Shown here one piece after another: positions 1 to 64,000 of a stretch of 64,000 nucleotides of DNA. Both the position numbers and the translations under genes were made by a program. Each line of letters begins with the position of its first letter. Within the stretch, counting starts at the first letter, position 1. The stretch comes from a virus. The stretch lies in IMG/VR virus record IMGVR_UViG_3300045988_149975. One strand, written 5' to 3'. The notes beneath the pieces were generated by a model, which ran no database searches, was not told the DNA's origin, and saw only the letters and a list, made by a program, of their open reading frames with translations.

Positions 1-32
1 TCTCATTTAATACTCCTTTATTTTATACCTAT

Positions 33-61
33 ATTATACCACAAAATTATTATTTTGTCAA
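33..61 (-). promoter_or_regulatory. sigma-A/sigma-70 consensus promoter (TTGACA-N17-TATAAT, TGG-extended -10), reads leftward out of window
   Basis: Minus strand reads TTGACAaaataataattttgTGGTATAAT; -35 at 56-61, -10 at 33-38. Confidence 0.6.
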
Positions 62-126
62 GTAATTTTTGAAAAAAGAATTTAAAAATACTATGAAAGT
101 CATTTATTTTTTGTGATATTTTTACC

Positions 127-789
127 TCATTTACAAGCAAACTCCCTAAAATACTTCTTTTCAGCTTCTTTTCTAACTTTTATAGCTTCCTCTTCAGAAT
201 CAAAACTACCTAAATAATGATATACGCCATCTGCTTTTATAGATACCTCAAACTTATTATGTTTCTTTCGGTAACCTTTGGCTTTTCTATTTTTATTATT
301 ATCACCTTTGGTACAAAATCTCAAATTGCATTTTCTATTATCAGTTGTATCACGATTTATATGGTCTATAACCATTCCTTCCTGTGAACCCATAATAACT
401 TGGTGCATTTTTGGATTTCCTTTAGAGCAAAAATAATTTCGAGTATCTTTATAGAAATAATAAGGCTTTACCTTTTCTAAATCCTCTGTATCAATTAGTG
501 CAAAATTACCTCTTGAATCAAATACTTTAGTGACTTCCCCATCTGTTTCATAAGTGTTATACTTCTTAAATCTTTTATAGTGATTTTCTTTTTGCAAGCA
601 ACCACAAGACCTTATAGTACCATTACGCAGTCCATAAAAACTTGAATTTACATAATTACCGCAATCACACCGACAACGTACCATTGGAATATCCTGTCCT
701 CTACTATTCTTAACTGGCTCTAATATTCCAATTATTTCCAACCTTTCATACTTATCCCCTATATTAGGGAAAACTCTTCTTTTACCCAT
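127..789 (-). CDS. HNH homing endonuclease with C-terminal AP2-type DNA-binding domain
   Basis: HNH motif VIDHINRDTTDNRKCNLRF. Cys-rich N-terminus. C-terminal KHNKFEVSIKADGVYHYLGSFDSEEEA is AP2-like. AGGAG RBS upstream. Confidence 0.7.
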   Translation of the reverse strand: MGKRRVFPNIGDKYERLEIIGILEPVKNSRGQDIPMVRCRCDCGNYVNSSFYGLRNGTIRSCGCLQKENHYKRFKKYNTYETDGEVTKVFDSRGNFALIDTEDLEKVKPYYFYKDTRNYFCSKGNPKMHQVIMGSQEGMVIDHINRDTTDNRKCNLRFCTKGDNNKNRKAKGYRKKHNKFEVSIKADGVYHYLGSFDSEEEAIKVRKEAEKKYFREFACK

Positions 790-815
790 ACTAAAAACTC
801 CTTCCTTATAACTAT

Positions 816-848
816 AAATAGCTTAAACAGCACTTATGGAAGGAATAA
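816..848 (-). promoter_or_regulatory. perfect 13-bp stem-loop in the 5' UTR of the HNH gene
   Basis: AAACAGCACTTAT-ggaagga-ATAAGTGCTGTTT lies between promoter 901-929 and the start codon at 789. Confidence 0.4.
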
Positions 849-900
849 GTGCTGTTTATTATCTCATTGGTTAATTACTCCAATGCTCCCTATTTATTAT

Positions 901-929
901 ATTAAACCACAAAAATTGATTTTTGTCAA
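901..929 (-). promoter_or_regulatory. sigma-A type promoter (TTGACA-N17-TTTAAT)
   Basis: Minus strand TTGACAaaaatcaatttttgTGGTTTAAT. Same architecture as about 20 other sites in the window. Confidence 0.55.
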
Positions 930-938
930 GTAATTCTA

Positions 939-1688
939 TTAACTATTTTTATTCATCATATACATAAATTCATCATCAGTCATAACAAAAGTTCCCTTTC
1001 TCTTGTCCATAACACAAACACAACTACCAGGAACGCCTACTCTATAACCACGCTCTTTTGCATAAGCAGGATAAATTTGATAAGTACCACTCCATACCTC
1101 AAATACACGTTTTGCCACAGGAATCTTCTCAAATTTATTATGCTCAATAATAACTTTTTCTTTTACATAACGCTGATGATGATGTTCTCTCCAAGTAACA
1201 TCCGCATTTATCCAATCAAACACGCCATCCTTCTTTGGACTCATGTGTTGTACAAAGTGTACTGTGCAATGCTTACCAACATTAAAATATAGAAAACAAA
1301 ATTCTCTTTTATAAATTTCAGGTTTTCCTATAAGAGTTGCTAACATAAGTTCGGGGGTAAAATAATTTACGTGTTTATTTCTTAATGCAAGATGGTTTCC
1401 ATCTATAATATATAATACCCTATCCGCATAAGGTTTTATAATATCTGCAAGTTCATATACTTGCTTATCACCAACCGACCATTCTTCTTGAGGGTCAGAC
1501 TTACTTAATCTTGTTGCACCATTTCCTGCATCTCCACCTATACCTACATACATATTAGGTATAGACATTAAGTATTTAAGAGTTTTTTCAAATAACTCCT
1601 TATTACATAATCCCCAATGTATATCACCTAAATTTGTAAAATAAGCTACCTCATTATCACATCTAAATGTTACAACATGGTCTTTCAA
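939..1688 (-). CDS. calcineurin-like metallophosphoesterase
   Basis: Phosphoesterase motifs GDIHWG, GGDAGNG and IIDGNHL. Confidence 0.65.
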   Translation of the reverse strand: MKDHVVTFRCDNEVAYFTNLGDIHWGLCNKELFEKTLKYLMSIPNMYVGIGGDAGNGATRLSKSDPQEEWSVGDKQVYELADIIKPYADRVLYIIDGNHLALRNKHVNYFTPELMLATLIGKPEIYKREFCFLYFNVGKHCTVHFVQHMSPKKDGVFDWINADVTWREHHHQRYVKEKVIIEHNKFEKIPVAKRVFEVWSGTYQIYPAYAKERGYRVGVPGSCVCVMDKRKGTFVMTDDEFMYMMNKNS

Positions 1689-1736
1689 CTCATTAAATAT
1701 TATTTGTTCCTTATCTTTAGCTATTTGAAACCCCTC

Positions 1737-2843
1737 CTATTTAATGTTTTCCCAAAGACAATCTTTAGGGTCTTTATCTTCCCTAAACCTTACAAAGCGT
1801 GGATGTCTTAAAGATTTTGTTTTCTGATTAATTACATTCTGATATATAACCTCAATAGGAACATTGTATAAATCAGTATTCTTAATCATATTTTGAATAT
1901 CATCACTAAACCCCTTAACAGTAGTAACATATTTTAATTTACCATCTTTATATGCACCTAATTTTATACCTGCTACCCAATGATTATAGTATGTCTTTGT
2001 AACAGGTACTCCATTCTCCCAATATTTCCAACCCCGCTCTGCGAGTTCTACTAAATCAAACTTACCTGTATAATACTTATCAGGCTCTACAAACCCCATT
2101 ATAACTAAATCTGCTGTTTTACGTTCTTTAAATTTTAACCAATAATTACTTCTTTTAAATTCATAACTTGAATAAGCATCTTTTAATACAATCCCTTCAC
2201 CACCGTTATCAATTACAGCACTGTATAAGTTGTTATATGTGGGTACTTTCTTAAAAATAGGATTTTTAAAATAACTATCCTCATATAATGCCCAAAAACT
2301 TAAATCAATATTAAAAGGCTCTACCCTAATATTTAACGGTATAGGAAAACTATCTAATTTCACATAAAGAGTATTTAAAAACATTGCCCTCTCTAAAAGA
2401 GGAAATCTTGTTAAATCCTGTCCATCCCATTTTATTACATCAAATATGTTATAAATTAACTCATAACCATCTTGCCACAAATCCAATGCTCTTTCAGGTG
2501 TTGAACCTAAAATATGTTGTACTTTAGAAGAATCAGATTTTTCATATTTCAATGTAAGTTCGCCATCAAAAATAAAATCTTCATCACTGCCCAAAAGTTT
2601 ATTTATATTAATATTACTTAAAAAAGAAAGTTTAGATGTATTATCCTCCTTCTCCCCTGTTACCTTACTATTACGGCGACTATAAAAATAATTTTTACCC
2701 TCATGACATAACATAATTGCTCTATGTCCATCTAACTTTTCTTGAGCAACAAAACGTCTGAATAATCCTATACTATTTTTTTCAAACTTTTCAAAATTAC
2801 ATTCTGTACAAAGCATAGGCTCTATATTAGGATTTATATTCAT
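1737..2843 (-). CDS. ATP-dependent DNA ligase
   Basis: Nucleotidyltransferase motif I EKLDGHR, motif IV GGEGIVLK, motif V WLKFK. Confidence 0.7.
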   Translation of the reverse strand: MNINPNIEPMLCTECNFEKFEKNSIGLFRRFVAQEKLDGHRAIMLCHEGKNYFYSRRNSKVTGEKEDNTSKLSFLSNININKLLGSDEDFIFDGELTLKYEKSDSSKVQHILGSTPERALDLWQDGYELIYNIFDVIKWDGQDLTRFPLLERAMFLNTLYVKLDSFPIPLNIRVEPFNIDLSFWALYEDSYFKNPIFKKVPTYNNLYSAVIDNGGEGIVLKDAYSSYEFKRSNYWLKFKERKTADLVIMGFVEPDKYYTGKFDLVELAERGWKYWENGVPVTKTYYNHWVAGIKLGAYKDGKLKYVTTVKGFSDDIQNMIKNTDLYNVPIEVIYQNVINQKTKSLRHPRFVRFREDKDPKDCLWENIK

Positions 2844-3399
2844 AATGCCCCACCTCTAACAGATTTAATACTACTCTTTCTAATGCTTTTAAATCACTAT
2901 CATTTATAATTTTATAATCCCAAATACCCCAATCATCTAATTCAGTTTCACTGCTATTTTTACGCTGTTCCTCTGTCAATTTATTTTCATGATTAGGTCT
3001 TTCAACCCTAATTGTTACACAATTATAATCTCTTTTGTGACAATAATCTAAAAGTTTTAATACTTCATTTTTATAACGTACATCAGGAATAGTTACTGCA
3101 AAATCTTGATAACCATACTCCATATTCCCGCTTATCATATTATCTAAATCATATAAGAAATATTCAATCCAAATGTCAGGATTATATTGTCTGCCGCCAT
3201 CACCAATCATTTGTAAAAGCTGCCTACCTCTTTCATCTTTCTTATTATCCCATCCAAAAGTATTCCTTGCAACACGCTTTACATTATCTGCAATGTGCAT
3301 TGTCCACATATCTCCACATTTTAAATGTTTCATTAAAAGATTAGATACAGTATCTTTTCCACTTTCTGCTTTTCCACTTATTAAAAAAATAGTTTTCAC
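2827..3399 (-). CDS. P-loop nucleotide kinase, T4 Dnk-like deoxynucleoside monophosphate kinase
   Basis: N-terminus MKTIFLISGKAESGKDT resembles T4 gp1 MKLIFLSGVKRSGKDT. Downstream TIPDVRYKNEV resembles T4 VPDTRQDHE. Confidence 0.55.
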   Translation of the reverse strand: MKTIFLISGKAESGKDTVSNLLMKHLKCGDMWTMHIADNVKRVARNTFGWDNKKDERGRQLLQMIGDGGRQYNPDIWIEYFLYDLDNMISGNMEYGYQDFAVTIPDVRYKNEVLKLLDYCHKRDYNCVTIRVERPNHENKLTEEQRKNSSETELDDWGIWDYKIINDSDLKALERVVLNLLEVGHYEYKS

Positions 3400-3417
3400 T
3401 TAAAAACCCCCTTTAAT

Positions 3418-3448
3418 AAATTATACCATAAAGTAATGATTTTGTCAA
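3418..3448 (-). promoter_or_regulatory. sigma-A type promoter (TTGACA-N17-TATAAT)
   Basis: Minus strand TTGACAaaatcattactttaTGGTATAAT upstream of the kinase gene. Confidence 0.55.
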
Positions 3449-3498
3449 TATAAAAATTTCACCAGTTAGTATCGTTTTAGAATACTAACTGGTGAAAA

Positions 3499-3915
3499 TT
3501 ATCTAACTAACAAACCATCTACAATAAGAGTATCAATAGGTGTAGATATTGCTTCTAAATTTTCTACCTTTTTAGACTGCCTTGATTGCACATCACTAAA
3601 AATCATTCTTAATTCCGTACCACCATAATTAAAAGTTACAGATTCAAAAACAACTACTTTATCACCTTTTTTAATTTTCTCTATATCCTTCCAACCTTCT
3701 TGCGTATAGACCTGTAACCCATCAAACACTTCAATTTGTGTCCCATTCTTATAATTAGTAAATAAAGTATGAACTCTGCCATTAAAGGTAGTCAATTCAA
3801 CAGTTAAATTTGTTGAAGTCTTACCTTTAGAGTCTACATAAAATACTTTGGCTTTAGAATAGGGGATTAAACCCCTATTCTTATCTAACAACTTAACCTG
3901 CGCAGGAATTTTCAC
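3499..3915 (-). CDS. hypothetical protein
   Basis: 138-aa ORF coupled to the upstream gene; no recognisable motif. Confidence 0.4.
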   Translation of the reverse strand: MKIPAQVKLLDKNRGLIPYSKAKVFYVDSKGKTSTNLTVELTTFNGRVHTLFTNYKNGTQIEVFDGLQVYTQEGWKDIEKIKKGDKVVVFESVTFNYGGTELRMIFSDVQSRQSKKVENLEAISTPIDTLIVDGLLVR

Positions 3916-5389
3916 AATTTGCCTCCAAGACTTCTCTTACAAAATTATAACGCTCTACATAAATGCAATCATAGATTGCTTTAAGAGGGTCATAAGTTTC
4001 ATTACTTGTCGCCGCTTTAATTGCAGCAGGTGAATAACCACTTACAAGCACTAAACCATTTTCATTCTCAATAACAGGAATTGTTCCACTTCTTGAAGCT
4101 ACGTTCCAAAAAATGAGTTTTGGTAATTTATAACCATAACCTCTATAAAGTTCGGAGATTGATTCAAGACTGTTTCCATAAGTACACTCATTAAATTCCA
4201 TATCACTAATGATAAGAATATTAGGAATATCCTCTTGTTTAAGTTTATTCCTTATAGCAGTATCTAATACAAGTTTAAATACAGCTTCAATATTCGTACT
4301 ACCGTTCCAATCCATTCTTTCTGTCATCCAAATATAAGCATCATAAACTGTTTTAAATCTACTTACATCTACATAAGTAGGCTTATCAGAGAATGTAACT
4401 ACTTTGCCTTTAAACTCATCCTTTGCACGTTGCGCAAAATATAAAGCTAATCCAACAGAGCAATCAATAGGCATTATATTATTACTGCCCCATGTCATAG
4501 AACCGCTTACATCAGCTACTACAAGAGTATTCTCTACACCCTCATAATCTTTTAAATTTTCCCAAAGACCTTGTGTAAGTCTTTTATCACTATTTCTTCT
4601 TACCATAGAGATAATCTCATGCGGATAAAGAGTAGAAGCATTAATTTTAGCTTTACCTTTAGAAAGACTATCAAGATACTCCTGTCTACGTTGCATATCC
4701 TTTCTCATAAAAAGTTCAGCATACTTCTTATTAGCTTTAGAAGGAACAGCTTCATAATCAATCTCATTATAAGTATTATTAGAGATATGCTGCTCCACAA
4801 TATCTAAATATTCTCTCATTTCAGACAAGGCTTTTCTGTACTCACCATTAGTCATTCCATAATAGCCAATAAACTCTCTTGCCAATTTACGAGATTTTTT
4901 ACCACTATTTATAGAAGGCATCCATTTAGCCAATAAACTAATGGATTTATCTTTCTGCATATTATCCCAATCTACCTCTAACTGCTTACAAAGAGTTTCT
5001 ATTAAACATTTTTTCAAGGGCGTTTCCATAAGTACAAAGAGGTCATCCCATCTACCTACTTCTACAATGTATTTAATAAAATGTTTAACAAGTTCAGGCT
5101 CTCTATTAGCTAATTCTTTAAGCATTTCCCTAAAAATACGTCTTTCACCTAAACCGCCACGCACATCACGCAGGAAAAACATATATCTATAAATAACTTC
5201 TTTATTGTGTTTCTTATCATTTAAAAGCTGTACAACCTGCGTATGAAGTAACTCATCAGACATATTTCTAATAGCAGGCAATGAGAAATTAAAATCAACT
5301 AATACATCTTTAGTAGTTGCATAACCCTTCATACCATTTTCAGTAAAAGAAACATTCATTTCATCCTCTAAACAATTAATAAAGATCAT
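3893..5389 (-). CDS. vWA-domain protein with DUF2828-like N-terminal region, possibly Ro60/TROVE-related
   Basis: MIDAS motif DVSGSM in the C-terminal vWA part. N-terminal FTENGMKGYATTKDVLVDFNF resembles the DUF2828/TROVE-type signature. The likely true start is M at 5389 (GGAGGA RBS 6 nt upstream), not the ORF-track start at 5452, which would overlap the tRNA-like element. Confidence 0.5.
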   Translation of the reverse strand: MIFINCLEDEMNVSFTENGMKGYATTKDVLVDFNFSLPAIRNMSDELLHTQVVQLLNDKKHNKEVIYRYMFFLRDVRGGLGERRIFREMLKELANREPELVKHFIKYIVEVGRWDDLFVLMETPLKKCLIETLCKQLEVDWDNMQKDKSISLLAKWMPSINSGKKSRKLAREFIGYYGMTNGEYRKALSEMREYLDIVEQHISNNTYNEIDYEAVPSKANKKYAELFMRKDMQRRQEYLDSLSKGKAKINASTLYPHEIISMVRRNSDKRLTQGLWENLKDYEGVENTLVVADVSGSMTWGSNNIMPIDCSVGLALYFAQRAKDEFKGKVVTFSDKPTYVDVSRFKTVYDAYIWMTERMDWNGSTNIEAVFKLVLDTAIRNKLKQEDIPNILIISDMEFNECTYGNSLESISELYRGYGYKLPKLIFWNVASRSGTIPVIENENGLVLVSGYSPAAIKAATSNETYDPLKAIYDCIYVERYNFVREVLEANCENSCAG

Positions 5390-5401
5390 TTCATATCCTC
5401 C

Positions 5402-5488
5402 TTCAATTAAATGGAACGCCCTGAAGGAATTGAACCTTTTGACTCCTTCCACCTGTTTAATGTCGCAAGATTAGAAGTCTTGTGGTGG
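5402..5488 (-). ncRNA. tRNA-like structured element (7-bp acceptor-like stem, canonical T-arm, Arg-UCU-like anticodon hairpin, no D-arm), directly 5' of the vWA gene
   Basis: Minus RNA ACGCCCU-GUU-CCACC-A-CAAGA(CUUCUAA)UCUUG-CGACAUUAAACA-GGUGG-AAGGAGUCA-AAAGG(UUCAAUU)CCUUC-AGGGCGU-U-CCA. The D-arm is replaced by a CCACC/GGUGG helix enclosing the anticodon-like hairpin. Confidence 0.5.
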
Positions 5489-5521
5489 AACAGGGCGTAT
5501 AAAATAAAAAACCTGCTCATT
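5489..5521 (-). terminator. rho-independent terminator ending the tRNA-cluster transcript
   Basis: Minus RNA CCUGCUC-UAAU-GAGCAGG followed by UUUUUUAUUUUAU. Confidence 0.7.
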
Positions 5522-5742
5522 AGAGCAGGCTATTTGTGGCGCAGTAGAAATAAATCAAATGACTTACCACTACTGCATTAAACAAGGTTTCCTAATAAAG
5601 TATTACAAATTACAAATTTGTTCTTTTCTTAATAAAATTTTGCTGTGAAACCTTTATAACCTGCAAGGTAGTTTTACCCTGTTCAAAAGTATGCAATTTT
5701 GTGAGAACCTTAATAAAATTTTGCTGTACTACCTTTATGTAT

Positions 5743-5771
5743 ATATTATAACACAAGTCATCTAATTTGTC
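5743..5771 (-). promoter_or_regulatory. sigma-A type promoter (TTGACA-N17-TATAAT)
   Basis: Minus strand TTGACAaattagatgacttgTGTTATAAT. Drives the roughly 240-nt ORF-free region that ends at the 5489-5521 terminator. Confidence 0.55.
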
Positions 5772-5785
5772 AAGTAAAATTTTTA

Positions 5786-5858
5786 TGGTACGAGTGGAGG
5801 GAATCGAACCCACAACACAAGTTCCCAAAACTTGTATGTTACCACTACACTACACTCA
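5786..5858 (-). tRNA. tRNA-Pro(UGG)
   Basis: Acceptor ATGAGTG/CACTCGT. Anticodon stem CAAGT/ACTTG with loop TTTGGGA. T-loop TTCGATT. CCA encoded. Confidence 0.65.
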
Positions 5859-5868
5859 TATTATTAAA

Positions 5869-5943
5869 TGGAGCTTCCAGAGGAACTTGAATCCCCATCA
5901 ACTGATTACAAATCAGTTGTTCTACCAGTTAAACTATGGAAGC
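5869..5943 (-). tRNA. tRNA-Thr(UGU)
   Basis: Acceptor GCTTCCA/TGGAAGC. D-arm GTTT-AACTGGTA-GAAC. Anticodon stem ACTGA/TCAGT with loop TTTGTAA. T-loop TTCAAGT. CCA encoded. Confidence 0.7.
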
Positions 5944-6049
5944 ATAATAACCTCATCAAGCCGATTTATTTAAGTAACTCATTCTTATACTCATAATCGG
6001 TGAAAAGACATATAAAACATATTACTTAAACTGATGAGGATTAATTACA

Positions 6050-6124
6050 TGGCACGGCAGAGAAGGACTTGAACCCTCATTAATGGTTTTGGAGACCACT
6101 GTTCTACCATTGAACTATCACCGC
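6050..6124 (-). tRNA. tRNA-Trp(CCA)-like with non-canonical acceptor stem
   Basis: D-arm GTTC-AATGGTA-GAAC. Anticodon stem GTGGT/ACCAT with loop CTCCAAA. T-arm GAGGG-TTCAAGT-CCTTC. The acceptor pairs only with 3 G.U wobbles, 1 mismatch and a one-nt register problem. Confidence 0.4.
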
Positions 6125-6368
6125 ATTTTATAGGGAACAGATTTTCACTTTTACTACTAACCTGTTCCCTATCTCCGAAGGAACTGCTATTTTGGGTACG
6201 CCGCTTTTAAACTACTGCCCAACATTTTAGGAAAATGACACTTCCCAGGCGTATATATAAAACCATGTCATAAGTTCCCAAACAATAAGCGAGCCTATAA
6301 CAACAGTTTTATTATCTATGGGGCTTTCGCCCCTAAATCAGCTTATAAGCTGACCAACGATGGCTAAT

Positions 6369-6445
6369 TGGTAGACGGTACGGGACTCGAACCCATATTA
6401 TAGCCTTGAAAGGGCTATGCCTTAAACCTCTTTGGCGAACCGTCC
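6369..6445 (-). tRNA. tRNA-Glu(UUC)
   Basis: Acceptor GGACGGT/ACCGTCT. Anticodon stem TAGCC/GGCTA with loop CTTTCAA. T-arm ATGGG-TTCGAGT-CCCGT. CCA encoded. Long D-loop. Confidence 0.55.
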
Positions 6446-6449
6446 ATTA

Positions 6450-6526
6450 TGGCGGTAATACAGGGGATTGAACCCTGAACTTTGCCTTGACAGGGCAATG
6501 TTTTATCCTATTAAACTATATCACCG
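6450..6526 (-). tRNA. tRNA-Asp(GUC)
   Basis: Acceptor GGTGATA/TATTACC. D-arm GTTT-AATAGGAT-AAAC. Anticodon stem TTGCC/GGCAA with loop CTGTCAA. T-arm CAGGG-TTCAATC-CCCTG. GCCA 3' end. Confidence 0.7.
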
Positions 6527-6527
6527 T

Positions 6528-6616
6528 GGTGGGCAGGGCAAGATTTTAACTTGCGATGTTTCTAACGTGGATGATTTACAGTCATCTGCCTTCGTACAAC
6601 TCGGCACACCTACCCA
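6528..6616 (-). tRNA. tRNA-Tyr(GUA), type II with long variable arm
   Basis: Acceptor GGGTAGG/CCTGCCC. Anticodon stem GATGA/TCATC with loop CTGTAAA. Variable arm about 15 nt. T-arm GCAAG-TTAAAAT-CTTGC. ACCA 3' end. Confidence 0.6.
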
Positions 6617-6644
6617 TTTATTTAAATATTTACTGCATTTCATT

Positions 6645-6720
6645 GGAAGCGGGTATGGGTACTGCCCCCATTTAGTCAGGCTTATGAGACCTGTGAGGTT
6701 ACTTAACCTCCCACCCGCAA
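6645..6720 (-). tRNA. tRNA-Met/fMet/Ile2 (CAU anticodon)
   Basis: Acceptor (T)GCGGGT/ACCCGC(T) with a 1-72 mismatch. Anticodon stem CAGGT/GCCTG with loop CTCATAA. Atypical T-loop GGCAGTA. CCA encoded. Confidence 0.5.
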
Positions 6721-6782
6721 TTATTAGTGGAGTTAAATTTCTCTAACTCCACAAGTATATGTCCGCAAACATATACCCTAAT

Positions 6783-7247
6783 TTATCTAAAGGGAACTCT
6801 ATTTTCCATCTTCCTACATACTACCTTACTTGCCGAAAATCGTTCCCTTTCGTAACCTAATCTTCTATAATCACGAGCAGAATGTTTATTTCGTGATTTA
6901 TAAGTTGGTAATTGACTATCACAATTAGGACAAATTAAACGTAAATTATCTTTGAAATTATTTGTAGCATTACCATCAATATGGTCTAAAATAAAATTTA
7001 AGGTCTTGCCATTCCACTCATTGGAGATACCACAAATAGCACATTTCCCATCTTGTGAATCAAATATATAATCTCTTATAGCATTTCTTAATGTTGTAGC
7101 CACACCACAATTAGTATCCCCTGTTTTTAACCAGTTATTTATTAAATCATTTCTATTTTTATTAACCAAACATTTATGACATAAACCACTTATTGTCTTT
7201 TTAGACAACTTTATACCACAATTATTACAAAAAAATGGCATTATCAA
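6783..7247 (-). CDS. HNH endonuclease inserted within the tRNA array
   Basis: CxxC pairs plus LDHIDGNATNNFKDNLRLICPNCDSQ, an HNH/His-Me finger. Confidence 0.7.
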   Translation of the reverse strand: MIMPFFCNNCGIKLSKKTISGLCHKCLVNKNRNDLINNWLKTGDTNCGVATTLRNAIRDYIFDSQDGKCAICGISNEWNGKTLNFILDHIDGNATNNFKDNLRLICPNCDSQLPTYKSRNKHSARDYRRLGYERERFSASKVVCRKMENRVPFR

Positions 7248-7262
7248 AACTCCTCATATTTT

Positions 7263-7351
7263 TGGAAGAAGGTAGGGGACTCGAACCCCTAAAAGGCTCT
7301 CACCTCTCGTCTGCTTTCAAGGCAGATGCCTTACCATTAGGCTAACCTTCC
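7263..7351 (-). tRNA. tRNA-Ser(UGA), type II
   Basis: Acceptor GGAAGGT/ACCTTCT. D-arm GCC-TAATGGTAA-GGC. Anticodon stem TCTGC/GCAGA with loop CTTGAAA. 19-nt variable arm. T-arm AGGGG-TTCGAGT-CCCCT. CCA encoded. Confidence 0.7.
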
Positions 7352-7523
7352 ATTTACTGCTCCCTTGAGCCACTTGGGTACTACGCCATAATTTCCATTT
7401 AGCCAAAGGTAGCAATAGATAACCTTATTATTCTATCATCTGTAACAAATTTTTTTTAAAGTAATAATTGCAGACATATATTTTTCAATATACGCTTTCT
7501 CAAATAAATATTGCTACCCTTGG

Positions 7524-7575
7524 ATAAGTGGCGGAGCGTAAACCGCTGCATTACCATTATGCTAACGCTCCGTTT
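7524..7575 (-). ncRNA. degenerate tRNA-like fragment (acceptor-like stem plus D-arm mimic only)
   Basis: GGAGCGT-TA-GCA(TAATGGTAA)TGC-A-GCGGTTT-ACGCTCC-GCCA. The D-loop matches the adjacent tRNA-Ser; anticodon and T arms are absent. On the plus strand it is followed by a T-run. Confidence 0.35.
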
Positions 7576-7581
7576 TTATGT

Positions 7582-7610
7582 ATTATAACATATTAACATA
7601 AAATTGTCAA
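7582..7610 (-). promoter_or_regulatory. sigma-A type promoter driving the tRNA/HNH array
   Basis: Minus strand TTGACAattttatgttaataTGTTATAAT. Confidence 0.55.
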
Positions 7611-7643
7611 GACTTTTTTAGAATTATTTAAAATTTTAACATC

Positions 7644-8423
7644 TTACTTTTCTTTATTATTATTCCTTTTATACTCAAATGAAGTTTTAGCTACAAGACC
7701 GTACTTCTTTAAATACTTTTTTATACCATTATCTGATACACCATAAATCCTGCCCATTTCTCTCATACTTAAACCTTCATCAACAAGTTTTTTCAATTCT
7801 TCCCTTAAAATATTATCATCTTTTTTAAGAGTATTATTTTTTATAGTCTTATCTGCACTCCTCACAATACTTCTATTGAGAGAAGAACATTTAACGCTAC
7901 AAAAAATTTGTGTATGTTTCTTTGGAATAAATATTTTATGGCACATAGGACACTCAACACGTTTATCTTGTAATGATTGTAATACTTTTACGCCATCTCT
8001 TTTTGTACGCTCGGTATAAGTTACTTTATAACCTCTACCGCTAACTTTTCCCGATTTAACATTTCTTCCTCTATAATTTTCAGTTAACGAATGACAATTA
8101 GGACAAATTAAACGTAAATTACTTTCACTGTGGTTTAATGGGTTTCCATCTATATGGTCAATCTCCAATGGTACGTTTCCAGTGTAAGGATTAACCTCTC
8201 CCCAACCACATATAGAACACTTACCATCATTTAATTCAAATAGATACCTTCTAATATAACCTGAAACTTCTCCCCAATTTCCTTGACCACCATCAACTAA
8301 ACCTTGTTTCCATTTAGATATATAATCTAAATAACGTGACCTCATACTACACTTTTTACTACAATATATGTTACGATATTGTGTAATCTCTTTTCCGCAA
8401 ATTGGACATTTTCTTTTTTCCAT
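7644..8423 (-). CDS. HNH endonuclease with C-terminal helix-turn-helix-like region
   Basis: EIDHIDGNPLNHSESNLRLICPNCHSL. Zn-ribbon-like CPICGK...CSKKC at the N-terminus. C-terminal LSMREMGRIYGVSDNGIKKYLKKYG. Confidence 0.7.
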   Translation of the reverse strand: MEKRKCPICGKEITQYRNIYCSKKCSMRSRYLDYISKWKQGLVDGGQGNWGEVSGYIRRYLFELNDGKCSICGWGEVNPYTGNVPLEIDHIDGNPLNHSESNLRLICPNCHSLTENYRGRNVKSGKVSGRGYKVTYTERTKRDGVKVLQSLQDKRVECPMCHKIFIPKKHTQIFCSVKCSSLNRSIVRSADKTIKNNTLKKDDNILREELKKLVDEGLSMREMGRIYGVSDNGIKKYLKKYGLVAKTSFEYKRNNNKEK

Positions 8424-8530
8424 TCTAATTCCTCCTAATTAAAATTATATAGGGAAGCATAGAGAAGGAGGCTCTATGCTTAATTACTCTATCAAAGTTT
8501 GCAACCTTTAATAGAAACCTTTAAAATCTA

Positions 8531-8605
8531 TGGTCGTCCCAAAGGTACTCGAAACCTTGTTTTACAATTATAAGTTGTACGTTCTAACCACTGAACTATG
8601 GGACA
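8531..8605 (-). tRNA. tRNA-Ile(UAU) (AUA-reading) candidate
   Basis: Acceptor TGTCCCA/TGGGACG with U1.G72. D-arm GTTC-AGTGGTTA-GAAC. Anticodon stem TACAA/TTGTA with loop CTTATAA. T-arm AAGGT-TTCGAGT-ACCTT. ACCA 3' end. Confidence 0.55.
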
Positions 8606-8608
8606 ATA

Positions 8609-8693
8609 TGGTGCGCATGGAGGGACTCGAACCCTCACGGTTTTACCCAACGGATTTTAAGTCCGTTGTGTCTGCCAATTCCACCACAAGCGC
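8609..8693 (-). tRNA. tRNA-Leu(UAA), type II
   Basis: Acceptor GCGCTTG/CATGCGC with one mismatch. Anticodon stem ACGGA/TCCGT with loop CTTAAAA. Long variable arm. T-arm GAGGG-TTCGAGT-CCCTC. ACCA 3' end. Confidence 0.6.
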
Positions 8694-8697
8694 ATTA

Positions 8698-8777
8698 TGG
8701 AAGTCCTGCACGGTAACGCTCCGTGAATTTTTAACAGTTTTGCAGACTGTCCTCTTACTTCAAGAGTACACAGGACT
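8698..8777 (-). ncRNA. tRNA-like cloverleaf (Cys-GCA-like anticodon arm, non-canonical T-loop and D-arm) directly downstream of CDS 8779..9162
   Basis: AGTCCTG...CAGGACT 7-bp closing stem, T, CCA. Arms CTCTT(GAAGT)AAGAG, ACAGT(CTGCAAA)ACTGT and CACGG(AGCGTTA)CCGTG. Lacks the T-psi-C loop. Confidence 0.35.
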
Positions 8778-8778
8778 A

Positions 8779-9162
8779 TTAAAAGTTCTTCTCAAAATCT
8801 TCTATAACCGTTTCCGTCTGTTTAAGGCTTGCTTCAAGACTTTTCTTAATCATTTTAAAACGTTTAAGAATTGCATCTTTATATTTAGCATGGGCTTTTT
8901 CAAAAGCAACAAGTTTACCAACTTCTTCATCCCACTCATCACCATCTGCTAATCTTGCAACACCTTTATATGAATCACTTAAAAGTAACTTCTCAATCAC
9001 TCTATAATCGTCTGTATCTACTTTTAACAGATTAATTAAATCCATTGAAGTATTTTGAAGAATTGCTACTACAACCCCATCTTCTTCTTTAATAATAAAT
9101 TTTGGTTTCCTTTTTGCCATTTTTATTACCTCATTTCTTATTATGTGCTTATTATACCACAA
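8779..9162 (-). CDS. hypothetical protein
   Basis: 127-aa ORF with promoter 9151-9179 and RBS upstream. Confidence 0.45.
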   Translation of the reverse strand: MWYNKHIIRNEVIKMAKRKPKFIIKEEDGVVVAILQNTSMDLINLLKVDTDDYRVIEKLLLSDSYKGVARLADGDEWDEEVGKLVAFEKAHAKYKDAILKRFKMIKKSLEASLKQTETVIEDFEKNF

Positions 9163-9179
9163 TTTTTAGAGATTGTCAA
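9151..9179 (-). promoter_or_regulatory. sigma-A type promoter
   Basis: Minus strand TTGACAatctctaaaaattgTGGTATAAT. Confidence 0.55.
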
Positions 9180-9187
9180 CTATTTTT

Positions 9188-10018
9188 TTAATCTGTGCTT
9201 CCAATTCCACCAGTTCTTTGCTGTGTAACAATATCTCCTAAAGTGTTATATTTAAGAAAAATGCCTTGTGCCACTCTTGTACCCTTTGTTACCACAACTT
9301 CCTTGTCAGAGAAATTAAAAAGTGGAAGCCAAATTTCACCTTTATAATCTGCATCAATAACTGCAATATTGTTAGCAAGCATTAAACCCATCTTGCATAA
9401 ACTACTTCTTGGTGCAATAAATAATACATCAGAAGAATACATTGTTACACCAATACCTGTATGCGCCCATTCCACAGTATGCGGTTTAATAATTGTATCT
9501 CTTGCTACCTCAAAATCATAACCTGCGGAAAGTTCTGTTTTTCTTTCAGGTAGATGTAATTCTCCATAACCGTCAAAAGTAAAGAAACCTCGTTCCATAA
9601 ATTCTCCTATCCTCAACACATATACAGTAACTTTTCTCTTACCAAATTCAAAGGCGGTAAATTTATCAGGAACATATATATCAATTCTATTCCCCTTTAC
9701 AGCACCGCCAGTATCTTTTGCTTCGTAAAACCCATCAAATTTTCCTGCACCCTCAACATAAACAAGGGAATGTAAAGGAATAATATCAGGGTCTACTGCA
9801 ATAAATCCTTCTCTTACAAATTCTCCACTTGCTGTAATCCCAAAATTGGGGTCACTATAATCCCTACCACACTCATCAGGTGCTGCTGTATAAGCAGTAG
9901 CTACACACTCATATACAGGAGTGTAAATTACTTGTGCTGCTTCACAGCTATGCGCCGTAACGAGAATGGCAAACGCTACAAATATAAGTATCACCATCTT
10001 TTTCAAGAGGTTTACCAC
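9188..10018 (-). CDS. secreted 3D-domain protein fused to a C-terminal dUTPase
   Basis: Signal peptide MVILIFVAFAILVTAHS, with the probable start near 9997. 3D domain: TAYTAAPDECG...ITASG...AVDPDIIPL...GFYEAKDTGGAVKGNRIDIYV. dUTPase motifs AGYDF, PRSSL, VIDADYKGE and RTGGIGSTD. Confidence 0.65.
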   Translation of the reverse strand: MVNLLKKMVILIFVAFAILVTAHSCEAAQVIYTPVYECVATAYTAAPDECGRDYSDPNFGITASGEFVREGFIAVDPDIIPLHSLVYVEGAGKFDGFYEAKDTGGAVKGNRIDIYVPDKFTAFEFGKRKVTVYVLRIGEFMERGFFTFDGYGELHLPERKTELSAGYDFEVARDTIIKPHTVEWAHTGIGVTMYSSDVLFIAPRSSLCKMGLMLANNIAVIDADYKGEIWLPLFNFSDKEVVVTKGTRVAQGIFLKYNTLGDIVTQQRTGGIGSTD

Positions 10019-10274
10019 AGCAATACCACTGCTCCGCTTTTATGTAAGGCGTTTGCTTTCCGTAAGATTTACCATCATCTCCTAAAAAGTATTCTTCAGC
10101 CTGGTATAAATCTTCTTTAGGGATTTCAATATTTAAAAATTTTGCAAGAGAATCATCAATTTGTTTCAGCATAAGTTGCACTGCTTTAATTTTTTCCCTT
10201 ATCAGGATTGCTTCTTCTTTTTCCATTGTCATCCTCCTTGACTTTATAATAGCACAAAACAAGAAGAATGTCAA
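9948..10274 (-). CDS. hypothetical protein with C-terminal Zn-ribbon-like motif
   Basis: CCGKP...CSVCHSRYG. The 3' end overlaps the long ORF-track start of the next gene, which supports the later start for that gene. Confidence 0.35.
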   Translation of the reverse strand: MTFFLFCAIIKSRRMTMEKEEAILIREKIKAVQLMLKQIDDSLAKFLNIEIPKEDLYQAEEYFLGDDGKSYGKQTPYIKAEQWYCCGKPLEKDGDTYICSVCHSRYGA

Positions 10275-10276
10275 TA

Positions 10277-10630
10277 TTAATTTTCGTATTTTTTAAAACA
10301 CGAAGGAGTTAAATCTTCCTGCCGTCTTTGACATAATTCAATTTTTTTATCAAGATACATTGCCATTGCAAAGCACTGCATCATTTTTGTCAAATGCTCA
10401 TTAAATTTTTCGGGTTCATAATCTTTATCCTCTGTATCAAAGCATTTTTTGCTATACACATCTACAAGTCCTAAAGATTCGACTTTGCAATGTTCTAACG
10501 CACTTCTGATTACAAGTACATCAGAAATGTTTGATTTTGCAATCAATTCAAAAAAGTCATAAAGTTCTAAATCCGCAAGTTCTGCGTCTGTAAATTGTTT
10601 TTTATCCGTTACCATTATTACACCTCTCAA
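10277..10630 (-). CDS. hypothetical protein
   Basis: 117-aa ORF, first gene downstream of the divergent promoter hub. Confidence 0.4.
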   Translation of the reverse strand: MRGVIMVTDKKQFTDAELADLELYDFFELIAKSNISDVLVIRSALEHCKVESLGLVDVYSKKCFDTEDKDYEPEKFNEHLTKMMQCFAMAMYLDKKIELCQRRQEDLTPSCFKKYEN

Positions 10631-10644
10631 ATCATCGTATCACT

Positions 10645-10673
10645 ATTATACCACAAAAATCATTTTTTGTCAA
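10645..10673 (-). promoter_or_regulatory. sigma-A type promoter, minus arm of the divergent pair
   Basis: Minus strand TTGACAaaaaatgatttttgTGGTATAAT. Confidence 0.55.
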
Positions 10674-10730
10674 CAATTTTTGGAAAAATTTTTACTTTAG
10701 TAATTTAAAGTATTATGAATTTTAAAAATC

Positions 10731-10916
10731 CCTAAAGAAAAGAAAAAGAAAAGAACCAAAAGAAAAAGAAAAGAATATATATATATATATAATTATTATT
10801 ATAAATATTTTTATTTTTATTTTAGTTATAATATATATATATATATCTGACTATTAAAATTACGTTAGTAATTTTAATTTTCTTTTCTTTTTGGTTACTT
10901 TTTCTTTTCTTTATAA
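10731..10916. repeat. long inverted repeat of polypurine (GAAAA)n tracts flanking two (TA)7-8 runs, between divergent promoters
   Basis: Left arm AAAGAAAAGAAAAAGAAAAGAACCAAAAGAAAAAGAAAAGAA at 10735-10776. Right arm TTTTCTTTTCTTTTTGGTTACTTTTTCTTTTCTTT at 10879-10913. Centre ATATATATATATATAATTATTATTATAAATATTTTTATTTTTATTTTAGTTATAATATATATATATATAT. Confidence 0.7.
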
Positions 10917-10926
10917 AAAATTTTTG

Positions 10927-10955
10927 TTGACAAAATATGAAACTTGTGGTATAAT
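10927..10955 (+). promoter_or_regulatory. sigma-A type promoter, plus arm, driving the 10984-14904 module
   Basis: TTGACAaaatatgaaacttgTGGTATAAT. The downstream RBS GAGAGG precedes ATG 10984. Confidence 0.6.
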
Positions 10956-10983
10956 AAAGCCATACAGAAAGAGAGGTTTAGAT

Positions 10984-11187
10984 ATGTACAATTTTAATTA
11001 CACTGTTACCATTGAAATAAAGGGCTCTACAACATTTGATGTAGAGCAAGATTTTGCAGATCGTGTTAAAGAAAAAGACCCTAAAACTATTGAAACAATG
11101 AATAAATTAATTAAAAAGCGTATCGAAGAACAATTTGCAGATAATGTTGCAGAAGTTAAGGGGATAGAAATATTATGCAAGGATTAA
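10984..11187 (+). CDS. hypothetical small early protein
   Basis: ORF-track frame; probable start MYNFNY after the RBS. Confidence 0.45.
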   Translation: MYNFNYTVTIEIKGSTTFDVEQDFADRVKEKDPKTIETMNKLIKKRIEEQFADNVAEVKGIEILCKD

Positions 11188-11435
11188 CAAGAGATATTGA
11201 AATTTATAATGTTGATATTCGTAGAGTTCCAGTGATAGAAACTTTTTTAGAAGATAAACCTGTTTATTATAAAGCAAACACACCAATGCTTATAAAAGTT
11301 GGTAAAAACATAGAATATCTTAATGTTGGTGATTATATAGTTTGGGATAAAAACGGAAATTATAAAGTTTATTCAAAAAATGAATGGAATAAATTTTATG
11401 GCGCAAAATTAAAGGAGGCTGCAAAGAAATTATGA
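11175..11435 (+). CDS. hypothetical small protein
   Basis: Translationally coupled ORF. Confidence 0.4.
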   Translation: MQGLTRDIEIYNVDIRRVPVIETFLEDKPVYYKANTPMLIKVGKNIEYLNVGDYIVWDKNGNYKVYSKNEWNKFYGAKLKEAAKKL

Positions 11436-11692
11436 GATATTCCTGGAATAGAAAACGTAAACAATGGGGAAATGCTTATTGGTGCTATCCTTACAGTATT
11501 AAAATTCAAGCCCCTTTAATATTTGCCATTGTAAAACATATAGAGGGTACAACTATTGATGAATTTGATGATGGCACAATCGTTAGAATTATTAGACCCG
11601 AAAATGAGAATTTTTATAAGGATTTCTATACTATAAGAATTAGCGATGGTTTAAAACAGTATGTCTTAAAAAAGGATTTATTACCATGTTAA
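11432..11692 (+). CDS. hypothetical small protein
   Basis: Coupled ORF with ATGA overlap. Confidence 0.4.
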   Translation: MRYSWNRKRKQWGNAYWCYPYSIKIQAPLIFAIVKHIEGTTIDEFDDGTIVRIIRPENENFYKDFYTIRISDGLKQYVLKKDLLPC

Positions 11693-11952
11693 AACAAAAA
11701 CTCATTAAATCTTTTACAGAAGAAACGGGAATTAAAGTTTTAGACCCCTTTTATATAAAAGGCTATGAAACACCTTACAGAATTACAAAATCGGGAAATA
11801 TAGAACGCTTTATTAAATCTGTATGGACAGATAGTTCTTATGCAGTAATTGATTTAGTTGCATTTGTTGATAATGATATGATTAGCAAATGCACTGAAAA
11901 TCTTATAGAATATAAGCCATCAGAAATTACAAAACGGAGGAAAAAGAAATGA
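11686..11952 (+). CDS. hypothetical small protein
   Basis: Coupled ORF. Confidence 0.4.
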   Translation: MLKQKLIKSFTEETGIKVLDPFYIKGYETPYRITKSGNIERFIKSVWTDSSYAVIDLVAFVDNDMISKCTENLIEYKPSEITKRRKKK

Positions 11953-12082
11953 CATTGGATGCTGCTATTGAATATTGGACTAAAAAAGCTAAAGAAAATG
12001 AACAAAAATATGGTCAACTTGTAATGTGGTTGGAAGAATTAAAAGTTTTTCGTGAAGAGGATAAATTAAAAAAGGTGAAAAA

Positions 12083-12505
12083 ATGAAATATGAAGAACTC
12101 AATGAATACATTTTATACGGTATAATGTATAAAGGAAAATGGATTGCATATAGTTTAGATGATAATTTTATTTATATAAAGTTTGATAGTTTTATGGTAA
12201 AAATCCCTCATGATAAATTTTTTATAGATAAGAGATATTTACATCAGACAACTGGTTTAATACCGCTTTTTAAAAAAGAATATACAGAAAAATTAAAAAT
12301 TGGATGGGAACTTGAATATGATAGTAGTATTGGTTATCTAACAAAACTATCTAATGGTAGCCTTCTTTCTGCTACAATATTTAATTTTTTTGAGGATTAC
12401 ACAGGAGAGTTAAAATGCTATAAAGCGGATATTGGAAAAGTGGCAATCTATATAGATAATGAATTAATGGGTTTCATAGATACAGTGGGGGTTAAAAATG
12501 ATTAA
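12083..12505 (+). CDS. hypothetical protein
   Basis: 140-aa ORF with GGTG RBS. Confidence 0.4.
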   Translation: MKYEELNEYILYGIMYKGKWIAYSLDDNFIYIKFDSFMVKIPHDKFFIDKRYLHQTTGLIPLFKKEYTEKLKIGWELEYDSSIGYLTKLSNGSLLSATIFNFFEDYTGELKCYKADIGKVAIYIDNELMGFIDTVGVKND

Positions 12506-12950
12506 TTATACTAAAATTCAAAACAATTTTATTAAAGAATTAAATAAAGGCGTTAAGTTTTATTATCTTGAGGTTGGTTTTAACATTTATGCAAGTATTG
12601 ATTCTAAAATAATTTATTCTTTTCCTAAAGAAAAATTCTTTTTAGATTATGAGCGTTTTGGAATTAAGGAAGAAAATATTTTAAAAATTCTTACCTATGA
12701 TTATACTATACCTATTATAGATAGTAAAGAAGAAACAGATTTAAAAGAACTTACAGGACGATTATTTTTAACACCTGATAATAAAAAGATTTATTTGAAT
12801 CCTGAAAACATTAAAACTTTAGGAAAAGATTATGAATTATTTTGGGCATTAGGAACTCCGATTATAGTTGCGAAAAAAGATAATGTAATTTTATCTTTGT
12901 TTTCAATGATAAGAGTAGAAGATAGTGTAACAAGCACAAATTTTAGATAA
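12498..12950 (+). CDS. hypothetical protein
   Basis: 150-aa ORF. Confidence 0.4.
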   Translation: MINYTKIQNNFIKELNKGVKFYYLEVGFNIYASIDSKIIYSFPKEKFFLDYERFGIKEENILKILTYDYTIPIIDSKEETDLKELTGRLFLTPDNKKIYLNPENIKTLGKDYELFWALGTPIIVAKKDNVILSLFSMIRVEDSVTSTNFR

Positions 12951-12961
12951 GAGCGTTGTAA

Positions 12962-13267
12962 TTGATGGAGGTATATAAATATATGGATTTATTAGAAGAG
13001 GCTCTCTATAATGGTTTAGAGGAACATGAATGGGTAGATTTACTTGATTACTATGATTGGGATGAATTTGTAGATGAAATTTATGGTGACTTGCATAGAT
13101 GGGATATTGATGTAGTAAGTATTCGCCGTAAAGGAGATAAATATTATGCAATTTACTGGTCAAAAGGTTTAACGGAAAATCAAGAAAATGATTTTAGTTG
13201 TGCATATATTGAAGAAGTAACTCCTGTTAAAAGAACAGTAGAGGTAACGGAGTGGATGGAATGTTAA
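12962..13267 (+). CDS. hypothetical acidic protein
   Basis: 101-aa ORF rich in D/E/W/Y. Confidence 0.4.
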   Translation: MMEVYKYMDLLEEALYNGLEEHEWVDLLDYYDWDEFVDEIYGDLHRWDIDVVSIRRKGDKYYAIYWSKGLTENQENDFSCAYIEEVTPVKRTVEVTEWMEC

Positions 13268-13704
13268 GTAAAGAAAAGAAAGAAAAAGCCTTTAAAAAGT
13301 TAGAGAATTTTACAGGTGATGAACTTGAACTTTTAAGTAAGATGTACAATAAAGACTATGATATGTACCAATACTTCACTGTTATTTTTAAAATGCTACA
13401 TAAAAATGGCAATCATCTTGAGGATGAACATATTAAAGTTTTAAATGAGTATGTAGATAACTTTGGTAAAGTCTTTAATGATATATACTTACTGCCCGAT
13501 GAAACCTATTCTGACGAGGAATTAAAACGTATTGTACAAGCCTTTACCACAGGCTTTAAACCCTATATTTTGACAATCTCCCATATTGTGTACTGTCATA
13601 AATATGGGGATATATCATTTAAAGAGTTTGAGGATTCCTATGATATGACACTTGAACAGCTTGAAGATTATGTTATGCTAATTAAATTGGATGATGAATT
13701 ATGA
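13252..13704 (+). CDS. hypothetical protein
   Basis: 150-aa ORF. Confidence 0.4.
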   Translation: MDGMLSKEKKEKAFKKLENFTGDELELLSKMYNKDYDMYQYFTVIFKMLHKNGNHLEDEHIKVLNEYVDNFGKVFNDIYLLPDETYSDEELKRIVQAFTTGFKPYILTISHIVYCHKYGDISFKEFEDSYDMTLEQLEDYVMLIKLDDEL

Positions 13705-13951
13705 TTGATTTAATACGTTTTGGTATTCTGCAATCTTTAGATTATTGGACTGCAAAACACCTCTATAAATTATATTTAAAAAATAAAAAGGTAGAAGATG
13801 AATATGCAAATTGGGAACGGACGTTTAATTTCAAAGAATACTTTAAGGTATTGCAAAGAGTGTAATCACTTTAAAAATAATTACTGTTTTTTAAAATGTA
13901 AGAATGTGGGCGCAGATTGGTTATTTTGTAATAGATTTAAGGAGATAAAGA

Positions 13952-14239
13952 ATGAGTAATATCTTAATGACAGAATGTGAAAAATGTAAACGGAGAATTG
14001 TATTTCAAACTGATGATAAACTTAAATACTGTCCATACTGTGGTGAAGAAATCGAGGCTTATCGTAAGACTATGTTAAAAAATGGGGCAGAAAGATATAT
14101 TGATGAGATGAAGATAGCATTAGCTACAAAGGAATTAGAAAAAGAACTTATCATAGTACCTGAAGAAATTAGTGATTATGAGGATGGCTATATTAGAGGT
14201 ATTCAGTATGCACTTGAGGTATTGAGGGAAGAATTATGA
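13952..14239 (+). CDS. hypothetical Zn-ribbon protein
   Basis: CEKCKRR...CPYCGEE. Confidence 0.4.
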   Translation: MSNILMTECEKCKRRIVFQTDDKLKYCPYCGEEIEAYRKTMLKNGAERYIDEMKIALATKELEKELIIVPEEISDYEDGYIRGIQYALEVLREEL

Positions 14240-14339
14240 TTACATATATTATGATGGGACTTTCAATAGCGTGGGCAGTATTAATGTATGTTTCTGATAA
14301 TACTAATACAGTAATACGCAGCGCAGCATTGATGTTACT

Positions 14340-14534
14340 TTGTTGGTTTACAGCAGGTATTATGGCACTGGCGGAGGTATTATGATAATTTCAATTATTC
14401 TTACACTAATATGGTTTGTTCTTATGATGATAGAGGATAATAATTTAAACAGAAAAATAGAATATTTGGCACTTATGGTAACAAGTGCAATAAGTGTATG
14501 GGGTAATTATATATTAAATGCTTTAGAAAAATAG
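14340..14534 (+). CDS. small membrane protein
   Basis: Hydrophobic 64-aa ORF; an additional 50-aa hydrophobic ORF lies just upstream at about 14232-14390. Confidence 0.3.
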   Translation: MLVYSRYYGTGGGIMIISIILTLIWFVLMMIEDNNLNRKIEYLALMVTSAISVWGNYILNALEK

Positions 14535-14543
14535 GAGGTTATA

Positions 14544-14726
14544 ATGTTAGAGGTAACTTATAAAGATGGTAGAATAATTACAGTTGATGATTATGATTAT
14601 GTAGAATTGGAAGATGGTATGCTTATATTCTATAAAAATGAATATATAGTAATGGTAATTAACCTTGACTGCATAGAAACAGTAGTAGATATTGGTGATG
14701 AAAATGGGGAGGAAGAAAATGCTTAA
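14544..14726 (+). CDS. hypothetical protein, tandem paralogue A
   Basis: YKDGRIITVDDYDYVELEDGMLIFYKNEY parallels the next ORF. Confidence 0.4.
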   Translation: MLEVTYKDGRIITVDDYDYVELEDGMLIFYKNEYIVMVINLDCIETVVDIGDENGEEENA

Positions 14727-14904
14727 CATACATTATAAAAATGGCTTAACAGATACTATTACAAGAAATGAATATGATGATTATACTTATGACGGCAAAG
14801 TAATTATGATTTTTAAAAGGGGCAATATGATTGCCTTAATAAATGTAGATAGTATTAGTGGTATATATCTTAAAAGTGATATTGAAGGTAAGACTACCAA
14901 TTAA
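14692..14904 (+). CDS. hypothetical protein, tandem paralogue B
   Basis: YKNGLTDTITRNEYDDYTYDGKVIMIFKRGN. Confidence 0.4.
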   Translation: MVMKMGRKKMLNIHYKNGLTDTITRNEYDDYTYDGKVIMIFKRGNMIALINVDSISGIYLKSDIEGKTTN

Positions 14905-14920
14905 GGTAGTCTTTTTTATT
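14887..14920 (+). terminator. rho-independent terminator of the plus-strand module
   Basis: AAGACTACC-aattaa-GGTAGTCTT followed by TTTTTATT. Confidence 0.65.
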
Positions 14921-15149
14921 ACCAATTTTTAGTGGCGAATTTTTATCACGAAAAATTTTTACCGATTTTTGACATTGGCTTATTTTGTGGCACTTTATCT
15001 AATTAAAGTTTTGTTACCACTTTTAGAGAGAAAAAATTTTTTCAAAAAATATGAAGTCAGACTCCAACCTATTTATACGAACGCACGTTTGAAGGTACTT
15101 GTATAGTTAGACCAGGCTAACTCTATTACATAGTTAGCTTATGCTAACA

Positions 15150-15185
15150 GAAGATAAAAGTAAAGGCAGGCTTATTCAGCCTGCC
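15150..15185 (-). terminator. rho-independent terminator of the minus block (convergent with the previous terminator)
   Basis: Minus RNA GGCAGGCU-GAAUA-AGCCUGCC followed by UUUACUUUUAUCUU. Confidence 0.6.
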
Positions 15186-15188
15186 CCT

Positions 15189-15404
15189 TTACTTAACTAA
15201 AGGAAACTTCTCACCGCATATACTAATAGAGAATAACTCTTTTTTAACATCCTCCATTAGATATAATGCAATATCTTTTATACATTTATTACTATTTGCA
15301 ATAAATACAAGATGATACTGTTTATTAATAATTTTATAAACGCCGCTGTATATTACATAAAAGTTTTTTCCTGCGTACATCTCTCTAATAGGAAGCGTTC
15401 TCAA
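15189..15404 (-). CDS. hypothetical protein
   Basis: 71-aa ORF. Confidence 0.35.
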   Translation of the reverse strand: MRTLPIREMYAGKNFYVIYSGVYKIINKQYHLVFIANSNKCIKDIALYLMEDVKKELFSISICGEKFPLVK

Positions 15405-15410
15405 TAGTAG

Positions 15411-15812
15411 TCATCTCCTATGCTTAATTATTTTATCAGCTAACACTTCGCCGCGTTTTAACACATTTACCTTTTTAGTATAGGCTCCTATTAAGCCATT
15501 TATCTTTCTTGCTGTGGTTTTATCAACCGCTGTTTCTATTGGTTGAGAATAGTTATCTATTCGGGCATCATATTCAAATTTAGTTACTACTACATCAAGG
15601 TCAATATCATCTAAACTATAAATCTTATTAGGAATAGTTACTGATACAGTGTAAAAGCCCTGCGCCGCTTTAAAGGTATCAATTATATTTTTATAATAGT
15701 AAACAGTGTTATATAATGATACCCTGTTATTTACAGCTATTACTTCTCCGCCGTTCTCTTTTAACTGATAAAGGTTATTTATTTTTTGATATTGATAAAA
15801 AGTATATTTCAT
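15411..15812 (-). CDS. hypothetical protein
   Basis: 133-aa ORF. Confidence 0.4.
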   Translation of the reverse strand: MKYTFYQYQKINNLYQLKENGGEVIAVNNRVSLYNTVYYYKNIIDTFKAAQGFYTVSVTIPNKIYSLDDIDLDVVVTKFEYDARIDNYSQPIETAVDKTTARKINGLIGAYTKKVNVLKRGEVLADKIIKHRR

Positions 15813-15825
15813 AATAAAGCCCCCT

Positions 15826-16110
15826 TTATTCGCCGAATTTTATATCCCTATACTTAATAGGATTAGATTCTATTAAGTCTAAAAAACAATTAATAATAAT
15901 ATCATCTGTGATGTGCGCTTCATAAAATTCGCAAAAGTCAATATCATCTTTTAAATCATAATTATTAATAATAAATTCACTTGTCCTCCTGTAAACTTCT
16001 TCAATAATTTTATCATCATCGCCGCTTGTATAGGGCTGTTTTAAAAATACTATAATACAATCTTTTTTATTTTCGCCGTGGAATTTTTCGCCGTTGATAT
16101 ACAGAAACAT
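15826..16110 (-). CDS. hypothetical protein
   Basis: 94-aa ORF. Confidence 0.4.
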   Translation of the reverse strand: MFLYINGEKFHGENKKDCIIVFLKQPYTSGDDDKIIEEVYRRTSEFIINNYDLKDDIDFCEFYEAHITDDIIINCFLDLIESNPIKYRDIKFGE

Positions 16111-16496
16111 TATAATACCTCCTTTTTGTAGTCAGCATATTGTAATTGATAAAGTTTATCAATCAAAATATTTAAGTCTGTAGGCGTTCCTCTTGAGATT
16201 GCCTCCATTCCTTTGGTATCCCATTCATTGAAGTATTTTCTAATAGAATTATATTCTTTTTTAATTCCGAAGTTATAAAGAATAATTCCAATTTCATTTT
16301 CCGCTCCCTGCCAGTAGTCACTTATATTTTTTTCGCCTGCCGCTTTTCTCAAGTCAGCTATTAGTCTAACTCTTGCCGCTCTAAAATATTGCTTCAATAA
16401 TAATTCTTTATTATTTTTACTTAACATTTTTATATCCTCCTTTATATTCGGCAGGGCTTTTGCAGCCCTGCCTATTGTTTCACGTGAAACCGTCAA
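16110..16496 (-). CDS. hypothetical protein
   Basis: 128-aa ORF. Confidence 0.4.
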   Translation of the reverse strand: MTVSRETIGRAAKALPNIKEDIKMLSKNNKELLLKQYFRAARVRLIADLRKAAGEKNISDYWQGAENEIGIILYNFGIKKEYNSIRKYFNEWDTKGMEAISRGTPTDLNILIDKLYQLQYADYKKEVL

Positions 16497-17116
16497 ATAA
16501 ATTCTAATACACCTTTTGATGTTTCAGAAAAGTTATCATAACTTAAATCACGGGCAAAAGCTCCGTAGTCAAAATAGCGTTGGGCAATTTCGGGCAGGTC
16601 ATAACAATTTTCTATAATGTCATAGGCTCTATCCTCTAATGTTTCACCAGGGTAAAAGTAAAATTTATAACCTTCGCCGCCGTCAATCTCCTTGGCAATC
16701 TCTAAAAAGTCGCTTGAGTAAGCCTCCGCTAATGCTATTATTATATCTGTTTCACTTGCAAAGTTTACAAAAAGCTCATCCTCTATAATATTGCAGGCTT
16801 GGTTAAGTGATAAAACATCATCGTGTTCACTAATGCTAACTTCTCCATTTAATTCGTTGTAGTCAACATCAAATTCATAACTTGAAATAATGTATTCACT
16901 TTGGAAGCCCTTGCCGCCTAAAAATTCCTGCAAAGTGTTTTCTAACTCTTCGCTATCCATAGGCAGATTAAATTCCTTTTCAGTTTTGGCATTAAGATTT
17001 CTAATAAATACGTTCAACAATTTACACAACCCCTTTTTAACTATTGGCAATCTTCCAAGGCGTTGCCCTTTCCTCTTTACATTATAAATTATACAGCATT
17101 TATAAAATTCTGTCAA
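16493..17116 (-). CDS. hypothetical acidic protein
   Basis: 207-aa ORF. Confidence 0.4.
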   Translation of the reverse strand: MTEFYKCCIIYNVKRKGQRLGRLPIVKKGLCKLLNVFIRNLNAKTEKEFNLPMDSEELENTLQEFLGGKGFQSEYIISSYEFDVDYNELNGEVSISEHDDVLSLNQACNIIEDELFVNFASETDIIIALAEAYSSDFLEIAKEIDGGEGYKFYFYPGETLEDRAYDIIENCYDLPEIAQRYFDYGAFARDLSYDNFSETSKGVLEFI

Positions 17117-17130
17117 GCGAATTTTTAAAA

Positions 17131-17484
17131 TTAGTCTGTGATTGTTGCTTCTTTAACTAAACCATCAAAAATGCTGTTACTCTGTACAGTATTTATATTT
17201 TTTATCAAAACATTCAAAAGGATGTTTGCTATTCGCAAGGCTTCAACATCTCTTTTTTGTGTTTTTCTACCGTATTCGCTGATAAAATAGTGTTGTGTTT
17301 CCCAAGTGTTTACGCAAGTTCCTTTTTCTCCTACGGGTATACAGTATTCTACACTAATGCAATATTTTCTATAGAAATAGCTGTAAAAAACTGTAAACTG
17401 TAAAATGTTTGTTACTTCTCCCTCTGATGGAGTTAAAATAGCTTTAGGAAGTAATATTTTTTTCTGTAATAATGTTCTATCCAT
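17131..17484 (-). CDS. hypothetical protein
   Basis: 117-aa ORF. Confidence 0.35.
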   Translation of the reverse strand: MDRTLLQKKILLPKAILTPSEGEVTNILQFTVFYSYFYRKYCISVEYCIPVGEKGTCVNTWETQHYFISEYGRKTQKRDVEALRIANILLNVLIKNINTVQSNSIFDGLVKEATITD

Positions 17485-17695
17485 TTTATGCCTCCAAAAA
17501 CCATACTATTTTGTTATCTTTATAAATATCTAATGCAAACTTTGCATTATTTACAGCTTTTAACTTTTTAAAAAGTTATTTTAGTTTTACATTTTTTGCA
17601 AAATAAAACTTTATCATTTTTGCCATCAGATGTTAGGCTCCATAACATTATTTCATACATTATACTTCCCTTCCTTCCTGTTTCTTTATGCTCTT

Positions 17696-17724
17696 ATTAT
17701 AAGCCTTTTTTGAAGGCTTGTCAA
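17696..17724 (-). promoter_or_regulatory. sigma-A type promoter with palindromic spacer
   Basis: Minus strand TTGACAagccttcaaaaaaggctTATAAT. Confidence 0.5.
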
Positions 17725-18159
17725 GCATTTTTTTTGTAGCTTTTTTATATTCGGTTTTTGTTACCGTTCCTTGCTACATTTATATTATACCGCAGGTATA
17801 GTATATTGTAAACTTTAAAAACGGTTATTTTTTACCTTTTTACGGCTTTTATTCTCTTTTATTTTAAAATATCTTAATATATCTTACTTTTTCTCCTTTT
17901 TTCTTACTTTTTCGCCTACATCCTTTACAATGAATAAAATTATAATATATAAATATACCTTTAATATCGCCATATTTTAGTTTTGACGGCTTTTCTATAA
18001 AATAGGTATAATTATAAGCGTATGCCCTAAAAAACGGCTTACAGCTAAAATATGAAGGCGTATTTTTTGGCAAAAGTCAAAAAGTCAATAAAAAGGGTGA
18101 TGTAAAATGTATAAAATTATAATTATACCATAAAAACAGAAGTTTGTAAAGAGGGTAAA

Positions 18160-18210
18160 ATAAAAAAAAATAAAGGCAGGCTTTTTGATTGCCTGCCTTT
18201 TATCTTTATC
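18160..18210. terminator. bidirectional rho-independent terminator
   Basis: AGGCAGGC-tttttgatt-GCCTGCCT flanked by A9 upstream and TTTTATCTTT downstream. Confidence 0.6.
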
Positions 18211-18616
18211 AAGCCCTCCCTTTATGTAGCCATAAATTATAGATGTAGGAGTATTTTTTACCTAATATGTTAGCAAGTAATATAAATAAACGTTCTCTTA
18301 CAATGCTATCACATGCCCCGCTATAACTGTAAAATTCTACACCATTTTCAAGCGCTTGTAATAATTCGCCAAAAGTGATGGCTTTTAATTCCTGCCCGCC
18401 CTCTTTATCATCAAAGCAATCAATATAAAAGGCTTTAATTTGTTGTTGTAGCATAGTGTTTTTATAGGTATTTTTTAGCGTTTTAAGTAATTCTTTTTCA
18501 AAGTCTTTTTTAGCTTTTTTATAGACTACCTCCGCCGCCTCTCTCTCTACGCCGCAGGGGTAGGCATTTATTAATTCCGCCGCCGCTATCTGTTTTTTGA
18601 ATTTTTCACTTAACAT
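18209..18616 (-). CDS. hypothetical protein
   Basis: 135-aa ORF with RBS GGAGG. Confidence 0.4.
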   Translation of the reverse strand: MLSEKFKKQIAAAELINAYPCGVEREAAEVVYKKAKKDFEKELLKTLKNTYKNTMLQQQIKAFYIDCFDDKEGGQELKAITFGELLQALENGVEFYSYSGACDSIVRERLFILLANILGKKYSYIYNLWLHKGRA

Positions 18617-18713
18617 AAGTAATTGCGCCTCCTTTTAATATTGTAATTGTATTGTAACACAAGGGCAGGAAAAAAGCAAGCATTATTTTTTGTAAAAATT
18701 CGGCGCAAAAGTA

Positions 18714-18742
18714 TTGACAGTTATATAACAGTATAGTATACT
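18714..18742 (+). promoter_or_regulatory. sigma-A type promoter
   Basis: TTGACAgttatataacagtatagTATACT, then RBS GGAGGG and ATG 18775. Confidence 0.55.
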
Positions 18743-18774
18743 ATAATTACAATATTAAAGGAGGGCTTTTTATT

Positions 18775-18993
18775 ATGAGAAAAAATTATTTTTTAGAAGT
18801 ATCTTTAGAGGATAAAGAAGGGAAAATATTATGGAAAAATAGCAGGAAAAATGGAACGCTTGCGTGGGAGAAAATCTATTTACAGAGAGCGGAAAAAAAA
18901 CGTATAGAGAATAAAAAGGGAGTCTACCGCTATTCACTGTTAATAATTAAAATGTATATTGACGGTGTATGCTGTTATTCAAGTATTGACTAA
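18775..18993 (+). CDS. hypothetical small basic protein
   Basis: 72-aa ORF with strong RBS. Confidence 0.4.
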   Translation: MRKNYFLEVSLEDKEGKILWKNSRKNGTLAWEKIYLQRAEKKRIENKKGVYRYSLLIIKMYIDGVCCYSSID

Positions 18994-19040
18994 AGTATGG
19001 CAGGCTATAAAAGCCTGCTTTATTTTTTTATTTTTTGGTA

Positions 19041-19070
19041 TTGACAAGTTATATTATTATATGTTATAAT
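19041..19070 (+). promoter_or_regulatory. sigma-A type promoter firing into the ORF-free repeat region
   Basis: TTGACAagttatattattatatgtTATAAT with N18 spacer. Confidence 0.5.
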
Positions 19071-19136
19071 AAAAGATTGCACATCAATCATAAAGTTTAT
19101 TATTGCTAACTTATTATTTTAGTTAGCATAAGCTAA

Positions 19137-19470
19137 CCTGGGGTGTGCCTATTTTTGCGCTGCATAATTTTATATTAATAATAAATATCTAATGTGTGCC
19201 TGTTTTATTTAGGAATAATTACTAATAGTATTTTAATTAATTGATGTGTGCCTGTATAAATAGGAATAGTTACTAATAACAAAAATTATTATGTAAGGTG
19301 TGCCTATTAAATAGGAATTATTCTCAATAAGAAATAAATTTTAATCTTAAATAGTAATTAATACTATTAATTTTTTATACTAATGAGAATTATTCCTATT
19401 TAAAGGCGATGTGTGCCTAATATAAATTCTTAAATGATAATTTTAAAAATTTTAAGGCGAATTTTTCATT
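19137..19470. repeat. iteron-like tandem array: GTGTGCCT-N6-8-TAGGAATARTTACTAATA units at about 53-bp period
   Basis: GTGTGCCT at 19141, 19194, 19247, 19299 and 19411. TAGGAATA(A/G)TTACTAATA follows in units 2-4, with an inverted copy TAATGAGAATTATTCCTA at about 19381. Confidence 0.7.
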
Positions 19471-19740
19471 TTTAAAGGAATGATGAAAATTTCGGCGGAG
19501 AATTTTAAGCACGTTTTTATTAAAGGGGGCTATATAATATTTAAAGCAGCCTTATAATAAATAGTTCTATACTTTAATTCTACAATTTCTGCCGCCGCCT
19601 TTTCCACTCTTTAAAAGTGATATAATAAAACAACTGTGGAAATTAAGGCAGCGGTGAAAATTAAGATAGCGATGTAAAATGTGTAAAAATCGGCGGCAGC
19701 GTAGTTATACCTTTTCTATATAAAAGAGTGGGTATAACAG

Positions 19741-20065
19741 TATATAAGATGAGGGGTAGTAGAGAGTATATAAGAGAGTGGTGAAAAATGGGGGGGTAAG
19801 TATATAAGAGAATAGTATATAAGAGAAAATAGGTATAAAACGGCGGGGCAAGATTAGTAATACTATTAGAAGAGAATAAGAGAGAGAGTATATAAGAAGG
19901 TATATAATAGGTATATAAGAGAGGGTATATATAAGAGTATATAAGAGTGGTGTAAAATATACGGGGCAGTATATAAGAGAGTGTATATAAAAGAGTGTAT
20001 AAAAGGCGGCAGAAGTATATGAGTATATAAGAGAGTATAAAGCCTTGGACAAGAGAGTATATAAA
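19741..20065. repeat. array of about 15 TATATAAGAG(A/T) direct repeats interspersed with GGCGGCAG GC-islands
   Basis: Repeated (G)TATATAAGAG. GC motifs CGGCGGCAG, CGGCGGGGCAAG, CGGGGCAG and GGCGGCAG. ORF-track ORFs 19661..20077 and 19705..20052 are low-complexity artefacts. Confidence 0.75.
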
Positions 20066-20214
20066 ATGAAAATCCATTATATAAACAAGTGTTCTATATT
20101 GTTTGCTTTACCCATACTCTCATGTGTGCCATCAAATCACATTAAATGCGCACTCAACGTGTACCGCTAAATCACATTAGATTTATTTCGCAAAAAATTT
20201 CTCTTTTAAAGGGC

Positions 20215-20300
20215 GTTTTGAGATAACCATAACTTTTTATATACAAGTTTGATAACCATAACTTTTTATATAAAAGTTTGATAACCAAGAAAAATTATAT
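20215..20300. repeat. three direct repeats TTTGATAACCA(T/A)AACTTTTTATATA(C/A)AAG
   Basis: Tandem 33-bp units. AAATCACATTA occurs twice at 20120-20185. CTGCGGCCGCC, CTGCGCCCGCCGC and CTGCCGC, each followed by ATTTTT, lie at 20440-20630. Confidence 0.65.
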
Positions 20301-20639
20301 ACAAGTTGTTACCCATAGTAATTATCTAAAGTAGTTACCTCTGTAAACTATTTTACTAATCTTGCAACTGAAATTAGCACAAGAATATTCTCCTATATAC
20401 TCTCTTATTTTCCTTCTTATATATTATTACTATTATAATACATACACCTTCTGCGGCCGCCATTTTTACCATCCTATTCCTGCGCCCGCCGCATTTTTCA
20501 CAGTATCTTTTTGATACTTACTATATATTATAAAGTAACTATCTTTATGTTATATACTATATCATTTTTATATTATTACCTTTTATATATTTATATACTT
20601 TTTAATAATTTCCCCTTTTTCTGCCGCATTTTTTTTCCA

Positions 20640-20672
20640 AAATAAAGGGGCTTTTTCAGCCCCTCATTTTAC
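20640..20672. terminator. bidirectional terminator hairpin
   Basis: GGGGCT-ttttc-AGCCCC flanked by A/T runs. Confidence 0.55.
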
Positions 20673-20914
20673 GCATTTTGTAATGCTTTATAAATTTCCT
20701 TGCTTACCTCATTACCTACTTCGGGCATTTCTTTAATCACCATCAAAGATAAAAAGGTTAAAAGACTTTGTTTTGTTTTTTGCCATTCCTCTACTGTTAA
20801 ATTCGGATTATGTTCTAACTCCCTTTCCATTATTTTTTCAACAAGTTCTTGTCCACGCTCCGTGTTAAGCCCATCTTTTACCGCACTTACAATGTTTTCT
20901 AATTTCAATTTCAT
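20669..20914 (-). CDS. hypothetical protein
   Basis: 81-aa ORF with promoter 20935-20963 upstream. Confidence 0.4.
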   Translation of the reverse strand: MKLKLENIVSAVKDGLNTERGQELVEKIMERELEHNPNLTVEEWQKTKQSLLTFLSLMVIKEMPEVGNEVSKEIYKALQNA

Positions 20915-21326
20915 TACCTCCCTTTCACATCTCTATTATACTATATATACATTAATGTGTCAACCCCTTAAAAAGAAAAAGCAGGGGAATTTCCCTGCTA
21001 TAAGAAAATTATACAAAACATTGAAATGAGAATTACTGATAATATAAACATATCGTTGTCTACATGATAAATCGTACAATAAAGAATTGCAATCATCCAT
21101 AAAGCTATAACCATTTTGTATATAAATATATTTGTAATTGTAAAAGTTATTATTTCAAACATTTATTTTACCTCTATATTATCATCAATAAGAATTATTG
21201 AACCAATAGTTACTAAAGCTGAAATAATTATTACAAGCCCTAACATTATATCCTTTTGTGCATACATTAAATAAGCAGCAAAAAGAAATATCCAATTTAT
21301 TATACTTATTGCTTTTAGTGTATTCA

Positions 21327-21758
21327 TTAATTTTTAACCTCACTCCATTTACCACCTACAAGAATAAACTCTTTATAGTAATCAGGATTATACCAGTTGG
21401 GCATATAATGTTTTTTCTTAAAGAATTTTCTAATTGTATCTTTTATTAAATCTTCTAATTCTAAAGTATCTTCAACTGTTAAATCACTTAAATAACTATC
21501 CGCTGCTTCCCCCGCTTCATCATAAGCACTTTCTTGCATATCCTCAATAATATTATCTACATTAAAGTATGGAATATCAGCAAATTCACCTTTCATTATA
21601 TATACAGTATCTCCATCTTTAGGTTTAAGAACATCTTTAGCTTCCTCTAATGCATCTCTTAATTTAGTAAAAGGTGAACTCCAATAATAATCAGTCAATC
21701 TTTCTGCCCATACATAATATTTCATTATCTTTTCCCCCAATCTAATTTTTGCCCGCAA
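21327..21758 (-). CDS. hypothetical protein
   Basis: 143-aa ORF. Confidence 0.4.
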   Translation of the reverse strand: MRAKIRLGEKIMKYYVWAERLTDYYWSSPFTKLRDALEEAKDVLKPKDGDTVYIMKGEFADIPYFNVDNIIEDMQESAYDEAGEAADSYLSDLTVEDTLELEDLIKDTIRKFFKKKHYMPNWYNPDYYKEFILVGGKWSEVKN

Positions 21759-21916
21759 TTTTCACAATAGTTAGGTAATCCAAGAAAATCATCAACAATC
21801 ATTTTATTACAAAATGGGCAATGATAAATGTTGTTATATTCTTCATTCTTTTCAGGCTTTTTAGCAATAGCCTTTTCTAACGCTGTAACTCTTTCAGTTG
21901 GTGAAAGTTTTTTCAT
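21725..21916 (-). CDS. Zn-ribbon protein
   Basis: CPFCNK...CENCGQK. Confidence 0.35.
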   Translation of the reverse strand: MKKLSPTERVTALEKAIAKKPEKNEEYNNIYHCPFCNKMIVDDFLGLPNYCENCGQKLDWGKR

Positions 21917-21919
21917 CTT

Positions 21920-22339
21920 TTATTCCTCCATTTCAATTAACCCTTCTACATATTGCATAGCTTCGTCAAGTGTTAAATATCTCTTGATAATATCATAACC
22001 CGTACTTTGAACATTGTCAACATTTTCATCCTCATAATTCCTTGCGCCTACAAAATAAAGCTGTTTATGGTTTTCGTATTCCCCAGGGTCAATATGAACT
22101 ATGTATTCACCAAGAGTATAAACATCTCTATCAATCTTTTGCCAAGGGTAAAGAATTGATTTATCAACAGTTCTAAAATCTGTAATAGGTAAAGGAATAT
22201 TTTCCATCCTTGCGCCGCAAATGGGGCAGAAAGGTGTCATATAAATTAATTTTGGTGGAACAAAATGGCAATTACTACATTCACAAGTCCTATTAGTATT
22301 TTGTTCAAGTTTTTTATGGGCTTTCCAATATGCTCTCAT
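21920..22339 (-). CDS. hypothetical Cys-rich protein
   Basis: CECSNCH...CPICGARM. Confidence 0.4.
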   Translation of the reverse strand: MRAYWKAHKKLEQNTNRTCECSNCHFVPPKLIYMTPFCPICGARMENIPLPITDFRTVDKSILYPWQKIDRDVYTLGEYIVHIDPGEYENHKQLYFVGARNYEDENVDNVQSTGYDIIKRYLTLDEAMQYVEGLIEMEE

Positions 22340-22614
22340 TCTACATACCTCTCAAAATAAATAAGATTTACTTGTAATTCTACTCCGTCTACTGCGGCTT
22401 TCATTGGAATACAATTCTTTACCTTAACATACAGTAGTGGAGTGTAAGCGGGGTCATAAAAGCCTAAAATCTCTTTAGGTGCAATCATTGTGTCACTTAC
22501 AAAGAAGTTGTCACCTTTATCAATAATACGTTTCTGTTCAAACTCATTTAAAACAATATCCATTTTAAAACCACTCCTTATAAAAGTTAGTTTTTTCAAA
22601 AACTTCTTCCCCAT
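22336..22614 (-). CDS. hypothetical protein
   Basis: 92-aa coupled ORF. Confidence 0.35.
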   Translation of the reverse strand: MGKKFLKKLTFIRSGFKMDIVLNEFEQKRIIDKGDNFFVSDTMIAPKEILGFYDPAYTPLLYVKVKNCIPMKAAVDGVELQVNLIYFERYVE

Positions 22615-22858
22615 TATAGCCTGCTCTATTTAAAATTTTAACAAAATAATATCTATAAAGCCATTTTATGGCATCAGGTTCTATAAGTTTTGCAATAACT
22701 AAAGCACTTAATGCCCCATAAAGTCTATCTAAAAGTATTAAGTAATTTTCTCCTTCTTTTAGTCTATTTAATTCATTCTCCATAAACTGTTTTAAAACAG
22801 TTACACCATCAATCATAAAGTTCTTTTGCCTCCCTTTCAATTTTACGCAATAAATCAA
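22565..22858 (-). CDS. hypothetical protein
   Basis: 97-aa ORF. Confidence 0.35.
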   Translation of the reverse strand: MIYCVKLKGRQKNFMIDGVTVLKQFMENELNRLKEGENYLILLDRLYGALSALVIAKLIEPDAIKWLYRYYFVKILNRAGYNGEEVFEKTNFYKEWF

Positions 22859-23036
22859 TGTCTACTTGCATAAGTGGGGCTACATTATAGTACGCTTCTA
22901 CTTTACCCAATGCAATATGATATTCTGCTATTCTTATATCAAAATCAAAATCCTCAAAAGTCATATTACTGGTAAGTTTGTCCAACCTATACATTTCCTC
23001 AACTGCATTTTTAAATAATCTGATGAACTGTTCCAT
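22809..23036 (-). CDS. hypothetical protein
   Basis: 75-aa ORF downstream of promoter 23063-23091. Confidence 0.35.
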   Translation of the reverse strand: MEQFIRLFKNAVEEMYRLDKLTSNMTFEDFDFDIRIAEYHIALGKVEAYYNVAPLMQVDIDLLRKIEREAKELYD

Positions 23037-23087
23037 ATTGATTACCTCCTTTTGTTGTACTCATTATAGCATTTATAGTAATCTTTG

Positions 23088-23131
23088 TCAACCCTTATTT
23101 TAAAAATAAATAAAAAAATAGGACTACCACT
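23088..23131 (-). terminator. rho-independent terminator
   Basis: Minus RNA GGGCUAUC-AAGU-GGUAGUCC followed by UAUUUUUUUAUUUAUUUUU. Confidence 0.55.
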
Positions 23132-23237
23132 TGATAGCCCCATATTTCCGTTTTAAGAGATTTAATTTAACAGGGGTATATAACTATACCCTTTTATAAA
23201 TAAAAACGCTCTAAACTAATCCTCATGCGTGTCAGCC

Positions 23238-23471
23238 CTATTTCCAATTCCATACATCCTCAAAAACTTCAATAGATTGAGTGAAAAGGTATTTTAAGTC
23301 ACCACTTTTAATAAGATTTTCATAGAGTAATCCAAAAATGCCATAAATCATAACAGGAATACCTACAATAATGAAAGCTATAACCCTTAAAGGGCGAAAA
23401 CGGAGGAAATCCATTAATTTAACTAACCAATCTGCATAAGTATTTTTCCTATAATTCATCTTATCCCTCAC
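23238..23471 (-). CDS. small membrane protein
   Basis: Hydrophobic segment VIAFIIVGIPVMIYGIFGLL. Confidence 0.4.
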   Translation of the reverse strand: MRDKMNYRKNTYADWLVKLMDFLRFRPLRVIAFIIVGIPVMIYGIFGLLYENLIKSGDLKYLFTQSIEVFEDVWNWK

Positions 23472-23976
23472 TTATAATATAGTTTATATTATCATACTTT
23501 TCAACTTTATAACCAAAATGGGCAAAGAAATTAGCAACAGTATCATTAAAAGTAAACACTTCAAAATTCATAGGTGTATGATAATTTAAAATATCCTGCA
23601 TTAAATTCTGAATACATCTAAACTCACTTACTGTAAGGTTATATTTATGTAAACCTGATTTATACTTTTTACCATCTTTAGTCCAATAACCATATTGACA
23701 TTCATCGCAGGCAGTGCAAAGTTTATCCCACTTCTTCAAGTCTTTGCGGCTTGCTATTTTAAAGAGTTTATTAATATCATTCTTATCAATACTATACTTA
23801 TCTCCATATTCATCTCTCACTTGAAACATACTGTAACGAATACTGTCACCAGGTCTTGTTCCACAGATGTGGGAATAGGCTCTTGCAGTATAAAGTTTAC
23901 CTTTTTTAAAATTACCGTATTTACTTGTAATACATTCAAATATCTCAAAATTATGCTGACTGCAAAACATCTTCAA
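23461..23976 (-). CDS. hypothetical Cys-rich protein
   Basis: 171-aa ORF containing CTACDEC. Confidence 0.4.
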   Translation of the reverse strand: MKMFCSQHNFEIFECITSKYGNFKKGKLYTARAYSHICGTRPGDSIRYSMFQVRDEYGDKYSIDKNDINKLFKIASRKDLKKWDKLCTACDECQYGYWTKDGKKYKSGLHKYNLTVSEFRCIQNLMQDILNYHTPMNFEVFTFNDTVANFFAHFGYKVEKYDNINYIISEG

Positions 23977-24235
23977 ATTTCCCTTCTGTAATATAAAATA
24001 ACCATTCTCCTGCTTTATAAAGGTTTACAATGCCTTTTAAAATAAAAGGTTTAGTACCATCATTACACATAATATATGTAAAGCCCTCTAAAGTAGCTTT
24101 ATGTTCTATAATACCTTTTTTAACTGCTACATCTACCCATAAATCTTTTTTAAAGAAAACAGCAAACTTTTCCTCACTATGGTACATATCAGCATTGAGG
24201 GCAAGTTTAGTACATAAATCCATTAATCTGACCAC
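23951..24235 (-). CDS. hypothetical protein
   Basis: 94-aa ORF. Confidence 0.35.
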   Translation of the reverse strand: MVRLMDLCTKLALNADMYHSEEKFAVFFKKDLWVDVAVKKGIIEHKATLEGFTYIMCNDGTKPFILKGIVNLYKAGEWLFYITEGKFEDVLQSA

Positions 24236-24579
24236 CTTTCAAAGAAAATGTAGCCATCACGATAGTAAATACCAAAACGCCCACTAAAAGTAGCAAGATA
24301 ACCTTCATTGCCTGTACTACAATCATCATCATAAATATTGAAAGTACCTTTAAGGCAAGTGAAGTAACGGAGTTCATTCTCACCAAAATTATTATATTCT
24401 AATTCCTTTTTAGGGATATAACCATCAAAAAAGGCTACTCTTGTATCACCATCTCCATAGCCATTAGGAATGTTGATACTAAATTCTGCATTGCCAACTC
24501 TTAATCCTCCGATGTCACTACTTGTTACAAAGCGTTTATTTGATTTTCTCCAAAGTTTGTTTAATGTCATGTTCTGCAT
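24223..24579 (-). CDS. hypothetical protein
   Basis: 118-aa ORF. Confidence 0.35.
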   Translation of the reverse strand: MQNMTLNKLWRKSNKRFVTSSDIGGLRVGNAEFSINIPNGYGDGDTRVAFFDGYIPKKELEYNNFGENELRYFTCLKGTFNIYDDDCSTGNEGYLATFSGRFGIYYRDGYIFFERWSD

Positions 24580-24704
24580 CTTTTCTCAACCTTTCTATAT
24601 ACCATTTTTCAGGCTCATATTGTGTAGGAGGAGCAGCCATTAAAGACTGCTCACAAATTACACAATAACTGCTATTCCTATGTTTACAGTAAGAACAATA
24701 CACT

Positions 24705-25127
24705 TTAATTCTCCGCAGATGTTACAAACTTATCTTTCAAAGTTCTCAAGGCATATACACATTCACTCTCTGTTTCAAAAGCCATTCCTGCTGCTTTATA
24801 GGCAAAATCGGAAGGAGTATTGCACCATACTTCCTGCATTACTTTTGTCCAGTCATTAGCTTTAGGATGGTAGTACATTTTACCATAAGTAGGCTCAAAA
24901 GTAGGTCTTACGATAGTAAATCTACCTACACAAAGGTCAGCCAAATCTAAATCAATTTCACAAGCATCTCCCCAAGCACCTGCACCATCATTGAAATCAG
25001 CATCCCAATAGTAGAAACCATCTTTAGTGATTTTAAATTTGTCGCCTTCAAATTCCTCAAGTTGGAACTCCTGCTCAAGTTCAAGTCCTAAAAGTTCTAC
25101 TACTTCACTAATTACATTTGTTTCCAA
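24705..25127 (-). CDS. hypothetical protein, paralogue of 32411..32791
   Basis: Shared LG.ELE.EF...SDFA.K.AGMAF.T..EC..AL pattern. Confidence 0.45.
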   Translation of the reverse strand: METNVISEVVELLGLELEQEFQLEEFEGDKFKITKDGFYYWDADFNDGAGAWGDACEIDLDLADLCVGRFTIVRPTFEPTYGKMYYHPKANDWTKVMQEVWCNTPSDFAYKAAGMAFETESECVYALRTLKDKFVTSAEN

Positions 25128-25292
25128 TTAAATCTCCTCCTTAAAATACATTAAATAAATCAAATGTTATAATAATTAATAAAATTAAATTGAATATACA
25201 TATTCTTTCTAAACTTTTATCATTTTTTAGATACATTTATTTATCCTCCTGTTAAGAATATGTTATCATGTATTTCCAATTTTGTCAAGTAT

Positions 25293-25565
25293 TTATTTAT
25301 TAAATACTTCTAATATCTCATTTACTTTGCTTAAAATGTTTGTTTTAGGGTCAAGTTTACTTACCATTTTACAAATTTTCAAATCCCTGGCGTTTAAGTC
25401 TACACCATGTTTTATATTAAAATCAAGGTTACTGATATGTTTAATAAGATTATAAAGATTTATCATTTTAGGTTCTTTATCTGTATGTCCTTGCCTTCTT
25501 AAATTAAAATAGACAGTACAGAGGTTAGCAAAACCATGTCCAAATTGTTTAAGTTCAAATAACAT
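25293..25565 (-). CDS. hypothetical protein
   Basis: 90-aa ORF downstream of promoter 25590-25618. Confidence 0.4.
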   Translation of the reverse strand: MLFELKQFGHGFANLCTVYFNLRRQGHTDKEPKMINLYNLIKHISNLDFNIKHGVDLNARDLKICKMVSKLDPKTNILSKVNEILEVFNK

Positions 25566-25614
25566 TTAAAATCGCCCCTTTCAAGTATTATTATACCAAA
25601 GGGGCGATAACTTG

Positions 25615-27720
25615 TCAAGCCTTAAAATTGTAAATTGGCTTAATAATCTGTTTAATTTTAACAGTATCTTTAACAGCGTCTATAATCTCTTGTGCAGGTT
25701 TATATGCCATAGGTGCTTCATCAATAGTGGAATTATTAACTGATGTAGTATAAATACCATCCATAGTAGCCATATAATCTTTTAAATCAATTTTCTCTTT
25801 AGCTTCGCTACGGCTCATAATTCTACCTGCGCCATGAGGGGCAGAGAAGTTCCAATCAGGATTACCCTTACCCTCACCAATTATGCAGCCATCCCTCATA
25901 TTAAGAGGTATTACAACACTTTCTCCTGCTCTTGCAGAAATTGCGCCTTTACGAATAGTTCCATTAGCATAATAATTATGAATAGATTCTACTGTTTCAA
26001 CAGCTAACACATTAAAATGGTTTAAAATACGCTCTGCAATAGAAAGGCGGTTAAGGGAAGCAAATTCACAGGCAAGGTACATATCTTGTTTATACTCCTC
26101 TAAATATTCACCTGTAAGATGTTCTAAACCTTTAGGCAGTTTATTATCCTCTTTAAACTGAAGTAACCATTCTTGCCGTTTTTGTGGCTCAATAGTTTGA
26201 ATATGAAACTTAATCTGTTCCTTTAAATCACCTTGTATTTTTTCGGCAAGGGATTGATAATATTTTGCTACTTGATTACCAAGATTTCGTGAACCACTAT
26301 GTACTAATAACCATTGATTGCCCTCATTATCAATGTCTACTTCAATAAAATGATTGCCGCCTCCAAGCGAACCAAGAGAAAGCCTTAATCTATCAGTATC
26401 ATGAAAATGATCACAACAACGAAAAAGTTTTAAAGGGAAGTATTCCTGAATTTTCTCATTTACATCAAAACCTGAAGGAATAAACTCATTTATAAACATA
26501 TCAAGTTTTTCCAAATTTTTAATAGGTTTATTAAGTTTAACTGCAAGAATACCACAATTACCTGTAATTGATATTTTACTATTCCTTCTAATAACAAAAT
26601 AACCTGTATCAGTAGTAAAACAATACTTTAAACCATCCACAGATTTAACTGTTTCAATCTTATGTTCAGGAAATCTTACAATATCGTTTAAGGTTTCATA
26701 AACATTATATGTAGGATTCCATCCGTTATCATAAGTAATTACACTTATTCCTGCCCTAACACCACTGGCAGCAAAAGCATACTGAATTGCGTCTGCATTA
26801 CATTTAAGGGAGGTTGAAAATCTTGTTTTATTATTGCGAACAGTTCCATCCCAATACTTAATTTCGTCTATAACTACTTTTAATTCATTACTATTACATT
26901 GATAAAGAAAACTTAAATCTTTAACATACTCATTTTCAGAACCTCTAAAACGAATATTTGAAGTGCCGTCTTTCCAAACACTAATCCTGTAGTCAATACC
27001 TGCCTGCTTTAATAATTTGATAGCACGTTTAATTTTACGTTCTTTTCTAAAGTGAAGTTCAATCCACTGACTGCCATCTACATTATTATTTATATGCCCA
27101 TCAGCACTAACCATAATCATTAAACGAAGTTTAATATCTTCAATGCCTAAACCTTTAGAGTTTACATTAAAAGTGGTTTTAATACCTCCACTGATGCCCT
27201 TTTTAAGTGAGTTATGATGTTCTACAAAATCTTTTGCGGTATAATCACGAAGTTTATATCCTTTACCTTTAATGCCAATCCAAGCCAATATTTTATGTTC
27301 AGCACTAACACATTGGTCTAATCCCCCATCAGTGTTAAGGTAATAAAAATCCTCACAGGGCTTTTTAATATATAATAATGGGTGAGAAAACCTTGCACTA
27401 TCTGTATTTTTATCATAAATTAAAATCTGTTCTCCATCATATTCTGAAATCTTTTTCCAGCCGTTAGGGGTAAGAATTTCAGTATCTTTATCAAGGCAAC
27501 CAATATCTACCCCTATAACATTAGGGATTAAATATCTTACATTTGATGCAGTAAATCCCACCACACAGCCTTTTCCTGCATGATAGTCAGGCATAACGCA
27601 AATTTGCGCCCCTGAAAAAGATTTTAAGTTACAAAAATCTAAAATCTGTTCATAAGCAGTATCATCATATCTGTCAGAATAGATTATAGCGTCATTATAT
27701 TTACCTTTTACCTCAATCAT
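25615..27720 (-). CDS. rtcB: RtcB-type RNA 3'-phosphate ligase, interrupted by an intein
   Basis: Exteins QICVMPDYHAGKGCVVGF and VDIG|CGILAV match the RtcB DIGCG motif; C-terminal GGGNHF and PHGAGR motifs. The extein totals about 387 aa. Confidence 0.8.
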   Translation of the reverse strand: MIEVKGKYNDAIIYSDRYDDTAYEQILDFCNLKSFSGAQICVMPDYHAGKGCVVGFTASNVRYLIPNVIGVDIGCLDKDTEILTPNGWKKISEYDGEQILIYDKNTDSARFSHPLLYIKKPCEDFYYLNTDGGLDQCVSAEHKILAWIGIKGKGYKLRDYTAKDFVEHHNSLKKGISGGIKTTFNVNSKGLGIEDIKLRLMIMVSADGHINNNVDGSQWIELHFRKERKIKRAIKLLKQAGIDYRISVWKDGTSNIRFRGSENEYVKDLSFLYQCNSNELKVVIDEIKYWDGTVRNNKTRFSTSLKCNADAIQYAFAASGVRAGISVITYDNGWNPTYNVYETLNDIVRFPEHKIETVKSVDGLKYCFTTDTGYFVIRRNSKISITGNCGILAVKLNKPIKNLEKLDMFINEFIPSGFDVNEKIQEYFPLKLFRCCDHFHDTDRLRLSLGSLGGGNHFIEVDIDNEGNQWLLVHSGSRNLGNQVAKYYQSLAEKIQGDLKEQIKFHIQTIEPQKRQEWLLQFKEDNKLPKGLEHLTGEYLEEYKQDMYLACEFASLNRLSIAERILNHFNVLAVETVESIHNYYANGTIRKGAISARAGESVVIPLNMRDGCIIGEGKGNPDWNFSAPHGAGRIMSRSEAKEKIDLKDYMATMDGIYTTSVNNSTIDEAPMAYKPAQEIIDAVKDTVKIKQIIKPIYNFKA
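26557..27498 (-). mobile_element. intein with LAGLIDADG homing-endonuclease domain inside rtcB (about 314 aa)
   Basis: Starts CLDKDTEILTPNGW after VDIG. LAGLIDADG-like LRLMIMVSADGHI and VVIDEIKYWDGT. Ends ...ISITGN followed by Cys +1. Confidence 0.7.
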
Positions 27721-27878
27721 TTTTAACCTCCATTACAAAACAATTCGGGCAGCAAGAGGGATAAGAATTAAGTAATACTTCCCTTGTCCTTTTATCTATC
27801 ACTATTGAATAGTAAATCTCACAACCACAGTGGGGGGCAGATTTTTACATTATTTATTACTTCTTTATTATATTTCAT

Positions 27879-28026
27879 CTTATTTACCTTTTATGATAAG
27901 CACTATTAGAATTAGAACAGTAGCAGCCTTAATAACTGTTACAATATCATTTGCAATTAAAAGTACAAAAAAGTAATAAATTCCTAAAAGGGAAACAAGT
28001 ATAGAACCGAGTACATCTATAATCAT
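27879..28026 (-). CDS. small hydrophobic protein (about 49 aa), not in the ORF track
   Basis: MIIDVLGSILVSLLGIYYFFVLLIANDIVTVIKAATVLILIVLIIKGK. ATGA overlap with the upstream gene. Confidence 0.3.
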
Positions 28027-28223
28027 TTTATACCTCTTATTTCCGCTTTATCAATGCTTACTTTATAGCCATCAACTTCTGTTACCTCTCGTGGTATACA
28101 TCTGTATACTTGCCAGTCAAGCATTTCGCCAACTCTATCTATTGCTTCTTTTTCATTTTTTGCAACTACTAATATTGCACCTTCATCACTATAACCAATA
28201 TATTTAACAGAATATAATTTCAT
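28023..28223 (-). CDS. hypothetical protein
   Basis: 66-aa ORF. Confidence 0.35.
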   Translation of the reverse strand: MKLYSVKYIGYSDEGAILVVAKNEKEAIDRVGEMLDWQVYRCIPREVTEVDGYKVSIDKAEIRGIK

Positions 28224-28519
28224 TCTTTAACCTCCATTTTAGCACCACAATGAGGGCAATATCTATACCATCTTGTTGCTTCTTGCCATTCATAAGAAGC
28301 ACCACAATTAGAACATCTTGCCATTTCATTACCCACACCTTCTGTAAAGGAATAATCCCAATTAGCAGATAACTCCTGATTAGTAGTAGGGTAATTATTT
28401 AAAATCTCAATCATATTAGAAGCCATAACGTGATGGTCATAACTCCAAGTTGGACTATTTATATCACAATAAGTATCTTCTAACCATTTAATCAAATATC
28501 CCGCATTTATAAGTTTCAT
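28220..28519 (-). CDS. Zn-ribbon protein
   Basis: CSNCGASYEW...CPHCGAKM. Confidence 0.4.
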   Translation of the reverse strand: MKLINAGYLIKWLEDTYCDINSPTWSYDHHVMASNMIEILNNYPTTNQELSANWDYSFTEGVGNEMARCSNCGASYEWQEATRWYRYCPHCGAKMEVKE

Positions 28520-29130
28520 TTATCATCCATCCAATCAACAGGTAATAAATCGCTTACCTTTTTATAAAATTCAGCTTGTTCTGCTCTCCATTTATCAATG
28601 TCAAAAGTTTCTTTGGCAATAATCTGCTCATCTTCTAACATTTTATGATAATTAGGAATGAATACATCCCAGGAATATGTGTCTAATTCGCCATTTAAAG
28701 CAAGTTTAGGAAAATTATTTGCATAATAGAATTTACGTTTAAAACGCTTATCAGTGCCAAGAATTAAGTCATTAATACATACATACGCCCCAAAAAGATT
28801 AATAAAGTATACATTAAAATTTTCTGTATATCTGCTACTTAAAAACTCAATACAGTTTGTATGTAAATCTAAATGCCTTCCTTCAAACTCTCCTGCAAGA
28901 GTAAGTTGAATCATTTCTTCCATTTCTCTATGAGAATATGCCTTTTTATAGGCAGCACTTAAATGTTTAAGTCCATTATCATTCTCAATGTAATTCCAAA
29001 TAGGAAAAGGATTAACTGCATCATAATGTACATAAATACTATCTTTTGCACTACCTCTCTCAAAAATACTAATATGACTGTTATTTTCAGGGTCTACAAC
29101 TGCCAAATCAATTTTCATAAAAACCTCCAT
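28516..29130 (-). CDS. hypothetical protein
   Basis: 204-aa ORF; no firm motif. Confidence 0.4.
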   Translation of the reverse strand: MEVFMKIDLAVVDPENNSHISIFERGSAKDSIYVHYDAVNPFPIWNYIENDNGLKHLSAAYKKAYSHREMEEMIQLTLAGEFEGRHLDLHTNCIEFLSSRYTENFNVYFINLFGAYVCINDLILGTDKRFKRKFYYANNFPKLALNGELDTYSWDVFIPNYHKMLEDEQIIAKETFDIDKWRAEQAEFYKKVSDLLPVDWMDDK

Positions 29131-29338
29131 TATACTCTAATTCTAAATCTTTAACAAGTAATCCTAATATAAAAGCAGGAATTATTGCAACAGGGTATAA
29201 TTCTGCCCAAAAAGTTGTTATAATTGCTAACACATTGATTACCATAAGTAATTTAGTCATTTTCATTACCTCCTCTTTATGTTCTTATTATAGCACATAT
29301 AAAAGCGTTTGTAAAGGGGTAAAATTAAAAAAGGAAGA

Positions 29339-29968
29339 TTATTCATCTTCCTTTATCATTCTAAATGGGTTTATAAAAAATGCAATCATAGCCTTATCTA
29401 ATGTCATCTTACTATGATTAAGTTTCCATCCAAAATAAATTCTTAAATAGAATTTCCAAAACCAAGGTTTTGTGTAATAAAAACGCCACAAATAGGAATC
29501 TTTAATTTCATAGTGATGGCACTCATTATATTTAGTGTCTTTATAATCTTTAAGTGCAATAATATTCTGTGGGTTATATTCCTTACCACAAATATAATAA
29601 CTAAAGCCATAACCAGTATTTCTATAAAGCCACCATAAACGGCAGAAATACCGCTGCACCCTTTCCCAAAGTGTAAAATTCGGATTTATAATATATACTT
29701 TACCTGGTTCACAAGGGTATTTAGATTTATCCTCATATACATAGTAATAATGACTGTTATAATTATACCTAAAAATTTTAGGCACTATACCTTCTGTAAC
29801 CATCCATTCTACATCTAATGTATTATCATAGGTCTGCCATAATTTGAAAATTTTAGGCAGCCTGCCCCTTTCATCTGCAAACAACACAACAATAGGATTA
29901 GTGAAATAACAAAGTATAGTAAATGCAAAATCAGCAATTACATAAAGAAACCATCTAATATATTTCAA
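29339..29968 (-). CDS. hypothetical Tyr/Trp-rich protein with N-terminal TM segment
   Basis: 209-aa ORF. Confidence 0.4.
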   Translation of the reverse strand: MKYIRWFLYVIADFAFTILCYFTNPIVVLFADERGRLPKIFKLWQTYDNTLDVEWMVTEGIVPKIFRYNYNSHYYYVYEDKSKYPCEPGKVYIINPNFTLWERVQRYFCRLWWLYRNTGYGFSYYICGKEYNPQNIIALKDYKDTKYNECHHYEIKDSYLWRFYYTKPWFWKFYLRIYFGWKLNHSKMTLDKAMIAFFINPFRMIKEDE

Positions 29969-30207
29969 GAATTATTCTCCTTCCATTTTAAATAATCTTC
30001 TTGTTTAATAGAGTATATATTAGTATAGCCACATTTTGAACATACAATTTTGAAATAATATACCCCATCTATAAGATTTTCAACAAAATTAAATGTATGA
30101 TTGCAATTCCTCTTCCAACTCGACACGCTTATTACGTTTGTAAGGTTTTTTAGAGGAATGGACTCTTGTATAAGGTTTAATACTTCCCCAATCCTTTCTT
30201 TTTTCAT
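29965..30207 (-). CDS. Zn-ribbon protein
   Basis: C...CSKCGYTN. Confidence 0.35.
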   Translation of the reverse strand: MKKERIGEVLNLIQESIPLKNLTNVISVSSWKRNCNHTFNFVENLIDGVYYFKIVCSKCGYTNIYSIKQEDYLKWKENNS

Positions 30208-30261
30208 TATAATATTCCTTTCTATCTTTTTTACTGCGCTTATCTATTGAAATAAACATAA

Positions 30262-30495
30262 TTAACCTCTTTTCGGCGGCATTATATACGATTCACGATT
30301 ATGTATCACGGCTGTTATTAATTTGTTAAATACTTCATTGGCAACATCTCTATTATATTGTCCAAGACAATAAACATTGCCACTTTTAGAATAACTATAA
30401 ATATTAGTATAATAAGAACTTTGTTCAGTAATTTTTATGGATTCAATATTATCTGCATTTATAGCCATTTGTTTATCTTGTGTTATAATATACAT
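30262..30495 (-). CDS. hypothetical protein, tandem paralogue
   Basis: Similar to the next ORF (…TQ…NADNIESI… vs …TQEGSIVNANSIAEF…). Confidence 0.35.
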   Translation of the reverse strand: MYIITQDKQMAINADNIESIKITEQSSYYTNIYSYSKSGNVYCLGQYNRDVANEVFNKLITAVIHNRESYIMPPKRG

Positions 30496-30496
30496 T

Positions 30497-30709
30497 CTAA
30501 TCCTCCACTACAAATACTGCGTCATCTCTTACTAAAGCGTTGAATAGACTGTTAAGAACCTTTCTTGCTTTTACGGAATTATTTCTATAATCAGCAATTA
30601 CAATCCTTGTATCATCATTGAAATAAGCATTTACATATCCATTAAATTCGGCAAATTCTGCAATAGAATTAGCATTTACAATGCTGCCTTCTTGCGTTTT
30701 AATCCACAT
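30497..30709 (-). CDS. hypothetical protein, tandem paralogue
   Basis: See previous entry. Confidence 0.35.
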   Translation of the reverse strand: MWIKTQEGSIVNANSIAEFAEFNGYVNAYFNDDTRIVIADYRNNSVKARKVLNSLFNALVRDDAVFVVED

Positions 30710-30711
30710 AA

Positions 30712-31413
30712 TTAATCCTCCAATTTCATAATTCTATTATATAATACATAGAATGGTTTATAAACTACATCTAAATGGTAATGCCCCATAAACCATTTCC
30801 ACTTTTTCCCTGCTATGTGGGCATACAATAATTCCAAATTCTTGCAGCTTTCATCAACCTCATTAGGATTAAAAGGAATATTCTCATTTAAGAAAATTTT
30901 ATTACGAATGGAAAGTGGTGCGCAATGAGAAATTACATAATCAATATTATTACTGTTTTTAATTGCTTTATTTACTGCTTTAATTGATACCCTCTCATCA
31001 CGCCACCAATTTTTACCTTCAGTGCGATATTGTTTATCAAAACTTTCCGCACCTCCAATAAAAAGAAAACGCTTTCCATTAATCTTCAATACTTCCCCAT
31101 CAACTACACGATAACACTTTTCAGTGATTTTTTGTACTTTACCACCATAAAGTTCGGTAATAGGGAAAGCGGAATAGCGGGGAAAATTTTCATGATTCCC
31201 TGTTATAAATAACATAGTACACTTAATAGTTTTCATAAGTAAGTCTAATTCTTTACGTTCTACATTATAAAATTCGGGGCGAGTTTCCCAAACATATCCA
31301 AAATCGCCGCAGACAATAAGAACATCATCCTCTTTAACTTCAGTGATAAAAGGAAGTTTTAAAAGTTTTTTAGTATCTAACCCGCCATGTAAATCACCTG
31401 TAACATAAATCAT
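30712..31413 (-). CDS. PPP-family Ser/Thr (lambda-type) metallophosphatase
   Basis: YVTGDLHG, CGDFGYVWE, GNHE. Confidence 0.65.
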   Translation of the reverse strand: MIYVTGDLHGGLDTKKLLKLPFITEVKEDDVLIVCGDFGYVWETRPEFYNVERKELDLLMKTIKCTMLFITGNHENFPRYSAFPITELYGGKVQKITEKCYRVVDGEVLKINGKRFLFIGGAESFDKQYRTEGKNWWRDERVSIKAVNKAIKNSNNIDYVISHCAPLSIRNKIFLNENIPFNPNEVDESCKNLELLYAHIAGKKWKWFMGHYHLDVVYKPFYVLYNRIMKLED

Positions 31414-31585
31414 CTAATATCACTTTCCTCAATTTTATCATGAAAACCATCAGAATATCTAATAATGTAGGAGAATGGACTACTACCTATATTAACAGAG
31501 ATAATTTCTGCCTTTTCAGGCTTACCCTTATAGACTGTATTAAGTTTATCCCCTACATTAAACCTACTTTTAAATATTTTTTCCA

Positions 31586-31774
31586 TTATCTGCCCCCCAA
31601 GTTACTTTCAGGAAACCAACTACGCTCACGATTTTTCTTTTCACAAAGATAACAAAAGCAGCCCATATCTTTATTCCATTCTACATCTACAACAGTACAA
31701 GGTACTTCTGAATTAAAATGCTTTACAATAACTTTATCACCAGTATCAAACTTACTTGTTACTTCAAATTTCAT
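31586..31774 (-). CDS. hypothetical small protein (KFDxGDKV motif family)
   Basis: The SKFDTGDKV motif is shared with 34070..34477. Confidence 0.35.
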   Translation of the reverse strand: MKFEVTSKFDTGDKVIVKHFNSEVPCTVVDVEWNKDMGCFCYLCEKKNRERSWFPESNLGGR

Positions 31775-32171
31775 ATTAGCACCTCAACAATCCGCTATAA
31801 TTTCAAGAACACTTTTGTTTTCAATGTAATCATCTTCGGCGGCTCTTAATTTATAAATACCAACTTGATCGCCATCAATATTGATTACCAATTCCATATC
31901 GTCAGGAATCCTCACTTCCTCTAATATTTTCTTTAACATACCTACTGTAAACATTATTCTCCGCCCCCAACTAATAGAATATTTACAGGCATATCCGCAC
32001 CTCTATGAATTACAGCTACTTTAGTTAAAGGAAAGTCATCATCCAAACATTCAGAAGTGGAAACTGTAACTTCAGATTTTTCATTATATTGGTCTAAAAT
32101 ATCAACCAAATCTTTAATTTTCATCTTATCTCCTCCTTATGTATTAAGTATAGCATATAATATTTAATTTG

Positions 32172-32408
32172 TCAATCTTTTATAAAAATAAAAATCAACA
32201 AAAAGATAATGGATATAAGCCCTAAAATAAATGGTGCAATTACAAAAAGCCATCCATAAGGAAAAACGCCCAAAAGTTTTATAATACCTAAAATAATACT
32301 TAATAAAGCGCAGATAAGATAAAAGAGTAAAGTTCTTTTAAAAACCTTTTCAAAGAATGTATACATACCTACTTGCACCTCTCCATTAACATCTTTATTA
32401 CTATTCAC
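32172..32408 (-). CDS. small membrane protein
   Basis: Two hydrophobic helices. Confidence 0.4.
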   Translation of the reverse strand: MNSNKDVNGEVQVGMYTFFEKVFKRTLLFYLICALLSIILGIIKLLGVFPYGWLFVIAPFILGLISIIFLLIFIFIKD

Positions 32409-32410
32409 TC

Positions 32411-32791
32411 CTACTCTCCTAAATACTTTTTCCTCAAAACAGGTAAGGCAGCTTCACACTCCTCTTTTGTTTTAAATGCCATACCAGCCTCTTTTAAAGC
32501 AAAATCTGACGAATAACCTTCCCAAAAAGCAACATCTACACATTTAAAATAGGCAGAAGGACGGTAATATATGTCACCTTTTCTTGGCTGCCACGGAAGT
32601 TTAACAATTTTACATTCACCTTTTATTAAATCAAAGAACTGATATTCGGCGGGCAACCAGGCTCCATCACATTGGAAACACAATCCGTTTTTAAAAAATC
32701 TATAAACTTTATCTGAACTATCAATCATAAATTCTTCTTCAAGTTCCACACCAAGCATTTTTGCTACATCTTGCATATAGTTTTTAGCCAT
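32411..32791 (-). CDS. hypothetical protein, paralogue of 24705..25127
   Basis: See 24705..25127. Confidence 0.45.
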   Translation of the reverse strand: MAKNYMQDVAKMLGVELEEEFMIDSSDKVYRFFKNGLCFQCDGAWLPAEYQFFDLIKGECKIVKLPWQPRKGDIYYRPSAYFKCVDVAFWEGYSSDFALKEAGMAFKTKEECEAALPVLRKKYLGE

Positions 32792-32956
32792 AATTACTCC
32801 TCCACTATTTCATAATCATAATCAACACTTTCATTAAAAATCTCTTCTGCCATTTGTTCAGCTTCATAATCATCTACTTCATCATCAATTTCAAATTCTA
32901 CACTCTTATGAGTTCCACCGAAAGAAGTATAAATATTTACTTTTAATTTTTTCATT

Positions 32957-33193
32957 CTAATCTACCTCAATCTTAAACTGTTTCATTATTTCATTTGTAA
33001 GAATGTATACATTACCAAAATTATCCCTCATCATATAATCAGTATAAGTTGTAATAACTTTCTCCTGTTTAGTATGATTAAAACTTGAAAATGCCTTTGC
33101 TTCATAGATTTTATCCTTTGTAAAGAAAGCAGAATCTACTTTACATTTAAGCGTTAAGTATTTTGTATAATAGGAAAATCTTGAAGGAATCAT
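32957..33193 (-). CDS. hypothetical protein
   Basis: 78-aa ORF. Confidence 0.35.
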   Translation of the reverse strand: MIPSRFSYYTKYLTLKCKVDSAFFTKDKIYEAKAFSSFNHTKQEKVITTYTDYMMRDNFGNVYILTNEIMKQFKIEVD

Positions 33194-33636
33194 AAGTTTT
33201 TCAACTCCCTTGCTGTTTCCACAATAGACTGCATTAAAGTTTGTAATCCACTTTTAGAAATTTCACCTATATAGCTTACACCTCTATCTACTAATGCACC
33301 TGTACTGTCTACTACAGCATTGATGTTGTCAGGGGTAACATAAGAAGCAATAATCATTTTATAAACAGTATCTTGGTCAGGAATAAAAATCATCCCTAAT
33401 CCGCATACTACTAACATGGAAATGCCTGTACAAATCCCTCTCCACTGCATCTTTGCAAGTTTTTCATCTGTTCTTGTTACCCATGTATCATTAGTATAAA
33501 TTTCCTTGTCTTTATCTATCATAAAAGCAAAGAATGTAATCATCATTCCAAGGCAAAATAGTAGTCCGCAAGCTGATTGAATTTTCGGCAATAAATCAAC
33601 AAAATAGAAAAGCCAAGGTGAAATAATAGGCTGCAT
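33190..33636 (-). CDS. membrane protein
   Basis: Three predicted TM helices. Confidence 0.4.
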   Translation of the reverse strand: MQPIISPWLFYFVDLLPKIQSACGLLFCLGMMITFFAFMIDKDKEIYTNDTWVTRTDEKLAKMQWRGICTGISMLVVCGLGMIFIPDQDTVYKMIIASYVTPDNINAVVDSTGALVDRGVSYIGEISKSGLQTLMQSIVETARELKNL

Positions 33637-33639
33637 AAT

Positions 33640-34068
33640 TTATTCTCCTTTCAAGTCCCTTTGTAATGTTTTATAAATTTCCTCTGCTTTCTTAACTATT
33701 TCACTATTTGATAAATGTGAGGTATCTTTAAATACCAACCCCAAAGCAAGCATTAATAAATCTTTTGAATCATTATAACGAAAAGAGCCTTTACTCAATT
33801 CAATATTACCTTTAAACATTCCTGCATATACAACTATCTCACCCTCTTTAGGTTTCCAGTTAGATATTACTTCAATTTCCCCGCTTAAAATTTGTTTAAG
33901 GAAATAGGAAGTCATACTAACCCCTATATTATCTGCTTCAAAAATACCATTACTTTTTAAAACATAAGCACCAAGAGGTCTATCATGTGAAAGAACAGTA
34001 AAAGGTTTATCAAACTCTATATCAAAAGTTCTGCTGAACCACTCTAAAAAGCTACCTAAATAATTCAT
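33640..34068 (-). CDS. hypothetical protein
   Basis: 142-aa ORF. Confidence 0.4.
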   Translation of the reverse strand: MNYLGSFLEWFSRTFDIEFDKPFTVLSHDRPLGAYVLKSNGIFEADNIGVSMTSYFLKQILSGEIEVISNWKPKEGEIVVYAGMFKGNIELSKGSFRYNDSKDLLMLALGLVFKDTSHLSNSEIVKKAEEIYKTLQRDLKGE

Positions 34069-34069
34069 A

Positions 34070-34477
34070 TTAATTCTCCTTATATTTCCTCAAAGTAATA
34101 GAAGTTTTACCATCTGAAAATACATATTCATCATAATTATTAGCAGTGTTCACAGAAATTAAAGGCAAATCAAAATCAATATCTCCCTCAATACAAACAT
34201 TATATTCTGCACCTAATATAAAGGGGTAAAGTGAATCAGCAGGTTCAATCCAATCTTCCTCAATATGCTTACAGTCTTGCCCATTCTCAAATTTAACTCT
34301 GTAAACAAATCTATCATCTTCATAGGCTGTAAATACTACTTCACCTATATCTCCCTTGTTTATTAAAGAATCTTTTACAAAGGTTTTACAAATTCTTACT
34401 TTATCACCATTGTCGAATTTACTTTCTTTAACGATTCTCATTCTTAAACAACTCCTTAAAAATATAATACAGTACAT
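34070..34477 (-). CDS. hypothetical protein (KFDxGDKV motif family)
   Basis: SKFDNGDKVRI. Confidence 0.35.
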   Translation of the reverse strand: MYCIIFLRSCLRMRIVKESKFDNGDKVRICKTFVKDSLINKGDIGEVVFTAYEDDRFVYRVKFENGQDCKHIEEDWIEPADSLYPFILGAEYNVCIEGDIDFDLPLISVNTANNYDEYVFSDGKTSITLRKYKEN

Positions 34478-36443
34478 CTACTACAATACTATTACCTGCC
34501 ATTTTATAAAGCTGTGTATTACTTATTCCTTTACATACTTCAATATCCCTATCCTCAAAGCCCATAAGCCTGAAGCACTCTTTAGGAGTAAGTTTACGGA
34601 TTCTATTCTCAATTTTGTAGAGTCCTGTTTTAGCACCTAATCCACCTGCTTCACCTTTAAGAGTAACAGATAAACCGTTTACATCATACACCACCCTTTT
34701 AGCCTGTGGCATACCGCTTGTAAGTTCTGTAAGCTGTGGAACTACAACACCTGTTGCAATTCTATCATCATTTTGTAAGAAATTTGCTTGTGAAGTTTTA
34801 TAATAATTAGCTTTAATAGTTCTACAAGTACCATCCTTTTCAGTACCATAGGGCGTAACAGATTTAAAATGTTTGATGTAATCTTTAACTTTATCATCTC
34901 GCATAAAGTATCTATCCTCTACCTCATTTTCAAGCACATCCTTTAGACTTTTAGTAAGTGGAAACGGCGCAGGAAAGTTAAAACCTTTATCAATATCTTT
35001 CCTAATAGATATTATAAATACTCTTTCTCTCCTTTGAGGTATTCCATAATCTGCGGCATTTAATACCTTCCAATAATTATTATACCCCATCTCACTTAAA
35101 CAGTCAAGTATATAATTAAATTCTTTTGTAAATTTTTTACCAGTGAGATTTTTAACATTCTCACATACTGCATATTTAGGTTTGACAGCATCGATAATCC
35201 TTAAAGCGTCAAACACTAATCCGCTACGAGTTTTTTCACCATTATATTCCAACCCCATTTTCTTACCACTTACAGAAATATCTTGACAATTATGCACTAT
35301 AATGTTATTGACAGTATATGAATTATCATTTTCAACTTCAAGATTGAATACCTCGATAGGCTTTTCAATCATTTCAATAGCTTTAATAGGTACTGCTATT
35401 TTATCTCCTATAACTAATTGATGCAATGCTCTATCAGAAAACTGCGCATTATAACAATCTTTAAAACTATCTTTTTGTCTATCTTTTCTAATACTTGTTG
35501 TAGGTACTACATTATAAAGTTTAATAACAATTCTACACAACTGTAAAAACATCTGCTCATTTATAGTGCTAAACATAAAAGTTGCTCTATCTTTTCTTCT
35601 ATGCCCATCACCACTCATATAACCATCGAAGAATTTAGATAACTGTTCTTTATTTAAAGACACAACCCAATCAGGAATTTTCTTAATACCTGCTCCACTA
35701 CCACAACTATGTATTACAGATTCTAATTTATCATCTATAATTCTGAAGTCAATACACGTTCTTTTACTATGTCCTTCATTATATCTGATATTAGTTAAAT
35801 GTTTTATAAATTCCTCTTTCTTACCTGAACCAATACAAAATATGGGACGTTTCTGATAAAGTTTTTCACAATAACCGTCTGCAAAATATCTACCAAAAAG
35901 CCATAGCCTATCATCATCTAAATCTGTATAGGCAGACTCTGTATTTATATTATAGGTAATGAAATCTGTAAGTTTTAGATCTTTAGCCTTAACCCAAACA
36001 AACTCTCCATCTCTATAAACATATAAAGGATGCTCATTAGTTAAATAAAGATTATAAGCCCCTACCCCTTTAATATGTCTAATACTATTAGAAATTCTTG
36101 ACATCGTTCTTAAAACTTTTTGATAATTATTTGTATGTGTAAGTACATAATCACCTACAATTATATCTTCAATATTTTTATAACCACACTGCACTTTAAT
36201 TTTTGTTCCAGCAGGAACACATGGAAATCCATAAGTTACTAAATCTACTCCAGGAAGTTCGCCTTCATTTACTTTAGTAATATCCCAAAGGTTTAAACTT
36301 TCAGGCACGTTATGGATTAAGGAATATGCTTTACTTGCATACTTATCTACTTCACAATAGTTGACAAGGGTATAATTAATTCCCAATCTTTCAAGGGCTT
36401 TTTCAAAAGCCCCTATACCTCTAAACAAACTTAATAATTTCAT
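34428..36443 (-). CDS. DNA (cytosine-5)-methyltransferase split by an intein at the PCQ catalytic motif
   Basis: Motif I LFRGIGAF. Motif IV GFP-[intein]-CQ. C-terminal ENV and TRD. The extein totals about 360 aa. Confidence 0.75.
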   Translation of the reverse strand: MKLLSLFRGIGAFEKALERLGINYTLVNYCEVDKYASKAYSLIHNVPESLNLWDITKVNEGELPGVDLVTYGFPCVPAGTKIKVQCGYKNIEDIIVGDYVLTHTNNYQKVLRTMSRISNSIRHIKGVGAYNLYLTNEHPLYVYRDGEFVWVKAKDLKLTDFITYNINTESAYTDLDDDRLWLFGRYFADGYCEKLYQKRPIFCIGSGKKEEFIKHLTNIRYNEGHSKRTCIDFRIIDDKLESVIHSCGSGAGIKKIPDWVVSLNKEQLSKFFDGYMSGDGHRRKDRATFMFSTINEQMFLQLCRIVIKLYNVVPTTSIRKDRQKDSFKDCYNAQFSDRALHQLVIGDKIAVPIKAIEMIEKPIEVFNLEVENDNSYTVNNIIVHNCQDISVSGKKMGLEYNGEKTRSGLVFDALRIIDAVKPKYAVCENVKNLTGKKFTKEFNYILDCLSEMGYNNYWKVLNAADYGIPQRRERVFIISIRKDIDKGFNFPAPFPLTKSLKDVLENEVEDRYFMRDDKVKDYIKHFKSVTPYGTEKDGTCRTIKANYYKTSQANFLQNDDRIATGVVVPQLTELTSGMPQAKRVVYDVNGLSVTLKGEAGGLGAKTGLYKIENRIRKLTPKECFRLMGFEDRDIEVCKGISNTQLYKMAGNSIVVDVLYYIFKELFKNENR
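35289..36221 (-). mobile_element. LAGLIDADG-type intein (about 311 aa) inside the C5-methyltransferase
   Basis: Starts CVPAGTKIKV directly after GFP. LWLFGRYFADGY and LSKFFDGYMSGDGHR. Ends NNIIVHN followed by CQ. Confidence 0.7.
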
Positions 36444-36609
36444 TCGATAACCTCAATTTCATCTACCTGAAAATCTCTAATAATGCTAATGAAATTTAAA
36501 GCGCCGCCGAAGTGGTTATAGAGTTTATCTAATACTTCTTTCTCACTGTCGGCTAATACAATATACTGTTCTAACTTTCCATCATAATAAAATAGAATTA
36601 CACCATAAG

Positions 36610-36795
36610 TCATTTATTTTTCTCCTTTAAAATAATATCATAGCCTTTTACTCTTACTTCATTAATTAAATAATTTTCTACAACATCTCCGTATTTCTCA
36701 TTAATGTAATCTCTTACTTCCTTTCTGCTTTTAGCAGCATGGGTCATAATAACTTTATCACCGTAAAAATCCATCTGAACTAAATAGAGTTTCAT
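36610..36795 (-). CDS. hypothetical protein
   Basis: 61-aa ORF. Confidence 0.3.
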   Translation of the reverse strand: MKLYLVQMDFYGDKVIMTHAAKSRKEVRDYINEKYGDVVENYLINEVRVKGYDIILKEKNK

Positions 36796-37082
36796 TATTC
36801 CTCGCCTCCAATGTTTAACTCTTCTAATGCGTTAAATAAGATGTCATCCATTATTATAAGTCCTTCTTTGAGGAAAAGGTTATCTCCAATCTGACTAAAC
36901 ATTTGTCTTATAAGGTCATAGTCATCTCTTCTGAAAAGCTCTATATCCTCATTATATAACCCATTAATGCCCATTTTAACAGGGGTACTTGCCATAATCA
37001 GATAGTCGCCATTATAGCTATCTCTTACCCAAATTCTTTCAACTTCTACAATATCCTGCTGTTTTAAAAGCTGTACTAACAT
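36795..37082 (-). CDS. hypothetical protein
   Basis: 95-aa ORF. Confidence 0.35.
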   Translation of the reverse strand: MLVQLLKQQDIVEVERIWVRDSYNGDYLIMASTPVKMGINGLYNEDIELFRRDDYDLIRQMFSQIGDNLFLKEGLIIMDDILFNALEELNIGGEE

Positions 37083-37591
37083 TTTACCTGTCCCTCCAAA
37101 ATTTCTTTATAAAAATCATATTTACCATCTTTATCAGTAGTATAACTTCTGCCTGTAAGATGTACACCATCACTTAATAAAAACTTTTTAAAGTAATCAA
37201 TCTTTTTAAGGGTTCTCTTATCAAGTTTTCTATAAACTTCATCAAAATATTTACTGCAATTAAAGTTATAAACAATAGGGATTACTTTACGATTAAACCA
37301 TCTACGCTCTAAAACGTATCTAATAAGCTGTAAACCTTGTGCAACAGCCCTTGCAGCCCTATTAACATGATTACTGTAGTCAATCACTGTAATGTGACGA
37401 CCCATGGCAAGGTTAAGCAGAAAATCATTATCCAAATCCTGAATAACCATATCCCAATTCTTTTGTTCACATTGAGTAGATTGAATACGAATAAATCTTA
37501 CACTGCCAATAGGTTTACAGATTGTTTTTTCCTCATGTAATTCCCAATCCTTTAAGTATTCAATACCATTAGTAAGATTTAAGTAAATCAT
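37076..37591 (-). CDS. hypothetical protein
   Basis: 171-aa ORF. Confidence 0.4.
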   Translation of the reverse strand: MIYLNLTNGIEYLKDWELHEEKTICKPIGSVRFIRIQSTQCEQKNWDMVIQDLDNDFLLNLAMGRHITVIDYSNHVNRAARAVAQGLQLIRYVLERRWFNRKVIPIVYNFNCSKYFDEVYRKLDKRTLKKIDYFKKFLLSDGVHLTGRSYTTDKDGKYDFYKEILEGQVKC

Positions 37592-37665
37592 TTTATCACC
37601 TCATTAATAATGCCTTATCTTTGTACTTATTATAGCAAAGATAAGGCATCTTGTCAATAGGTAAA

Positions 37666-38130
37666 TTACATATTTTTTACTACACTTACATAATATCTAA
37701 AGGCTTTTCCTGGGGGAACATCTTTATCTGTAAGCCAAAGTTTAGTATAATTTACATAATAATCCGTATTATCACCAAATAAAGGCTTTAAATCACTGTA
37801 AGCCATATTAAGAACATAATACCAATCATAACTATTAAAATGTTCTTTATTAAAATCTATACCTGCTTTTTGTGCAAGTTGAATAGACTGTTCCACAGTC
37901 CAATGTCCACCCCTTGTACCGTCAACATTTTCCATTCCCCTTACAGCTTCGTCAGCAAGCATGGGAGTAAAACATTCACCATAAATAGCAGTATAGATGG
38001 CTTTGAACAGTTTTAAAGATTCTTCTTTATGCTCTTCAAAATAATTTTTAAAAAAAGTCATCATGAGTTTTAAAGCATCAGGATTACTTTCTGCTGCTGT
38101 AATTAAAGATTTAATATCCATAATTTGCAC
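37666..38130 (-). CDS. hypothetical protein
   Basis: 154-aa ORF downstream of promoter 37629-37657. Confidence 0.4.
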   Translation of the reverse strand: MQIMDIKSLITAAESNPDALKLMMTFFKNYFEEHKEESLKLFKAIYTAIYGECFTPMLADEAVRGMENVDGTRGGHWTVEQSIQLAQKAGIDFNKEHFNSYDWYYVLNMAYSDLKPLFGDNTDYYVNYTKLWLTDKDVPPGKAFRYYVSVVKNM

Positions 38131-38296
38131 TACCTTTCTTTCCTTCTAAAATATCATCAAAGAAATTCATAAAATTACTACCATAACCCTCAAAACATTC
38201 TTTATATATATCAGGGTCTATAATAGCCTTTTTGAACTTATCACACCCATAAGTATAGTTGAAATTTCTAAAGTATTTACACTCCCTGCACCGCAT
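38111..38296 (-). CDS. hypothetical Cys-rich protein
   Basis: 61-aa ORF. Confidence 0.3.
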   Translation of the reverse strand: MRCRECKYFRNFNYTYGCDKFKKAIIDPDIYKECFEGYGSNFMNFFDDILEGKKGSANYGY

Positions 38297-38480
38297 AGAA
38301 CTTTACCTCTTTTCCTGCATATAATTCAACCCAATCCTTTAACTCTACTATACAATCAAGTATATATGTTTTACCGTTTATTACAATATATACATCTTTT
38401 CCTGCCCTTAATCCAAGTAAATCATTGGATTTTAAAGTAATATCAGTATTAGAAGGTTTATAATTCATTTGTTTCTCCAT
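38277..38480 (-). CDS. hypothetical protein
   Basis: 67-aa ORF. Confidence 0.3.
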   Translation of the reverse strand: MEKQMNYKPSNTDITLKSNDLLGLRAGKDVYIVINGKTYILDCIVELKDWVELYAGKEVKFYAVQGV

Positions 38481-38667
38481 ACAAGATTACCTCACCATTA
38501 ATAAAATCTAAATCATCAATGTATGTACAAAAATTTTCATATTTACTATCAATACTAATAAAACATTCTACATTCCCTTGCTTATCTCTTACTTCAATGA
38601 GTGCATCAATAAGTTCATTTAATTTCATTAGAAATCCTCTCCTTTGCAATGTTGAAATAATTTTCAT
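38458..38667 (-). CDS. hypothetical protein
   Basis: Probable start MKLNELID with RBS GGAGAGG; overlaps the methyltransferase stop. Confidence 0.3.
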   Translation of the reverse strand: MKIISTLQRRGFLMKLNELIDALIEVRDKQGNVECFISIDSKYENFCTYIDDLDFINGEVILYGETNEL

Positions 38668-39326
38668 CTTTTTCTATTCCAATAAACTTACGATTATTCT
38701 TTAAAGCTGCTACACCAGTGCTACCACTACCCATACAATTATCCAATACTACATCACCTTCACTTGTATAAGTCTTAATAAAGTATTCAAGCAATGCAAC
38801 AGGTTTTTGTGTAGGATGTAATCTACATTTATCTTTATTAAAATCTAATACATCTACTGGATAGCGTTTTCCATCATTTACCGTTACTACTGATACTTGC
38901 TCTCCATAATTACTACTACCTCTACCACTTTTGCAGGTATAAGGTTTCCCTTCTCTAAATTGTGGATGGTACGGGGGGGGAGGAATAGAATACTAAAATA
39001 TTTTCATGGTTCTTTAAAGGCATTTTCTTTGCGTTTAAATGTCCTGTTCCCTGTGGTTTACGCCATATCCACTCATACTTGAGATTTTTGATATTGCTTA
39101 CACCTAATACCTTATCAAAAGGAGTCTGTGCAAAGAGTAGGATAGCACCATTATCTTTTATAATACGATTATATTCTTTCCACATTAAGTCCAAATCTAT
39201 AACACTATCCCATTTATTCCTTGTAGTACCAAAAGGCGGATCACAAAGAATTAAATTAACACACTTATCAGGTATATCTTTCATTACCTCTAAACAATCA
39301 CCTAAATACAATTTTAGTTTATCCAT
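38615..39326 (-). pseudogene. beta-class N6A/N4C DNA methyltransferase, frameshifted at a C8 homopolymer (candidate phase-variable gene or homopolymer sequencing error)
   Basis: N-terminal frame ends at 38955 and carries ...LILCDPPFGT... Coding-strand C8 at plus 38973-38980. With C7 the frame continues ...RLHPTQKPVALLEYFIKTYTSEGDVVLDNCMGSGSTGVAALKNNRKFIGIE... to a stop at 38615. Confidence 0.7.
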
Positions 39327-39886
39327 CTAACTACAGTTTCTCCTTTAAATCCCTTTTCCCAAATAAACCAAGCATAAGCAATCGCATTGGATGGGTATTT
39401 ATCAAAATCACCATTCTTTGCGCAAGAAAGCCTACCCCTTGCAACATATACATACTTTGGTGGATTTTCTTTATAAAATTCTCCACGCTCTTTGCCTTCT
39501 AAAAATTGAAGGCGTAAAAAGAACGCTACAGAGTTACCTTTAGGAATAATATCTAATGCGTGTTTCACAAATGGAAGTGCTTGTTTGTAAGGAGGATTAG
39601 AAACAATATCTCCGCCCCATTCAGTCACATCAAAGAAATTTTGTACCTTACCATATCCTCTATCATAAAGGTCAATACTTTCTACAATATAGTTAGCTTT
39701 TTCTAACTCTTTACTGATATGCCCCTCACCACAACAACACTCTAAAATTTTCGGAGCAAATTTGTACTCTGCAAGTAGTAATTGTACTGCTTTAGGCTGT
39801 GTAGCATAGTAATCCTCTAATTGCCTTTCTTCCCTTGAATGATTACTTGCACCAAGAGTTACATATACATTATGCTTTCCGTTCAT
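39314..39886 (-). CDS. phage Dam-like N6-adenine DNA methyltransferase
   Basis: EDYYATQP (DxxYTP-type motif), FxGxG-like CCCGEGH, IVSNPPYK. Confidence 0.6.
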   Translation of the reverse strand: MNGKHNVYVTLGASNHSREERQLEDYYATQPKAVQLLLAEYKFAPKILECCCGEGHISKELEKANYIVESIDLYDRGYGKVQNFFDVTEWGGDIVSNPPYKQALPFVKHALDIIPKGNSVAFFLRLQFLEGKERGEFYKENPPKYVYVARGRLSCAKNGDFDKYPSNAIAYAWFIWEKGFKGETVVRWIN

Positions 39887-40214
39887 ACTTAACCTCCAAT
39901 TTTACTTTAGTGCTAAATTCAGAGTCTTTCAATGCTTCAATTCTTTCTTTCAAATACTTACAGCAATTTTCCTCTGTCATTGTTTTAATAAATTCGCAGT
40001 TCTGTAACAAAACTTTCATTAAATAATCTTCAGTAGGGCAAAAATCGTACATTTTATCACTATGCGCTTTAAGCACATACCTATCGAATGTTACTGTTAA
40101 ATCAGTAATATAGCTACTTCCATAATCACAAGTGGGGCAGCCTTTAAAGGCTTCTTTATCATAATCAATGTTTACAATACCACCGTCTACTAATTTCATT
40201 AAATAATCTTTCAT
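39870..40214 (-). CDS. hypothetical Cys-rich protein
   Basis: CPTCDYG...C...CC. Confidence 0.35.
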   Translation of the reverse strand: MKDYLMKLVDGGIVNIDYDKEAFKGCPTCDYGSSYITDLTVTFDRYVLKAHSDKMYDFCPTEDYLMKVLLQNCEFIKTMTEENCCKYLKERIEALKDSEFSTKVKLEVKYERKA

Positions 40215-40721
40215 TTTTTAATCTCCTCAAATATAATTTGTTTTGGTAAAATATTATGACATACATATACGCTTGAAAACGGTGGATTAAGAGATGGTTT
40301 TTGTTCTCTATAATCTTTGAAGTATGCAACTCTCTTATTAAAGTACATAATTTCAAAGTCATTATCTTTGAACATATTAAATCTCTTTTGGCTTTCAAAT
40401 AATCCTACAACACCTACAAGCATTGCAAAGGGTTTACCAATCTCAAACAGCCTTTGTAATACCTCGCCCTTTAAAGAATAGGGAGGATTACTTATAATAT
40501 AATCACAATCAGGAATAGGCTCTTTAAAGAAATCTTTACCCTCATTTATATGTGAGTGTATAACCTCATTTCCCCCCCCCTAAAATCTTTACAAAATTCG
40601 ACTCTTCAGTATCAAAGGGACACCAAATTGTAGAACCAGGTTTTAGATATTTAATTAAAGGTTCAATAGCATATACAGGAGTGTAAAATTCATCATTACC
40701 GCTGCTTGCCACTTTATCCAT
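40211..40721 (-). pseudogene. phage Dam-like N6-adenine methyltransferase, frameshifted at a G9 homopolymer
   Basis: N-terminal fragment MDKVASSGNDEFYTPVYAIEP...ILGGGK stops at 40566. Coding-strand G9 at plus 40572-40580 (C9 on plus). With G8 the frame continues ...DCDYIISNPPYSLKGE... to 40211. Confidence 0.7.
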
Positions 40722-40723
40722 TT

Positions 40724-41071
40724 TCATTCCTTATCATACCTTTCTACGTTAGGTTTATCAAAAGTTTCCCACTTATAAGCACGCCAACCAGTTATAATAG
40801 AACCGTTACTCGCTACTACATAACAAAAATCACATTGACGCATTGGTATTCTTACACACACTTTTATAATCTTATCACCACTCATTGCCATTTCAAAAAC
40901 CATATTTTTTGAAAGTTTATCCTTTTGTACAAGCGGTAATCTTTTTTGTCTTGCCCTTACCATAAAATGATGAGTAAAATTTACCCTTTCAAAGCCATCC
41001 CAAAACTTCTGCATATCTACTTTAGGCATAAATATATTTTTGTGATACAGTTTCATAATAACAACCTCCAA
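40724..41071 (-). CDS. hypothetical protein
   Basis: 115-aa ORF. Confidence 0.4.
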   Translation of the reverse strand: MEVVIMKLYHKNIFMPKVDMQKFWDGFERVNFTHHFMVRARQKRLPLVQKDKLSKNMVFEMAMSGDKIIKVCVRIPMRQCDFCYVVASNGSIITGWRAYKWETFDKPNVERYDKE

Positions 41072-41152
41072 TCTTTTCTATGGTTTTATTATACACTACT
41101 ATTATCACTATGTCAATACCTTTTAATAAAAAAGCCGCCCAAAATCGAGCGG

Positions 41153-41464
41153 CTATTTAGTTAAAGTTTCTTTTACATAAATCTTATATTTAGAATTGCC
41201 ATAAGTAGAACTTTCAAATGTATTTGTTGGAATTTTAAAAACACTTTGAAAATTCTCACCAACTGATGATGTGTCTATACAAATAAAATAATCCTTGCTT
41301 ATATAGACAATAAAAGCACAAGTGAGAAAATCCTTTCCCTCATCTATTAATATTCTAACAGGGAAATTGTTACTAACATATATACAACTCATTAAAAATA
41401 ATAAGTTGCCATTATTAGGAACATATTTATCCCCATTCTCACTAATAATATATTCGGGAAACAA
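41153..41464 (-). CDS. hypothetical protein
   Basis: 103-aa ORF. Confidence 0.35.
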   Translation of the reverse strand: MFPEYIISENGDKYVPNNGNLLFLMSCIYVSNNFPVRILIDEGKDFLTCAFIVYISKDYFICIDTSSVGENFQSVFKIPTNTFESSTYGNSKYKIYVKETLTK

Positions 41465-41477
41465 CTCTACTCACCTC

Positions 41478-41744
41478 TTAATCTTCATCTTCCAAATCAC
41501 TAACATTTATAAAATCAATAGTTTTAACTGTAGCAAGATTTACATATTTTAAAATATAATTATCTTCAAATACTGTTAAATCCTTGTCATTAATCGTAAA
41601 ATCTTCACGATCAGCATAAAGTTCCTCCATGTCATTATTAGCATAAGTAATTAAAATCTGTACCATTATATATTCCTCCTTAATTAAAACCCATAATAAT
41701 GGTGCATAACACCAAGCGCAAAACCTACAACACCACCAAACCAA
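41478..41744 (-). CDS. hypothetical protein
   Basis: 88-aa ORF downstream of promoter 41816-41844. Confidence 0.35.
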   Translation of the reverse strand: MVWWCCRFCAWCYAPLLWVLIKEEYIMVQILITYANNDMEELYADREDFTINDKDLTVFEDNYILKYVNLATVKTIDFINVSDLEDED

Positions 41745-41890
41745 AAGTAACCATTCGTAAATACTTCTTTAACTTTATTATATAATTCCACTCTTTTCAC
41801 CTCCATTATGTGCTTATTATAACATATTTTTACTGAAATGTCAAGTAAAATTTATTCCACACTTTGACGCATTTTTATTCCACACTTTGG

Positions 41891-42964
41891 CTATTCATTG
41901 TTTTTAAGTAAGAAATCAGGATTAATGACTTTAAAGGATATATCCTCTCTATAATTTCTTACAACAATACCTTCCCTATCTATATCATATAAAAGAGATT
42001 TACCTCTTGCTTTTTCTACAATATCATGAATAGTTGGGGGAAGTATAAAATCATTTGTAAGTACAGGAACATTGTTAAGCCCTAATTTTTTGCAGATAAA
42101 ACTTGCCTTATCTTGTTCAATGCGTAAATCATCTATAATTACATTGTAAACAAAGAAGTCATATCCTGAAACATGATATTTATTTCCTTGTATAGATTTA
42201 CCTATAATCTCACCTTGTATTACTACTTTATTAGCATTATATGTTTTAGCTATATCTTTTAAACAATCTTTTAAACCAAAACGCCTTGCCACTTCCCAAT
42301 ATGGGGAATCATCTTCTTTTCTTAACCATACATTTCTACTGCATACACCAAATTTTCCTTCATTTAAAAAATATGTAGCACTACATCCGTCTAATTTTTC
42401 AGTCATATAGAACTTAACATTGTCCTTATGCCATTTTTCATATTGATTAGGTAAATTTTGTACCCTTTCTTCATCTGTCTTATTACATATATTTACAGGA
42501 AATGAAGCATTTGTAGTTTTAAATTTCGCTAAAAGTTTTCTAAACCACCTGTATTTCATTAAAAACCGTAAAAATCTTGGGTAACTTACACTTTGTTTAA
42601 TAAGTTTTGTTTCAGCTTCAGCCTGCGGGTCATATTTAGTTATACCAAGTTCTTTTGTAACATCATCACCGATTTCATGATAACTGCCCCTTAAATAACT
42701 AATAGGTAATACCAAACCTTGTGAAATTTGCTTCCTTAATTTAATAGTTCTTACCCTGTACTTTCTATCCTTCATAAAAGCAAATTCAGGACGAGGAGGC
42801 AAAATGGAATCTACTTCTACAAAAATAACTTTATCCCCTACATTAAAATTATCAGATTTAGATACAACACATTCCCATCCCCTTACAGTAGCCTTGAGTA
42901 TTCTATCCGCATTGGGAATAGGTTCTAAACTTTCAATTCTTGCTATAGTTGCTAATTTACGCAT
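41891..42964 (-). CDS. ATP-dependent RNA ligase (Rnl family, DraRnl/Rnl5-like with N-terminal OB-like domain), putative
   Basis: Motif I TEKLDGCS, motif IV REGIVVRN, motif V KVINPDFLLK. N-terminal MRKLATIARIESLEPIPNADRI...GW..VVSK...GDKVIFVEVDSILP is typical of DRB0094-family RNA ligases. Confidence 0.5.
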   Translation of the reverse strand: MRKLATIARIESLEPIPNADRILKATVRGWECVVSKSDNFNVGDKVIFVEVDSILPPRPEFAFMKDRKYRVRTIKLRKQISQGLVLPISYLRGSYHEIGDDVTKELGITKYDPQAEAETKLIKQSVSYPRFLRFLMKYRWFRKLLAKFKTTNASFPVNICNKTDEERVQNLPNQYEKWHKDNVKFYMTEKLDGCSATYFLNEGKFGVCSRNVWLRKEDDSPYWEVARRFGLKDCLKDIAKTYNANKVVIQGEIIGKSIQGNKYHVSGYDFFVYNVIIDDLRIEQDKASFICKKLGLNNVPVLTNDFILPPTIHDIVEKARGKSLLYDIDREGIVVRNYREDISFKVINPDFLLKNNE

Positions 42965-42974
42965 TTATTATACC

Positions 42975-44840
42975 TCACTTTACTACCTCTGCTTCAATAG
43001 GTTTTTCTTCTGTTAAAAGTGCTTCAAGTATTCCTCCGCTGCGTGGATTACTACCCTTTACAACGGTACTTTCTATAGTTCCACCTTTTACTACCGTTTT
43101 ACTTACTGTTACAGGATTACCATTTACCTCATTCTGTAATTTATGTAGTTTTTCTAAATAACCCCATGCATCTTTCATTAAATCAGAAGTTCTTTCTGTA
43201 GCTATACCACCTTGTTGAGTTTCTTGTAAATATGATTTCTGTACTCTTTCCAAAGCTAAATCGGCTAAAGAAGTCATACCATCTATTACATCATCTTGAT
43301 TACGAGTATTAAACTTACGGAAAAGATTATCGTAAGCACAGATATATCCTGCTTGATATTCAGGACAATTAGTTGCTAATACGCACCTGTCACATGATAA
43401 TCTTGCTATTGCTTTAGTAGAAATTTTCTTTTGTTTTCTTAATTTTTTAATACCTGCCTTAATATTACCGTCTTTATCATATATAGGTGTAATATCATTT
43501 CTAATAAGTTCTTTTTCTACCTCATCCTTATCATAACCTGCTGTAAGCAGCGCAGGAAGAAGTTTTCCACATTCCTCTCTTGATAACTCCACCTCTGTAT
43601 ACTCTTTATCTGTAATATACTGCTGACGCTCTAATGCTTTACGTTCATTATCTAAAGGCTCATGTAAATTCTGTAAAGCCCTCTCCTGTCCATTTAAAGC
43701 GTTTTTAAAAGCCTCTTTTAAGAAGGCTATACATTTATCCTTTGTATTATATTTAACACCCTCTGCGCCAAAATATGCGCAAATTTCAACTAAATCTTCA
43801 AGCTGATAAGCATTTAAGTCTTTATTATTAATAAAGTTATAAAAATCTAATAATAAAGTAGTGCCAAAATCTTTAGGTACTTGTGTATCTATACCTGCTT
43901 CATCTAACTTATCTTCCCAATCGTTCATATCAGTTGAAAACCACTCATAAGAAGGTAACTTATACATCTTTCTATCACTCCAATACTTTTTAGGGAACAT
44001 AACCTGTTTTACATACTCTTCCATTTTCTTAAAAGCAATAGCTGATGCTTTCATAAGTTCAGTTGACGCTTCTATATCCAATAATTTAGGATTAAGTTTA
44101 AGTGCTTCTAACTTTCCACGATATTCCCCATCTTTCCATTGCTCTTTTTTCAACCTTTTAAGTTTACCACCTTCAAAATAGTTTACTTCCCCGAACTGTG
44201 AACCCGTAAGCCAACTTGTCATATCAGCAGAGAAAAAAGGATGTTTGAGTAATAATTTATTACTTCCTACACCAAAACCATGTATTTTAGCTTTATTTTT
44301 GACTGCTATCTCAAAAAGTTTATCAATATACTCAATAGGATTATCTAAACTTGCGTTCATTTCAACAGCAGAAAAACCAACATAAGGATGTTTTCTACAA
44401 AGTTTATCAAAATCCTCAAAGCTATCATCTAAATGATATACATATATTACAGGTATACCCTCTTCTTCTAAAGGCATAAAATATTCTTTACGCCATCTTT
44501 CTACAACATCTTTGCCAACAAGACTTGATAAGTCAAGTTCTACACAAGCAAAGATTAAATCTCTATGCTTTTTAACAAAGCCTATGTATTTCTTTAGATA
44601 ATCTTCCCACCACTCTACGCTTTTATCACGATATTGAGCGTCATTTATGAAAGTATGTGCGCCACTGTCAATAAGAAATTTCATTCCTTTTTTCTTGTAT
44701 AACCGTTCTTCTATCTCCTCTTTACCTCTACGCCTTATATAGTAATAAGACAATAATAAATTTTTAGTGACTGCACTTGCTATATCATAAATTTGTTTAG
44801 GCTCAACACCTGATAAAAATAATGTAAATTCGCTTTTCAT
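42975..44840 (-). CDS. large protein, possibly DpdA/TGT-like DNA-guanine transglycosylase
   Basis: FLIDSGAHTF resembles the TGT DSGGFQ motif. C-terminal Cys cluster CDRCVLATNCPEYQAGYIC. Lies adjacent to QueC-like and near QueE. Weak. Confidence 0.3.
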   Translation of the reverse strand: MKSEFTLFLSGVEPKQIYDIASAVTKNLLLSYYYIRRRGKEEIEERLYKKKGMKFLIDSGAHTFINDAQYRDKSVEWWEDYLKKYIGFVKKHRDLIFACVELDLSSLVGKDVVERWRKEYFMPLEEEGIPVIYVYHLDDSFEDFDKLCRKHPYVGFSAVEMNASLDNPIEYIDKLFEIAVKNKAKIHGFGVGSNKLLLKHPFFSADMTSWLTGSQFGEVNYFEGGKLKRLKKEQWKDGEYRGKLEALKLNPKLLDIEASTELMKASAIAFKKMEEYVKQVMFPKKYWSDRKMYKLPSYEWFSTDMNDWEDKLDEAGIDTQVPKDFGTTLLLDFYNFINNKDLNAYQLEDLVEICAYFGAEGVKYNTKDKCIAFLKEAFKNALNGQERALQNLHEPLDNERKALERQQYITDKEYTEVELSREECGKLLPALLTAGYDKDEVEKELIRNDITPIYDKDGNIKAGIKKLRKQKKISTKAIARLSCDRCVLATNCPEYQAGYICAYDNLFRKFNTRNQDDVIDGMTSLADLALERVQKSYLQETQQGGIATERTSDLMKDAWGYLEKLHKLQNEVNGNPVTVSKTVVKGGTIESTVVKGSNPRSGGILEALLTEEKPIEAEVVK

Positions 44841-45025
44841 CTATCAAAGGAACGGTATAAAGGATTACGGCGAAGCCTATCTACTCTCGAACTTAACCTA
44901 TTCCATGTTCGCTGATTCCATGTCGGTCGATTTCGGCGTAAACGCCCTGTATCATTACGTTTAATGTCAATAGACACATCATTATTACTATTGCCTAATG
45001 TATTATAATCTTTTCTACTACCCAT
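44837..45025 (-). CDS. small Arg-rich protein
   Basis: 62-aa ORF. Confidence 0.3.
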   Translation of the reverse strand: MGSRKDYNTLGNSNNDVSIDIKRNDTGRLRRNRPTWNQRTWNRLSSRVDRLRRNPLYRSFDR

Positions 45026-45603
45026 TATAATTCCCCCATTTCATTTTTAGTTAAATAGAATTTATATTTCTGTGCTTCTCGCCATTTACAGTCAGTACAT
45101 TGTCCACAAGGCTCTCCTACATTATTTGCAAAATTACAGGAAAAAGTATCTTCTAAATTAACATTTAAAGAGCAGCCTATACGATACACTTCATCTTTAT
45201 CCTTGTCTATAAATGGTGCAATTACTTTATATTTGTCCTCAAATTCCACTCTTAAATAAGCATTTATAGCATCCACCCACTTTTGAGTAGTATCTATAAA
45301 TTCTGTATTAGCAATTAATCCTATATAAATATTAGCGTCCTTTGGATATACCCTATTAATTAATTCTAATACAAATCTTGCATTACGGCAAGGATTAAAA
45401 CCATCTTTTTCAATTTTGGAGCGCATTTTATCAAAATAATCAAACTCTTTATTCTCCAAAATTTCACCTACATTAATAAGTTTACTATCTGTATCTTCCA
45501 TAATAAAGAAAAATGTTTTAGGATTTAAACCTTTATGTTCCATCCATGCCTTCAACACTGTACTGTCATAACCATGACTCCATAATAAAAAATTATCTCT
45601 CAA
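45025..45603 (-). CDS. queC: QueC-like 7-cyano-7-deazaguanine synthase (PP-loop ATPase)
   Basis: Degenerate PP-loop LLWSHGYDST. C-terminal zinc motif CGQCTDCKWRE, of CGxCxxCxxR type. Confidence 0.45.
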   Translation of the reverse strand: MRDNFLLWSHGYDSTVLKAWMEHKGLNPKTFFFIMEDTDSKLINVGEILENKEFDYFDKMRSKIEKDGFNPCRNARFVLELINRVYPKDANIYIGLIANTEFIDTTQKWVDAINAYLRVEFEDKYKVIAPFIDKDKDEVYRIGCSLNVNLEDTFSCNFANNVGEPCGQCTDCKWREAQKYKFYLTKNEMGEL

Positions 45604-45808
45604 TCCAAACTACGCCCCTTTTCTTTCTATATTTTGTAACAAGAGTATATAAACTCTTTGTACCAAATATAAATACCTTATTAAAGTTGAAAGCATTAAG
45701 AATATCTATATCGCCACCATAAAAAATTTCAAAAGGTACATTAAACTTTTTACAGAAATTATAAACTGCCACAATATTTATGTCCCCTATACTGCAAAAG
45801 ATATTCAT
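45593..45808 (-). CDS. hypothetical protein
   Basis: 71-aa ORF. Confidence 0.3.
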   Translation of the reverse strand: MNIFCSIGDINIVAVYNFCKKFNVPFEIFYGGDIDILNAFNFNKVFIFGTKSLYTLVTKYRKKRGVVWIER

Positions 45809-45868
45809 TTTTTTTTGCCATTTAAGTGAAATTCAAGCACATCTGATATATCCTCTTCTGTCAAAATC

Positions 45869-46261
45869 TTATTTGACAGGACAAGTGCTTGCTGCATTTA
45901 ATTTTACCTCCAAGTCTGTTAAGTTATCAACAGAACTATCATCTAAATAAACGTGGGCAAATACTTTTCTTGCTCTTAAATTTTCTATCCACCATTTCAT
46001 ACCGTCAGGGAACATTTCTTTTATACGCTCCAAATCATCATTAACAGCGTCAAACTCTAATCCCAACTTTTTACAATAAGAAACTGCCTCATCTAAACTC
46101 TTACCACACCTGCAAGTCCAAAGGATTAATTCGTTCCCTGCTTCTTTTAATTCTATGAGTTTTTCTATTACACATCTACCGCTTTTATCTTCTTTAAGAT
46201 AGCCAATATTCGGAAAAGCATTTTCTACGATAGTTCCATCAAAATCTACTGCTATAATCAT
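45869..46261 (-). CDS. HAD-superfamily phosphatase (5'-nucleotidase-like)
   Basis: HAD motif I MIIAVDFDGTIV; the start is placed at this Met rather than the ORF-track start. Confidence 0.55.
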   Translation of the reverse strand: MIIAVDFDGTIVENAFPNIGYLKEDKSGRCVIEKLIELKEAGNELILWTCRCGKSLDEAVSYCKKLGLEFDAVNDDLERIKEMFPDGMKWWIENLRARKVFAHVYLDDSSVDNLTDLEVKLNAASTCPVK

Positions 46262-46304
46262 TTTATACTCCTTATAAAATAGTGCGCCAAAAGGCGCACC
46301 ATAA

Positions 46305-49184
46305 TTAACATTTACTATAGCCACAATTATTACAATAAGCACACTTACCATCAGGAATAAGAGTATACTCACCACATTCAGGGCATTTCATTTTGCCATT
46401 ATGAATATCATCCTTTACCTCATGAATAGCTTTCTGCGTTTCCTCTGTAAGTGCTTTTTCAAAAGTATTTTTAGCATCCTCTATAGCTGTCTTATTTTCT
46501 TGCAAGTCTTTATAAATATCTCTAATTGCACTTGCAATACAAGAAGCGCAAGATTTAGAAATATCTTTTCTACCGCTACGCATTAAATAACTACAAGCAG
46601 GACAGTTAGCGTTGCTTAACTCATCAGCAATATCTAATGCTTTACCACCAAGCCTTAAAGCATAGCTTGTAAGTCTTGCAATAGTAGAAATATTAGCTTG
46701 ACAGCCTGTTTCTGCACCTACAAAAACCTCAAAAATGTGATTATCTTTTACATTTACTGTTACATAAAAATTTCTTACACAAGCTGTATGGTAAACAAAA
46801 GTGCGCCCCCAAAGGGATTTCACTCCATTACGTTTAACAGGCTCAAGATTATCTAACTGTCTTGCTTGCATATCATCTACTGTAACAGGTTCTTTAATAA
46901 TCTCAACTTTTGGCACATGATTTTTAACTTCTTTATTCTCTACATCAGCACGTTTTACACCATGGTCAGTACCAAGGATATTAATGCGTTTGCAGTTATC
47001 ACGAAAAATAGTAATACCCTTACAACCATTTGACCATGCCTGCAAATAAAGGTTAAAAATATCATCTACAGTTGCACTCTCTTTAAGATTAATAGTAGAA
47101 GAAATTGCATTATCTACATAAGACTGCATAGTAGATTGTAAATCAACCCTATCCTTGGGGTCAATATCATAAGTATCTACAATATAAGGAAACTTTTCTT
47201 TAATCTGTTCAGCAGTAAGTTCATTGGGATTATAACCTCTAAATTTTAAAAGATTTTCCACTGCAAGCATATTAATATGGAAAGATTTACCTTCTTTTTC
47301 AAGAACATGAGTAGTTCTATCATAAGACACTTGATAGTATGGTTCTACACCACCACTTTCTCTAAAGAGCATTGAAATTGAACCGGTAGGTGCAATACTC
47401 AATAAAGTGCCATTACGCATATTTTGAGATAAATCCTTTGCCACTCTTGAAGTAAATCTGTACTGAATATCATGTACCATACCACTTTTATCAAATTTTT
47501 CTTTGTCAAATTTACCAAAACTACCCTTTTCTGCCCCTAATTTTGCAGAAGTGGCATAGGCAGTAGTCTGCATATTGCGCATAATAGATGCTATAAGTTC
47601 AATACTTTTTTGACTGCCATATTTAATACCCATTGCTACAAACATATCTGCCATACCAAATATGCCTAAACCAATGCTACGCCAATCATCAATACATTTC
47701 CTATTCTTATCTAAAGGTTGAAGTTCATAACCATAATCAAGAATTTCATCTAATGCGGTTACAGCATTTTTAACTGTATCACAGAATCGCTCCATATTGA
47801 AATGCGCCGTATCAGTATAAGGATTATCTACGAAGTTATAAAGATTAATACTACCTAAATTACAAGCATTATACTCTGAACCTGCAAATTCACCACAATT
47901 CCCTGTCAAAACACCATTGGCAATGAAGGTATGATTTTTAGGCTCATTCATACAATAAACAGTATCAACTACTTCTGCTTCTTCGATAGCTACAACGCTA
48001 ATTTTAGGGCAGGCATAAGCTGTTACAATAAAATCAAGGTCATTATTAAAAACAGGATGTTTATACCAATCTAAAGTGTCACCAACTTTTAAATCTTTAG
48101 CTTCAACTCTGCCGACATCCCTCAATACCCATTTATGGTAAGGGGTACACTGAACAGTAGCACCATTAGAGAATTTAATCTTTAAAGTCTTTTGGTCATG
48201 CCCTGTTACTTTAGGAGTAACTTTGCTCCACTCATAACCATTCCAAACTTCTACCTCTTTACCTGCTAATTCCCCAATAGGTTTATACCCCTTTTTAGTA
48301 AGAATAAGGGTATCACCAGTTACACAAGGGTTTGTAGTATCAATCCTATATTCATTAATAGGATAGCCACTCAATAAGTTACATTCTCTTACATTATCAA
48401 TAAATAATGCCCCAGGCTCTCCCCAATCATACTGCGCTTCACAAAATTTCCTAAAGAAATCTCTTGCATTAATTTCTTTTTTAACCTCTTCACCATTTTC
48501 TTCATTTTTAAAGTGCAACTCAAAATTCTCATTACTAATTACACTTGTCATAAAATCATCAGTGAAACATATAGAAATGTTCGCACCCTGAATTTTATCA
48601 TTATTCTGTTTAATAGTTAAAAATTCTTCAATATCAGGATGGTCACAATTCAAGGAAATCAGAATTGCTGCCCTTCTTCCGTTATTTCCAATAACTTCAC
48701 CAATTACATTATAGACATCCATGAAGGAAACTGCACCGCTTGAAGTCTTTGCAGAATTATTAACTTTAGCACCCTTTGGGCGAAGGTTACTCAAATTAAT
48801 ACCTGCTCCACCGCCAAAGCTAAAAATTCTTGCCATTTCCTTACCTACATCAAAAATAGATTCAATGTTATCTTTAGGTGAGGGAAGAATATAACAATTA
48901 CTTGTTGTGGCTCTAAATTTTCCTTTACAACCTGCTGCATAAAGTGTTCTGCCCGCAGGTAAGAAAGTACCATCTATAATACTCTCTACCATAAAATCTT
49001 GTAATTCTTTTGTAGAAAAAATACTTGATACTCTTTTAATGAAAGCATTAAATCCTGCATCAAAACCTTCCTGTTCTACAATTTTTAACTCGTCATCGTG
49101 CATATATTTTTTCTTTATAATATTTTGCGGAATTTCATCATCCCACCATACTTTATACATATTTACATTACTAATTCTACCCAA
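46305..49184 (-). CDS. nrdJ: class II (adenosylcobalamin-dependent) ribonucleotide reductase with mini-intein
   Basis: Active-site motif TNP-[intein]-CGEF. C-terminal Cys cluster CPECGE...CAYCNNCGY. About 816-aa extein. Confidence 0.75.
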   Translation of the reverse strand: MGRISNVNMYKVWWDDEIPQNIIKKKYMHDDELKIVEQEGFDAGFNAFIKRVSSIFSTKELQDFMVESIIDGTFLPAGRTLYAAGCKGKFRATTSNCYILPSPKDNIESIFDVGKEMARIFSFGGGAGINLSNLRPKGAKVNNSAKTSSGAVSFMDVYNVIGEVIGNNGRRAAILISLNCDHPDIEEFLTIKQNNDKIQGANISICFTDDFMTSVISNENFELHFKNEENGEEVKKEINARDFFRKFCEAQYDWGEPGALFIDNVRECNLLSGYPINEYRIDTTNPCVTGDTLILTKKGYKPIGELAGKEVEVWNGYEWSKVTPKVTGHDQKTLKIKFSNGATVQCTPYHKWVLRDVGRVEAKDLKVGDTLDWYKHPVFNNDLDFIVTAYACPKISVVAIEEAEVVDTVYCMNEPKNHTFIANGVLTGNCGEFAGSEYNACNLGSINLYNFVDNPYTDTAHFNMERFCDTVKNAVTALDEILDYGYELQPLDKNRKCIDDWRSIGLGIFGMADMFVAMGIKYGSQKSIELIASIMRNMQTTAYATSAKLGAEKGSFGKFDKEKFDKSGMVHDIQYRFTSRVAKDLSQNMRNGTLLSIAPTGSISMLFRESGGVEPYYQVSYDRTTHVLEKEGKSFHINMLAVENLLKFRGYNPNELTAEQIKEKFPYIVDTYDIDPKDRVDLQSTMQSYVDNAISSTINLKESATVDDIFNLYLQAWSNGCKGITIFRDNCKRINILGTDHGVKRADVENKEVKNHVPKVEIIKEPVTVDDMQARQLDNLEPVKRNGVKSLWGRTFVYHTACVRNFYVTVNVKDNHIFEVFVGAETGCQANISTIARLTSYALRLGGKALDIADELSNANCPACSYLMRSGRKDISKSCASCIASAIRDIYKDLQENKTAIEDAKNTFEKALTEETQKAIHEVKDDIHNGKMKCPECGEYTLIPDGKCAYCNNCGYSKC
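47898..48326 (-). mobile_element. mini-intein (about 143 aa, no endonuclease domain) in nrdJ
   Basis: Starts CVTGDTLILTKKG after TNP. Ends FIANGVLTGN followed by CGE. Confidence 0.65.
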
Positions 49185-49197
49185 TTCATTCCCTCCA

Positions 49198-49794
49198 TTA
49201 TAATAAAAATTCTTCTGCCATTGGCAACTTCTCTACAAAATCCATGAATACTTTATTCCACGCTTTAAGTCTATGGTTTTTACGCTGCGATACCATAGTT
49301 TTAATTTGCTGATAATTTGTAGAAATACGAGCAGTAAGCTGATAACCCATTGGTACATTAGCAAGTACAGTATCAAAATCACATTCACCTTTATTGTATC
49401 TATCTACATATTCTTCAGCAATAGCGATAACTCTTTCATCTGTACCTTCTACACACATCTTTGCAATATCTGCTTTAAGTAACTTGTGCATTTTACTTGT
49501 GCTACTTACAATCTGCTGAAAATGATACCTTTGCCATTCTGCCCAAAAATATTGTGGCATTTCTAAATCAAACTGAACTATAATACCAGTTAAAAAATTA
49601 TTATGACCGCTTCCGATAGGTGCTTTGGCTAATGCTTCTGCTCTAATAATATGTTTATTTTCATCATCCAATAATGCAATTTTCATTGTCTGTTTATCAA
49701 ATTCTTTAGCATTAGGAGTTTTCAATAACATAGGATAACCCGAAGCCAAAATACTTTCCTCTAAACCATACACATTTACATTACTTATCTCCAT
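49198..49794 (-). CDS. ThyX-like (flavin-dependent thymidylate synthase fold) protein with altered RHR motif
   Basis: GSGHNNFLTGIIVQFDLEMPQYFWAEWQRYHFQQIVSSTSKM parallels the ThyX region HETPFEH..FTF...[17 protein letters not shown]...SGRY, but RHR is replaced by RYH. Confidence 0.45.
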   Translation of the reverse strand: MEISNVNVYGLEESILASGYPMLLKTPNAKEFDKQTMKIALLDDENKHIIRAEALAKAPIGSGHNNFLTGIIVQFDLEMPQYFWAEWQRYHFQQIVSSTSKMHKLLKADIAKMCVEGTDERVIAIAEEYVDRYNKGECDFDTVLANVPMGYQLTARISTNYQQIKTMVSQRKNHRLKAWNKVFMDFVEKLPMAEEFLL

Positions 49795-50008
49795 TTTTTA
49801 CCTCCAAATACTGTCCTGTCTTAATAATATAACCTTTTAACCCACATTTTGAACATACTATATCTTTCAACCATAATTTTGTAGGTGCTACAATAATGCC
49901 ACGATATAAACATTTTAAACAGATGCCCTCAAATACTTGATGAGGAATCTTCTGTTCCCTTAATTCATCCATATCAATTACCATCTTGTTCTTCCTCAAA
50001 TAATTCAT
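49781..50008 (-). CDS. Zn-ribbon protein
   Basis: CLKCLYRG...CSKCGLKG. Confidence 0.35.
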   Translation of the reverse strand: MNYLRKNKMVIDMDELREQKIPHQVFEGICLKCLYRGIIVAPTKLWLKDIVCSKCGLKGYIIKTGQYLEVKNGDK

Positions 50009-50369
50009 TTAAAACCCTGGGAGCATAAGCACGTCCTTCAGTTTTAGCTAATGCTTTTTTAGTTTCATTGACAATCTTACCCATCCTATTAATAGAATTA
50101 TTATCATATCCATTTGCAAGCGGCGTAAGAATATCAATTAAATCTTTAGCTACCCTACGTTCTTTAGAGTATTCATTAATTAACCTACATATTTTAGTCC
50201 GCATTTTTCTATCAGTAGGATAATTAAATTCACAAAAGTGGCGAATATCACCAAAGGCTTTATCTGCTTCATTAACAGTAGTACTACAAATTGAAATATC
50301 GGATTTTGCATCCTTTAAAACTTCATAAAAATCAGAAATAATTTGACAAATCTCTTCTTTTGTTTTCAT
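49974..50369 (-). CDS. hypothetical protein
   Basis: 131-aa ORF. Confidence 0.4.
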   Translation of the reverse strand: MKTKEEICQIISDFYEVLKDAKSDISICSTTVNEADKAFGDIRHFCEFNYPTDRKMRTKICRLINEYSKERRVAKDLIDILTPLANGYDNNSINRMGKIVNETKKALAKTEGRAYAPRVLNELFEEEQDGN

Positions 50370-50416
50370 ATAATCACCTCAATAATGATTATACCACAAA
50401 ATATCTAAAATGTCAA

Positions 50417-51058
50417 TTACTTTACATTTAAAATTTTATGTAATTGTATACCTATCCTGCCCTTTATACTTCCGTCCAGTAAAGTTTTATTTATAAGTTT
50501 TACAGATTCCTCATTGTTATTAACTGGTGAAAGAATTATTTCTGCTTTTGTAGGATATTTCTTCAAAATCTTTTTAGCAAATTCAATATCCCTCTCATTA
50601 TCAATCACAAACTTAACTTCATCATAGGATTTTAATACAGCTAAATTATTATACTTATTAAGCCCTTCTACACCACTACATGGACATTTTATATCCATTA
50701 CATAATTATAGCTTCTTTTATAGTCATCACTATCTATATCTATAAGTCCGCTTGTTTCAATACTTACAATATATGAAAAAGATAAAAGTTCATAAATAAG
50801 CGGGTAAATATCATTCTGTAATAAAGGCTCTCCACCTGTTAAACAAACATATTTATTACCTAATTTACTTACCTCTAACATAATTTTATCCAAACTCATT
50901 AAACTATAATTCTTACCCTCACAAGCATATATTGAATCACAATATCTACAAAATGGCTTTGCAACACATCCATAAAACCTAATAAAAGTAGTAGGATAGC
51001 CCGTATACTTCCCCTCACCTTGTATTGATGAAAAAATTTCAACTACTTTCATTTTCAT
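50417..51058 (-). CDS. queE: 7-carboxy-7-deazaguanine synthase QueE (radical SAM)
   Basis: VEIFSSIQGEG...FIRFYGC...C.YCDS, LTGGEPLL, ETSG. Confidence 0.8.
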   Translation of the reverse strand: MKMKVVEIFSSIQGEGKYTGYPTTFIRFYGCVAKPFCRYCDSIYACEGKNYSLMSLDKIMLEVSKLGNKYVCLTGGEPLLQNDIYPLIYELLSFSYIVSIETSGLIDIDSDDYKRSYNYVMDIKCPCSGVEGLNKYNNLAVLKSYDEVKFVIDNERDIEFAKKILKKYPTKAEIILSPVNNNEESVKLINKTLLDGSIKGRIGIQLHKILNVK

Positions 51059-51422
51059 ACCCCCAATCTAATTTGACAACATCACCATTCTTTCTTCTTC
51101 CAAAATTTCTTGAAAAACTATCGACTAATAAAAAACGTAACTCTTCTTCAGATTTAACTTTAACTTTAAAATATTCCTTTAAATCTAACTTACTATAGTC
51201 ATATTTATTTAATGGTGTAACACGTTCTGCAATATTGCATAAACCAAACGGTAAGGAAACATACAACTTGGTAAGATACTTACTTCTATTCCTGTTTTGC
51301 CATTCATATTTATTCTGTTTTATGCCTTCACCAACTGTACGATAGTATGGAAATTTTAAAACAAAGTTACCTATAATCAATATAAACCTACTACCACCTC
51401 TTGTAGTATAAAACCATTTCAT
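51039..51422 (-). CDS. hypothetical protein
   Basis: 127-aa ORF. Confidence 0.35.
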   Translation of the reverse strand: MKWFYTTRGGSRFILIIGNFVLKFPYYRTVGEGIKQNKYEWQNRNRSKYLTKLYVSLPFGLCNIAERVTPLNKYDYSKLDLKEYFKVKVKSEEELRFLLVDSFSRNFGRRKNGDVVKLDWGYENESS

Positions 51423-51475
51423 TACCCCAACTCCAAATTGGAAGCCTTAAAAAAGAAGCCCCCATAAGAGGGCTT

Positions 51476-51757
51476 TTAATTTAAACTTGTAAATAATTTA
51501 ATCAAAGTGCGTTCTTCACCTTCAACTACAGTAACATCAAATCCTGGGCGCACAACTATATCCCTACCATTTGAAGCAAGAAAACCTCTTGCAACAGCAA
51601 CTGCTTTTACAGCTTGTGATAAACTTGCAGCACCTATACAATGTAATACTACATTTGAAGCTACTGTATTGCCCTCACCTTTAAGAGTTTTAGCAATACA
51701 GCCTGCAAGAGATTTAACATTACTGCTACCACTTACTTTTAATACTACCTCTTTCAT
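51476..51757 (-). CDS. spoVS: SpoVS-like (stage V sporulation protein S family) protein
   Basis: LKVSGSS...LAG.IA..L...IGAASLSQAVKAVAVARGF.A..G.D....F.....EGEERTLIKL aligns with SpoVS. Confidence 0.7.
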   Translation of the reverse strand: MKEVVLKVSGSSNVKSLAGCIAKTLKGEGNTVASNVVLHCIGAASLSQAVKAVAVARGFLASNGRDIVVRPGFDVTVVEGEERTLIKLFTSLN

Positions 51758-51871
51758 TGCCTTACCTTCCTATATTTTCTGCTTATTTATTATACTTTTA
51801 ATCTACATTTAAAGCCTCAATTATACATATTTATTTCTATACTTTATATTATAACATATTTTGATAAAAAT

Positions 51872-52405
51872 TCAACATTGATTTATAATTTTTTTCTCAT
51901 CAATAATAGAGAAAAAATCATTAAATTTCAACATTACAAAATCTTGTGACTTAAACTTTCCTTTTACCTGACTTTGGTGCATTATAAGTACAGGTATTTT
52001 TCCATTAATGCAATCATTTTCTGCCTGTTTAAACCATTCCTGAACGGAAGTCCATCCATTCTTATGATTTTTAAGTTCTAAATGTAAGAGAAAATTTACA
52101 TTATCAGTATAACATACTACATCTCCTCGCAAAGCATTATTCTCAATTCCCTTTAAATAACCACCACTTGATGCTGTTCTACCGAATTTAAGTAAAGGAA
52201 AAATTTTATTCAACTCATTGACTATTTTCCTTTCAAAATTTGCACCTTTAGTTTTAGAGGATTTACCTAAATTGCTTTTTTTAATTTGTTTTTCTAATTT
52301 CTCTATTTCAGGACTGTCAGGAGCATTTTCTTTCAAGAAAACTAATTTATCTTTTAATAAATCAACCCTACGCATTAAACTTTCCGCTCCTATTACTATC
52401 TTCAA
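51872..52405 (-). CDS. putative PD-(D/E)XK nuclease
   Basis: GDVVCYTDNVNFLLHLELKNHK, a D...ExK pattern. Confidence 0.3.
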   Translation of the reverse strand: MKIVIGAESLMRRVDLLKDKLVFLKENAPDSPEIEKLEKQIKKSNLGKSSKTKGANFERKIVNELNKIFPLLKFGRTASSGGYLKGIENNALRGDVVCYTDNVNFLLHLELKNHKNGWTSVQEWFKQAENDCINGKIPVLIMHQSQVKGKFKSQDFVMLKFNDFFSIIDEKKIINQC

Positions 52406-52844
52406 AATCTTTCAAGCGGCGGGAAAGTTCACGGCTCACAAGGAAAGTACCATCTTCATAAGATTTAAGAATATCACTTAAATAATCATACTTTTCAAGT
52501 GCATATTCCATTGCTTTCCTACTCCCCTCTGCAAAAGAGTCATTGAATACCCTTAACTCTTTTTCTGTTACACTCATTCGTGGAGGACATTCTGAAAATA
52601 CCCTGCATTTCTCTTTATCAAAAATTGATTTAGCTTCCCTATATACCGCCCTTGCATCACTCATAAGTGTTCTTACATACATTCTCTGCTGCACAATAGC
52701 ATTAAGATATTTACTAATATCTGATGTGGATAAAATAGTTAAATCCTTGGGCAATGTAAGATAATCAATTTCTACATTTTTATTATTAAACAATACTACC
52801 CCATCTTCCTGTAATTCTTTCTTAATTCTTTCTATATTTGTCAT
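52368..52844 (-). CDS. hypothetical protein
   Basis: 158-aa ORF. Confidence 0.4.
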   Translation of the reverse strand: MTNIERIKKELQEDGVVLFNNKNVEIDYLTLPKDLTILSTSDISKYLNAIVQQRMYVRTLMSDARAVYREAKSIFDKEKCRVFSECPPRMSVTEKELRVFNDSFAEGSRKAMEYALEKYDYLSDILKSYEDGTFLVSRELSRRLKDFEDSNRSGKFNA

Positions 52845-52852
52845 AACTTACC

Positions 52853-53368
52853 TCACTTATAATTTGTGGAAAACATTATTCCTACTGCTGATGTTTCACC
52901 ATCTGTCATTCCCCAAGCATGGATAGGAGAATGTCCTAACCTCAAAGTTGCTATTCCTGCAACCTTTTTATTAGTAGATATGCCTACACCCACACCCCAT
53001 GTTGGCTCTAAAGGTTTATTATCAATACTTAAATTATACTTACTTTCCTGCTTTAAACTTACATAATCCCTGCCATACTCAAATGTATCTTTATTTTCAG
53101 GCTTTAAGTTAAACCTTTCACCGTTTAATTCTACATCAAAAGTTTGTTTACTATTATAAACTAAATCAGGGTCAGAAGTGTTCTTTTTAGTTTGAACACT
53201 CACTGACGCTGTATTTTCCGTTCTGACAACTTCAGTTACTACAGGGGTACTAACTACCCTTTCTATAACTTTCTCACTTGTAGGTGGATTTATGTGGATA
53301 TAAACGGCATATATAATGCAAACTATTGCTATTATATAAGGTAACGTGTCTTTAATTTTTTCCCACAT
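52853..53368 (-). CDS. membrane-anchored protein
   Basis: N-terminal TM helix LPYIIAIVCIIYAVYI. Confidence 0.4.
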   Translation of the reverse strand: MWEKIKDTLPYIIAIVCIIYAVYIHINPPTSEKVIERVVSTPVVTEVVRTENTASVSVQTKKNTSDPDLVYNSKQTFDVELNGERFNLKPENKDTFEYGRDYVSLKQESKYNLSIDNKPLEPTWGVGVGISTNKKVAGIATLRLGHSPIHAWGMTDGETSAVGIMFSTNYK

Positions 53369-53567
53369 TTACTTTATCCTTAAAATTAAAGAATAAACTA
53401 ACAAGCAGGGTATAGAACACTAAATAAAAGAAGTATAAATTAAGCCCTGTAAAATGTGAAGCACCATAAGCTGCTACTACAGTCCACAAACAAGCTGCCA
53501 CATATACAGTTCCTACTACAATAGCCATTAAAAGTACAATAACTAAACCCATAAGTAAATATTTCAT
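53352..53567 (-). CDS. small membrane protein (holin-like?)
   Basis: Two TM helices in 71 aa. Confidence 0.35.
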   Translation of the reverse strand: MKYLLMGLVIVLLMAIVVGTVYVAACLWTVVAAYGASHFTGLNLYFFYLVFYTLLVSLFFNFKDKVNVGKN

Positions 53568-54434
53568 CTAATTTCCCCTTTCACACAAATCTTTAAATGC
53601 ACACCATTTACAATAACGTGTATTATCCTTTTTAGGAATGATTCCTTCTGCTACATACTTATTAATCTCCTTACAACGATTAAGCAAATCACTAATTAAA
53701 TCTCTATCCCATTCAAAGGGAAATTCCTTCAATTCTTGTGTATCTTTACATTCATAAAGAAAAATAATCTTTCTAATAGGTTTAGGATATTCCTCTAAAA
53801 GTTCAAGAGTTTTATCAAAGATTGCCATTTTCTTTTCCAACTTCTGCTCTTTTGTATATTTTCTACCATCCTCTAAAAAACTCTCTAATTTAGTTTTATA
53901 AAGATTTCTTAACCATTCCCCATCACCTAAAAGAACTTTTTTACGCATTTCATCTAAACAATACATATATAAACTTGCTTGAAGTTTATGTTCAGGTTTT
54001 GCATCAGTTAAAGCATTAAAACCGTTACTATTAATACTCTTAATTTCAAGTATTGATAACCTGTCACTATCTTTAAGTAAACCATCTGTATTACCCATTA
54101 CTTCATATTCCACATTAAATACAGGTGCCTCATCAAGTAAAAGTACGCCTGCTTCTTTTAAATAACCTTGTAATCTCTCATGTACAAAAGTGCCATTATT
54201 TAAAATGCGGAGGGAACGTGGGTCATCATTAGCATTAGTCTTTTTAGCAAAACAACGGTTATAATAAGAAGCCCTCATGCAACCTCCTATACCACTTGGA
54301 CTATTCCATCCATGCCCCCTATCCTCTGTTCCGCTATCCTTCATTAAAAGCATATCAATAGCAGGAATTAACAGGCTGTTCTTTGTAAGTGTATTTAAAG
54401 AGGGAACACTTCCTACTACTTTAAACTTCTTCAA
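53568..54434 (-). CDS. Cas4/RecB-like PD-(D/E)XK exonuclease with Fe-S cysteines
   Basis: N-terminal Cys GIGGCMRAS, D...ILEIKS, C-terminal YCKWCAFKDLCERG. Confidence 0.5.
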   Translation of the reverse strand: MKKFKVVGSVPSLNTLTKNSLLIPAIDMLLMKDSGTEDRGHGWNSPSGIGGCMRASYYNRCFAKKTNANDDPRSLRILNNGTFVHERLQGYLKEAGVLLLDEAPVFNVEYEVMGNTDGLLKDSDRLSILEIKSINSNGFNALTDAKPEHKLQASLYMYCLDEMRKKVLLGDGEWLRNLYKTKLESFLEDGRKYTKEQKLEKKMAIFDKTLELLEEYPKPIRKIIFLYECKDTQELKEFPFEWDRDLISDLLNRCKEINKYVAEGIIPKKDNTRYCKWCAFKDLCERGN

Positions 54435-54880
54435 ATTACTGCTACCTCCTTAAAATCCTCTAATCTTGTTATCTGCCAAACTGCACCACCGTTGAATCTA
54501 TACAAATATAAATACCCCACATCAATATAATTTAAAATATCAGCAGAAAGTTTAGAACTCTCCTTGCAATCTAATACATCACTCTCATTATAGTAATTAT
54601 AAAAATCATAAGCCCTATAAGCAATATAATCTTTATCTTTAACTCTTATTGCAAGTAAGGGTATTCTATTACATTTAAGTGCCTCATTCTCAATCTTGCT
54701 TAAAATCTTCCCCTTTAAAATGTAATAATCTTTTTCAGTTGCTTTACACTCAATTAAATAATCATCTGTTACTACATCACCTTTTGCAAAATATAATGCG
54801 CCTGAAGCTATTACTGTTTTTCCACCTAAACTTTCTGCTATAAATGTTTCATGCTTATTACTTAACTTCTTCGGTTTCAT
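54431..54880 (-). CDS. Hjc-like Holliday-junction resolvase / PD-(D/E)XK nuclease
   Basis: ETFIAESLGG...GDVVTDDYLIECKAT. Confidence 0.4.
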   Translation of the reverse strand: MKPKKLSNKHETFIAESLGGKTVIASGALYFAKGDVVTDDYLIECKATEKDYYILKGKILSKIENEALKCNRIPLLAIRVKDKDYIAYRAYDFYNYYNESDVLDCKESSKLSADILNYIDVGYLYLYRFNGGAVWQITRLEDFKEVAVI

Positions 54881-55190
54881 CTTTCACATCCTCTGGTTTC
54901 CAAAAACAACAAAATGTTCTACCTTCCTCTGTTACCATATCAAAAGGGGTAACAAAAGAATTTTGGCAGATGTCATTTTCGTCATAATATTTACAACTCT
55001 CACACCTTGAAATGAAATGGGCAGCTTTCATTAAGGCTACATAAAGCCTTGTATCATAGCCTACATGAAAATCCAATACCTCACCTCCTTTATTGTAACT
55101 CTTGATAAGCAAATTCACCAAAATATTTGAGTTCACCTGCTCTCCTTGCTTGTTTAGCCTCTTCCTCTGTTGTATAACACCATAGTTCAC
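54858..55190 (-). CDS. hypothetical Cys-containing protein
   Basis: 110-aa ORF. Confidence 0.35.
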   Translation of the reverse strand: MNYGVIQQRKRLNKQGEQVNSNILVNLLIKSYNKGGEVLDFHVGYDTRLYVALMKAAHFISRCESCKYYDENDICQNSFVTPFDMVTEEGRTFCCFWKPEDVKDETEEVK

Positions 55191-56266
55191 ATTCTTTTCA
55201 CAATTTCAGCAAACAATGATTCATTTTCCCTTAAAAGACGGACTAAATTATCTTGACCTTGTGCAAGCATTTGGGAATCCATGTAATACCACGCTCCCTT
55301 ACGCTCTATAATACCTTTAAGAACAGCTAATACAACTAACTCTTTAGCGGTATCAATAGAACCTTTAGGAAGTAATCCATCATCAGTATATAAATCGTAT
55401 TCACCTGTTGTAAAAGCAGCACCTAATTTATTTTTCTGAATTTTCCATTTAATTACACGCCCTACAATTTTAGCATTAGTACCAGTGCCTTCTTTAATGT
55501 AATCGCCTGCCCTTAAACGGATTTCGATACTATTAGTAAACTTTTGGCTATTTCCTCCAGGAACAGTAGTAGGATCACCATAACCACCAATTTTATCCCT
55601 AAATTGATTTATGGATAAGACAGTAGTAGGCAGTTTACCATTCCTCTCCAAAGTATTATTAAAACTTTGAAATTTACCGTGATAAGTCTGTAATTTCAAT
55701 GGTTTAATACCCATTTGAGCAGTATCAGAAATATCTGTTTCAATATACTTTGTGGGTAACATGGCAGCAATAGAATCTATCACAATAAATTCCACACCCG
55801 CTTTTTGCAATTCTACTGCAATATCTAATGCTTGTTCCATACCTTCAGGTTGACAAAATAGTAATTTATCATTATCAATACCATTCTGCGCTCCCCATTC
55901 CTCACTATAACTACCACTTTCAATTTGAATTAAAGCAGCTTGTAGGGGTATATCACCATCATCAGCTACTACCTCATATTCAAAATTGCCTTTAGTTATT
56001 TTCTTCTTATACATATTCTGTACGGCAGCAATGGCTTTATAAGCAAGTAAAGATTTACCACTACTCTCTTGCCCTGCAAGTGTAATATATCGCCCCGAAG
56101 GTAAGCCACCACCTAATGCGTCATTAAGTGATACACTACCTAAAGGAATTTTGAAATTCATTTCATCATTTATATCTGCGCCCTTACGGATGGCATTTAC
56201 GCCAAAGCGTTTGTTTATATCTTTTATTAGTGTATTTATATCTGCCATAATTTCCTCCTTTATCAT
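55187..56266 (-). CDS. RecA/UvsX-like recombinase
   Basis: Walker A LAGQESSGKSLLA and RecA-fold length. Confidence 0.65.
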   Translation of the reverse strand: MIKEEIMADINTLIKDINKRFGVNAIRKGADINDEMNFKIPLGSVSLNDALGGGLPSGRYITLAGQESSGKSLLAYKAIAAVQNMYKKKITKGNFEYEVVADDGDIPLQAALIQIESGSYSEEWGAQNGIDNDKLLFCQPEGMEQALDIAVELQKAGVEFIVIDSIAAMLPTKYIETDISDTAQMGIKPLKLQTYHGKFQSFNNTLERNGKLPTTVLSINQFRDKIGGYGDPTTVPGGNSQKFTNSIEIRLRAGDYIKEGTGTNAKIVGRVIKWKIQKNKLGAAFTTGEYDLYTDDGLLPKGSIDTAKELVVLAVLKGIIERKGAWYYMDSQMLAQGQDNLVRLLRENESLFAEIVKRM

Positions 56267-58521
56267 TTTGCGGTGTAATAATCCCTACCGTACCCGGTCT
56301 CTGCCTCCAAAGGAATAGTAAGGTGTATTCCTCTGCGTGGCATACAATGGCTCATAATATATTGCATACGCTCCATACACAAGTGTACAAACTCTGTGGG
56401 GCACATCATTACAACCTCATCGTGTACAGAACTTACTTGATATGCGCCAATAGAATTAAGAATTGTATCATTGTCTAAATCTATCTGTGCAAATGCTACT
56501 GCATCAGCAGCACTACCCTGCGAAAGCACATTCACTGCTACTCTTTCAAGATAAGAACGTACCCTCATATCTTCACTATTTATATCCCAAAGATGTCTTT
56601 TATGTCCACCCAAAGTTTTTACATAGCCATTTTCCCTTGCAAACTTTACTGCTGCTTTATCATAAGCGTGTAAACCGCTGAAACCCTCAAAATATTTATC
56701 AATATATCCTTGTGCTTCTTCTTTACTAATCTCAAGGTTTTTAGATACTGCTATACTCGTGCCCCCATAATCCACAGCGAAGCCTATCTTTTTAGCTATC
56801 TGCCTCTTTTCAGGGGCAATCTTTTTAACATCATTAGGGTTTACATCTTTAAGTTCAGGAAAAACCAAAGTAGCTACTGTTCCGTGGGGGTCAAGATTTT
56901 CTACCATCATTTTAATAAGCATTTTATCTTGAGATAAATGTGCTGTTAAAAATTTTTCCAAGGCATGATAATCGGCTGCCACTACTGAATAACCTTCATC
57001 TGCTATAAAAAGTTTTCTTATTTCAAATCTATCCCAAAAATCAAAATAAGTTCTATCTTCACCCTCTTTAGGCTCTTCTAAAGGATGAGGAAGCTGCTGA
57101 AGATTAGGCTGTTGACAAGATAAACGGAAACTATCTGTACCACACAACCCAAAACTACAATGCACTTTACCATCTTCATAAATTAAATCCCAAAGTCCAT
57201 CCATAAAAGCACTTTTTAATTTTACTAACTTCTTATAATCAGTAAGACAATCTATAAATTTATGTGCTTCTTCTGATACTTTTTGGCGTTTTAATTTCTT
57301 TAACTCATCTTTACCTACCTTCGGCGTTTTTAATTCCTCATAGGCATATTGCCCTCCTGCTGTCCATTCTACCACTTTAAAACCAAAATTTCTACTTACA
57401 AAATCTTTATTATAACTTTCCTTAAAGATTACATTTGCCCTTTCAGACATTAACTGTTTCTTATAGCTTAATTTATCTTTTGTCGCCAAATTCTTTGCTA
57501 CTTCATCATACGCTTTTTGCGCACTCTCATTAAGCTGTACAGCTTTCTTTTTAAAACCGAATAATAACTCATAAAGATTTTGTGAACTTGAAGGATTAAA
57601 TTCTACCCCCGCTAAACTATATAGCTTATATTCAAGATTTTTAATCTCTATCTCTGCTTCTTTAGACATTTTCTCTAAAAGCTGTGTATCAATTCTAAAA
57701 CCTTTTCGCTCCATTTTCCACAACACTTTGAGATAAGGAATACGCACTTTATAATAGTAATCTGTCATTCCCTCATTCTTTAAGCCCTCAATAAGCTGCG
57801 GAAACATCTGTTTCATAAACCATACGTCCTCGGCAGAGTATTGTCCACCAATGGGAATCTGTACTTGCATAAAAGCGGCATTAGCATTGGCTTTTATACC
57901 TACTGATAATTTCTCATCATTTGTAACAGTCTTAATAACATCACTATAATGTGACTTTTCTACGCCATAAATCATTTTAGTTACTGCTTCCAAATTCTTT
58001 TCCACAGTTTCATCTATAGTATGAACCATTACCATTGTATCTTCAATAATATTTTTATTAAAAACTTTTACTATATCTATATCCTCATTAGCAATGGCGT
58101 GTAAGTCAAAATCTATATTATGGGCAATATATGTCTTGCCCTCATTTTCCATTATTAATCTCAATCTCTGTGCAAAATTATAGGCATCTACATTGTAATA
58201 TTCCCCTTCAAACTTTGATTTATCAAAATCAGGAAAATATTTAGGATTAAAAAATTTCGGAGGAACAAGTCTAAAACGATTATTCTCTTTATATAATCCT
58301 TCAAAATCATGCCTCACAGGAACATAAAATACATCTTTAGATACTTCATCTTCAAAAGCAAATGTATAACCTACTACATAATCTTTCCCTGTCCATCTTA
58401 CACTTGTCCCTGAAGTTTCAGTATCAAAATATACCATCTTTGCCTTTTCAAATAAAGCAAAAAAGGAGTCTAAAGAATGTTCCTGCACAATACTTAAATT
58501 AAAATATTTTTGGTGAAACAT
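56263..58521 (-). CDS. family A DNA polymerase with 3'-5' exonuclease domain
   Basis: Exo I VYFDTETSG. Motif A VVAADYHALEKFLTAHLS. Motif B KIGFAVDYGG. Motif C SVHDEVVMM. Confidence 0.8.
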   Translation of the reverse strand: MFHQKYFNLSIVQEHSLDSFFALFEKAKMVYFDTETSGTSVRWTGKDYVVGYTFAFEDEVSKDVFYVPVRHDFEGLYKENNRFRLVPPKFFNPKYFPDFDKSKFEGEYYNVDAYNFAQRLRLIMENEGKTYIAHNIDFDLHAIANEDIDIVKVFNKNIIEDTMVMVHTIDETVEKNLEAVTKMIYGVEKSHYSDVIKTVTNDEKLSVGIKANANAAFMQVQIPIGGQYSAEDVWFMKQMFPQLIEGLKNEGMTDYYYKVRIPYLKVLWKMERKGFRIDTQLLEKMSKEAEIEIKNLEYKLYSLAGVEFNPSSSQNLYELLFGFKKKAVQLNESAQKAYDEVAKNLATKDKLSYKKQLMSERANVIFKESYNKDFVSRNFGFKVVEWTAGGQYAYEELKTPKVGKDELKKLKRQKVSEEAHKFIDCLTDYKKLVKLKSAFMDGLWDLIYEDGKVHCSFGLCGTDSFRLSCQQPNLQQLPHPLEEPKEGEDRTYFDFWDRFEIRKLFIADEGYSVVAADYHALEKFLTAHLSQDKMLIKMMVENLDPHGTVATLVFPELKDVNPNDVKKIAPEKRQIAKKIGFAVDYGGTSIAVSKNLEISKEEAQGYIDKYFEGFSGLHAYDKAAVKFARENGYVKTLGGHKRHLWDINSEDMRVRSYLERVAVNVLSQGSAADAVAFAQIDLDNDTILNSIGAYQVSSVHDEVVMMCPTEFVHLCMERMQYIMSHCMPRRGIHLTIPLEAETGYGRDYYTAK

Positions 58522-58807
58522 CTTTACTCTCCTTTACTACTTTCCTATACCTCTCTGTCATACTTGGCACAATGCGAGTTACTTTAGCATATTCTATCTG
58601 TCCTGTAAGCACGTTATGATATTTTTTGGGCTTTGATTCTGCAATATGGTAATCCATAATAGGGTATAACCTAAAACGCTTATATCCGTCTTTAGTTAAA
58701 TCTTCAATAGCGAGTAATACATTATCTACCATCTTTCTTGCCTCATTAAGTGATACATTCTGCATTGTCCCGATTTTCCTTGCAATAATCTCTCTATTTG
58801 CTAACAT
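58499..58807 (-). CDS. HU/IHF-family DNA-binding protein (TF1-like)
   Basis: Length and pattern ...ARKMVDNVLLAIEDLTKDG..R..G.......P.....G match HU. Confidence 0.55.
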   Translation of the reverse strand: MLANREIIARKIGTMQNVSLNEARKMVDNVLLAIEDLTKDGYKRFRLYPIMDYHIAESKPKKYHNVLTGQIEYAKVTRIVPSMTERYRKVVKESKDVSPKIF

Positions 58808-58861
58808 AACATACTCCTTAATAAACTAAAGCCCCATTCACAGGGGCTTTAGTATTATACC

Positions 58862-59587
58862 TTAAAGTCTTTTAAGTCCAGTAGCTTGCTGTACTTCTTT
58901 AGGCTCTTCTACTTCAGTTTCACCATAAGGTACAAACAAATTCTGTAATACACCCATAAAACCTTCAGTCTTTGCAATCTCCTTATATTTTTCAGGCAGT
59001 GATTCAATAATCTTTTCTTTAGCTTCCTCTGTTAAAGGTGCTTTAGACCAGTACAGAGGGTCTTTACCTGCGGGGCAATCATCTACCCTATCAAAGTTAT
59101 AAGGATTTTTCTTACCATTCTTACTTACATAATATGCTCTATCAAGTAAACCATACTTTTCTTTATTACGCTGAATAGCTGCAACATCAGAAGTACCTCT
59201 CACCATTACTCTTACTTGGTCAGTATACTCAATAACTTTACCAGTAGGTACGCCATTTACTACCTCATCTTTTGTAGTTACAGTACCATCAAGTACAAGG
59301 AAGGCAGATTTAATGGAGCGTTTATTAAGTTTACTTGCGTCAAAACTATCAGGCTGCTGACAACCTTTGCAATCAGGTTCACCAGTGCATACAAATACAC
59401 GAGGTACAGTACCTACCTTAATAGTATGGGCGTAAAAAGAAAGCGGCTCATCAGTTAAGAAACGCATAAGTTTCTCTTCCCCATCTTTTACATAAAAATC
59501 ATAAATACCAGTTCTACCTGAATTTGCTTTTGCTTCTTCACTCATTTTATTAACTGCGTCAAAACCTTTTTGAAAAAAACTTTTCAC
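58862..59587 (-). CDS. hypothetical Zn-binding protein (possible SSB)
   Basis: CTGEPDCKGCQQ; position in the replication module. Confidence 0.25.
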   Translation of the reverse strand: MKSFFQKGFDAVNKMSEEAKANSGRTGIYDFYVKDGEEKLMRFLTDEPLSFYAHTIKVGTVPRVFVCTGEPDCKGCQQPDSFDASKLNKRSIKSAFLVLDGTVTTKDEVVNGVPTGKVIEYTDQVRVMVRGTSDVAAIQRNKEKYGLLDRAYYVSKNGKKNPYNFDRVDDCPAGKDPLYWSKAPLTEEAKEKIIESLPEKYKEIAKTEGFMGVLQNLFVPYGETEVEEPKEVQQATGLKRL

Positions 59588-59598
59588 TTTACATTCTC

Positions 59599-60493
59599 CT
59601 ATTCATATAAACTATAATTTCTCTTTGGATAAATTTCCAAATTACTAAACATTACTTTTAATTCATTTTCATTACAATCTTGTATATCTTTTTTACCATC
59701 AGGAAATCTACAACGCATAAAAGTAAAATCATTCTTTAAATACTTATAAATTCTTTTACAACCATCTTCTCCTGCCTTATCATTATCTAAAGCTAAAATA
59801 ATTTTATCCGCTTTAAACATTTTAAGTTTTTCAATTTGTGTCTTACTAATTTGAGCAGATATAATGGAAAGAGTATTAGTATAACCAAATCTATATAACC
59901 AAATTGCATCTAATAAACCCTCCACTAAAATAATCTCATCTTTAGGTTCAAATAAGTTCATGGGGTAGAAATAATCTTTAGCATTAAAATGATTATAAAT
60001 CTTATATTTAGGCTCATTACCATAAATAGAATTATAACCTCTATCCTTTTCGGATAATACTGCCCTACTACTAAACCCTAAAAGATTACCACTATAATCA
60101 AAAAAGGGAATTGTAATACGTTTTAATTCACCATCCCAACCTAATTTAAACTTAACAAAATCTTCCTCACTAAAACCTCTCTTTAATAAATAAGGATGTA
60201 CAATTTCTCCACTTTTAAAAGGCGCAAGCGCACTCATAGACAATACATCTTCTTTAATCTCATCGGATTCTTCGTATAGATTTCTATGTCTACTTACAGC
60301 CATTCTAAAATCTTTATTAAAGTAACTGTTAAGAAATTCATAAGCGTCCATAATTGAAATATCTTTTACAAACGCTACTAAAGACACTAAATTGAATTTT
60401 GCACCACAAGCAAAACAACCACCTACCTCTTTCTCTGCATGAATACCACAAGAGGGATTACGTTCACCATGATAGATAAGGACAGCAAAACAT
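59599..60493 (-). CDS. DnaG-like TOPRIM primase, with the N-terminal zinc ribbon in an upstream segment lacking an in-frame AUG
   Basis: TOPRIM motifs ILVEGLLDAIWLY and KIILALDNDKAGEDG. Upstream in frame: SCGIHAEKEVGGCFACGAKFN, a CxxH...CxxC ribbon. ATG at 60493 with RBS AGGGG is in another frame: MFCCPYLSW*. Confidence 0.6.
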
Positions 60494-60564
60494 AATATTT
60501 TCGCCCCTAACTGTTACTTTTTCAAGCCCCAGTTCATTGCAAAAATTCTTCATTTCATCTACTG

Positions 60565-61155
60565 TCACATAACCACCTCCTGTTTTATTCTAAAAAATAC
60601 TTTTACGCCATCAATTACAGAACATCCTCTGTTACTACTAATAGTATGCCCTCTTATCATAGCGTGTACTATTGACTTATCTTTATTAGGAAATAAGGTA
60701 CGAGAAGCAGCCTTACTGCTCTTAAAAGTAGCTAATACCTCATTACTTTCCACAGAAACCATCTCAACTGGTTTTTCAAATAACCTATGTAACTTTTTAG
60801 CGGATATTCTTGCTTTCTCACGAACATTCTCTCTTAAACCGATATTCCACGAATGTAATAAATTATCTTTGTTTTCTATCCACTCTAAATTTTCAACATG
60901 GTTATTTAATTTATTACCGTCTTTATGATTTACTTGTGGTAAATTTTCGGGGTTAGGTATAAATGCTTCTGCTACTAAACGATGTACCCTTTTAGGATAA
61001 CACTTACCATCTTTAGCTAATGCTACCTGTAAATAACCCTTTGTAGTTGTGTTTGCCATCAAACACCTCTCTTTATTATACTTATGAGATATTACTACCC
61101 CTTCATCTGTAACAGTATAATCAGGAAAATCTTTTACAATAGCTTCTATAAGCAT
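60565..61155 (-). CDS. HNH endonuclease between primase and helicase
   Basis: VNHKDGNKLNNHVENLEW. Confidence 0.65.
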   Translation of the reverse strand: MLIEAIVKDFPDYTVTDEGVVISHKYNKERCLMANTTTKGYLQVALAKDGKCYPKRVHRLVAEAFIPNPENLPQVNHKDGNKLNNHVENLEWIENKDNLLHSWNIGLRENVREKARISAKKLHRLFEKPVEMVSVESNEVLATFKSSKAASRTLFPNKDKSIVHAMIRGHTISSNRGCSVIDGVKVFFRIKQEVVM

Positions 61156-61176
61156 TTCACCTCCATTACTTCATAT

Positions 61177-61205
61177 ATTATATCATAAAATTACCAATTT
61201 GTCAA
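61177..61205 (-). promoter_or_regulatory. sigma-A type promoter
   Basis: Minus strand TTGACAaattggtaattttatgaTATAAT. Confidence 0.5.
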
Positions 61206-62449
61206 GATAATTTTTTCAAAGTTTGTGGTTTATCTACCTTAAATGTTCGCTCTTTCTTATCATCAAAATTTGCATAGACTACATCATAATTCATTTCCCT
61301 AAAATCAAATTGCATTGTAAATTTTGGTGTCCATTCACCATCACGAATTTTAAGAGTTTGAATTTCAACCTCTTTAGCTGCCCTCTGTACTTCATCCTGT
61401 AACATTGCCCACATTCCATCACAATACTGTTTAAGACTTGTAGCATAAGCAATATTACCCTTATCAGTAAGCTGTGTAGTAGTAATAATGGGTATTTTCC
61501 TGTTTAAAGCAATAATTTTAAATGCCTTAAATACTGCTAATACTGCTTTCCAATCTTCAGGGTCTTTACCCTCACTCATAAGATAACCACCATCTATTAA
61601 AACTATATCAGGTTTATAGGCATCTATTTTAGCTGCGCACTCTGCTACACCGTTTATAATAAGTTCAATGCTTAATTTAGAAGCATACTTTGGCGCAATA
61701 TTTTCAAGATAATCTTTATAAATACTTTCTTCATCATTAGTTAAAGCACCATCTTTTAAACGGCTATAACTTACACCACTCATTATAGCATCCACCCTTT
61801 TTAATATTTGATGTGGACTCATTTCCTTTGTAAGAAAAAGTGTCTTATAACCTGCTTTAATTAAATTAGAAGCTATAATACATAACAAAAAAGTTTTACC
61901 TACACCTGACTTTGCAAGGAATGATATTAAATCTACCTCTTTTATGCCACCAGTTTGTTTATCAAGAGGGTAAATCCCAAGGGGTATACCTGTCATACCT
62001 CCTGTAGCTTTATTTACTAAATAATCTTGAAAACGCTTCTCTGTATTTGCCCCTAAATCAACTTTTTCAGTAAAGGTAAAATCACTATTTACTTCTGAAA
62101 TTAAACTCTCCAAAAGGGTATAACATTTATCTACATCCCTATCATTTATAAGATTATCTATCTTTTCTAAAGTAGTTACTAACTTATTATGCCTAATCTT
62201 ACGGCGCAGTTCATCACAATAATAACCTACTGTTTCAGGACTTTCAATGTTAAGATTGACTTCAGGAAAATGCTTTTTAAAAGTTTCCTTATCAGGCAAT
62301 TCACCATACTTAACTTTAAAATCAGATAACCACTTAAAAGCCCTTTTATTTGCACCTGAAAAATAGTCAGCAGTTATATCTTTGTTAAGTACAGTTTCCC
62401 ATTCTTTTGTTTCAATAAGTTTTCTTAAAAAAGAATTTTCTACTGACAT
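61202..62449 (-). CDS. DnaB-like replicative helicase
   Basis: Walker A FLAKSGVGKTFLL; RecA-fold C-terminal domain. Confidence 0.7.
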   Translation of the reverse strand: MSVENSFLRKLIETKEWETVLNKDITADYFSGANKRAFKWLSDFKVKYGELPDKETFKKHFPEVNLNIESPETVGYYCDELRRKIRHNKLVTTLEKIDNLINDRDVDKCYTLLESLISEVNSDFTFTEKVDLGANTEKRFQDYLVNKATGGMTGIPLGIYPLDKQTGGIKEVDLISFLAKSGVGKTFLLCIIASNLIKAGYKTLFLTKEMSPHQILKRVDAIMSGVSYSRLKDGALTNDEESIYKDYLENIAPKYASKLSIELIINGVAECAAKIDAYKPDIVLIDGGYLMSEGKDPEDWKAVLAVFKAFKIIALNRKIPIITTTQLTDKGNIAYATSLKQYCDGMWAMLQDEVQRAAKEVEIQTLKIRDGEWTPKFTMQFDFREMNYDVVYANFDDKKERTFKVDKPQTLKKLS

Positions 62450-62838
62450 TAATACATCTCCTTAAATTTCTCTAAACTGATAGCATTTTCCACAAATTCC
62501 GTGGTATGTGTTTCATCTATATAATACTTGTACAAATATATGCAATTACTGTATAATTCATTAAGAGAAATCTTTTCAATTTGATTAAAAAATAAATATT
62601 TACCAAACAACTCATCCTCATATACACTTATATCCTCTTTTGTTGATATAATATGTATGTTAAATTTATCAAAAAGTTTTAAAGTTAAATCTCTATATTC
62701 AGGATTAAACTTATATTTAAAACTATCACCAAATATACCTTTCAATCTTTGCATTGTAGTAGGTTTTCTGTTAAAAATTGTTTCAAAATTTATAGCAATT
62801 ATTGGAGCAGTTTTATTGCTAATATCACCGTTTTTCAT
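62449..62838 (-). CDS. hypothetical protein
   Basis: 129-aa ORF. Confidence 0.4.
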   Translation of the reverse strand: MKNGDISNKTAPIIAINFETIFNRKPTTMQRLKGIFGDSFKYKFNPEYRDLTLKLFDKFNIHIISTKEDISVYEDELFGKYLFFNQIEKISLNELYSNCIYLYKYYIDETHTTEFVENAISLEKFKEMY

Positions 62839-63005
62839 GATACTTCTTATCCAATTCCGCTACTGATAAATCACCATTTAAAACAGCCAGTGTATGATAA
62901 TCACATAACGGTACTGCATTTTCTCCTGCTTTACTACGAATTGTATAATTATCCTTACCTTCTAACAAACAAGCAAAACATTTTTCTTTTACCATTTTAA
63001 CCCTC

Positions 63006-63620
63006 CTATTTCAAATACTGTAATGCGGATTTACTTCTTAAAGTTGTTTTCCGCACATCTTCACCTGTAATATCAATCTTGATATACTCACTTAACATAG
63101 AAAATACTGTATTTCCATACCTTGTCTTAATAGTATTCAAATCTAAATTTGTACAAATTATTGTAGGTAAACCTTTTGAAAATCTTTGTTTTAAAAGTTC
63201 CTCTAATAATGATTTTTCAGAGGAACTTTTAAGATTGACCTCTGCTCCTAATTCATCTAATACTAAAAAATCGACATTATAATAAATATCTACATCCTCA
63301 TTATTAAAAGTCTTTGAAATTAAATCCTTAAAGGTCAAAAGTCTTGCAGTATAATAACAGGAATAAACATATTGTAAGATAATAGAAGAAGCATAAGTTT
63401 TTCCAACACCATTACTACCACTTAAAAGAATACAAATGTTATCTCTATACATTTCATCACAATGACTTGTATAACCAGTCAATACCTTTTTGAGTCCCTC
63501 ATTTGTAAACCTAAAATCTTTCCATGTCAAACCTTGATAAGTAACAGGAATACCCATTAAAGTAAGTGCTTCACTACTAATAACATCTCTTGTTCCTCGT
63601 TTAAAATTCAATAGTAACAC
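63006..63620 (-). CDS. DnaC/IstB-like AAA+ ATPase (helicase loader)
   Basis: Walker A LLSGSNGVGKTYAS; Walker B FLVLDELG. Confidence 0.6.
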   Translation of the reverse strand: MLLLNFKRGTRDVISSEALTLMGIPVTYQGLTWKDFRFTNEGLKKVLTGYTSHCDEMYRDNICILLSGSNGVGKTYASSIILQYVYSCYYTARLLTFKDLISKTFNNEDVDIYYNVDFLVLDELGAEVNLKSSSEKSLLEELLKQRFSKGLPTIICTNLDLNTIKTRYGNTVFSMLSEYIKIDITGEDVRKTTLRSKSALQYLK

Positions 63621-63924
63621 CTTCCTTAACTGCTTCCCTACCCCTTACAGGGGTTTCTTTATAGTTATTATACCACCTAATTGCCTTATTGTAAATACCA
63701 TTTAACCATTTATTGGATAAAAGAAAAAGCCCATAAGATGTATAATTTAATACACCATCTTTAGTATAAATTCTCTCATCACTATCCCAAAGATAATCCA
63801 TCATTATTTTAATCTCACTACTCTTAAAATTCTTCATAAGACTCTTAATAATTGCTCGGTCACTGTATTTAACAGGAACATAAATAATATCTTTTTCCTT
63901 TGCTTTAGTTTTCCAGTATTTCAT
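63601..63924 (-). CDS. hypothetical protein
   Basis: 107-aa ORF. Confidence 0.35.
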   Translation of the reverse strand: MKYWKTKAKEKDIIYVPVKYSDRAIIKSLMKNFKSSEIKIMMDYLWDSDERIYTKDGVLNYTSYGLFLLSNKWLNGIYNKAIRWYNNYKETPVRGREAVKEGVTIEF

Positions 63925-64000
63925 AAAATCATCAGCAGTATAGTTTTCTACATCTAAAGCAGATTTTAAAACACCCTCTGCTTTAGATGTAACTACTGCT

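What the first reader, a model, noticed from the sequence alone, without database searches (positions are those of the whole stretch)
939..8700. Phage-encoded RNA-repair / tRNA-replacement island (with distal RtcB and Rnl)
Within 8 kb lie a metallophosphoesterase (939..1688), an ATP ligase (1737..2843), a P-loop kinase (2827..3399), a vWA/DUF2828 protein that may be Ro60/TROVE-related (3893..5389), a tRNA-like RNA and about 10 tRNAs (Pro, Thr, Trp-like, Glu, Asp, Tyr, Met, Ser, Ile-UAU, Leu). Elsewhere in the window are an intein-containing RtcB (25615..27720) and an Rnl-type RNA ligase (41891..42964). Phosphoesterase plus kinase plus ligase is the healing-and-sealing logic of Pnkp/Rnl. RtcB seals 2',3'-cyclic-P ends, and bacterial Ro60 (Rsr) operons are known to pair with RtcB and tRNA-like Y RNAs. 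The combination fits a counter-defence against host anticodon nucleases, with substitute tRNAs matching this AT-rich genome's codon usage (UAA-Leu, UAU-Ile, UGU-Thr).
Basis: partly seen in the sequence, partly recalled or inferred. Interest (0 to 1): 0.7.

Follow-up and report, generated by a model that had tools for sequence, protein, structure and literature searches.

The report
Phage Ro60-like protein with tRNA-derived RNAs
An uncultured phage carries a tRNA gene cluster ending in a Ro60-shaped RNA-binding protein whose gene is preceded by small tRNA-derived RNAs with an 'ACAGCAA' signature found next to this protein family in phages of many hosts; the neighbouring 'repair' kinase and ligase are ordinary DNA-metabolism enzymes.

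Summary

**Not supported**
- 1737-2843 is an ATP-dependent DNA ligase and 2827-3399 is a dNMP kinase.
- With the phosphoesterase-like ORF they form a separate promoter-driven DNA-metabolism operon. It is not a Pnkp-like heal-and-seal set.

**Supported**
- 3893-5389 (DUF2828/DUF7788) has no Pfam TROVE match, but its AlphaFold model matches only Ro60/TROVE structures over its full length.
- The tRNA-like RNA at 5412-5498 is real, with compensatory changes in three helices. It is a D-arm-less derivative of tRNA-Arg(UCU).
- There are 8 canonical tRNAs plus Tyr and a Met-like tRNA.
- RtcB (with an intein) and an NgrRnl-type RNA ligase are confirmed.

**New**
- The Ro-like gene has its own promoter, which first drives two stem-loop RNAs carrying ACAGCAA, then a tRNA-Gly-derived minihelix and a terminator.
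- In 80 distant phage loci, ACAGCAA occurs 443 times on the gene strand and 51 times on the other. It peaks in the 500 nt upstream of the gene.
- The motif also flanks the homologues in Listeria, FelixO1-like, KVP40 and mycobacteriophage genomes.

Most likely this is a Ro/Y-RNA-like ribonucleoprotein acting on tRNAs. Protein-RNA binding and function are inferred, not shown.

The parts
939..1688 (-). Metallophosphoesterase-like ORF (249 aa). Last gene of the kinase-ligase-phosphoesterase DNA-metabolism operon.
   Evidence: ORF. No Pfam or NCBIfam hit. PHROG 7339 'DNA repair exonuclease' at 1e-9. No PDB sequence match. Syntenic in relatives, just before terminase.
1737..2843 (-). ATP-dependent DNA ligase (not an RNA ligase).
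   Evidence: PF01068 at 6e-24 plus DNA_ligase_A_C. phrog_114 at 8e-40. NCBIfam NHEJ/dnl1 DNA ligase models. PDB hits are only DNA ligases.
2827..3399 (-). Deoxynucleoside monophosphate kinase-like P-loop kinase.
   Evidence: phrog_139 at 6e-30. Weak PF21448 DNMK. No PNK-family hit.
3420..3448 (-). Perfect extended -10 sigma-70-type promoter for the kinase-ligase-phosphoesterase operon.
   Evidence: 12/12 match with TG.
3457..3497 (-). Intrinsic terminator ending the Ro-like transcription unit.
   Evidence: 17-pair stem plus T tract.
3499..3915 (-). 138-aa protein of unknown function. It overlaps the end of the Ro-like gene, so the two are probably translationally coupled.
   Evidence: ORF. Found only in this phage clade. 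Faint similarity to intein/Hint regions. The AlphaFold model is unusable, pLDDT 35.
3893..5389 (-). Ro60-fold RNA-binding protein: DUF2828 helical ring plus a DUF7788/vWA domain with an intact MIDAS motif.
   Evidence: Pfam. phrog_850 'RNA-binding protein' at 6e-118. AF2 pLDDT 87, pTM 0.85. Foldseek PDB top 11 hits are all Ro60/TROVE. D293, S295, S297, T365 and D396 are invariant. vWA_Ro60 hits weakly in 8 of 37 relatives.
5412..5498 (-). D-arm-less tRNA-like RNA: 8-bp acceptor stem plus 4-bp T arm, a UCCA end, and an anticodon-like hairpin with an invariant CUUCUAA (UCU) loop enclosed by an extra helix. Derived from tRNA-Arg(UCU).
   Evidence: Fold z = -3.3. Conserved in L001, L086 and L087 with compensatory changes. 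6 pairs changed on both sides, 95.6% paired, 0/500 shuffles reach this. CM R1 scores 104.6 bits. A canonical tRNA-Arg(UCU) occupies the same place in L089. Not called by ARAGORN in any mode.
5510..5531 (-). Intrinsic terminator between the small RNAs and the tRNA-like RNA plus Ro-like gene.
   Evidence: Conserved in L001, L004 and L088.
5537..5576 (-). Acceptor-stem minihelix ending in GCCA. It is the remnant of a tRNA-Gly(UCC) that is intact in relatives.
   Evidence: Fold. L086, L087 and L089 carry a full tRNA-Gly at the homologous place.
5583..5657 (-). ACAGCAA stem-loop RNA module 2 (closing helix AAGGUUUC/GAAACCUU).
   Evidence: Sequence. The closing helix covaries in L086, L087 and L089. 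CM R2, built from unrelated loci, scores 16.8 bits.
5664..5736 (-). ACAGCAA stem-loop RNA module 1 (closing helix AAGGUAGU/ACUACCUU).
   Evidence: Sequence. The helix covaries in L086 and L087. CM R2 scores 23.2 bits, E = 0.013. Modules 1 and 2 are the only two R2 hits in the 64-kb window.
5745..5773 (-). Perfect extended -10 promoter driving the small RNAs and the Ro-like gene.
   Evidence: 12/12 with TG. Conserved in L001, L004, L086, L087 and L088.
5786..6615 (-). tRNA genes Pro(UGG), Thr(UGU), Trp(CCA), Glu(UUC), Asp(GUC) and Tyr(GUA), with structured spacers.
   Evidence: ARAGORN. Rfam 46-69 bits. Spacers fold with z = -4.2 and -3.4.
6644..6719 (-). tRNA-Met-like cloverleaf (CAU) with a non-canonical T loop.
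   Evidence: Fold. ARAGORN mitochondrial mode only. Not found by Rfam.
6783..7247 (-). HNH homing-endonuclease-like gene inside the tRNA cluster.
   Evidence: phrog_10822 at 2.5e-23. Weak Pfam HNH. Relatives carry GIY-YIG or other HNH genes in this region instead.
7263..7351 (-). tRNA-Ser(UGA).
7529..7571 (-). Second truncated tRNA-like minihelix (acceptor stem plus D arm, GCCA end). It is the first element after the promoter at 7610-7582.
   Evidence: Fold. Promoter.
7644..8423 (-). Second HNH homing-endonuclease-like gene.
   Evidence: phrog_10822 at 4.6e-25 and phrog_1271 at 8.6e-25.
8531..8693 (-). tRNA-Ile(UAU) and tRNA-Leu(UAA).
25615..27720 (-). RtcB 3'-phosphate/5'-OH RNA ligase interrupted by a LAGLIDADG intein (about residues 73-389).
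   Evidence: PF01139 at 1e-52 in two stretches plus LAGLIDADG_3. phrog_1075 at 3e-115.
41891..42964 (-). ATP-dependent RNA ligase of the NgrRnl/DraRnl type, with an N-terminal OB domain.
   Evidence: PF21189 at 1e-28 plus PF09414 at 1e-23. TIGR02306 scores 153.7, above its cut-off of 151.15. PDB 5cot at 3e-43.

Best explanation
The 8-kb stretch holds two separate things.

**(1) 939-3448: a DNA-metabolism operon.** It has its own promoter and encodes a dNMP kinase, an ATP-dependent DNA ligase and a phosphoesterase/nuclease-like protein. It is not RNA end-healing.

**(2) 3457-9180: the phage's tRNA/small-RNA region.** It is transcribed from three identical strong promoters and invaded by two HNH homing-endonuclease genes.

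The last unit of this region runs from the promoter at 5773-5745 to the terminator at 3497-3457. In order, it makes:
- two stem-loop RNAs that carry ACAGCAA just after the 5' strand of their closing helix;
- an acceptor minihelix left over from a tRNA-Gly;
- a terminator;
- by read-through, a D-arm-less tRNA-Arg(UCU)-like RNA;
- a Ro60-fold ring protein (DUF2828/DUF7788);
- a small clade-specific protein.

**Shown:** the Ro60 fold; the conserved structures of the RNAs; and the very strong, strand-specific linkage of ACAGCAA modules to genes of this protein family across distant phages.

**Inferred:**
- The protein binds the helix-plus-ACAGCAA element the way Ro60 binds the stem of Y RNAs.
- The variable part of each RNA acts as the effector or decoy part. 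In relatives that part is often an anticodon-stem-loop mimic, a whole tRNA-like domain, or a YrlA-like domain.
- The resulting ribonucleoprotein works on tRNAs during infection, in surveillance, protection from or titration of anticodon nucleases, or processing and repair.
- RtcB and the NgrRnl-type ligase elsewhere in the genome could seal broken tRNAs, but they are not obligate partners.
For: **Protein**
- The AF2 model is confident: pLDDT 87, pTM 0.85.
- The top 11 PDB matches are all Ro60/TROVE, aligned over about 500 columns, E 4e-9 to 1e-4.
- The MIDAS residues are invariant.
- Pfam vWA_Ro60 hits weakly in 8 of 37 relatives.
- Homologues in mycobacteriophages are annotated 'Ro-like RNA binding protein'. 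They are DUF2828/DUF7788 by Pfam.

**Transcription units**

**RNAs in the window**
- Compensatory changes occur in the tRNA-like RNA.
- The closing helices of both ACAGCAA modules covary.

**Family-wide link**
- In 80 IMG/VR loci with proteins 38-48% identical, ACAGCAA occurs 443 times on the gene strand and 51 times on the other. 148 copies lie in the 500 nt just upstream.
- 62 of 66 full-length loci have a copy close by. The peak does not follow canonical tRNA density.
- A helix of at least 8 bp abuts the motif in 125 of 440 cases, against 9-30 in slid registers.
- 73 of 183 module loops hold an anticodon- or T-loop-like hairpin, against 12.6 in shuffles.
- A covariance model built only from those loci finds the two window modules and nothing else in 64 kb. 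It also finds modules next to the homologues in Listeria phage cka15, mycobacteriophage JoeDirt and a FelixO1-like phage (contexts).
- In JoeDirt one module encloses a sub-threshold YrlA (Y RNA-like) match: 39.8 bits, E 1e-5.

**Precedent**
- Ro60 with adjacent same-strand tRNA-like Y RNAs is established in bacteria and phages (PMC4201824; PMC12135203).
Against: - There is no direct evidence of protein-RNA binding or of stable RNAs.
- ACAGCAA is unlike the Ro60-binding motif of known Y RNAs. Rfam YrlA does not hit the window even at E <= 1.
- Pfam TROVE does not match any of 37 family members.
- The window's own two modules lack an obvious anticodon-loop mimic.
- The position upstream of the gene, with a terminator, is equally what a cis-regulatory leader would look like.
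- The IMG/VR sample is skewed towards one metagenome (3300045988).
- Phage RtcB is absent from the FelixO1-like, Vibrio, Staphylococcus and Campylobacter phages that carry the protein. This weakens a dedicated repair pathway.
Confidence: 0.5

Rival explanations
1. One reading: one integrated counter-defence island. The phosphoesterase, kinase and ligase heal and seal cleaved tRNAs as Pnkp/Rnl do, alongside Ro60, RtcB, Rnl and replacement tRNAs.
For: - Phosphoesterase-like motifs are present in 939-1688.
- The ATP ligase also gives a weaker RNA_ligase domain hit (PF09414 at 6.5e-7).
- The Ro-like protein, RtcB and the RNA ligase are real.
- Mycobacteriophage LeBron combines a Ro-like protein, an RNA ligase and a polynucleotide kinase (PMC13148394).
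Against: - The ligase is a DNA ligase by every library.
- The kinase matches dNMP kinases, not polynucleotide kinases.
- The three genes have a separate promoter and lie past a terminator from the Ro-like unit.
- The block is syntenic with the terminase and portal module in relatives.
- RtcB and Rnl are 20-36 kb away.
- The Rnl gene sits beside a Tgt/DpdA-like gene and QueC, a DNA-modification context.
Confidence: 0.1
2. The ACAGCAA stem-loops are cis-acting elements, not trans-acting partner RNAs. They could be an autoregulatory leader or attenuator for the Ro-like gene, or processing or stability signals for tRNA-cluster transcripts.
For: - The elements are always on the gene strand and peak directly upstream.
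- In the window a terminator lies between them and the gene, with no promoter in between, so expression needs read-through.
- In L004 the terminator abuts the ribosome-binding site.
Against: - Loci carry multiple copies.
- Copies lie downstream of the gene in FelixO1-like phages and JoeDirt.
- Copies are embedded inside tRNA genes.
- Module loops are enriched for anticodon-loop mimics.
- None of this excludes the protein binding them in cis.
Confidence: 0.2
3. The ACAGCAA modules are intron-like inserts or their free-standing relatives. The Ro-like protein would be a cofactor for excising them from pre-tRNAs, with RtcB or a host ligase joining the exons.
For: - In distant loci many 110-125-nt tRNA genes (Rfam tRNA 44-58 bits) carry a 40-55-nt insert containing ACAGCAA.
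- In one group the insert sits between nucleotides 28 and 29. The flanks restore a canonical, covarying anticodon stem with proper loops: GUU x4, UUU, GUC, GCU (my reading of the sequences).
- Listeria phage cka15 has RtcB 1.3 kb from the gene.
Against: - The window has no insert-bearing tRNA.
- No endonuclease candidate was found.
- Two other groups of insert-bearing tRNAs show no recoverable anticodon.
- Most phages with the protein lack RtcB.
Confidence: 0.12
4. The odd tRNA-like pieces (the D-arm-less RNA, the minihelices, the Met-like tRNA) are decaying tRNA pseudogenes in a recombination-prone cluster full of homing endonucleases. On this view they have no function of their own.
For: - The minihelix at 5537-5576 is plainly a remnant of a tRNA-Gly that is intact in L086, L087 and L089.
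- The D-arm-less RNA is missing in L004 and L088.
- tRNA content varies between close relatives.
Against: - The D-arm-less RNA keeps all helices through compensatory changes and has an invariant loop.
- It preserves a 12-bp acceptor/T stack and a CCA end.
Confidence: 0.08

Closest known systems
Ro60 (Rsr/TROVE) with Y RNAs and YrlA tRNA mimics: Deinococcus, Salmonella, M. smegmatis, mycobacteriophages, and Thermus phage phiLo phiRo60 with Yrl1/Yrl2.
   Same: - A ring of helical repeats plus a vWA/MIDAS domain.
- Small structured RNAs encoded next to the gene on the same strand, some mimicking tRNA (PMC4201824; PMC12135203).
- One homologue's neighbour gives a sub-threshold YrlA match.
   Different: - No Pfam TROVE match; this is a different sequence family, DUF2828/DUF7788.
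- The RNA signature is ACAGCAA after a closing helix, not the GNCGAA-type motif.
- The window RNAs are not hit by Rfam YrlA.
- The tRNA-like RNA here keeps its ends in the acceptor stem. In YrlA the domain is permuted.
- The gene is embedded in phage tRNA clusters.
Phage T4 Pnkp + Rnl1, and bacterial Pnkp/Hen1 heal-and-seal tRNA repair.
   Same: The phage encodes RNA-sealing enzymes: RtcB and an ATP-dependent RNA ligase.
   Different: - No polynucleotide kinase-phosphatase was found in the window.
- The adjacent kinase and ligase are DNA-metabolism enzymes.
- The RNA ligase is the NgrRnl/DraRnl type. From my own knowledge, that type seals nicks in duplexes rather than anticodon-loop breaks.
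Phage tRNA clusters as codon-usage supplements or replacements for nuclease-depleted host tRNAs (reviewed for jumbo phages in PMC7824862).
   Same: - 10 tRNAs with anticodons for A/U-ending codons, which the phage prefers.
- Homing endonucleases lie between the tRNA genes.
   Different: The host is unknown, so supplementation could not be tested. The cluster additionally carries non-decoding tRNA derivatives and a Ro-like protein.
Archaeal and eukaryotic protein-spliced tRNA introns joined by RtcB.
   Same: Short inserts in or near the anticodon arm of tRNA genes in related loci, with exons that restore the stem. RtcB is present in some of these phages.
   Different: - The insert position is 28/29 rather than 37/38.
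- No bulge-helix-bulge motif or splicing endonuclease was identified.
- The window itself has no such tRNA.

Membership tests
Ro60 / TROVE (Rsr) | Toroid of HEAT-like helical repeats followed by a vWA domain with a MIDAS motif. | tested here: met
   AF2 model pLDDT 87. Foldseek full-length matches to 9kop, 9l5y, 1yvr, 2nvo, 1yvp and 2i91, probability 1.0. DxSxS...T...D invariant.
Ro60 / TROVE (Rsr) | Sequence match to Pfam TROVE (PF05731). | tested here: not met
   No TROVE hit at E <= 1 in the window protein or in 36 relatives. Only vWA_Ro60 (PF25045) hits weakly, in 8 of 37. No PDB match by sequence.
Ro60 / TROVE (Rsr) | Binds a Y RNA through a conserved helix, and single-stranded RNA ends in the central hole. 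| not testable with these tools
   Only genomic linkage to structured RNAs is shown.
YrlA / Y RNA-like (Rfam RF02553) | Match to the covariance model, with a permuted tRNA-like T/D-arm domain closed by a Ro-binding stem. | tested here: not met
   No YrlA hit in window 5300-8900 at E <= 1. A sub-threshold hit (39.8 bits against a gathering score of 69) occurs only next to the mycobacteriophage JoeDirt homologue.
YrlA / Y RNA-like (Rfam RF02553) | Encoded within 4 kb of the Ro gene on the same strand. | tested here: met
   The window modules and tRNA-like RNA lie 23-350 nt upstream on the same strand. The same holds across 62 of 66 loci.
Pnkp/Rnl-type heal-and-seal RNA repair | 5'-OH polynucleotide kinase. 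| tested here: not met
   2827-3399 matches dNMP kinase (phrog_139 at 6e-30). No PNK family is matched.
Pnkp/Rnl-type heal-and-seal RNA repair | RNA-specific ligase adjacent to the end-healing enzymes. | tested here: not met
   1737-2843 is an ATP-dependent DNA ligase with a C-terminal OB domain.
Pnkp/Rnl-type heal-and-seal RNA repair | 2',3'-phosphoesterase acting on RNA ends. | tested here: inconclusive
   939-1688 has phosphoesterase-like motifs but only a weak 'DNA repair exonuclease' PHROG match. No Pfam, NCBIfam or PDB match.
RtcB RNA ligase | Match to PF01139 above threshold across the extein. | tested here: met
   179.9 bits in two stretches flanking a LAGLIDADG intein. phrog_1075 at 3e-115.
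NgrRnl/DraRnl-type RNA ligase | N-terminal OB domain plus nucleotidyltransferase domain, with an equivalog model above its cut-off. | tested here: met
   PF21189 plus PF09414. TIGR02306 scores 153.7 against a cut-off of 151.15. PDB 5cot at 3e-43.
Canonical elongator tRNA (for 5412-5498) | Four-arm cloverleaf with a D arm, detected by tRNA finders. | tested here: not met
   Not called by ARAGORN in standard, relaxed or mitochondrial mode. Rfam gives only tRNA-Sec at 24.8 bits. The conserved structure has no D arm.

The most novel reading that the evidence does not exclude
DUF2828/DUF7788 proteins and their 'helix + ACAGCAA' RNAs form a widespread phage ribonucleoprotein system that I did not find described. 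It would be a second, sequence-unrelated branch of the Ro/Y-RNA theme. Its RNAs display anticodon-stem-loop or whole-tRNA mimics. In some phages they sit as inserts between nucleotides 28 and 29 of otherwise normal tRNA genes. The RNP would either titrate host anticodon nucleases or tRNA-targeting enzymes with decoys, or mature a new class of interrupted phage tRNAs. The window's D-arm-less tRNA-Arg(UCU)-like RNA would be one such decoy or substrate.
Probability: 0.3. Interest if true: 0.85.

Novelty: new variant of a known kind. Interest (0 to 1): 0.62.

Why it matters
- Phage tRNA clusters are usually read as codon-usage helpers or spare parts against anticodon nucleases.
- Here a protein family is tied by strong genomic linkage to a specific RNA signature and to tRNA-derived RNAs. 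The family occurs in about 700 sequenced phages, including FelixO1-like, Listeria cka15-type (Pecentumvirus), KVP40 and cluster L mycobacteriophages.
- That gives a concrete, testable partner set (protein plus about 70-nt RNAs) for a Ro-like system in experimentally tractable phages.
- It also flags unannotated RNAs, and tRNA genes with inserts, that standard tRNA finders miss.
- It corrects an attractive but wrong 'heal-and-seal' reading of a DNA ligase and a dNMP kinase.

Tried and rejected
- Megablast of 900-9000 against 50,697 phage records found no match. The phage is distant from cultured ones; its best DNA polymerase match is 32%, to Bacillus phage BCD7.
- A sequence search of the Ro-like protein against the PDB found nothing. 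The fold search was needed.
- The metagenome scan with the single protein returned only near-identical contigs, useless for covariation.
- The exact-pattern scan for the tRNA-like T-arm region found only two near-identical relatives.
- CM R1 for the D-arm-less RNA finds it strongly only in the window clade and in L086/L087. Weak hits elsewhere are ordinary tRNAs. The RNA is therefore clade-restricted, unlike the ACAGCAA modules.
- My first helix test around ACAGCAA was too permissive: 58% against 43% in random positions. I replaced it with the slid-register control.
- The pairing in alignment A5 is partly circular, because its sequences were chosen for having a helix. I did not use it as evidence, only to build model R2.
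- The 138-aa protein has homologues only in this clade, and its AlphaFold model is at pLDDT 35. No inference was drawn.
- The Met-like tRNA is not the counterpart of the Gln tRNA at the same place in L001.
- I looked for archease, RtcA or PNK near RtcB and Rnl and found none.
- Literature searches for DUF2828, ACAGCAA, Ro-like/tRNA/phage and tRNA decoys found no description of the motif. Burroughs & Aravind 2016, the most relevant review, is not held. Prior description cannot be excluded.

Full report
**What is there**

The window is a 31% GC phage genome segment with almost all genes on the minus strand. It has no close relative among 50,697 deposited phages. Its DNA polymerase is at best 32% identical to that of Bacillus phage BCD7.

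- ARAGORN finds eight tRNAs: Pro, Thr, Trp, Glu, Asp, Ser, Ile-UAU and Leu-UAA.
- Rfam adds a ninth at 6530-6615. This is Tyr-GUA.
- The 'Met' at 6644-6719 is a cloverleaf with CAU but an aberrant T loop.
- RtcB with a LAGLIDADG intein and an RNA ligase at 41891-42964 are confirmed.

**The 'healing and sealing' trio is DNA metabolism**

- 1737-2843 matches the ATP-dependent DNA ligase adenylation domain (6e-24) and its C-terminal OB domain. It matches the phage DNA ligase PHROG at 8e-40. NCBIfam and PDB hits are DNA ligases only.
- 2827-3399 matches the phage dNMP kinase PHROG (6e-30) and no polynucleotide kinase.
- 939-1688 has phosphoesterase-like motifs but only a weak 'DNA repair exonuclease' match.
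- A perfect promoter (3448-3420) precedes the trio. A strong terminator (3497-3457) separates it from the upstream genes.
- In relatives the block dUTPase / tRNAs / DUF2828 / 138-aa / kinase / ligase / phosphoesterase runs straight into terminase and portal.

The Pnkp/Rnl analogy therefore fails on two tested defining features.

**The vWA protein is Ro60-like**

- 3893-5389 is DUF2828 plus DUF7788 with a weak vWA match. It belongs to phrog_850, 'RNA-binding protein'.
- Neither Pfam TROVE nor any PDB sequence matches it.
- An AlphaFold model built on 37 relatives is confident: pLDDT 87, pTM 0.85.
- Its eleven best PDB matches are all Ro60/TROVE structures aligned over the whole length. They include Thermus phage phiLo, Xenopus and Deinococcus proteins. 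The isolated vWA domains of other proteins come far behind.
- The MIDAS residues are invariant.
- The family is large. More than 5,000 clusters were found among the 8,000 candidates scored. 709 phage records carry it: FelixO1-like coliphages, Listeria and Enterococcus Herelleviridae, Campylobacter, Staphylococcus, KVP40-like Vibrio phages and cluster L mycobacteriophages. In the last group it is already annotated 'Ro-like RNA binding protein'.
- Overexpression of the LeBron homologue is toxic to M. smegmatis (PMC13148394).

**The RNAs in front of the gene**

A perfect promoter at 5773-5745 is followed by these elements, in order:
- two stem-loops (5736-5664 and 5657-5583), in each of which ACAGCAA follows the 5' strand of the closing helix;
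- a hairpin ending in GCCA (5576-5537);
- an intrinsic terminator (5531-5510);
- the tRNA-like RNA (5498-5412);
- the ribosome-binding site.

Comparison with relatives whose protein is 50-78% identical shows four things.
1. Both closing helices change by compensatory substitutions, while ACAGCAA stays fixed.
2. The GCCA hairpin is what remains of a tRNA-Gly(UCC) that is intact in L086, L087 and L089.
3. The tRNA-like RNA keeps an 8-bp acceptor stem, a 4-bp T stem, an extra helix enclosing an anticodon-like hairpin, and an invariant CUUCUAA loop. Six pairs are changed on both sides and 95.6% of cells are paired. No shuffle or slid register comes close.
4. In L089 a canonical tRNA-Arg(UCU) sits at that position. 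In L004 and L088 the element is absent.

The RNA has no D arm, and no tRNA finder calls it. AGA is the phage's main Arg codon at 47%, and no other tRNA-Arg is present. A decoding role is therefore conceivable. From general knowledge, ArgRS depends on the D loop, which makes that role doubtful.

**The link between protein and motif is general**

I fetched 80 IMG/VR loci whose proteins are only 38-48% identical to the window's.
- All 246 ARAGORN tRNAs in the 66 full-length loci are on the gene's strand.
- ACAGCAA occurs 443 times on that strand and 51 times on the other. 148 copies lie in the 500 nt immediately upstream of the gene.
- 62 of 66 full-length loci have a copy close by. The peak does not track canonical tRNA density.
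- A helix of at least 8 bp abuts the motif in 125 of 440 cases, against 9-30 when the register is slid.
- Of 183 distinct modules, 73 hold a 7-nt-loop hairpin of anticodon or T-loop type, against 12.6 in shuffled loops. Recurrent loops are CUUUUAA, CUUGAAA and CUGCAAA.
- A covariance model built only from these distant loci picks out the two window modules as its only hits in 64 kb.
- That model also finds modules beside the homologues in Listeria phage cka15, mycobacteriophage JoeDirt and a FelixO1-like coliphage (contexts).
- In JoeDirt, which has no tRNA genes nearby, three modules fill the gap after the gene. The middle one encloses a sub-threshold YrlA (Y RNA-like) match.
- Rfam has no family for the modules.

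**Interpretation**

A Ro60-fold protein is encoded next to small structured RNAs on the same strand, and some of those RNAs mimic tRNA. This is the arrangement known for Ro60 and Y/YrlA RNAs in bacteria and phages (PMC4201824, PMC12135203).

I therefore think the protein binds the helix-plus-ACAGCAA element. The variable part of the RNA would present tRNA-like features to other factors. The RNP would act on tRNAs during infection.

This is inference from fold and linkage. Binding, stability of the RNAs and function are untested. A purely cis-regulatory role for the modules remains possible, since the gene depends on read-through of the terminator.

RtcB is not a regular companion of the family. 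It is common in the Listeria, Bacillus and Enterococcus members, and lies 1.3 kb away in cka15. It is absent from the large Escherichia/Salmonella, Vibrio, Staphylococcus and Campylobacter groups.

**An unexpected side result**

In many of the distant loci the Rfam tRNA model matches genes of 110-125 nt. These are tRNAs with a 40-55-nt insert that contains a hairpin followed by ACAGCAA.

In one group the insert lies between nucleotides 28 and 29. The flanking bases restore a canonical, covarying anticodon stem with normal loops (GUU, UUU, GUC, GCU). This is what one would expect of an intron.

Two other groups show no recoverable anticodon. The window has none of these tRNAs.

**Verdict**

- The heal-and-seal reading of the kinase, ligase and phosphoesterase is wrong.
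- The Ro60 idea and the tRNA-like RNA are right.
- They open onto a widespread, apparently undescribed RNA signature tied to this protein family.
- I found no description of it in the searchable literature. The key review on RNA repair systems was not available.

Noticed in passing
L007 3118-3233, 3442-3566, 3573-3687; L015 3218-3336, 3538-3654; L017 3093-3210, 3761-3875; L019 3318-3434, 3531-3646, 3745-3867; L025 3087-3197, 3429-3543, 3630-3744; L033 3551-3664, 3671-3785, 3790-3903; L028 3110-3223: tRNA genes of 110-125 nt (Rfam tRNA 44-58 bits; missed by default ARAGORN) carry a 40-55-nt insert made of a hairpin plus ACAGCAA. In one group the insert lies between nucleotides 28 and 29, and the flanks restore a covarying anticodon stem with normal loops, which looks intron-like. 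They form arrays just upstream of DUF2828 genes.
   Followed up: partly
L099 1961-2512 (Listeria phage cka15, OR088597.1): A near-threshold ROOL RNA match (90.1 bits against a gathering score of 99.1; E 3e-17) lies inside the tRNA cluster upstream of the Ro-like gene. The record annotates tiny 'hypothetical proteins' across it.
   Followed up: no
window 7529-7571 (-): A second truncated tRNA-like minihelix: acceptor stem plus D arm joined directly to the 3' acceptor strand, ending in GCCA. It is the first element after the perfect promoter at 7610-7582, mirroring the minihelix at 5537-5576.
   Followed up: no
window 6644-6719 (-): A tRNA-Met-like cloverleaf with anticodon CAU but T loop GGCAGUA instead of UUCRANY. 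It is missed by Rfam and standard ARAGORN, and it is not homologous to the tRNA-Gln at the same place in L001.
   Followed up: partly
window 6125-6370 (-): The 245-nt spacer between tRNA-Trp and tRNA-Glu folds much better than shuffles (z = -4.2 and -3.4). The same spacing is kept in L001. It may be a further small RNA.
   Followed up: no
window 25615-27720, 34428-36443, 46305-49184 (-); L001 12708-15119: Three intein-containing genes lie in one window: RtcB (LAGLIDADG intein), a C5 cytosine DNA methylase (Hint/intein) and ribonucleotide reductase (intein). The terminase of relative L001 also carries an intein.
   Followed up: no
window 42975-44840 and 45025-45603 (-): A 621-aa protein with no Pfam hit matches PHROG 'queuine tRNA-ribosyltransferase' (1e-65; Tgt/DpdA-like). 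QueC lies next to it, and both are directly beside the RNA ligase. This suggests 7-deazaguanine modification of DNA or tRNA.
   Followed up: no
window 9188-10018 (-): One ORF fuses a hydrophobic N-terminus, a 3D (cell-wall-binding/lytic) domain and a dUTPase domain. The fusion is conserved in relatives L001 and L004.
   Followed up: no
window 3499-3915 (-): A 138-aa ORF overlaps the end of the Ro-like gene by 23 nt. It is restricted to this phage clade and shows faint similarity to intein/Hint segments of intein-containing RtcB and RNR models. Structure prediction failed.
   Followed up: partly
window 30712-31413 (-): A second, clear metallophosphoesterase (Pfam Metallophos at 5e-12) lies 3 kb from RtcB. 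It is a better candidate than 939-1688 for an end-processing enzyme, if one exists.
   Followed up: no
window 9179-9151, 7610-7582, 5773-5745, 3448-3420 (-): Four identical-consensus promoters (TTGACA, 17 nt, TG, TATAAT; 12/12 matches) divide the region into transcription units. The total count of promoter-like sites is not above the shuffled expectation (27 found; 26.1 expected).
   Followed up: partly
L098 3420-3475 (Vibrio phage KVP40, AY283928.2): An unannotated T-arm-like sequence and an ACAGCAA copy lie directly upstream of the KVP40 homologue (KVP40.0300). They partly lie under an annotated hypothetical ORF.
   Followed up: no

What the first reader, a model, noticed from the sequence alone, without database searches (positions are those of the whole stretch)
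5402..5488. Non-canonical tRNA-like RNA directly upstream of the vWA/Ro60-like gene (Y-RNA-like candidate)
An 87-nt element has a perfect 7-bp acceptor-like stem (ACGCCCU/AGGGCGU), a discriminator plus CCA, a canonical T-arm (GGUUCAAUUCC) and an anticodon-like hairpin (loop CUUCUAA, UCU). It lacks a D-arm. Instead a 5-bp CCACC/GGUGG helix brackets the anticodon hairpin and a 12-nt bulge. It sits after a strong terminator (5489-5521) and ends 8 nt before the RBS of the vWA gene. Bacterial Y RNAs (YrlA) that bind Ro60 are tRNA mimics encoded next to rsr. Alternatively this is an RNase P processing handle for the downstream mRNA, or a divergent tRNA-Arg.
Basis: partly seen in the sequence, partly recalled or inferred. 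Interest (0 to 1): 0.65.

Follow-up and report, generated by a model that had tools for sequence, protein, structure and literature searches.

The report
Rearranged phage arginine tRNA without D-arm
The 87-nt element is most likely a phage arginine tRNA (anticodon UCU) with a rearranged core instead of the usual D-arm hairpin; it belongs to a widespread family in phages that tRNA finders and the genome annotations I inspected miss.

Summary
The element is real but lies on the minus strand at 5412-5498, 10 nt from the stated coordinates. It is neither a chance fold nor a Y RNA. It belongs to a family of at least 37 distinct sequences in phage contigs. BLAST also matches about 340 GenBank phage records; the four I checked with the model are members, and none is annotated as a tRNA.

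All members share one architecture:
- an 8-bp acceptor stem and a 4-bp T stem;
- no D hairpin;
- a 5-bp long-range helix between the strand before the anticodon arm and a strand inside the enlarged variable region, followed by a conserved GG-A motif;
- a 3-bp clamp that crosses this helix, making a pseudoknot.

Covariation is strong: 97% of cells are paired and 22 of 25 pairs carry compensatory changes. Members sit inside phage tRNA arrays that show no canonical tRNA-Arg(UCU). In relatives of this phage the same slot upstream of the Ro60-like gene holds a canonical tRNA-Arg(UCU). AGA is this phage's commonest arginine codon.

The neighbouring gene is Ro60-like by fold, but a close relative keeps that gene without the element. 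Best reading: a functional, structurally rearranged tRNA-Arg(UCU). Charging and decoding are untested.

The parts
5412..5498 (-). Whole non-canonical tRNA-Arg(UCU)-like gene, 87 nt including the encoded CCA. RNA position n corresponds to window coordinate 5499-n.
   Evidence: Sequence. Family model R1 scores it 94.6 bits, though it is a seed member. Identical in L001 and L002.
5491..5498 (-). Acceptor stem 5' strand, nt 1-8 (ACGCCCUG). Pairs with nt 76-83.
   Evidence: 8 of 8 positions paired in all 30 sequences. All 8 pairs show compensatory change across 38 sequences. The eighth pair is GC 34, AU 2, UG 1.
5484..5488 (-). Helix H 5' strand, nt 11-15 (CCACC). It runs directly into A16 and the anticodon stem, so it occupies the place of the D-stem 3' strand (22-25) of a normal tRNA. 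In this window UU (9-10) can extend H to 7 bp.
   Evidence: Covariation: 3 of 5 pairs compensatory in A3 and 4 of 5 in A5.
5466..5482 (-). Anticodon arm, nt 17-33: stem CAAGA/UCUUG and loop CUUCUAA. The anticodon UCU is nt 24-26 (window 5475-5473).
   Evidence: All 5 stem pairs are compensatory. The loop is identical to that of the canonical tRNA-Arg(UCU) in the syntenic slot of L151.
5462..5464 (-). Clamp V 5' strand, nt 35-37 (GAC). Pairs with nt 56-58 and crosses helix H, forming a pseudoknot.
   Evidence: 100% paired in A3 with 2 of 3 pairs compensatory. V was not part of the model, yet in A5 the middle pair reads CG 10, AU 9, GC 8, UA 8 with none unpaired.
5454..5461 (-). A/U-rich conserved linker, nt 38-45 (AUUAAACA).
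   Evidence: T39, A41 and A42 are invariant or nearly invariant in A3. Its role is unknown.
5449..5453 (-). Helix H 3' strand, nt 46-50 (GGUGG), lying inside the enlarged variable region. I read it as the equivalent of the D-stem 5' strand (10-13).
5444..5448 (-). AAGGA, nt 51-55. The conserved A-(A/U)-G-G-A motif is proposed to stand in for D-loop A14...G18 G19 A20.
   Evidence: GGA is invariant in 19 of 19 sequences, and GG is kept in nearly all of the 38. The canonical L151 tRNA-Arg has D-loop A-GUUGGAU-A. The tertiary role is inferred.
5441..5443 (-). Clamp V 3' strand, nt 56-58 (GUC).
5424..5438 (-). T arm, nt 61-75: 4-bp stem AAGG/CCUU and loop UUCAAUU.
   Evidence: The loop was fixed by my search patterns, but UUCGAUU variants occur in Av-05, 1M3-16 and D260.
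5412..5423 (-). Acceptor 3' strand, nt 76-83 (CAGGGCGU), discriminator U84 and encoded CCA (85-87).
   Evidence: NCCA is encoded in 22 of 30 family sequences.
5500..5531 (-). Context: intrinsic terminator (stem-loop 5531-5510 plus T-run) of the upstream ~230-nt RNA. It ends 2 nt before the element.
   Evidence: Conserved in L001, L002 and L148.
3893..5389 (-). Context, not part of the element: downstream Ro60-like gene (DUF2828 + DUF7788/vWA, 498 aa). RBS GGAGG at 5401-5397.
   Evidence: Pfam. AlphaFold2 model with pLDDT 90. The top 7 PDB fold matches are all TROVE/Ro60.

Best explanation
The element is a phage tRNA gene for arginine (anticodon UCU, reading AGA and probably AGG) whose core has been rearranged.

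The acceptor/T coaxial stack is kept at 12 bp but divided 8/4. The D hairpin is gone. Instead, the strand just 5' of the anticodon stem (nt 11-15) pairs with a strand in an enlarged variable region (nt 46-50). This makes a 5-bp helix that stacks on the anticodon stem where a D-stem would be. That strand is followed by A-(A/U)-G-G-A. I read this motif as the D-loop's A14...G18 G19 A20 delivered from the other side, where it could contact the T-loop at the elbow and offer A20 to arginyl-tRNA synthetase. A 3-bp clamp (GAC/GUC) closes the insertion and crosses the long-range helix, so the fold is a pseudoknot.

In effect, segment 8-21 of a normal tRNA has been moved into the variable loop.

The RNA would be made with the tRNA array or by read-through of the upstream terminator, cut by RNase P at A1, and trimmed to its encoded CCA. 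It would then be charged with arginine and used on the phage's abundant AGA codons.

Shown: the conserved secondary structure, the genomic context and the synteny. Inferred: the L-shaped tertiary fold, processing, charging and decoding.
For: 1. Family. Two pattern scans of viral contigs recovered homologues with the same layout from many metagenomes and from contigs of 4-424 kb. The covariance model scores members 49-99 bits and ordinary tRNAs 21 bits or less.

2. Covariation. In 19 sequences, 97.9% of cells are paired and 19 of 25 pairs are compensatory. In 38 sequences, 97.2% and 22 of 25. In both, 0 of 500 shuffles reach the observed values, and slid controls pair 39-49% of cells. Helix H, clamp V (which was not in the model) and the eighth acceptor pair all covary.

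3. tRNA context. Members lie in phage tRNA arrays, on the same strand and with tRNA spacing. Examples are L015 (Lys-[x]-Gln), L099 (Cys-[x]-Arg(ACG), in a 20-tRNA set), L114 and Av-05. ARAGORN called no canonical tRNA-Arg(UCU) in the part of any array I hold. In Vibrio phage D260, ARAGORN finds 17 canonical tRNAs in the 35-kb tRNA region I fetched, none of them Arg, plus this element.

4. Synteny. In relatives whose Ro60-like protein is 48-50% identical, the slot immediately upstream of that gene holds a canonical tRNA-Arg(UCU) with the same anticodon loop, CUUCUAA.

5. Anticodons. A scan that did not fix the anticodon found only UCU and one CCU, both arginine AGR decoders.

6. Demand. The window has 31% GC. 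AGA makes up 45% and AGG 23% of Arg codons, and there is no other tRNA-Arg in the 64 kb.

7. Feasibility. [quoted passage not shown] Natural 8/4 tRNAs exist in phages (PMC5389517).
Against: - I have no expression, processing, charging or decoding data.
- The tertiary fold is argued from sequence order only.
- The discriminator varies (U, A or G), whereas E. coli tRNA-Arg has A or G at position 73 (my own knowledge).
- One member has C at position 33 (L135), and one has GGU instead of GGA plus a degenerate T-loop (phiAB441).
- In the window the gene starts 2 nt after a strong terminator's T-run and has no promoter of its own in the scan, so expression depends on read-through.
- PNPase degraded the artificial D-arm-less tRNA in E. 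coli, so stability in the host is not assured.
- My search patterns fixed the anticodon loop or the GGA motif together with the T-loop, so the apparent restriction to arginine is partly built into the search.
Confidence: 0.74

Rival explanations
1. It is a non-decoding tRNA mimic used against host defence. It would act as a decoy or sponge for tRNA-Arg-directed nucleases or other tRNA-targeting immunity, or as a nuclease-resistant substitute whose main value is evasion rather than codon supply.
For: The fold looks restricted to phages. The same motif pattern gave 43 family members among 49 viral hits, and none among the 120 stretches returned from cellular genomes. It is concentrated on arginine tRNAs: UCU, CCU and divergent ACG types. 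Phage tRNAs are known to rescue infection from tRNA-cleaving systems such as PARIS and retron effectors (abstracts of PMC11464382 and PMC11555353).
Against: No defence system is linked to it here. The invariant canonical anticodon loop, NCCA end, 12-bp acceptor/T stack, array position and replacement of the canonical tRNA-Arg(UCU) all fit a working decoder. The 'resistant but functional' version of this idea is compatible with the best explanation rather than a rival to it.
Confidence: 0.12
2. It is a Y-RNA-like ligand of the adjacent Ro60-like protein. A tRNA mimic would be bound by the TROVE ring to recruit or regulate a nuclease.
For: The neighbour is Ro60-like by fold. YrlA-like RNAs lie beside homologous genes in Enterococcus phage 163 and mycobacteriophage JoeDirt. 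The element abuts the gene in the window lineage and again in the independent locus L088.
Against: There is no match to YrlA or Y_RNA. Its topology is unlike YrlA's. About 32 of 34 family loci have no such gene nearby. L148 keeps the gene, promoter, leader RNA and terminator without the element. Relatives have an ordinary tRNA-Arg(UCU) in the same slot.
Confidence: 0.05
3. It is a cis-acting RNase P/RNase Z processing handle that defines the 5' end of the downstream Ro60-like mRNA after read-through of the terminator.
For: It lies between a terminator and the RBS, 10 nt from GGAGG.
Against: L148 expresses the same gene arrangement without it. Most family members lie inside tRNA arrays and are followed by other tRNAs, not by an mRNA. 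Conservation of the anticodon loop and of the H and V helices is not needed for a processing handle.
Confidence: 0.04
4. It is a decaying tRNA-Arg pseudogene that lost its D-arm.
For: tRNA finders reject it. GenBank records leave homologues unannotated.
Against: Every helix, including the two non-canonical ones, is maintained by compensatory changes across dozens of divergent phages. The element is 100% identical between contigs whose neighbouring protein is only 78% identical.
Confidence: 0.02

Closest known systems
Canonical bacterial/phage tRNA-Arg(UCU), e.g. the gene in the syntenic slot of relative L151 (2907-2983)
   Same: Identical anticodon loop CUUCUAA. A similar acceptor sequence; from memory, E. 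coli argU starts GCGCCCU. A T-loop of the GUUCRAxUC type and an encoded CCA. A GGA motif like the D-loop's G18 G19 A20. The same position at the end of the tRNA array next to the Ro60-like gene, and the same expected codon.
   Different: There is no D hairpin. The strand order of the D-stem equivalent is reversed: the 3'-type strand comes first and the 5'-type strand plus the GG-A loop come after the anticodon arm. The acceptor/T partition is 8/4 instead of 7/5. The variable region is 27 nt long, with a clamp stem and a pseudoknot.
8/4 and 9/3 tRNAs (allo-tRNAs; 8/4 tRNA-Ser and tRNA-His of bacteria and phages), Mukai et al. 2017, PMC5389517
   Same: A 12-bp acceptor branch split 8/4. Occurrence in phage tRNA clusters. 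A long variable region. Overlooked by standard finders.
   Different: Those tRNAs keep a D stem-loop (a long stem with a tetraloop) and an ordinary nested cloverleaf. They carry Ser, His, Cys or Sec-like identities. No Arg(UCU) and no long-range D-stem or pseudoknot are described.
D-arm-less tRNAs: metazoan mitochondrial tRNA-Ser(AGY/UCU) and the artificial E. coli 'mini HisT' (PMC7609411, PMC11551756)
   Same: No D hairpin, and a short connector between the acceptor and anticodon stems. They show that translation can use such adaptors.
   Different: Those RNAs simply lack the D region, have short variable regions and are thought to adopt flexible Y- or boomerang-like shapes. Here a D-stem equivalent and a GG motif are rebuilt from the variable region, so an L-shape with a normal elbow is plausible. 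The host system is also different: bacterial cytosol and phage, not mitochondria.
YrlA (bacterial Y RNA, Rfam RF02553)
   Same: A tRNA-related fold with a canonical T-loop, and a location next to a Ro60-type gene in this window.
   Different: YrlA has a D-arm, a closed acceptor-like hairpin, no anticodon arm, and its ends lie in a Ro-binding stem. This element has free acceptor ends with CCA, an anticodon arm and no D-arm. It does not match the model.

Membership tests
tRNA (functional class; Rfam RF00005 / ARAGORN definition) | Acceptor stem closed by the 5' and 3' ends, with a discriminator and 3' CCA | tested here: met
   8-bp stem followed by U and CCA. NCCA is encoded in 22 of 30 relatives.
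tRNA (functional class; Rfam RF00005 / ARAGORN definition) | T arm with a GUUCRAnYC-type 7-nt loop, stacked on the acceptor stem to give 12 bp | tested here: met
   GGUUCAAUUCC. The split is 8 + 4 = 12 bp instead of 7 + 5.
tRNA (functional class; Rfam RF00005 / ARAGORN definition) | 5-bp anticodon stem and 7-nt loop with U33 and a purine at position 37 | tested here: met
   CAAGA-CUUCUAA-UCUUG. All five pairs covary.
tRNA (functional class; Rfam RF00005 / ARAGORN definition) | D stem-loop hairpin between the acceptor and anticodon arms, and a detector score above threshold | tested here: not met
   Only 8 nt separate the two stems. ARAGORN makes no call in standard, relaxed or mitochondrial modes. 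Rfam tRNA is below its gathering score. A D-stem equivalent and a GG-A motif exist but in a non-nested arrangement.
tRNA (functional class; Rfam RF00005 / ARAGORN definition) | Aminoacylation and decoding on the ribosome | not testable with these tools
   Indirect support only: array position, syntenic replacement of the canonical tRNA-Arg(UCU), and codon demand.
YrlA / Y RNA (Rfam RF02553, RF00019) | Match to the covariance model | tested here: not met
   No hit at gathering score or at E<=10 on 161-4001-nt sub-windows. The same search detects YrlA-like RNAs at 30-48 bits in other phages.
YrlA / Y RNA (Rfam RF02553, RF00019) | Ends paired in a Ro-binding stem that encloses a T-arm, a closed acceptor-like hairpin and a D-arm, with no anticodon arm | tested here: not met
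   The topology is the opposite one.
YrlA / Y RNA (Rfam RF02553, RF00019) | Encoded next to a Ro60 orthologue | tested here: inconclusive
   True in the window lineage and in L088, where the neighbour is Ro60-like by fold. False for about 32 of 34 family loci. The gene also persists without the element in L148.
YrlA / Y RNA (Rfam RF02553, RF00019) | Binding by Ro60 | not testable with these tools
   Would need CLIP or pull-down.
8/4 tRNAs (Mukai et al. 2017) | 8-bp acceptor stem and 4-bp T stem | tested here: met
   The N8-N65 pair is present in 37 of 38 sequences and covaries (GC, AU, UG). The alternative fifth T-stem pair would be an A.C mismatch.
8/4 tRNAs (Mukai et al. 2017) | Nested cloverleaf with a D stem-loop and a long V-arm hairpin; Ser, His, Cys or Sec-like identity | tested here: not met
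   There is no D hairpin, the V stem crosses helix H, and the anticodon is an arginine one.
tRNA-Sec (Rfam RF01852) | Score at or above the gathering cut-off; UCA anticodon; 6-bp D stem | tested here: not met
   24.8 bits against 47. The D arm is deleted in the alignment and the anticodon is UCU.
Mitochondrial-type D-arm-less tRNA | D arm replaced by an unpaired connector, with a short variable region | tested here: not met
   The connector strand is base-paired to the variable region, with covariation, and the variable region is 27 nt long. ARAGORN -mt makes no call.
The family defined here (model R1: D-hairpin-less, pseudoknotted 8/4 phage tRNA-Arg) | All five helices (acceptor 8, H 5, anticodon 5, V 3, T 4) plus the GG-A motif after the H 3' strand | tested here: met
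   The window sequence forms every pair and has AAGGA. It is a seed member, so its 94.6-bit score is not independent. Independence comes from relatives found by pattern search.

The most novel reading that the evidence does not exclude
This is a translationally active tRNA architecture found in phages but not, so far, in cells. The D-stem strand and D-loop have been moved into the variable loop, giving a pseudoknotted 8/4 tRNA. On this reading it evolved, mainly for arginine AGR decoders, because the rearranged core escapes host factors that read the D-arm or elbow, such as tRNA-targeting immune nucleases or quality control, while still satisfying ArgRS, EF-Tu and the ribosome. A bolder corollary is that the adjacent Ro60-like protein shields such odd tRNAs from PNPase-type surveillance.
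Probability: 0.22. Interest if true: 0.92.

Novelty: new variant of a known kind. Interest (0 to 1): 0.8.

Why it matters
[quoted passage not shown] If these RNAs are charged and used, they are a natural counter-example from the bacterial world. The tRNA core would be rebuilt with a different strand topology, and this would be common in phages, including culturable phages of E. coli, Vibrio and Acinetobacter.

Three things would follow:
- Phage tRNA repertoires are under-counted, because arginine decoders are missed by standard annotation. This affects codon-usage and host-adaptation analyses.
- It would give a natural test of which tertiary contacts ArgRS, RNase P, EF-Tu, modification enzymes and the ribosome really need.
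- It would offer a new scaffold for orthogonal tRNA engineering, and a candidate way for phages to evade tRNA-targeting defence.

The question is directly testable in culturable phages such as Escherichia phage Av-05 and the Vibrio phages.

Tried and rejected
- ARAGORN, in standard mode, with lowered thresholds and in metazoan-mitochondrial D-armless modes: no call.
- Rfam at gathering score and at E<=10 on nested sub-windows: only a weak tRNA-Sec match, plus terminator look-alikes upstream. No YrlA or Y_RNA.
- BLAST of the element against GenBank phages: one spurious hit. Only after family members were in hand did BLAST with relatives find cultured carriers.
- Close relatives found through the protein (L001, L002): the element is 100% identical, so they give no covariation.
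- MAFFT alignments of untrimmed or mixed-length sets put subgroups out of register. I solved this with anchor-based decomposition, a same-length subset and a model-based alignment.
- The first viral pattern scan was about two-thirds false positives. These were ordinary tRNAs, mainly tRNA-Ile(GAU), whose D-arm reads CUUCUAAUGG, and I set them aside.
- The alternative that the GAC...GUC stem alone makes an ordinary variable-arm hairpin, as in the tRNA-Sec alignment, leaves CCACC unpaired and ignores the covariation of helix H.
- The genome-collection scan returned 120 stretches, none of them a family member.
- A sequence search of the Ro60-like protein against the PDB found nothing. The relationship appears only at the fold level.
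- Seven full-text literature searches found no description of this fold. Papers outside the library cannot be excluded.
- Pseudogene, mRNA-processing handle and Y-RNA readings were considered and rejected, as set out under the rival explanations.
Full report
OBSERVATION

The element exists, but on the minus strand at window 5498->5412. The finding's 5402-5488 is shifted by 10 nt, and so is the terminator it mentions.

The RNA reads ACGCCCUGUUCCACCACAAGACUUCUAAUCUUGCGACAUUAAACAGGUGGAAGGAGUCAAAAGGUUCAAUUCCUUCAGGGCGUUCCA. All the listed features are present: the acceptor pairing, U plus CCA, the T-loop GGUUCAAUUCC, the anticodon hairpin with loop CUUCUAA, no D hairpin, and the CCACC/GGUGG helix.

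Standard detectors reject it. ARAGORN finds eight tRNAs nearby but not this one, even with relaxed or mitochondrial settings. Rfam finds nine tRNAs in the window and gives this element only a sub-threshold tRNA-Sec match, 24.8 bits against a cut-off of 47. The single-sequence fold is moderately better than shuffles, with z = -2.55.

SURROUNDINGS

The window comes from a 31%-GC phage-like region in which nearly all genes are on the minus strand. The element is the last unit of a tRNA array (Leu, Ile, Ser, Tyr, Asp, Glu, Trp, Thr, Pro).

Between tRNA-Pro and the element lie a perfect sigma70 promoter (5773-5745), a structured non-coding stretch of about 230 nt, and a strong intrinsic terminator (5531-5510) whose T-run ends 2 nt before the element.

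Ten nucleotides after the CCA comes the RBS of a 498-aa DUF2828 + DUF7788/vWA protein. That protein has no sequence match in the PDB. A confident AlphaFold2 model (pLDDT 90) nevertheless matches TROVE/Ro60 structures over its full length, as its top seven hits (E 4e-7 to 6e-5, TM about 0.5).

A FAMILY, NOT A ONE-OFF

Close relatives found through the protein (97% and 78% identity) carry a 100% identical element, which gives no covariation.

I then scanned the viral contigs with a degenerate pattern: the UCU anticodon loop, a 28-40-nt spacer, and the T-loop. Among false positives this returned about 27 distinct homologues from unrelated metagenomes. A second scan that did not fix the anticodon (GGA[A/U]GGA, 7-9 nt, T-loop) returned 49 hits, of which 43 are family members.

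A covariance model built from 19 members scores the family at 49-99 bits and ordinary tRNAs at 21 bits or less.

BLAST with family members then found cultured carriers. The model confirmed four:
- Escherichia phage Av-05 (77 bits, inside its tRNA array);
- Acinetobacter phage phiAB441 (78 bits);
- Nitrincola phage 1M3-16 (49 bits, 6 nt before tRNA-Met);
- Vibrio phage D260 (81 bits).

The Av-05 element matches 340 GenBank phage records, mostly Vibrio and Acinetobacter phages. In the rows I saw, the annotation under the match is 'none' or 'hypothetical protein', never a tRNA.

The same motif pattern returned 120 stretches from one-genome-per-species bacterial and archaeal genomes, and none is a family member.

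STRUCTURE

An anchor-based decomposition of 30 sequences, and pair counts on two alignments, give one shared architecture:
- 8-bp acceptor stem (N8 pairs with N65);
- 2-nt linker;
- 5-nt strand H5', running directly into one nucleotide ('26') and the 5-bp anticodon stem;
- loop CUUCUAA;
- one nucleotide;
- 3-nt V5';
- an A/U-rich 8-nt stretch;
- strand H3';
- A-(A/U)-G-G-A(-N);
- V3';
- 2 nt;
- 4-bp T stem and T-loop;
- acceptor 3' strand, N73, and usually CCA.

H pairs across the anticodon arm. V pairs across H3', so H and V cross and form a pseudoknot.

On 19 same-length sequences, 97.9% of cells are paired and 19 of 25 pairs carry compensatory changes. The covariation score is 0.73, against 0.22 in shuffles (0 of 500 reach it) and 0.05-0.14 with slid partners.

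On a model-based alignment of 38 sequences, 97.2% of cells are paired and 22 of 25 pairs are compensatory. That alignment leans towards the modelled helices. V was not in the model, however, and its middle pair still reads CG 10, AU 9, GC 8, UA 8 with no unpaired cell.

The eighth acceptor pair covaries (GC, AU, UG). The alternative fifth T-stem pair would be an A.C mismatch, so the 8/4 partition is supported.

STRUCTURAL READING (INFERENCE)

In a normal tRNA the D-stem 3' strand (22-25) is the one continuous with position 26 and the anticodon stem. The D-stem 5' strand (10-13) is followed by A14 ... G18 G19 (A20).

Here the strand continuous with the anticodon stem comes straight from the acceptor stem. 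Its partner, followed by A-x-G-G-A, is supplied from the variable region. In other words, segment 8-21 appears to have been moved into the variable loop and clamped by V.

Three points fit this reading:
- The helical stack (5 + 1 + 5 layers) is close in length to the canonical anticodon plus D stack.
- GG is available for the elbow contact with the T-loop.
- The A after GG corresponds to A20, which I recall as a major ArgRS identity element. The canonical relative in L151 has D-loop A-GUUGGAU-A.

This tertiary model is untested.

WHAT IT IS

Several independent lines point to a working tRNA-Arg(UCU).

1. Members sit in tRNA arrays with tRNA spacing. In the loci I hold, those arrays show no canonical tRNA-Arg(UCU). 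L099 has 20 canonical tRNAs plus this element next to tRNA-Arg(ACG). In D260, ARAGORN finds 17 canonical tRNAs in the 35-kb tRNA region I fetched, none of them for arginine. D260 also has this element, plus a second D-hairpin-less element with anticodon ACG in an unannotated tRNA-sized gap.

2. In relatives whose Ro60-like protein is 48-50% identical, the slot immediately upstream of that gene holds a canonical tRNA-Arg(UCU) (L149, L150, L151). In L151 it ends 17 nt before the start codon and has the same anticodon loop.

3. The anticodon-agnostic scan found only UCU and one CCU. Cousins with the same H/V layout but anticodon GUA (Tyr) exist in L069 and L032. More divergent D-less UCU and ACG types also exist, including one in Felixounaviruses and other enterobacterial phages (263 GenBank records, mostly unannotated).

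4. AGA makes up 45% and AGG 23% of arginine codons in the window's genes, and the 64 kb holds no other tRNA-Arg.

5. [quoted passage not shown] It also shows that 8/4 tRNAs occur naturally in phages (PMC5389517).

WHY NOT A Y RNA OR A PROCESSING HANDLE

YrlA has the opposite topology, with closed acceptor hairpin, D-arm, no anticodon arm, and its ends in a Ro-binding stem. It does not match here at any threshold. The same search does pick up YrlA-like RNAs beside homologous genes in Enterococcus phage 163 and mycobacteriophage JoeDirt.

Only the window lineage and L088 have the Ro60-like gene next to the element.

The relative L148 (protein 73% identical) keeps the promoter, the ~230-nt RNA, the terminator and the gene, but its T-run leads straight into the RBS. 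The element is therefore a clean presence/absence difference, and the gene does not need it.

Ro60-like genes are generally found beside phage tRNA arrays. Adjacency to one member of an array is therefore expected.

COMPARISON WITH KNOWN KINDS, AND NOVELTY

The element works like a tRNA-Arg(UCU). By standard detectors it fails membership of the canonical tRNA family, because it has no D hairpin.

It shares the 8/4 branch with the tRNAs of Mukai et al., but those keep a nested cloverleaf with a D stem-loop and have other identities.

It shares the loss of the D hairpin with mitochondrial tRNA-Ser and with mini HisT, but those do not rebuild a D-stem from the variable region.

Seven full-text searches found no description of this fold. 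A 2024 paper states that all known bacterial tRNAs are canonical cloverleaves. I cannot exclude a description outside the searchable library.

I rate the element a new variant of a known kind. It is of high interest because it is common, present in culturable phages, missed by annotation, and directly testable.

VERDICT

- That it is a conserved, structured tRNA-Arg-lineage gene with a rearranged, pseudoknotted core: about 0.95.
- That it is charged with arginine and decodes AGA/AGG: about 0.74.
- Remaining weight: a mainly defence-related mimic (0.12), a Ro60 ligand (0.05), a processing handle (0.04), a pseudogene (0.02).

Two things remain unexplained: why the fold is concentrated on arginine tRNAs and on phages, and how the window copy is transcribed just behind a strong terminator.

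Noticed in passing
window 5500-5773 (minus strand): There is a perfect 12/12 sigma70 promoter with TG (5773-5745). It is followed by a non-coding RNA of about 230 nt with three hairpins, two of whose loops begin ACAGCAA, and by a strong intrinsic terminator (5531-5510). Stems are kept and loop interiors diverge in relative L148, with one G-C to A-U compensatory change. The RNA stays upstream of the Ro60-like gene even where the tRNA-like element is absent. It has no Rfam match. It is a better candidate than the tRNA-like RNA for a leader/attenuator or partner RNA of the Ro60-like protein.
   Followed up: partly
window 3893-5389 (minus strand): The DUF2828 + DUF7788 protein is Ro60 (TROVE + vWA)-like by predicted fold, although it has no sequence-level PDB match. 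Homologues occur in 709 GenBank phage records and usually lie beside tRNA arrays, often next to a tRNA-Arg gene.
   Followed up: partly
L008 (Enterococcus phage 163) 202-302, 1410-1517, 1588-1701; L009 (mycobacteriophage JoeDirt) 3535-3643; L007 (Listeria phage cka15) 461-1012: Sub-threshold YrlA (bacterial Y RNA) matches of 30-48 bits (cut-off 69) lie beside Ro60-like gene homologues in two unrelated phages. Their tRNA-like module is conserved but the Ro-binding stem is not. A near-threshold ROOL RNA (90 bits, cut-off 99) lies in the Listeria phage tRNA region, under small annotated 'hypothetical' CDSs.
   Followed up: partly
window 6530-6615 (minus strand): A class II tRNA-Tyr(GUA) is found by Rfam (46 bits) but missed by ARAGORN. 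Its T-loop is UUAAAAU, with A where C56 is expected, and its D-loop has no GG. This may be a co-varying change at the elbow.
   Followed up: partly
L273 (Vibrio phage D260) 16333-16412; also L109 1176-1254 and L032 2892-2968: This is a second kind of D-hairpin-less tRNA-like gene, with anticodon ACG (Arg), a 7/5 acceptor/T partition and an enlarged variable region (in D260 with a small hairpin). In D260 it fills an unannotated tRNA-sized gap between tRNA-Leu and tRNA-Pro. Its structure was not analysed for covariation.
   Followed up: no
L010 (Escherichia phage adrianh, Felixounavirus) 5199-5277: This is a divergent D-hairpin-less UCU element: 32 bits with the family model and 31.7 bits with Rfam tRNA, just above that model's cut-off. 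It is conserved in 263 GenBank records (Felixounavirus, rV5-like, jumbo and Klebsiella phages). It is mostly unannotated, and sometimes labelled 'tRNA-OTHER', 'tRNA-Leu' or covered by a hypothetical CDS. Membership of the same fold is not established.
   Followed up: partly
L069 11388-11475; L032 3994-4082: These elements have the same long-range helix, clamp and GG layout but anticodon GUA (Tyr). The rearranged fold is therefore not strictly limited to arginine tRNAs.
   Followed up: partly
window 6783-7247 and 7644-8423 (minus strand): HNH-endonuclease-like ORFs are interspersed within the tRNA array. The array's tRNA content differs between close relatives (L001, L002, L148), which suggests frequent gain and loss of tRNA genes.
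   Followed up: no
L148 2160-2700: Three repeats of a structured unit of about 170 nt (a GAGGGUAUAGCCCUC-type hairpin followed by a CCUAUGA.GUAAGC... hairpin and ...CUUACAAAA) lie between the tRNA array and the promoter of the ~230-nt RNA. They were not seen at the corresponding place in the window.
   Followed up: no
window 5387-5394 (minus strand): A two-codon mini-ORF (ATG AAA TGA) overlaps the start codon of the Ro60-like gene (ATGAAATGATC). It is absent in relative L002, so it is probably incidental.
   Followed up: no

Follow-up and report, generated by a model that had tools for sequence, protein, structure and literature searches.

The interval between positions 18994 and 20668 of the window (the whole 64-kb stretch of DNA that was analysed, from an uncultured gut phage of ~95 kb) is its largest ORF-free stretch, and the repeat families that fill it are nearly confined to it. 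The evidence supports the conclusion that this region is functional, non-coding, cis-acting DNA and not junk. It has two parts, Module A (19041-19430) and Module B (19440-20668), the features of which are listed in the Table. Module B does not encode a protein and belongs to none of the RNA families described to date. We tentatively read it as the genome-end and packaging seam, i.e. the concatemer junction. Sequence alone cannot discriminate this from a replication origin; the seam appears to be the best reading and an origin nearly as likely. The original prediction, 'origin or packaging region', covers both leading readings; it is only partly supported because its origin-specific arguments are not.

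The repeat-packed, ORF-free character predicted for these 1.65 kb proved real and not due to chance, with some counts and periods corrected. The window's two largest stretches without an ORF of ≥60 aa are 18994-19660 and 20078-20668, and only a repeat-generated ORF separates them. The ORFs called here, 19661-20077 and, on the minus strand, 19705-20052, were judged artefacts, as anticipated. Their translation is a read-out of L/Y/T/I/S repeats, no Shine-Dalgarno sequence was found for them, their start, length and frame all shift between variants, and they are uncalled in the close strains L049, L050 and L056; a real protein was rejected on these grounds. A search of the whole window against Rfam at the gathering threshold returned only tRNAs, all outside the region, and a search of the region at E up to 10 gave no family match, the best E-value of 0.47 being far below threshold. 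Folding z-scores of -3.3 to -3.6 stem from inverted repeats, while the centre has z = 0.1. The rightward terminator forms the left border of the region in the window's lineage. An equivalent of the leftward terminator is present in the related contig L150 and beside the element of Bacillus phage BCD7 described below.

Table. Features of the region, in window coordinates.
Feature	Position	Strand	Details
Rho-independent terminator of the 72-aa early gene (18775-18993)	18999..19036	+	stem 18999-19019 plus T run
Module A promoter, TTGACA-18-TATAAT with TG extension, 12/12	19041..19070	+	consensus sigma-70
GCTAAC / GTTAGC / GCTAAC triple	19105..19137	+	two alternative hairpins possible in the leader of the promoter transcript
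Module A array, X and Y boxes	19139..19430	+	period 51-52 bp
Block L, conserved left border of Module B	19445..19560		TTTTAAGGCG..TTTTAAAGG..TGAAAATTTCGGCGGAGAATTTTAAG..AAAGGGGGCTATATAAT
M-box cluster, 18-bp tandem	19589..19701		inverted M box 19589-19607 opposite direct boxes
Left arm, 12 T boxes GTATATAAGAG, all +, with M boxes interspersed	19702..20070	+	
Block C, conserved centre	20085..20235		24-bp units GTGTGCCATCAAATCACATTA (20124) and GTGTACCGCTAAATCACATTA (20159), then ..TTTCTCTTTTAAAGGGCGTTTTGAGATAACC
Central iterons, three tandem 29-bp units GATAACCAnnnnnTTTTTATATAnAAGTTT	20222..20312	+	units span 20222-20308
Right arm, variable part, G-poor	20313..20424	-	inverted T boxes CTCCTATATACTCTCTTAT (20390) and TTCTTATATATTATTAC (20414)
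Block R, conserved non-coding, 216 bp	20425..20640	-	M boxes, palindrome, AT-rich stretch
Terminator closing the long leftward gene block	20645..20665	-	right border of the region

The Module A promoter reads rightward into ORF-less DNA, and units of GTGTGCCT/TAGGAAT stand behind it. It is kept in close strains, missing from the related L149/L150 lineage and unrecognisable in the relative L255. The X box, GTGTGCCT, is found at 19143, 19194, 19246, 19298 and 19411; these are the only five copies in 64 kb, against 0.74 expected. The prediction of five such units was thus right, whereas their period, given as ~53 bp, is 51-52 bp. Y boxes (TAGGAATnnTTnnnAATA) lie behind X boxes at 19210, 19261 and 19312, and one inverted Y box (19381-19398) forms with the last of these an inverted repeat with 35-nt arms (19307-19341 and 19369-19403). 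The sequence predicted to follow the X boxes, TAGGAATARTTACTAATA, has two exact copies (19210 and 19261), one variant (19312) and one inverted copy (19388). The units are only 74-82% alike, with a conserved part of ~34 nt and a variable part of 17-18 nt. L255 retains X and Y boxes with different spacers, the array is partly deleted in L065, and it is absent from L149/L150. Since one related lineage does without Module A, we consider it accessory. The promoter and its array, which had been counted as part of the element, therefore appear from this comparison to be a separate, dispensable add-on.

Several properties of Module A would suit a non-coding RNA locus. The 19041 promoter would then drive synthesis of a long RNA, structured or repetitive, that covers Module A and maybe runs on into the purine-rich left arm of Module B. 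Such an RNA would be a regulator or decoy, perhaps an anti-defence RNA resembling an antitoxin or a CRISPR repeat, which would agree with the setting of Module A among accessory early genes. The promoter is perfect and extended with no ORF behind it, the module folds better than shuffled sequence (z = -3.6), the 51-52-nt unit combines conserved boxes with variable spacers, and the module is accessory, as anti-defence genes are. This explanation is nevertheless very unlikely. It finds no Rfam match even at E = 10, L255 keeps the boxes without the promoter, and a strain substitution disrupts the proposed small hairpin. It also leaves Module B unexplained, there being no conserved promoter there: no sigma-70 promoter was found inside the Module B counterpart of L150, and the AT-rich centre of the BCD7 element has one moderate leftward promoter only. 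CRISPR arrays combine near-identical repeats with strain-specific spacers of ~30 nt, and cas genes or a leader accompany them. The Module A units are diverged, their spacers are identical between strains, and no cas domains were found among the proteins scanned; a CRISPR array was rejected. Type III antitoxin arrays consist of a promoter, near-identical tandem repeats of ~35-45 nt, a terminator and then the toxin gene. Such an array was rejected too, because the repeats are diverged, no ORF follows and no Rfam family matches; the promoter, moreover, is absent in L255. Mimicry of a host repeat was discarded because no such array was found in the genome or viral collections: none of 185,579 bacterial and archaeal species genomes had a similar two-unit array, and a search of IMG/VR with one unit yielded neither a two-unit locus nor any locus related to the window.

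Module B contains three families of boxes: T boxes (GTATATAAGAG, 11 bp each), M boxes (GTGnAAAAAT followed by a G/C island) and central iterons of 22-29 bp. There are 12-13 T boxes, at an irregular spacing of 10-16 bp. Thirteen of the 14 window matches to GTATATAAGAG at ≤1 mismatch fall in the region, and TATATAAGAG occurs exactly eight times, always in the region and on the plus strand, against 0.5 expected. These repeats had been noted with a count of ~15, where we find about 13. With 13 of 14 matches here, the T boxes are no general signal before genes, and a role as phage promoter was rejected. The M motif has seven distinct copies in the region and six in the remaining 62.7 kb (local shuffles give 0.08). 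It had been described as four copies of GTG(G/T)AAAAT, which matches literally only at 19950; the looser GTG[GTA]AAA occurs seven times in the region, and the repeat unit is really the longer M motif. The DnaA-box-like TGTGGAAAT singled out in the prediction is present, but the DnaA-box consensus is not enriched (see below).

On the left of Module B, Block L shares 77-78% identity with L150 and L255. The neighbouring cluster holds three or four direct M-like boxes (19636-19653, 19654-19671 and 19681-19701), and the pairing of inverted and direct M boxes is retained in both relatives. The left arm, with M boxes at 19781, 19832, 19950 and 19995, is strongly asymmetric: the composition of 19702-20045 is A149 C14 G95 T86, i.e. 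71% purine, and the GC skew is ~+0.74. Strains differ in copy number and order in this arm. The 24-bp units of Block C, which has an identity of 77-84% across lineages, stand 35 bp apart. The two copies of AAATCACATTA (20134 and 20169) that had been predicted are the sole copies in the window. The three tandem iterons were also recognized correctly, except that their period is 29 and not 33 bp. Related tandem units were found in every variant examined, and their number, spacing and sequence variant depend on the strain, with at least five copies of 17 nt in L001, ~4 in L050 and two each in L150 and L255.

Block R carries minus-strand M boxes at 20451-20470, 20482-20501 and 20621-20638, and the palindrome AGTATC-N5-GATACT at 20502-20518. 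The first of these boxes contains the window's single NotI site (20453-20460), which the prediction had noted. It had also claimed about 10 copies of the GC motif GGCGGCAG/CTGCCGCC; the region holds three of the window's four exact copies, and eight of 20 at ≤1 mismatch. A conserved stretch of Block R (20521-20620) is ~14% GC, and 20509-20608, which is also conserved and lies ~200 bp away from the iterons, ranks second for low stability among the 100-bp segments of the window. The identity of Block R to L150 and L255 is 86-87%, equal to that of RtcB (86-88%), the neighbouring gene that is conserved best, and above that of the small flanking genes (72-81%). A non-coding block conserved at the level of RtcB, together with artefactual repeat ORFs and the blank Rfam result, would count in favour of the seam.

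The useful relatives, L149/L150 and L255, were obtained solely through protein look-ups. A phage database held no DNA match to the window, pattern scans of IMG/VR gave chance matches or the same two contigs only, a search of a genome collection for distant relatives found nothing, and a metagenome scan added five further contigs, all of the window's own lineage. Loci with a 52%-identical RtcB were also returned.

Lack of the repeats, or of their conservation, in related phages had been named as part of what would refute the original prediction. On checking, core, polarity and arm length were all kept in the relatives. The core of Module B (19440-20668) is retained in three phage lineages, whose flanking genes there share just 72-81% nucleotide identity. 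In four variants T and M boxes point rightward in the C-poor left arm and leftward in the G-poor right arm, so that the arrays converge on a conserved centre with tandem 22-29-bp iterons. Each of these variants has 9-12 T boxes on the plus strand left of Block C and 0-2 on the minus strand to its right, and M boxes are likewise plus on the left and minus on the right. In spite of reshuffled internal repeats, 555-585 bp consistently separate the M cluster from Block C. Such conserved convergent polarity is, to our knowledge, not a feature of T7, T5 or lambda-type sites. Slippage-prone, low-complexity intergenic DNA without function could explain why even 90%-identical strains differ in the copy number and order of T boxes and central iterons. 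Selectively neutral debris is extremely improbable, however: Blocks L, C and R are conserved at or above the level of coding DNA, polarity and arm length are preserved in four variants, and BCD7 has an analogous element. Strict polarity and constant arm length would, for their part, argue for a seam.

The region is located between the terminator of the replication block and the early host-takeover genes, a position like that of the repeat-rich junctions of T7 and T5, which would also favour the seam. To its right, the leftward block for replication and nucleotide metabolism spans from at least 64000 (the window edge) to 20669. To its left, perfect sigma-70 promoters (12/12) precede small genes, among them an ArdA-like anti-restriction gene (16493-17116), ~2.3 kb from Module B; equally perfect promoters also lie to the right (20963 and 23091). 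The immediate neighbours encode orphan proteins of 54-143 aa that have no initiator domain and differ between lineages. The strand switch that had been pointed out is real in the window but convergent (a 72-aa gene on the plus strand, an 81-aa gene on the minus strand). Convergence is the opposite of the usual gene arrangement around an origin, and the switch is absent from the L149/L150 lineage, so that the expectation attached to it did not hold. In L149/L150 and BCD7 the flanking genes are all co-oriented, and the element is therefore a break in a one-directional gene map. A second unusual non-coding element occupies 10644-10956; it is a 310-bp palindrome with (TA)8 runs, set between divergent perfect promoters, and is the least stable DNA of the window.

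A replication origin is a possible alternative. An initiator would bind the central iterons and the M and T boxes, the Block R segment 20509-20608 would melt, and a DnaC-like loader would load a DnaB-like helicase, possibly with the help of transcription from the 19041 promoter. This is consistent with tandem 29-bp iterons of strain-variable copy number, with M boxes on the flanks of the conserved, unstable AT-rich stretch, and with sites that are mutually inverted on either side of the centre. In addition, the perfect 19041 promoter reads in, and the left arm would yield a G-rich, C-poor RNA, of a kind that favours RNA-DNA hybrid (R-loop) formation. The phage also encodes a helicase, a loader and PolA, with no recognisable initiator or iterons beside them; an alternative origin at the helicase-loader genes was rejected for want of iterons there. 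Iteron-type origins (lambda ori, P1 oriR, iteron plasmids) share with the region ~20-30-bp tandem iterons near an AT-rich melting stretch and additional binding sites in inverted orientation. The tandem repeats of ~17-30 bp and the adjacent AT-rich element are thus matched, while an initiator gene and DnaA-box enrichment are not. Such origins sit in or beside the initiator gene, often with DnaA boxes, neither of which is seen here. They are not known to contain a purine-rich arm of 350 bp with a further 12-13 boxes of 11 bp. We know of no origin iterons like thirteen 11-bp boxes at irregular 10-16-bp spacing; these resemble the end arrays of T7.

Other observations argue against an origin. No initiator gene adjoins the region, the adjoining genes being small orphans that differ between lineages. 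The consensus DnaA box TTWTNCACA has 11 matches in the window, two of them in the region, where 11.9 would be expected for the window. A DnaA-box origin was rejected for this reason, and with it the support that the prediction had drawn from DnaA. With flanking genes that are either convergent or co-oriented across the region, any fork moving right would collide head-on with transcription over >43 kb. The 19041 promoter is missing in two lineages, and the palindrome at 10644-10956 is a second origin-like element in the window. A GC-skew inflection, proposed as a check of the prediction, was not apparent in the window, which has a local, repeat-made blip only, with both flanks staying negative. 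Skew in these phages tracks gene direction. The whole-genome skew of BCD7 is monotonic, without inflection, and is therefore uninformative as a skew test.

Reading Module B as a genome-end and packaging seam, we propose that it would be a cis-acting site where DNA-binding proteins assemble. Both box sets point at the conserved centre, beside an easily melted conserved AT-rich stretch; terminase or end-binding proteins would recognise the site and generate the genome ends, and the end adjoining the early host-takeover module would probably enter the cell first. The region matches fixed-end junctions in having non-coding DNA between the terminator of the last unit and early genes with strong promoters, a layout that is the same in L149/L150 and BCD7, and in having an array of short one-directional repeats, the T boxes. 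Precedents in T7 and T5 may count for the seam by analogy. The T7 junction likewise comprises ~1.2 kb of ORF-free DNA from the last gene to the first early gene, with at least 12 one-directional copies of CCTAAAG that recur every 13 bp. Strong host promoters come next, and the first gene is the anti-restriction gene 0.3; the window in turn has strong promoters and an ArdA-like gene. There is no sequence similarity between the two, however. The T7 boxes on both sides of its 160-bp terminal repeat are all direct, whereas the arms here are inverted, and T7 has no central 22-29-bp iterons. The T7 early promoters read away from the end, as only some genes do here. The T7 ends were fixed by experiment, whereas our region is known from sequence.

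Further analogy comes from BCD7, a distant relative that is the nearest cultured phage (PolA 32% identical, replication module syntenic). Its record contains ~1 kb free of ORFs, from 87,892 to about 88,950, in which GTATATAAG boxes cluster. Like the region in the window, this element has a G-rich arm, an AT-rich centre and a C-rich arm in the same order and is bordered by the terminator of the upstream unit; it also carries G-rich repeats of the GTGTGC type. It differs in that no alignment to the window is possible, the orientation of its boxes is mixed and it lies ~5 kb off the strictly syntenic position. The enrichment of GTATATAAG is weak (12 matches against 7.1 expected in 17.8 kb), with seven matches within 250 bp. 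The BCD7 terminase lies ~15 kb from the element. The closest terminase to BCD7 TerL is that of Streptomyces phage BRock (34% identity), whose record has at its ends a direct terminal repeat of 221 bp that lies in ORF-free DNA. This similarity, together with the BCD7 analogue, may count for the seam.

Several findings weigh against a seam. No physical end was seen: the ends of contigs scatter over 19095-20485 with no shared nucleotide, several contigs cross the region uninterrupted, and in a contig of 95,180 bp from this phage the break falls elsewhere, ~200 bp to the left of where the window begins. The region has no terminase gene in its vicinity, since that of this phage lies beyond the window, and the link from terminase type to end type comes from 34% identity to one phage. 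The tandem 22-29-bp iterons and the easily melted, conserved AT-rich stretch form the classic layout of an origin, and the BCD7 element is displaced from strict synteny, as noted above. We ascribe the contig breaks in the region to its repeats and to strain variation. A reading of physical ends from contig ends was rejected, because these scatter, differ in nucleotide and sit in tandem repeats; the terminal 28 bases of one contig are not repeated at its opposite end. Assemblies of genomes with terminal repeats do not reveal physical ends. End protection of the Chi type was also rejected: by inspection, AGCGG-type and other known Chi sequences are unclustered, and Chi would not require the conserved A/T part of the M box.

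Module B could also mark the inner boundary of a long terminal repeat with a T5-like pause in DNA entry, an explanation that we regard as quite unlikely. The terminal repeat would consist of the 8.4-kb early module (10.65-19.0 kb), and Module B, as the equivalent of T5 Repeat Region 3, would be the point at which entry halts until early proteins are made. In T5, Repeat Region 3 is a 1.2-kb untranslated segment with nested direct repeats, inverted repeats and palindromes, placed in the left terminal repeat that it shares with the pre-early host-takeover genes (bioRxiv 10.1101/866236), and this injection stop signal is better conserved than many ORFs of the terminal repeat (Davison, bioRxiv 10.1101/866236). 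The layout here is similar: early genes driven by strong host promoters are for the most part directed away from a ~1.2-kb multi-repeat non-coding block, the early module includes an anti-restriction-like gene, and it is flanked by two unusual non-coding elements, the palindrome at 10644-10956 and the region itself. However, the defining paired DnaA boxes of T5, which have fixed positions inside a 10-kb terminal repeat, are absent, DnaA boxes being neither enriched nor paired in the region. There is no evidence of a long repeat or of doubled coverage, and the equally perfect promoters right of the region do not fit. The phage has no sequence similarity or relatedness to T5 and is related instead to BCD7, whose annotation includes a tail sheath protein.

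The polarity of the arrays raises a more specific idea, which we consider unlikely, that Module B is a kind of phage cis-element not described before, a polar seam in which converging one-directional arrays orient a DNA-handling machine towards a central processing site. This machine could be a helicase loader, a protein that protects the ends, or the terminase or packaging motor. Its guidance would be comparable to that of FtsK, which KOPS sequences direct to dif on the chromosomes of bacteria. The site could serve end formation and recombination-primed replication alike, and such a polar seam would be conserved from gut Firmicutes-type phages to BCD7.

If polarity does steer a motor or loader, it would represent a new design principle; if Module B is simply an origin or pac region, the annotation is useful but ordinary. 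The element is the best-defined non-coding landmark common to this gut phage lineage and BCD7. Once the proteins that bind the T, M and iteron boxes are known, the true genome start and the order of gene entry would be fixed, the frequent assembly breaks at this site would be explained and an engineering handle would be gained.

The repeat region (18994–20668) takes in the two largest stretches of the window without an ORF of at least 60 aa (18994–19660 and 20078–20668), separated only by a repeat-generated ORF. All the repeat families listed in the original prediction exist, and each is essentially restricted to the region. All five window copies of GTGTGCCT (0.74 expected), all eight exact copies of TATATAAGAG (0.5 expected; all on the plus strand), both copies of AAATCACATTA and 13 of the 14 matches to GTATATAAGAG with at most one mismatch lie within it, as does the single NotI site of the window. 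The GTGTGCCT array was recovered with a period of 51–52 bp rather than about 53 bp, the three tandem copies measured 29 bp each rather than 33 bp, and GTG(G/T)AAAAT, counted four times originally, matched literally once. The GC motif islands are present but seldom free-standing: most sit after an A-run, within a longer M box (GTGnAAAAAT plus a G/C island). The strict M-box pattern occurs at 7 distinct sites in the region versus 6 in the remaining 62.7 kb, and at 0.08 in local shuffles. That the ORFs predicted over the repeats are artefacts was borne out by composition, variant comparison and close strains: they translate into L/Y/T/I/S repeats, lack a ribosome-binding site, vary among variants in start, length and frame, and are uncalled in close strains.

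Relatives were gathered by exact-protein look-ups and pattern scans. They comprise about 25 contigs of 89–99% identical strains and two more distant lineages, L149/L150 and L255, in which a neighbouring protein is 72% and 62% identical, respectively. Absence or divergence of the repeats in related phages had been named as evidence against the original prediction; Module B was present in all lineages compared. Lineage comparison shows that the region is a composite of two modules: Module A is dispensable, and Module B is common to all. L149/L150 are without Module A and without the neighbouring genes at 17.7–19.0 kb, L255 keeps it with both box types, one unit fewer and no consensus promoter, and in strain L065 it is partly deleted. 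The promoter and GTGTGCCT array, originally counted into the element, thus belong to a separate accessory module. Module A did not fit the definition of a CRISPR array or of a type III antitoxin array. No array of two Module A-like units was found in 185,579 species genomes, and a one-unit search of IMG/VR returned no two-unit locus and no locus with a relationship to the window. Two mutually exclusive hairpins could form from GCTAAC...GTTAGC...GCTAAC in the leader transcribed from the 19041 promoter, an attenuator-like layout.

Module B begins with a conserved border, Block L, followed by a cluster in which one inverted M box stands opposite three or four direct M-like boxes. The left arm (~350 bp) carries 12 T boxes (GTATATAAGAG), all on the plus strand, with four M boxes interspersed; it is 71% purine, with 14 C in 344 nt. 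At the centre, Block C carries two 24-bp units (GTGTRCC...AATCACATTA) 35 bp apart. Then come tandem iterons of strain-dependent number, spacing and sequence variant, a variable G-poor segment with inverted T boxes, the 216-bp Block R and a terminator. Block R holds three minus-strand M boxes, the palindrome AGTATC-N5-GATACT and a conserved stretch of ~14% GC.

Evidence for function comes from four results: the conservation of Block R, strict polarity, constant arm length and a counterpart in the distantly related Bacillus phage BCD7. Block R is 86–87% identical across lineages, as compared with 86–88% for RtcB and 72–81% for small nearby coding genes; Blocks C and L show 77–84% identity. In four variants, 9–12 T boxes lie on the plus strand left of Block C and 0–2 on the minus strand right of it, and M boxes are on the plus strand on the left and the minus strand on the right. 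This conserved convergent polarity is the element's most unusual feature. The M cluster and Block C remain 555–585 bp apart despite reshuffled internal repeats. The BCD7 counterpart is an ORF-free stretch of ~1 kb (87,892 to ~88,950 of its record), which the upstream unit's terminator likewise delimits; a G-rich patch (GTGTGC/GTGCGTG) and a C-rich arm, where GTATATAAG boxes cluster, lie on either side of its AT-rich centre. These comparisons point to a conserved cis-acting element, for which a packaging or terminus site and a replication origin are the two leading readings; neutral repeat debris ranks far behind both and is highly improbable. An RNA locus also ranks well behind them and is quite unlikely. 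Rfam gave no family match for the element, and no conserved sigma-70 promoter into Module B was found in L150 or BCD7, so an RNA product is not what these elements have in common.

The source phage is uncultured, has ~30% GC and comes from human-associated metagenomes, where contigs carrying the window sequence reach 93–95 kb. Its closest cultured relative is BCD7 (93.8 kb; PolA 32% identical, replication module syntenic). Nearly all genes right of the element are on the minus strand. To its left, an 8.4-kb module contains small genes in both orientations together with several perfect TTGACA-17/18-TATAAT promoters, and resembles an early module for host takeover. Perfect 12/12 promoters are unusually dense at 10645–19070 and 20935–23091, each upstream of one or a few orphan small genes with matching terminators. 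In L149 (10393–12358) and L255 (12197–14162), two additional genes occur near the right-hand edge of Module B, with one or two small genes in between; they encode an N6-methylase fragment of 210 aa and a protein of 447 aa built of many helix-turn-helix repeats. The corresponding place in the window is taken by small orphan genes. RtcB is uninterrupted (387 aa) in strains L049 and L051–L053. The phage probably swaps some DNA guanines for a 7-deazaguanine derivative.

Features of the window and their coordinates
Feature	Coordinates	Remarks
tRNA cluster and RNA-repair-type gene set	5786–8693; 1737–2843; 3893–5452; 41891–42964	8–9 tRNA genes, including Ile tRNA with anticodon TAT; ATP-dependent ligase, RNA ligase, RtcB, VWA/DUF7788 protein
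Small-gene module	10.65–19.0 kb	left of element
Nested palindrome	10644–10956	~310 bp
Divergent perfect sigma-70 promoters flanking palindrome	10673–10645; 10927–10955	minus; plus strand
Palindrome arms	10733–10775; 10879–10913	polypurine and polypyrimidine
Perfect 12/12 promoters	10673, 10927, 17116, 17724, 19041, 20963, 23091	
Bidirectional terminator	15162–15188	
ArdA-like anti-restriction gene	16493–17116	
Module A	19041–19430	promoter, GTGTGCCT X boxes, TAGGAAT Y boxes, inverted repeat with 35-nt arms
Alternative hairpins	19105–19137	
Module B	19440–20668	
Terminator closing minus-strand block	20645–20665	
Minus-strand gene block	64000–20669	DnaC-like loader, DnaB-like helicase, family A polymerase, RecA, ribonucleotide reductase and C5-methylase (each with intein), RNA ligase, RtcB with LAGLIDADG insert
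Genes interrupted by self-splicing elements	25615–27720; 34428–36443; 46305–49184	RtcB with LAGLIDADG domain; C5 cytosine methylase with intein; ribonucleotide reductase with intein
Homologues of BCD7 genes	42975–44840; 45025–45603; 50417–51058	annotated queuine tRNA-ribosyltransferase (DpdA-like), QueC, QueE

Our first-ranked, still tentative, reading is that the element is a T7/T5-like genome-end and packaging seam. The element interrupts an otherwise one-directional gene map in L149/L150 and BCD7, where it directly follows a terminator and directly precedes small early-type genes. T7 follows the same logic, with a ~1.2-kb ORF-free junction containing at least 12 CCTAAAG boxes at a 13-bp period and, beyond them, strong host promoters and then an anti-restriction gene. 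So does T5, whose 1.2-kb untranslated multi-repeat block lies in a terminal repeat that also holds the pre-early genes (bioRxiv 10.1101/866236). The BCD7 terminase has its nearest match (34%) in Streptomyces phage BRock, and the BRock record contains, within ORF-free DNA, a direct terminal repeat of 221 bp. A T5-like entry-pause site or terminal-repeat boundary ranks well behind the seam and origin readings and is unlikely. No physical end in the region was found among contig ends: many contigs stop there, at scattered positions and differing nucleotides, often within tandem repeats, several span it, and one of 95,180 bp breaks elsewhere. Because the assembly of a terminally repeated genome circularises, contigs would not reveal such ends anyway. 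The ends of L051, L055 and L248 fall within 60 bp of each other at 19345–19408, either at the right arm of the inverted repeat in Module A or slightly beyond it; the two arms share too few exact bases to account for a de Bruijn-graph break. Two of these contigs are near genome length (93,112 bp; 93,909 bp at 79x coverage) and one is 3.7 kb; four contigs from the left end at 19095–19217.

A replication origin ranks second and is possible rather than probable. It would account for the tandem 29-bp iterons, the site sets inverted around a centre and the conserved AT-rich stretch, whose stability is the second lowest of any 100 bp in the window; in the window's lineage, a perfect promoter also reads into the G-rich, C-poor arm and could favour an RNA–DNA hybrid (R-loop) primer. 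Against this, that promoter is not conserved, an adjoining initiator gene is absent, and thirteen 11-bp boxes at 10–16-bp spacing are atypical of origins. The original prediction of an origin or packaging region is partly supported, but its arguments specific to an origin do not hold. The DnaA-box consensus is not enriched, and the element is not a DnaA-box cluster; as for the strand switch, genes converge on the site or cross it in one direction instead of diverging from it; and the GC skew, when computed, carried no information. The window also contains a second origin-like element, the nested palindrome, which has two (TA)8 runs and an AT-rich core and whose duplex is the least stable of the whole 64 kb. 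The palindrome bounds the early module on the left, as the repeat region does on the right; it is matched in L149 by blastn and is a candidate alternative origin or cruciform. Since this phage has a RecA-like recombinase and replication can be primed from ends, the seam and origin readings may be compatible.
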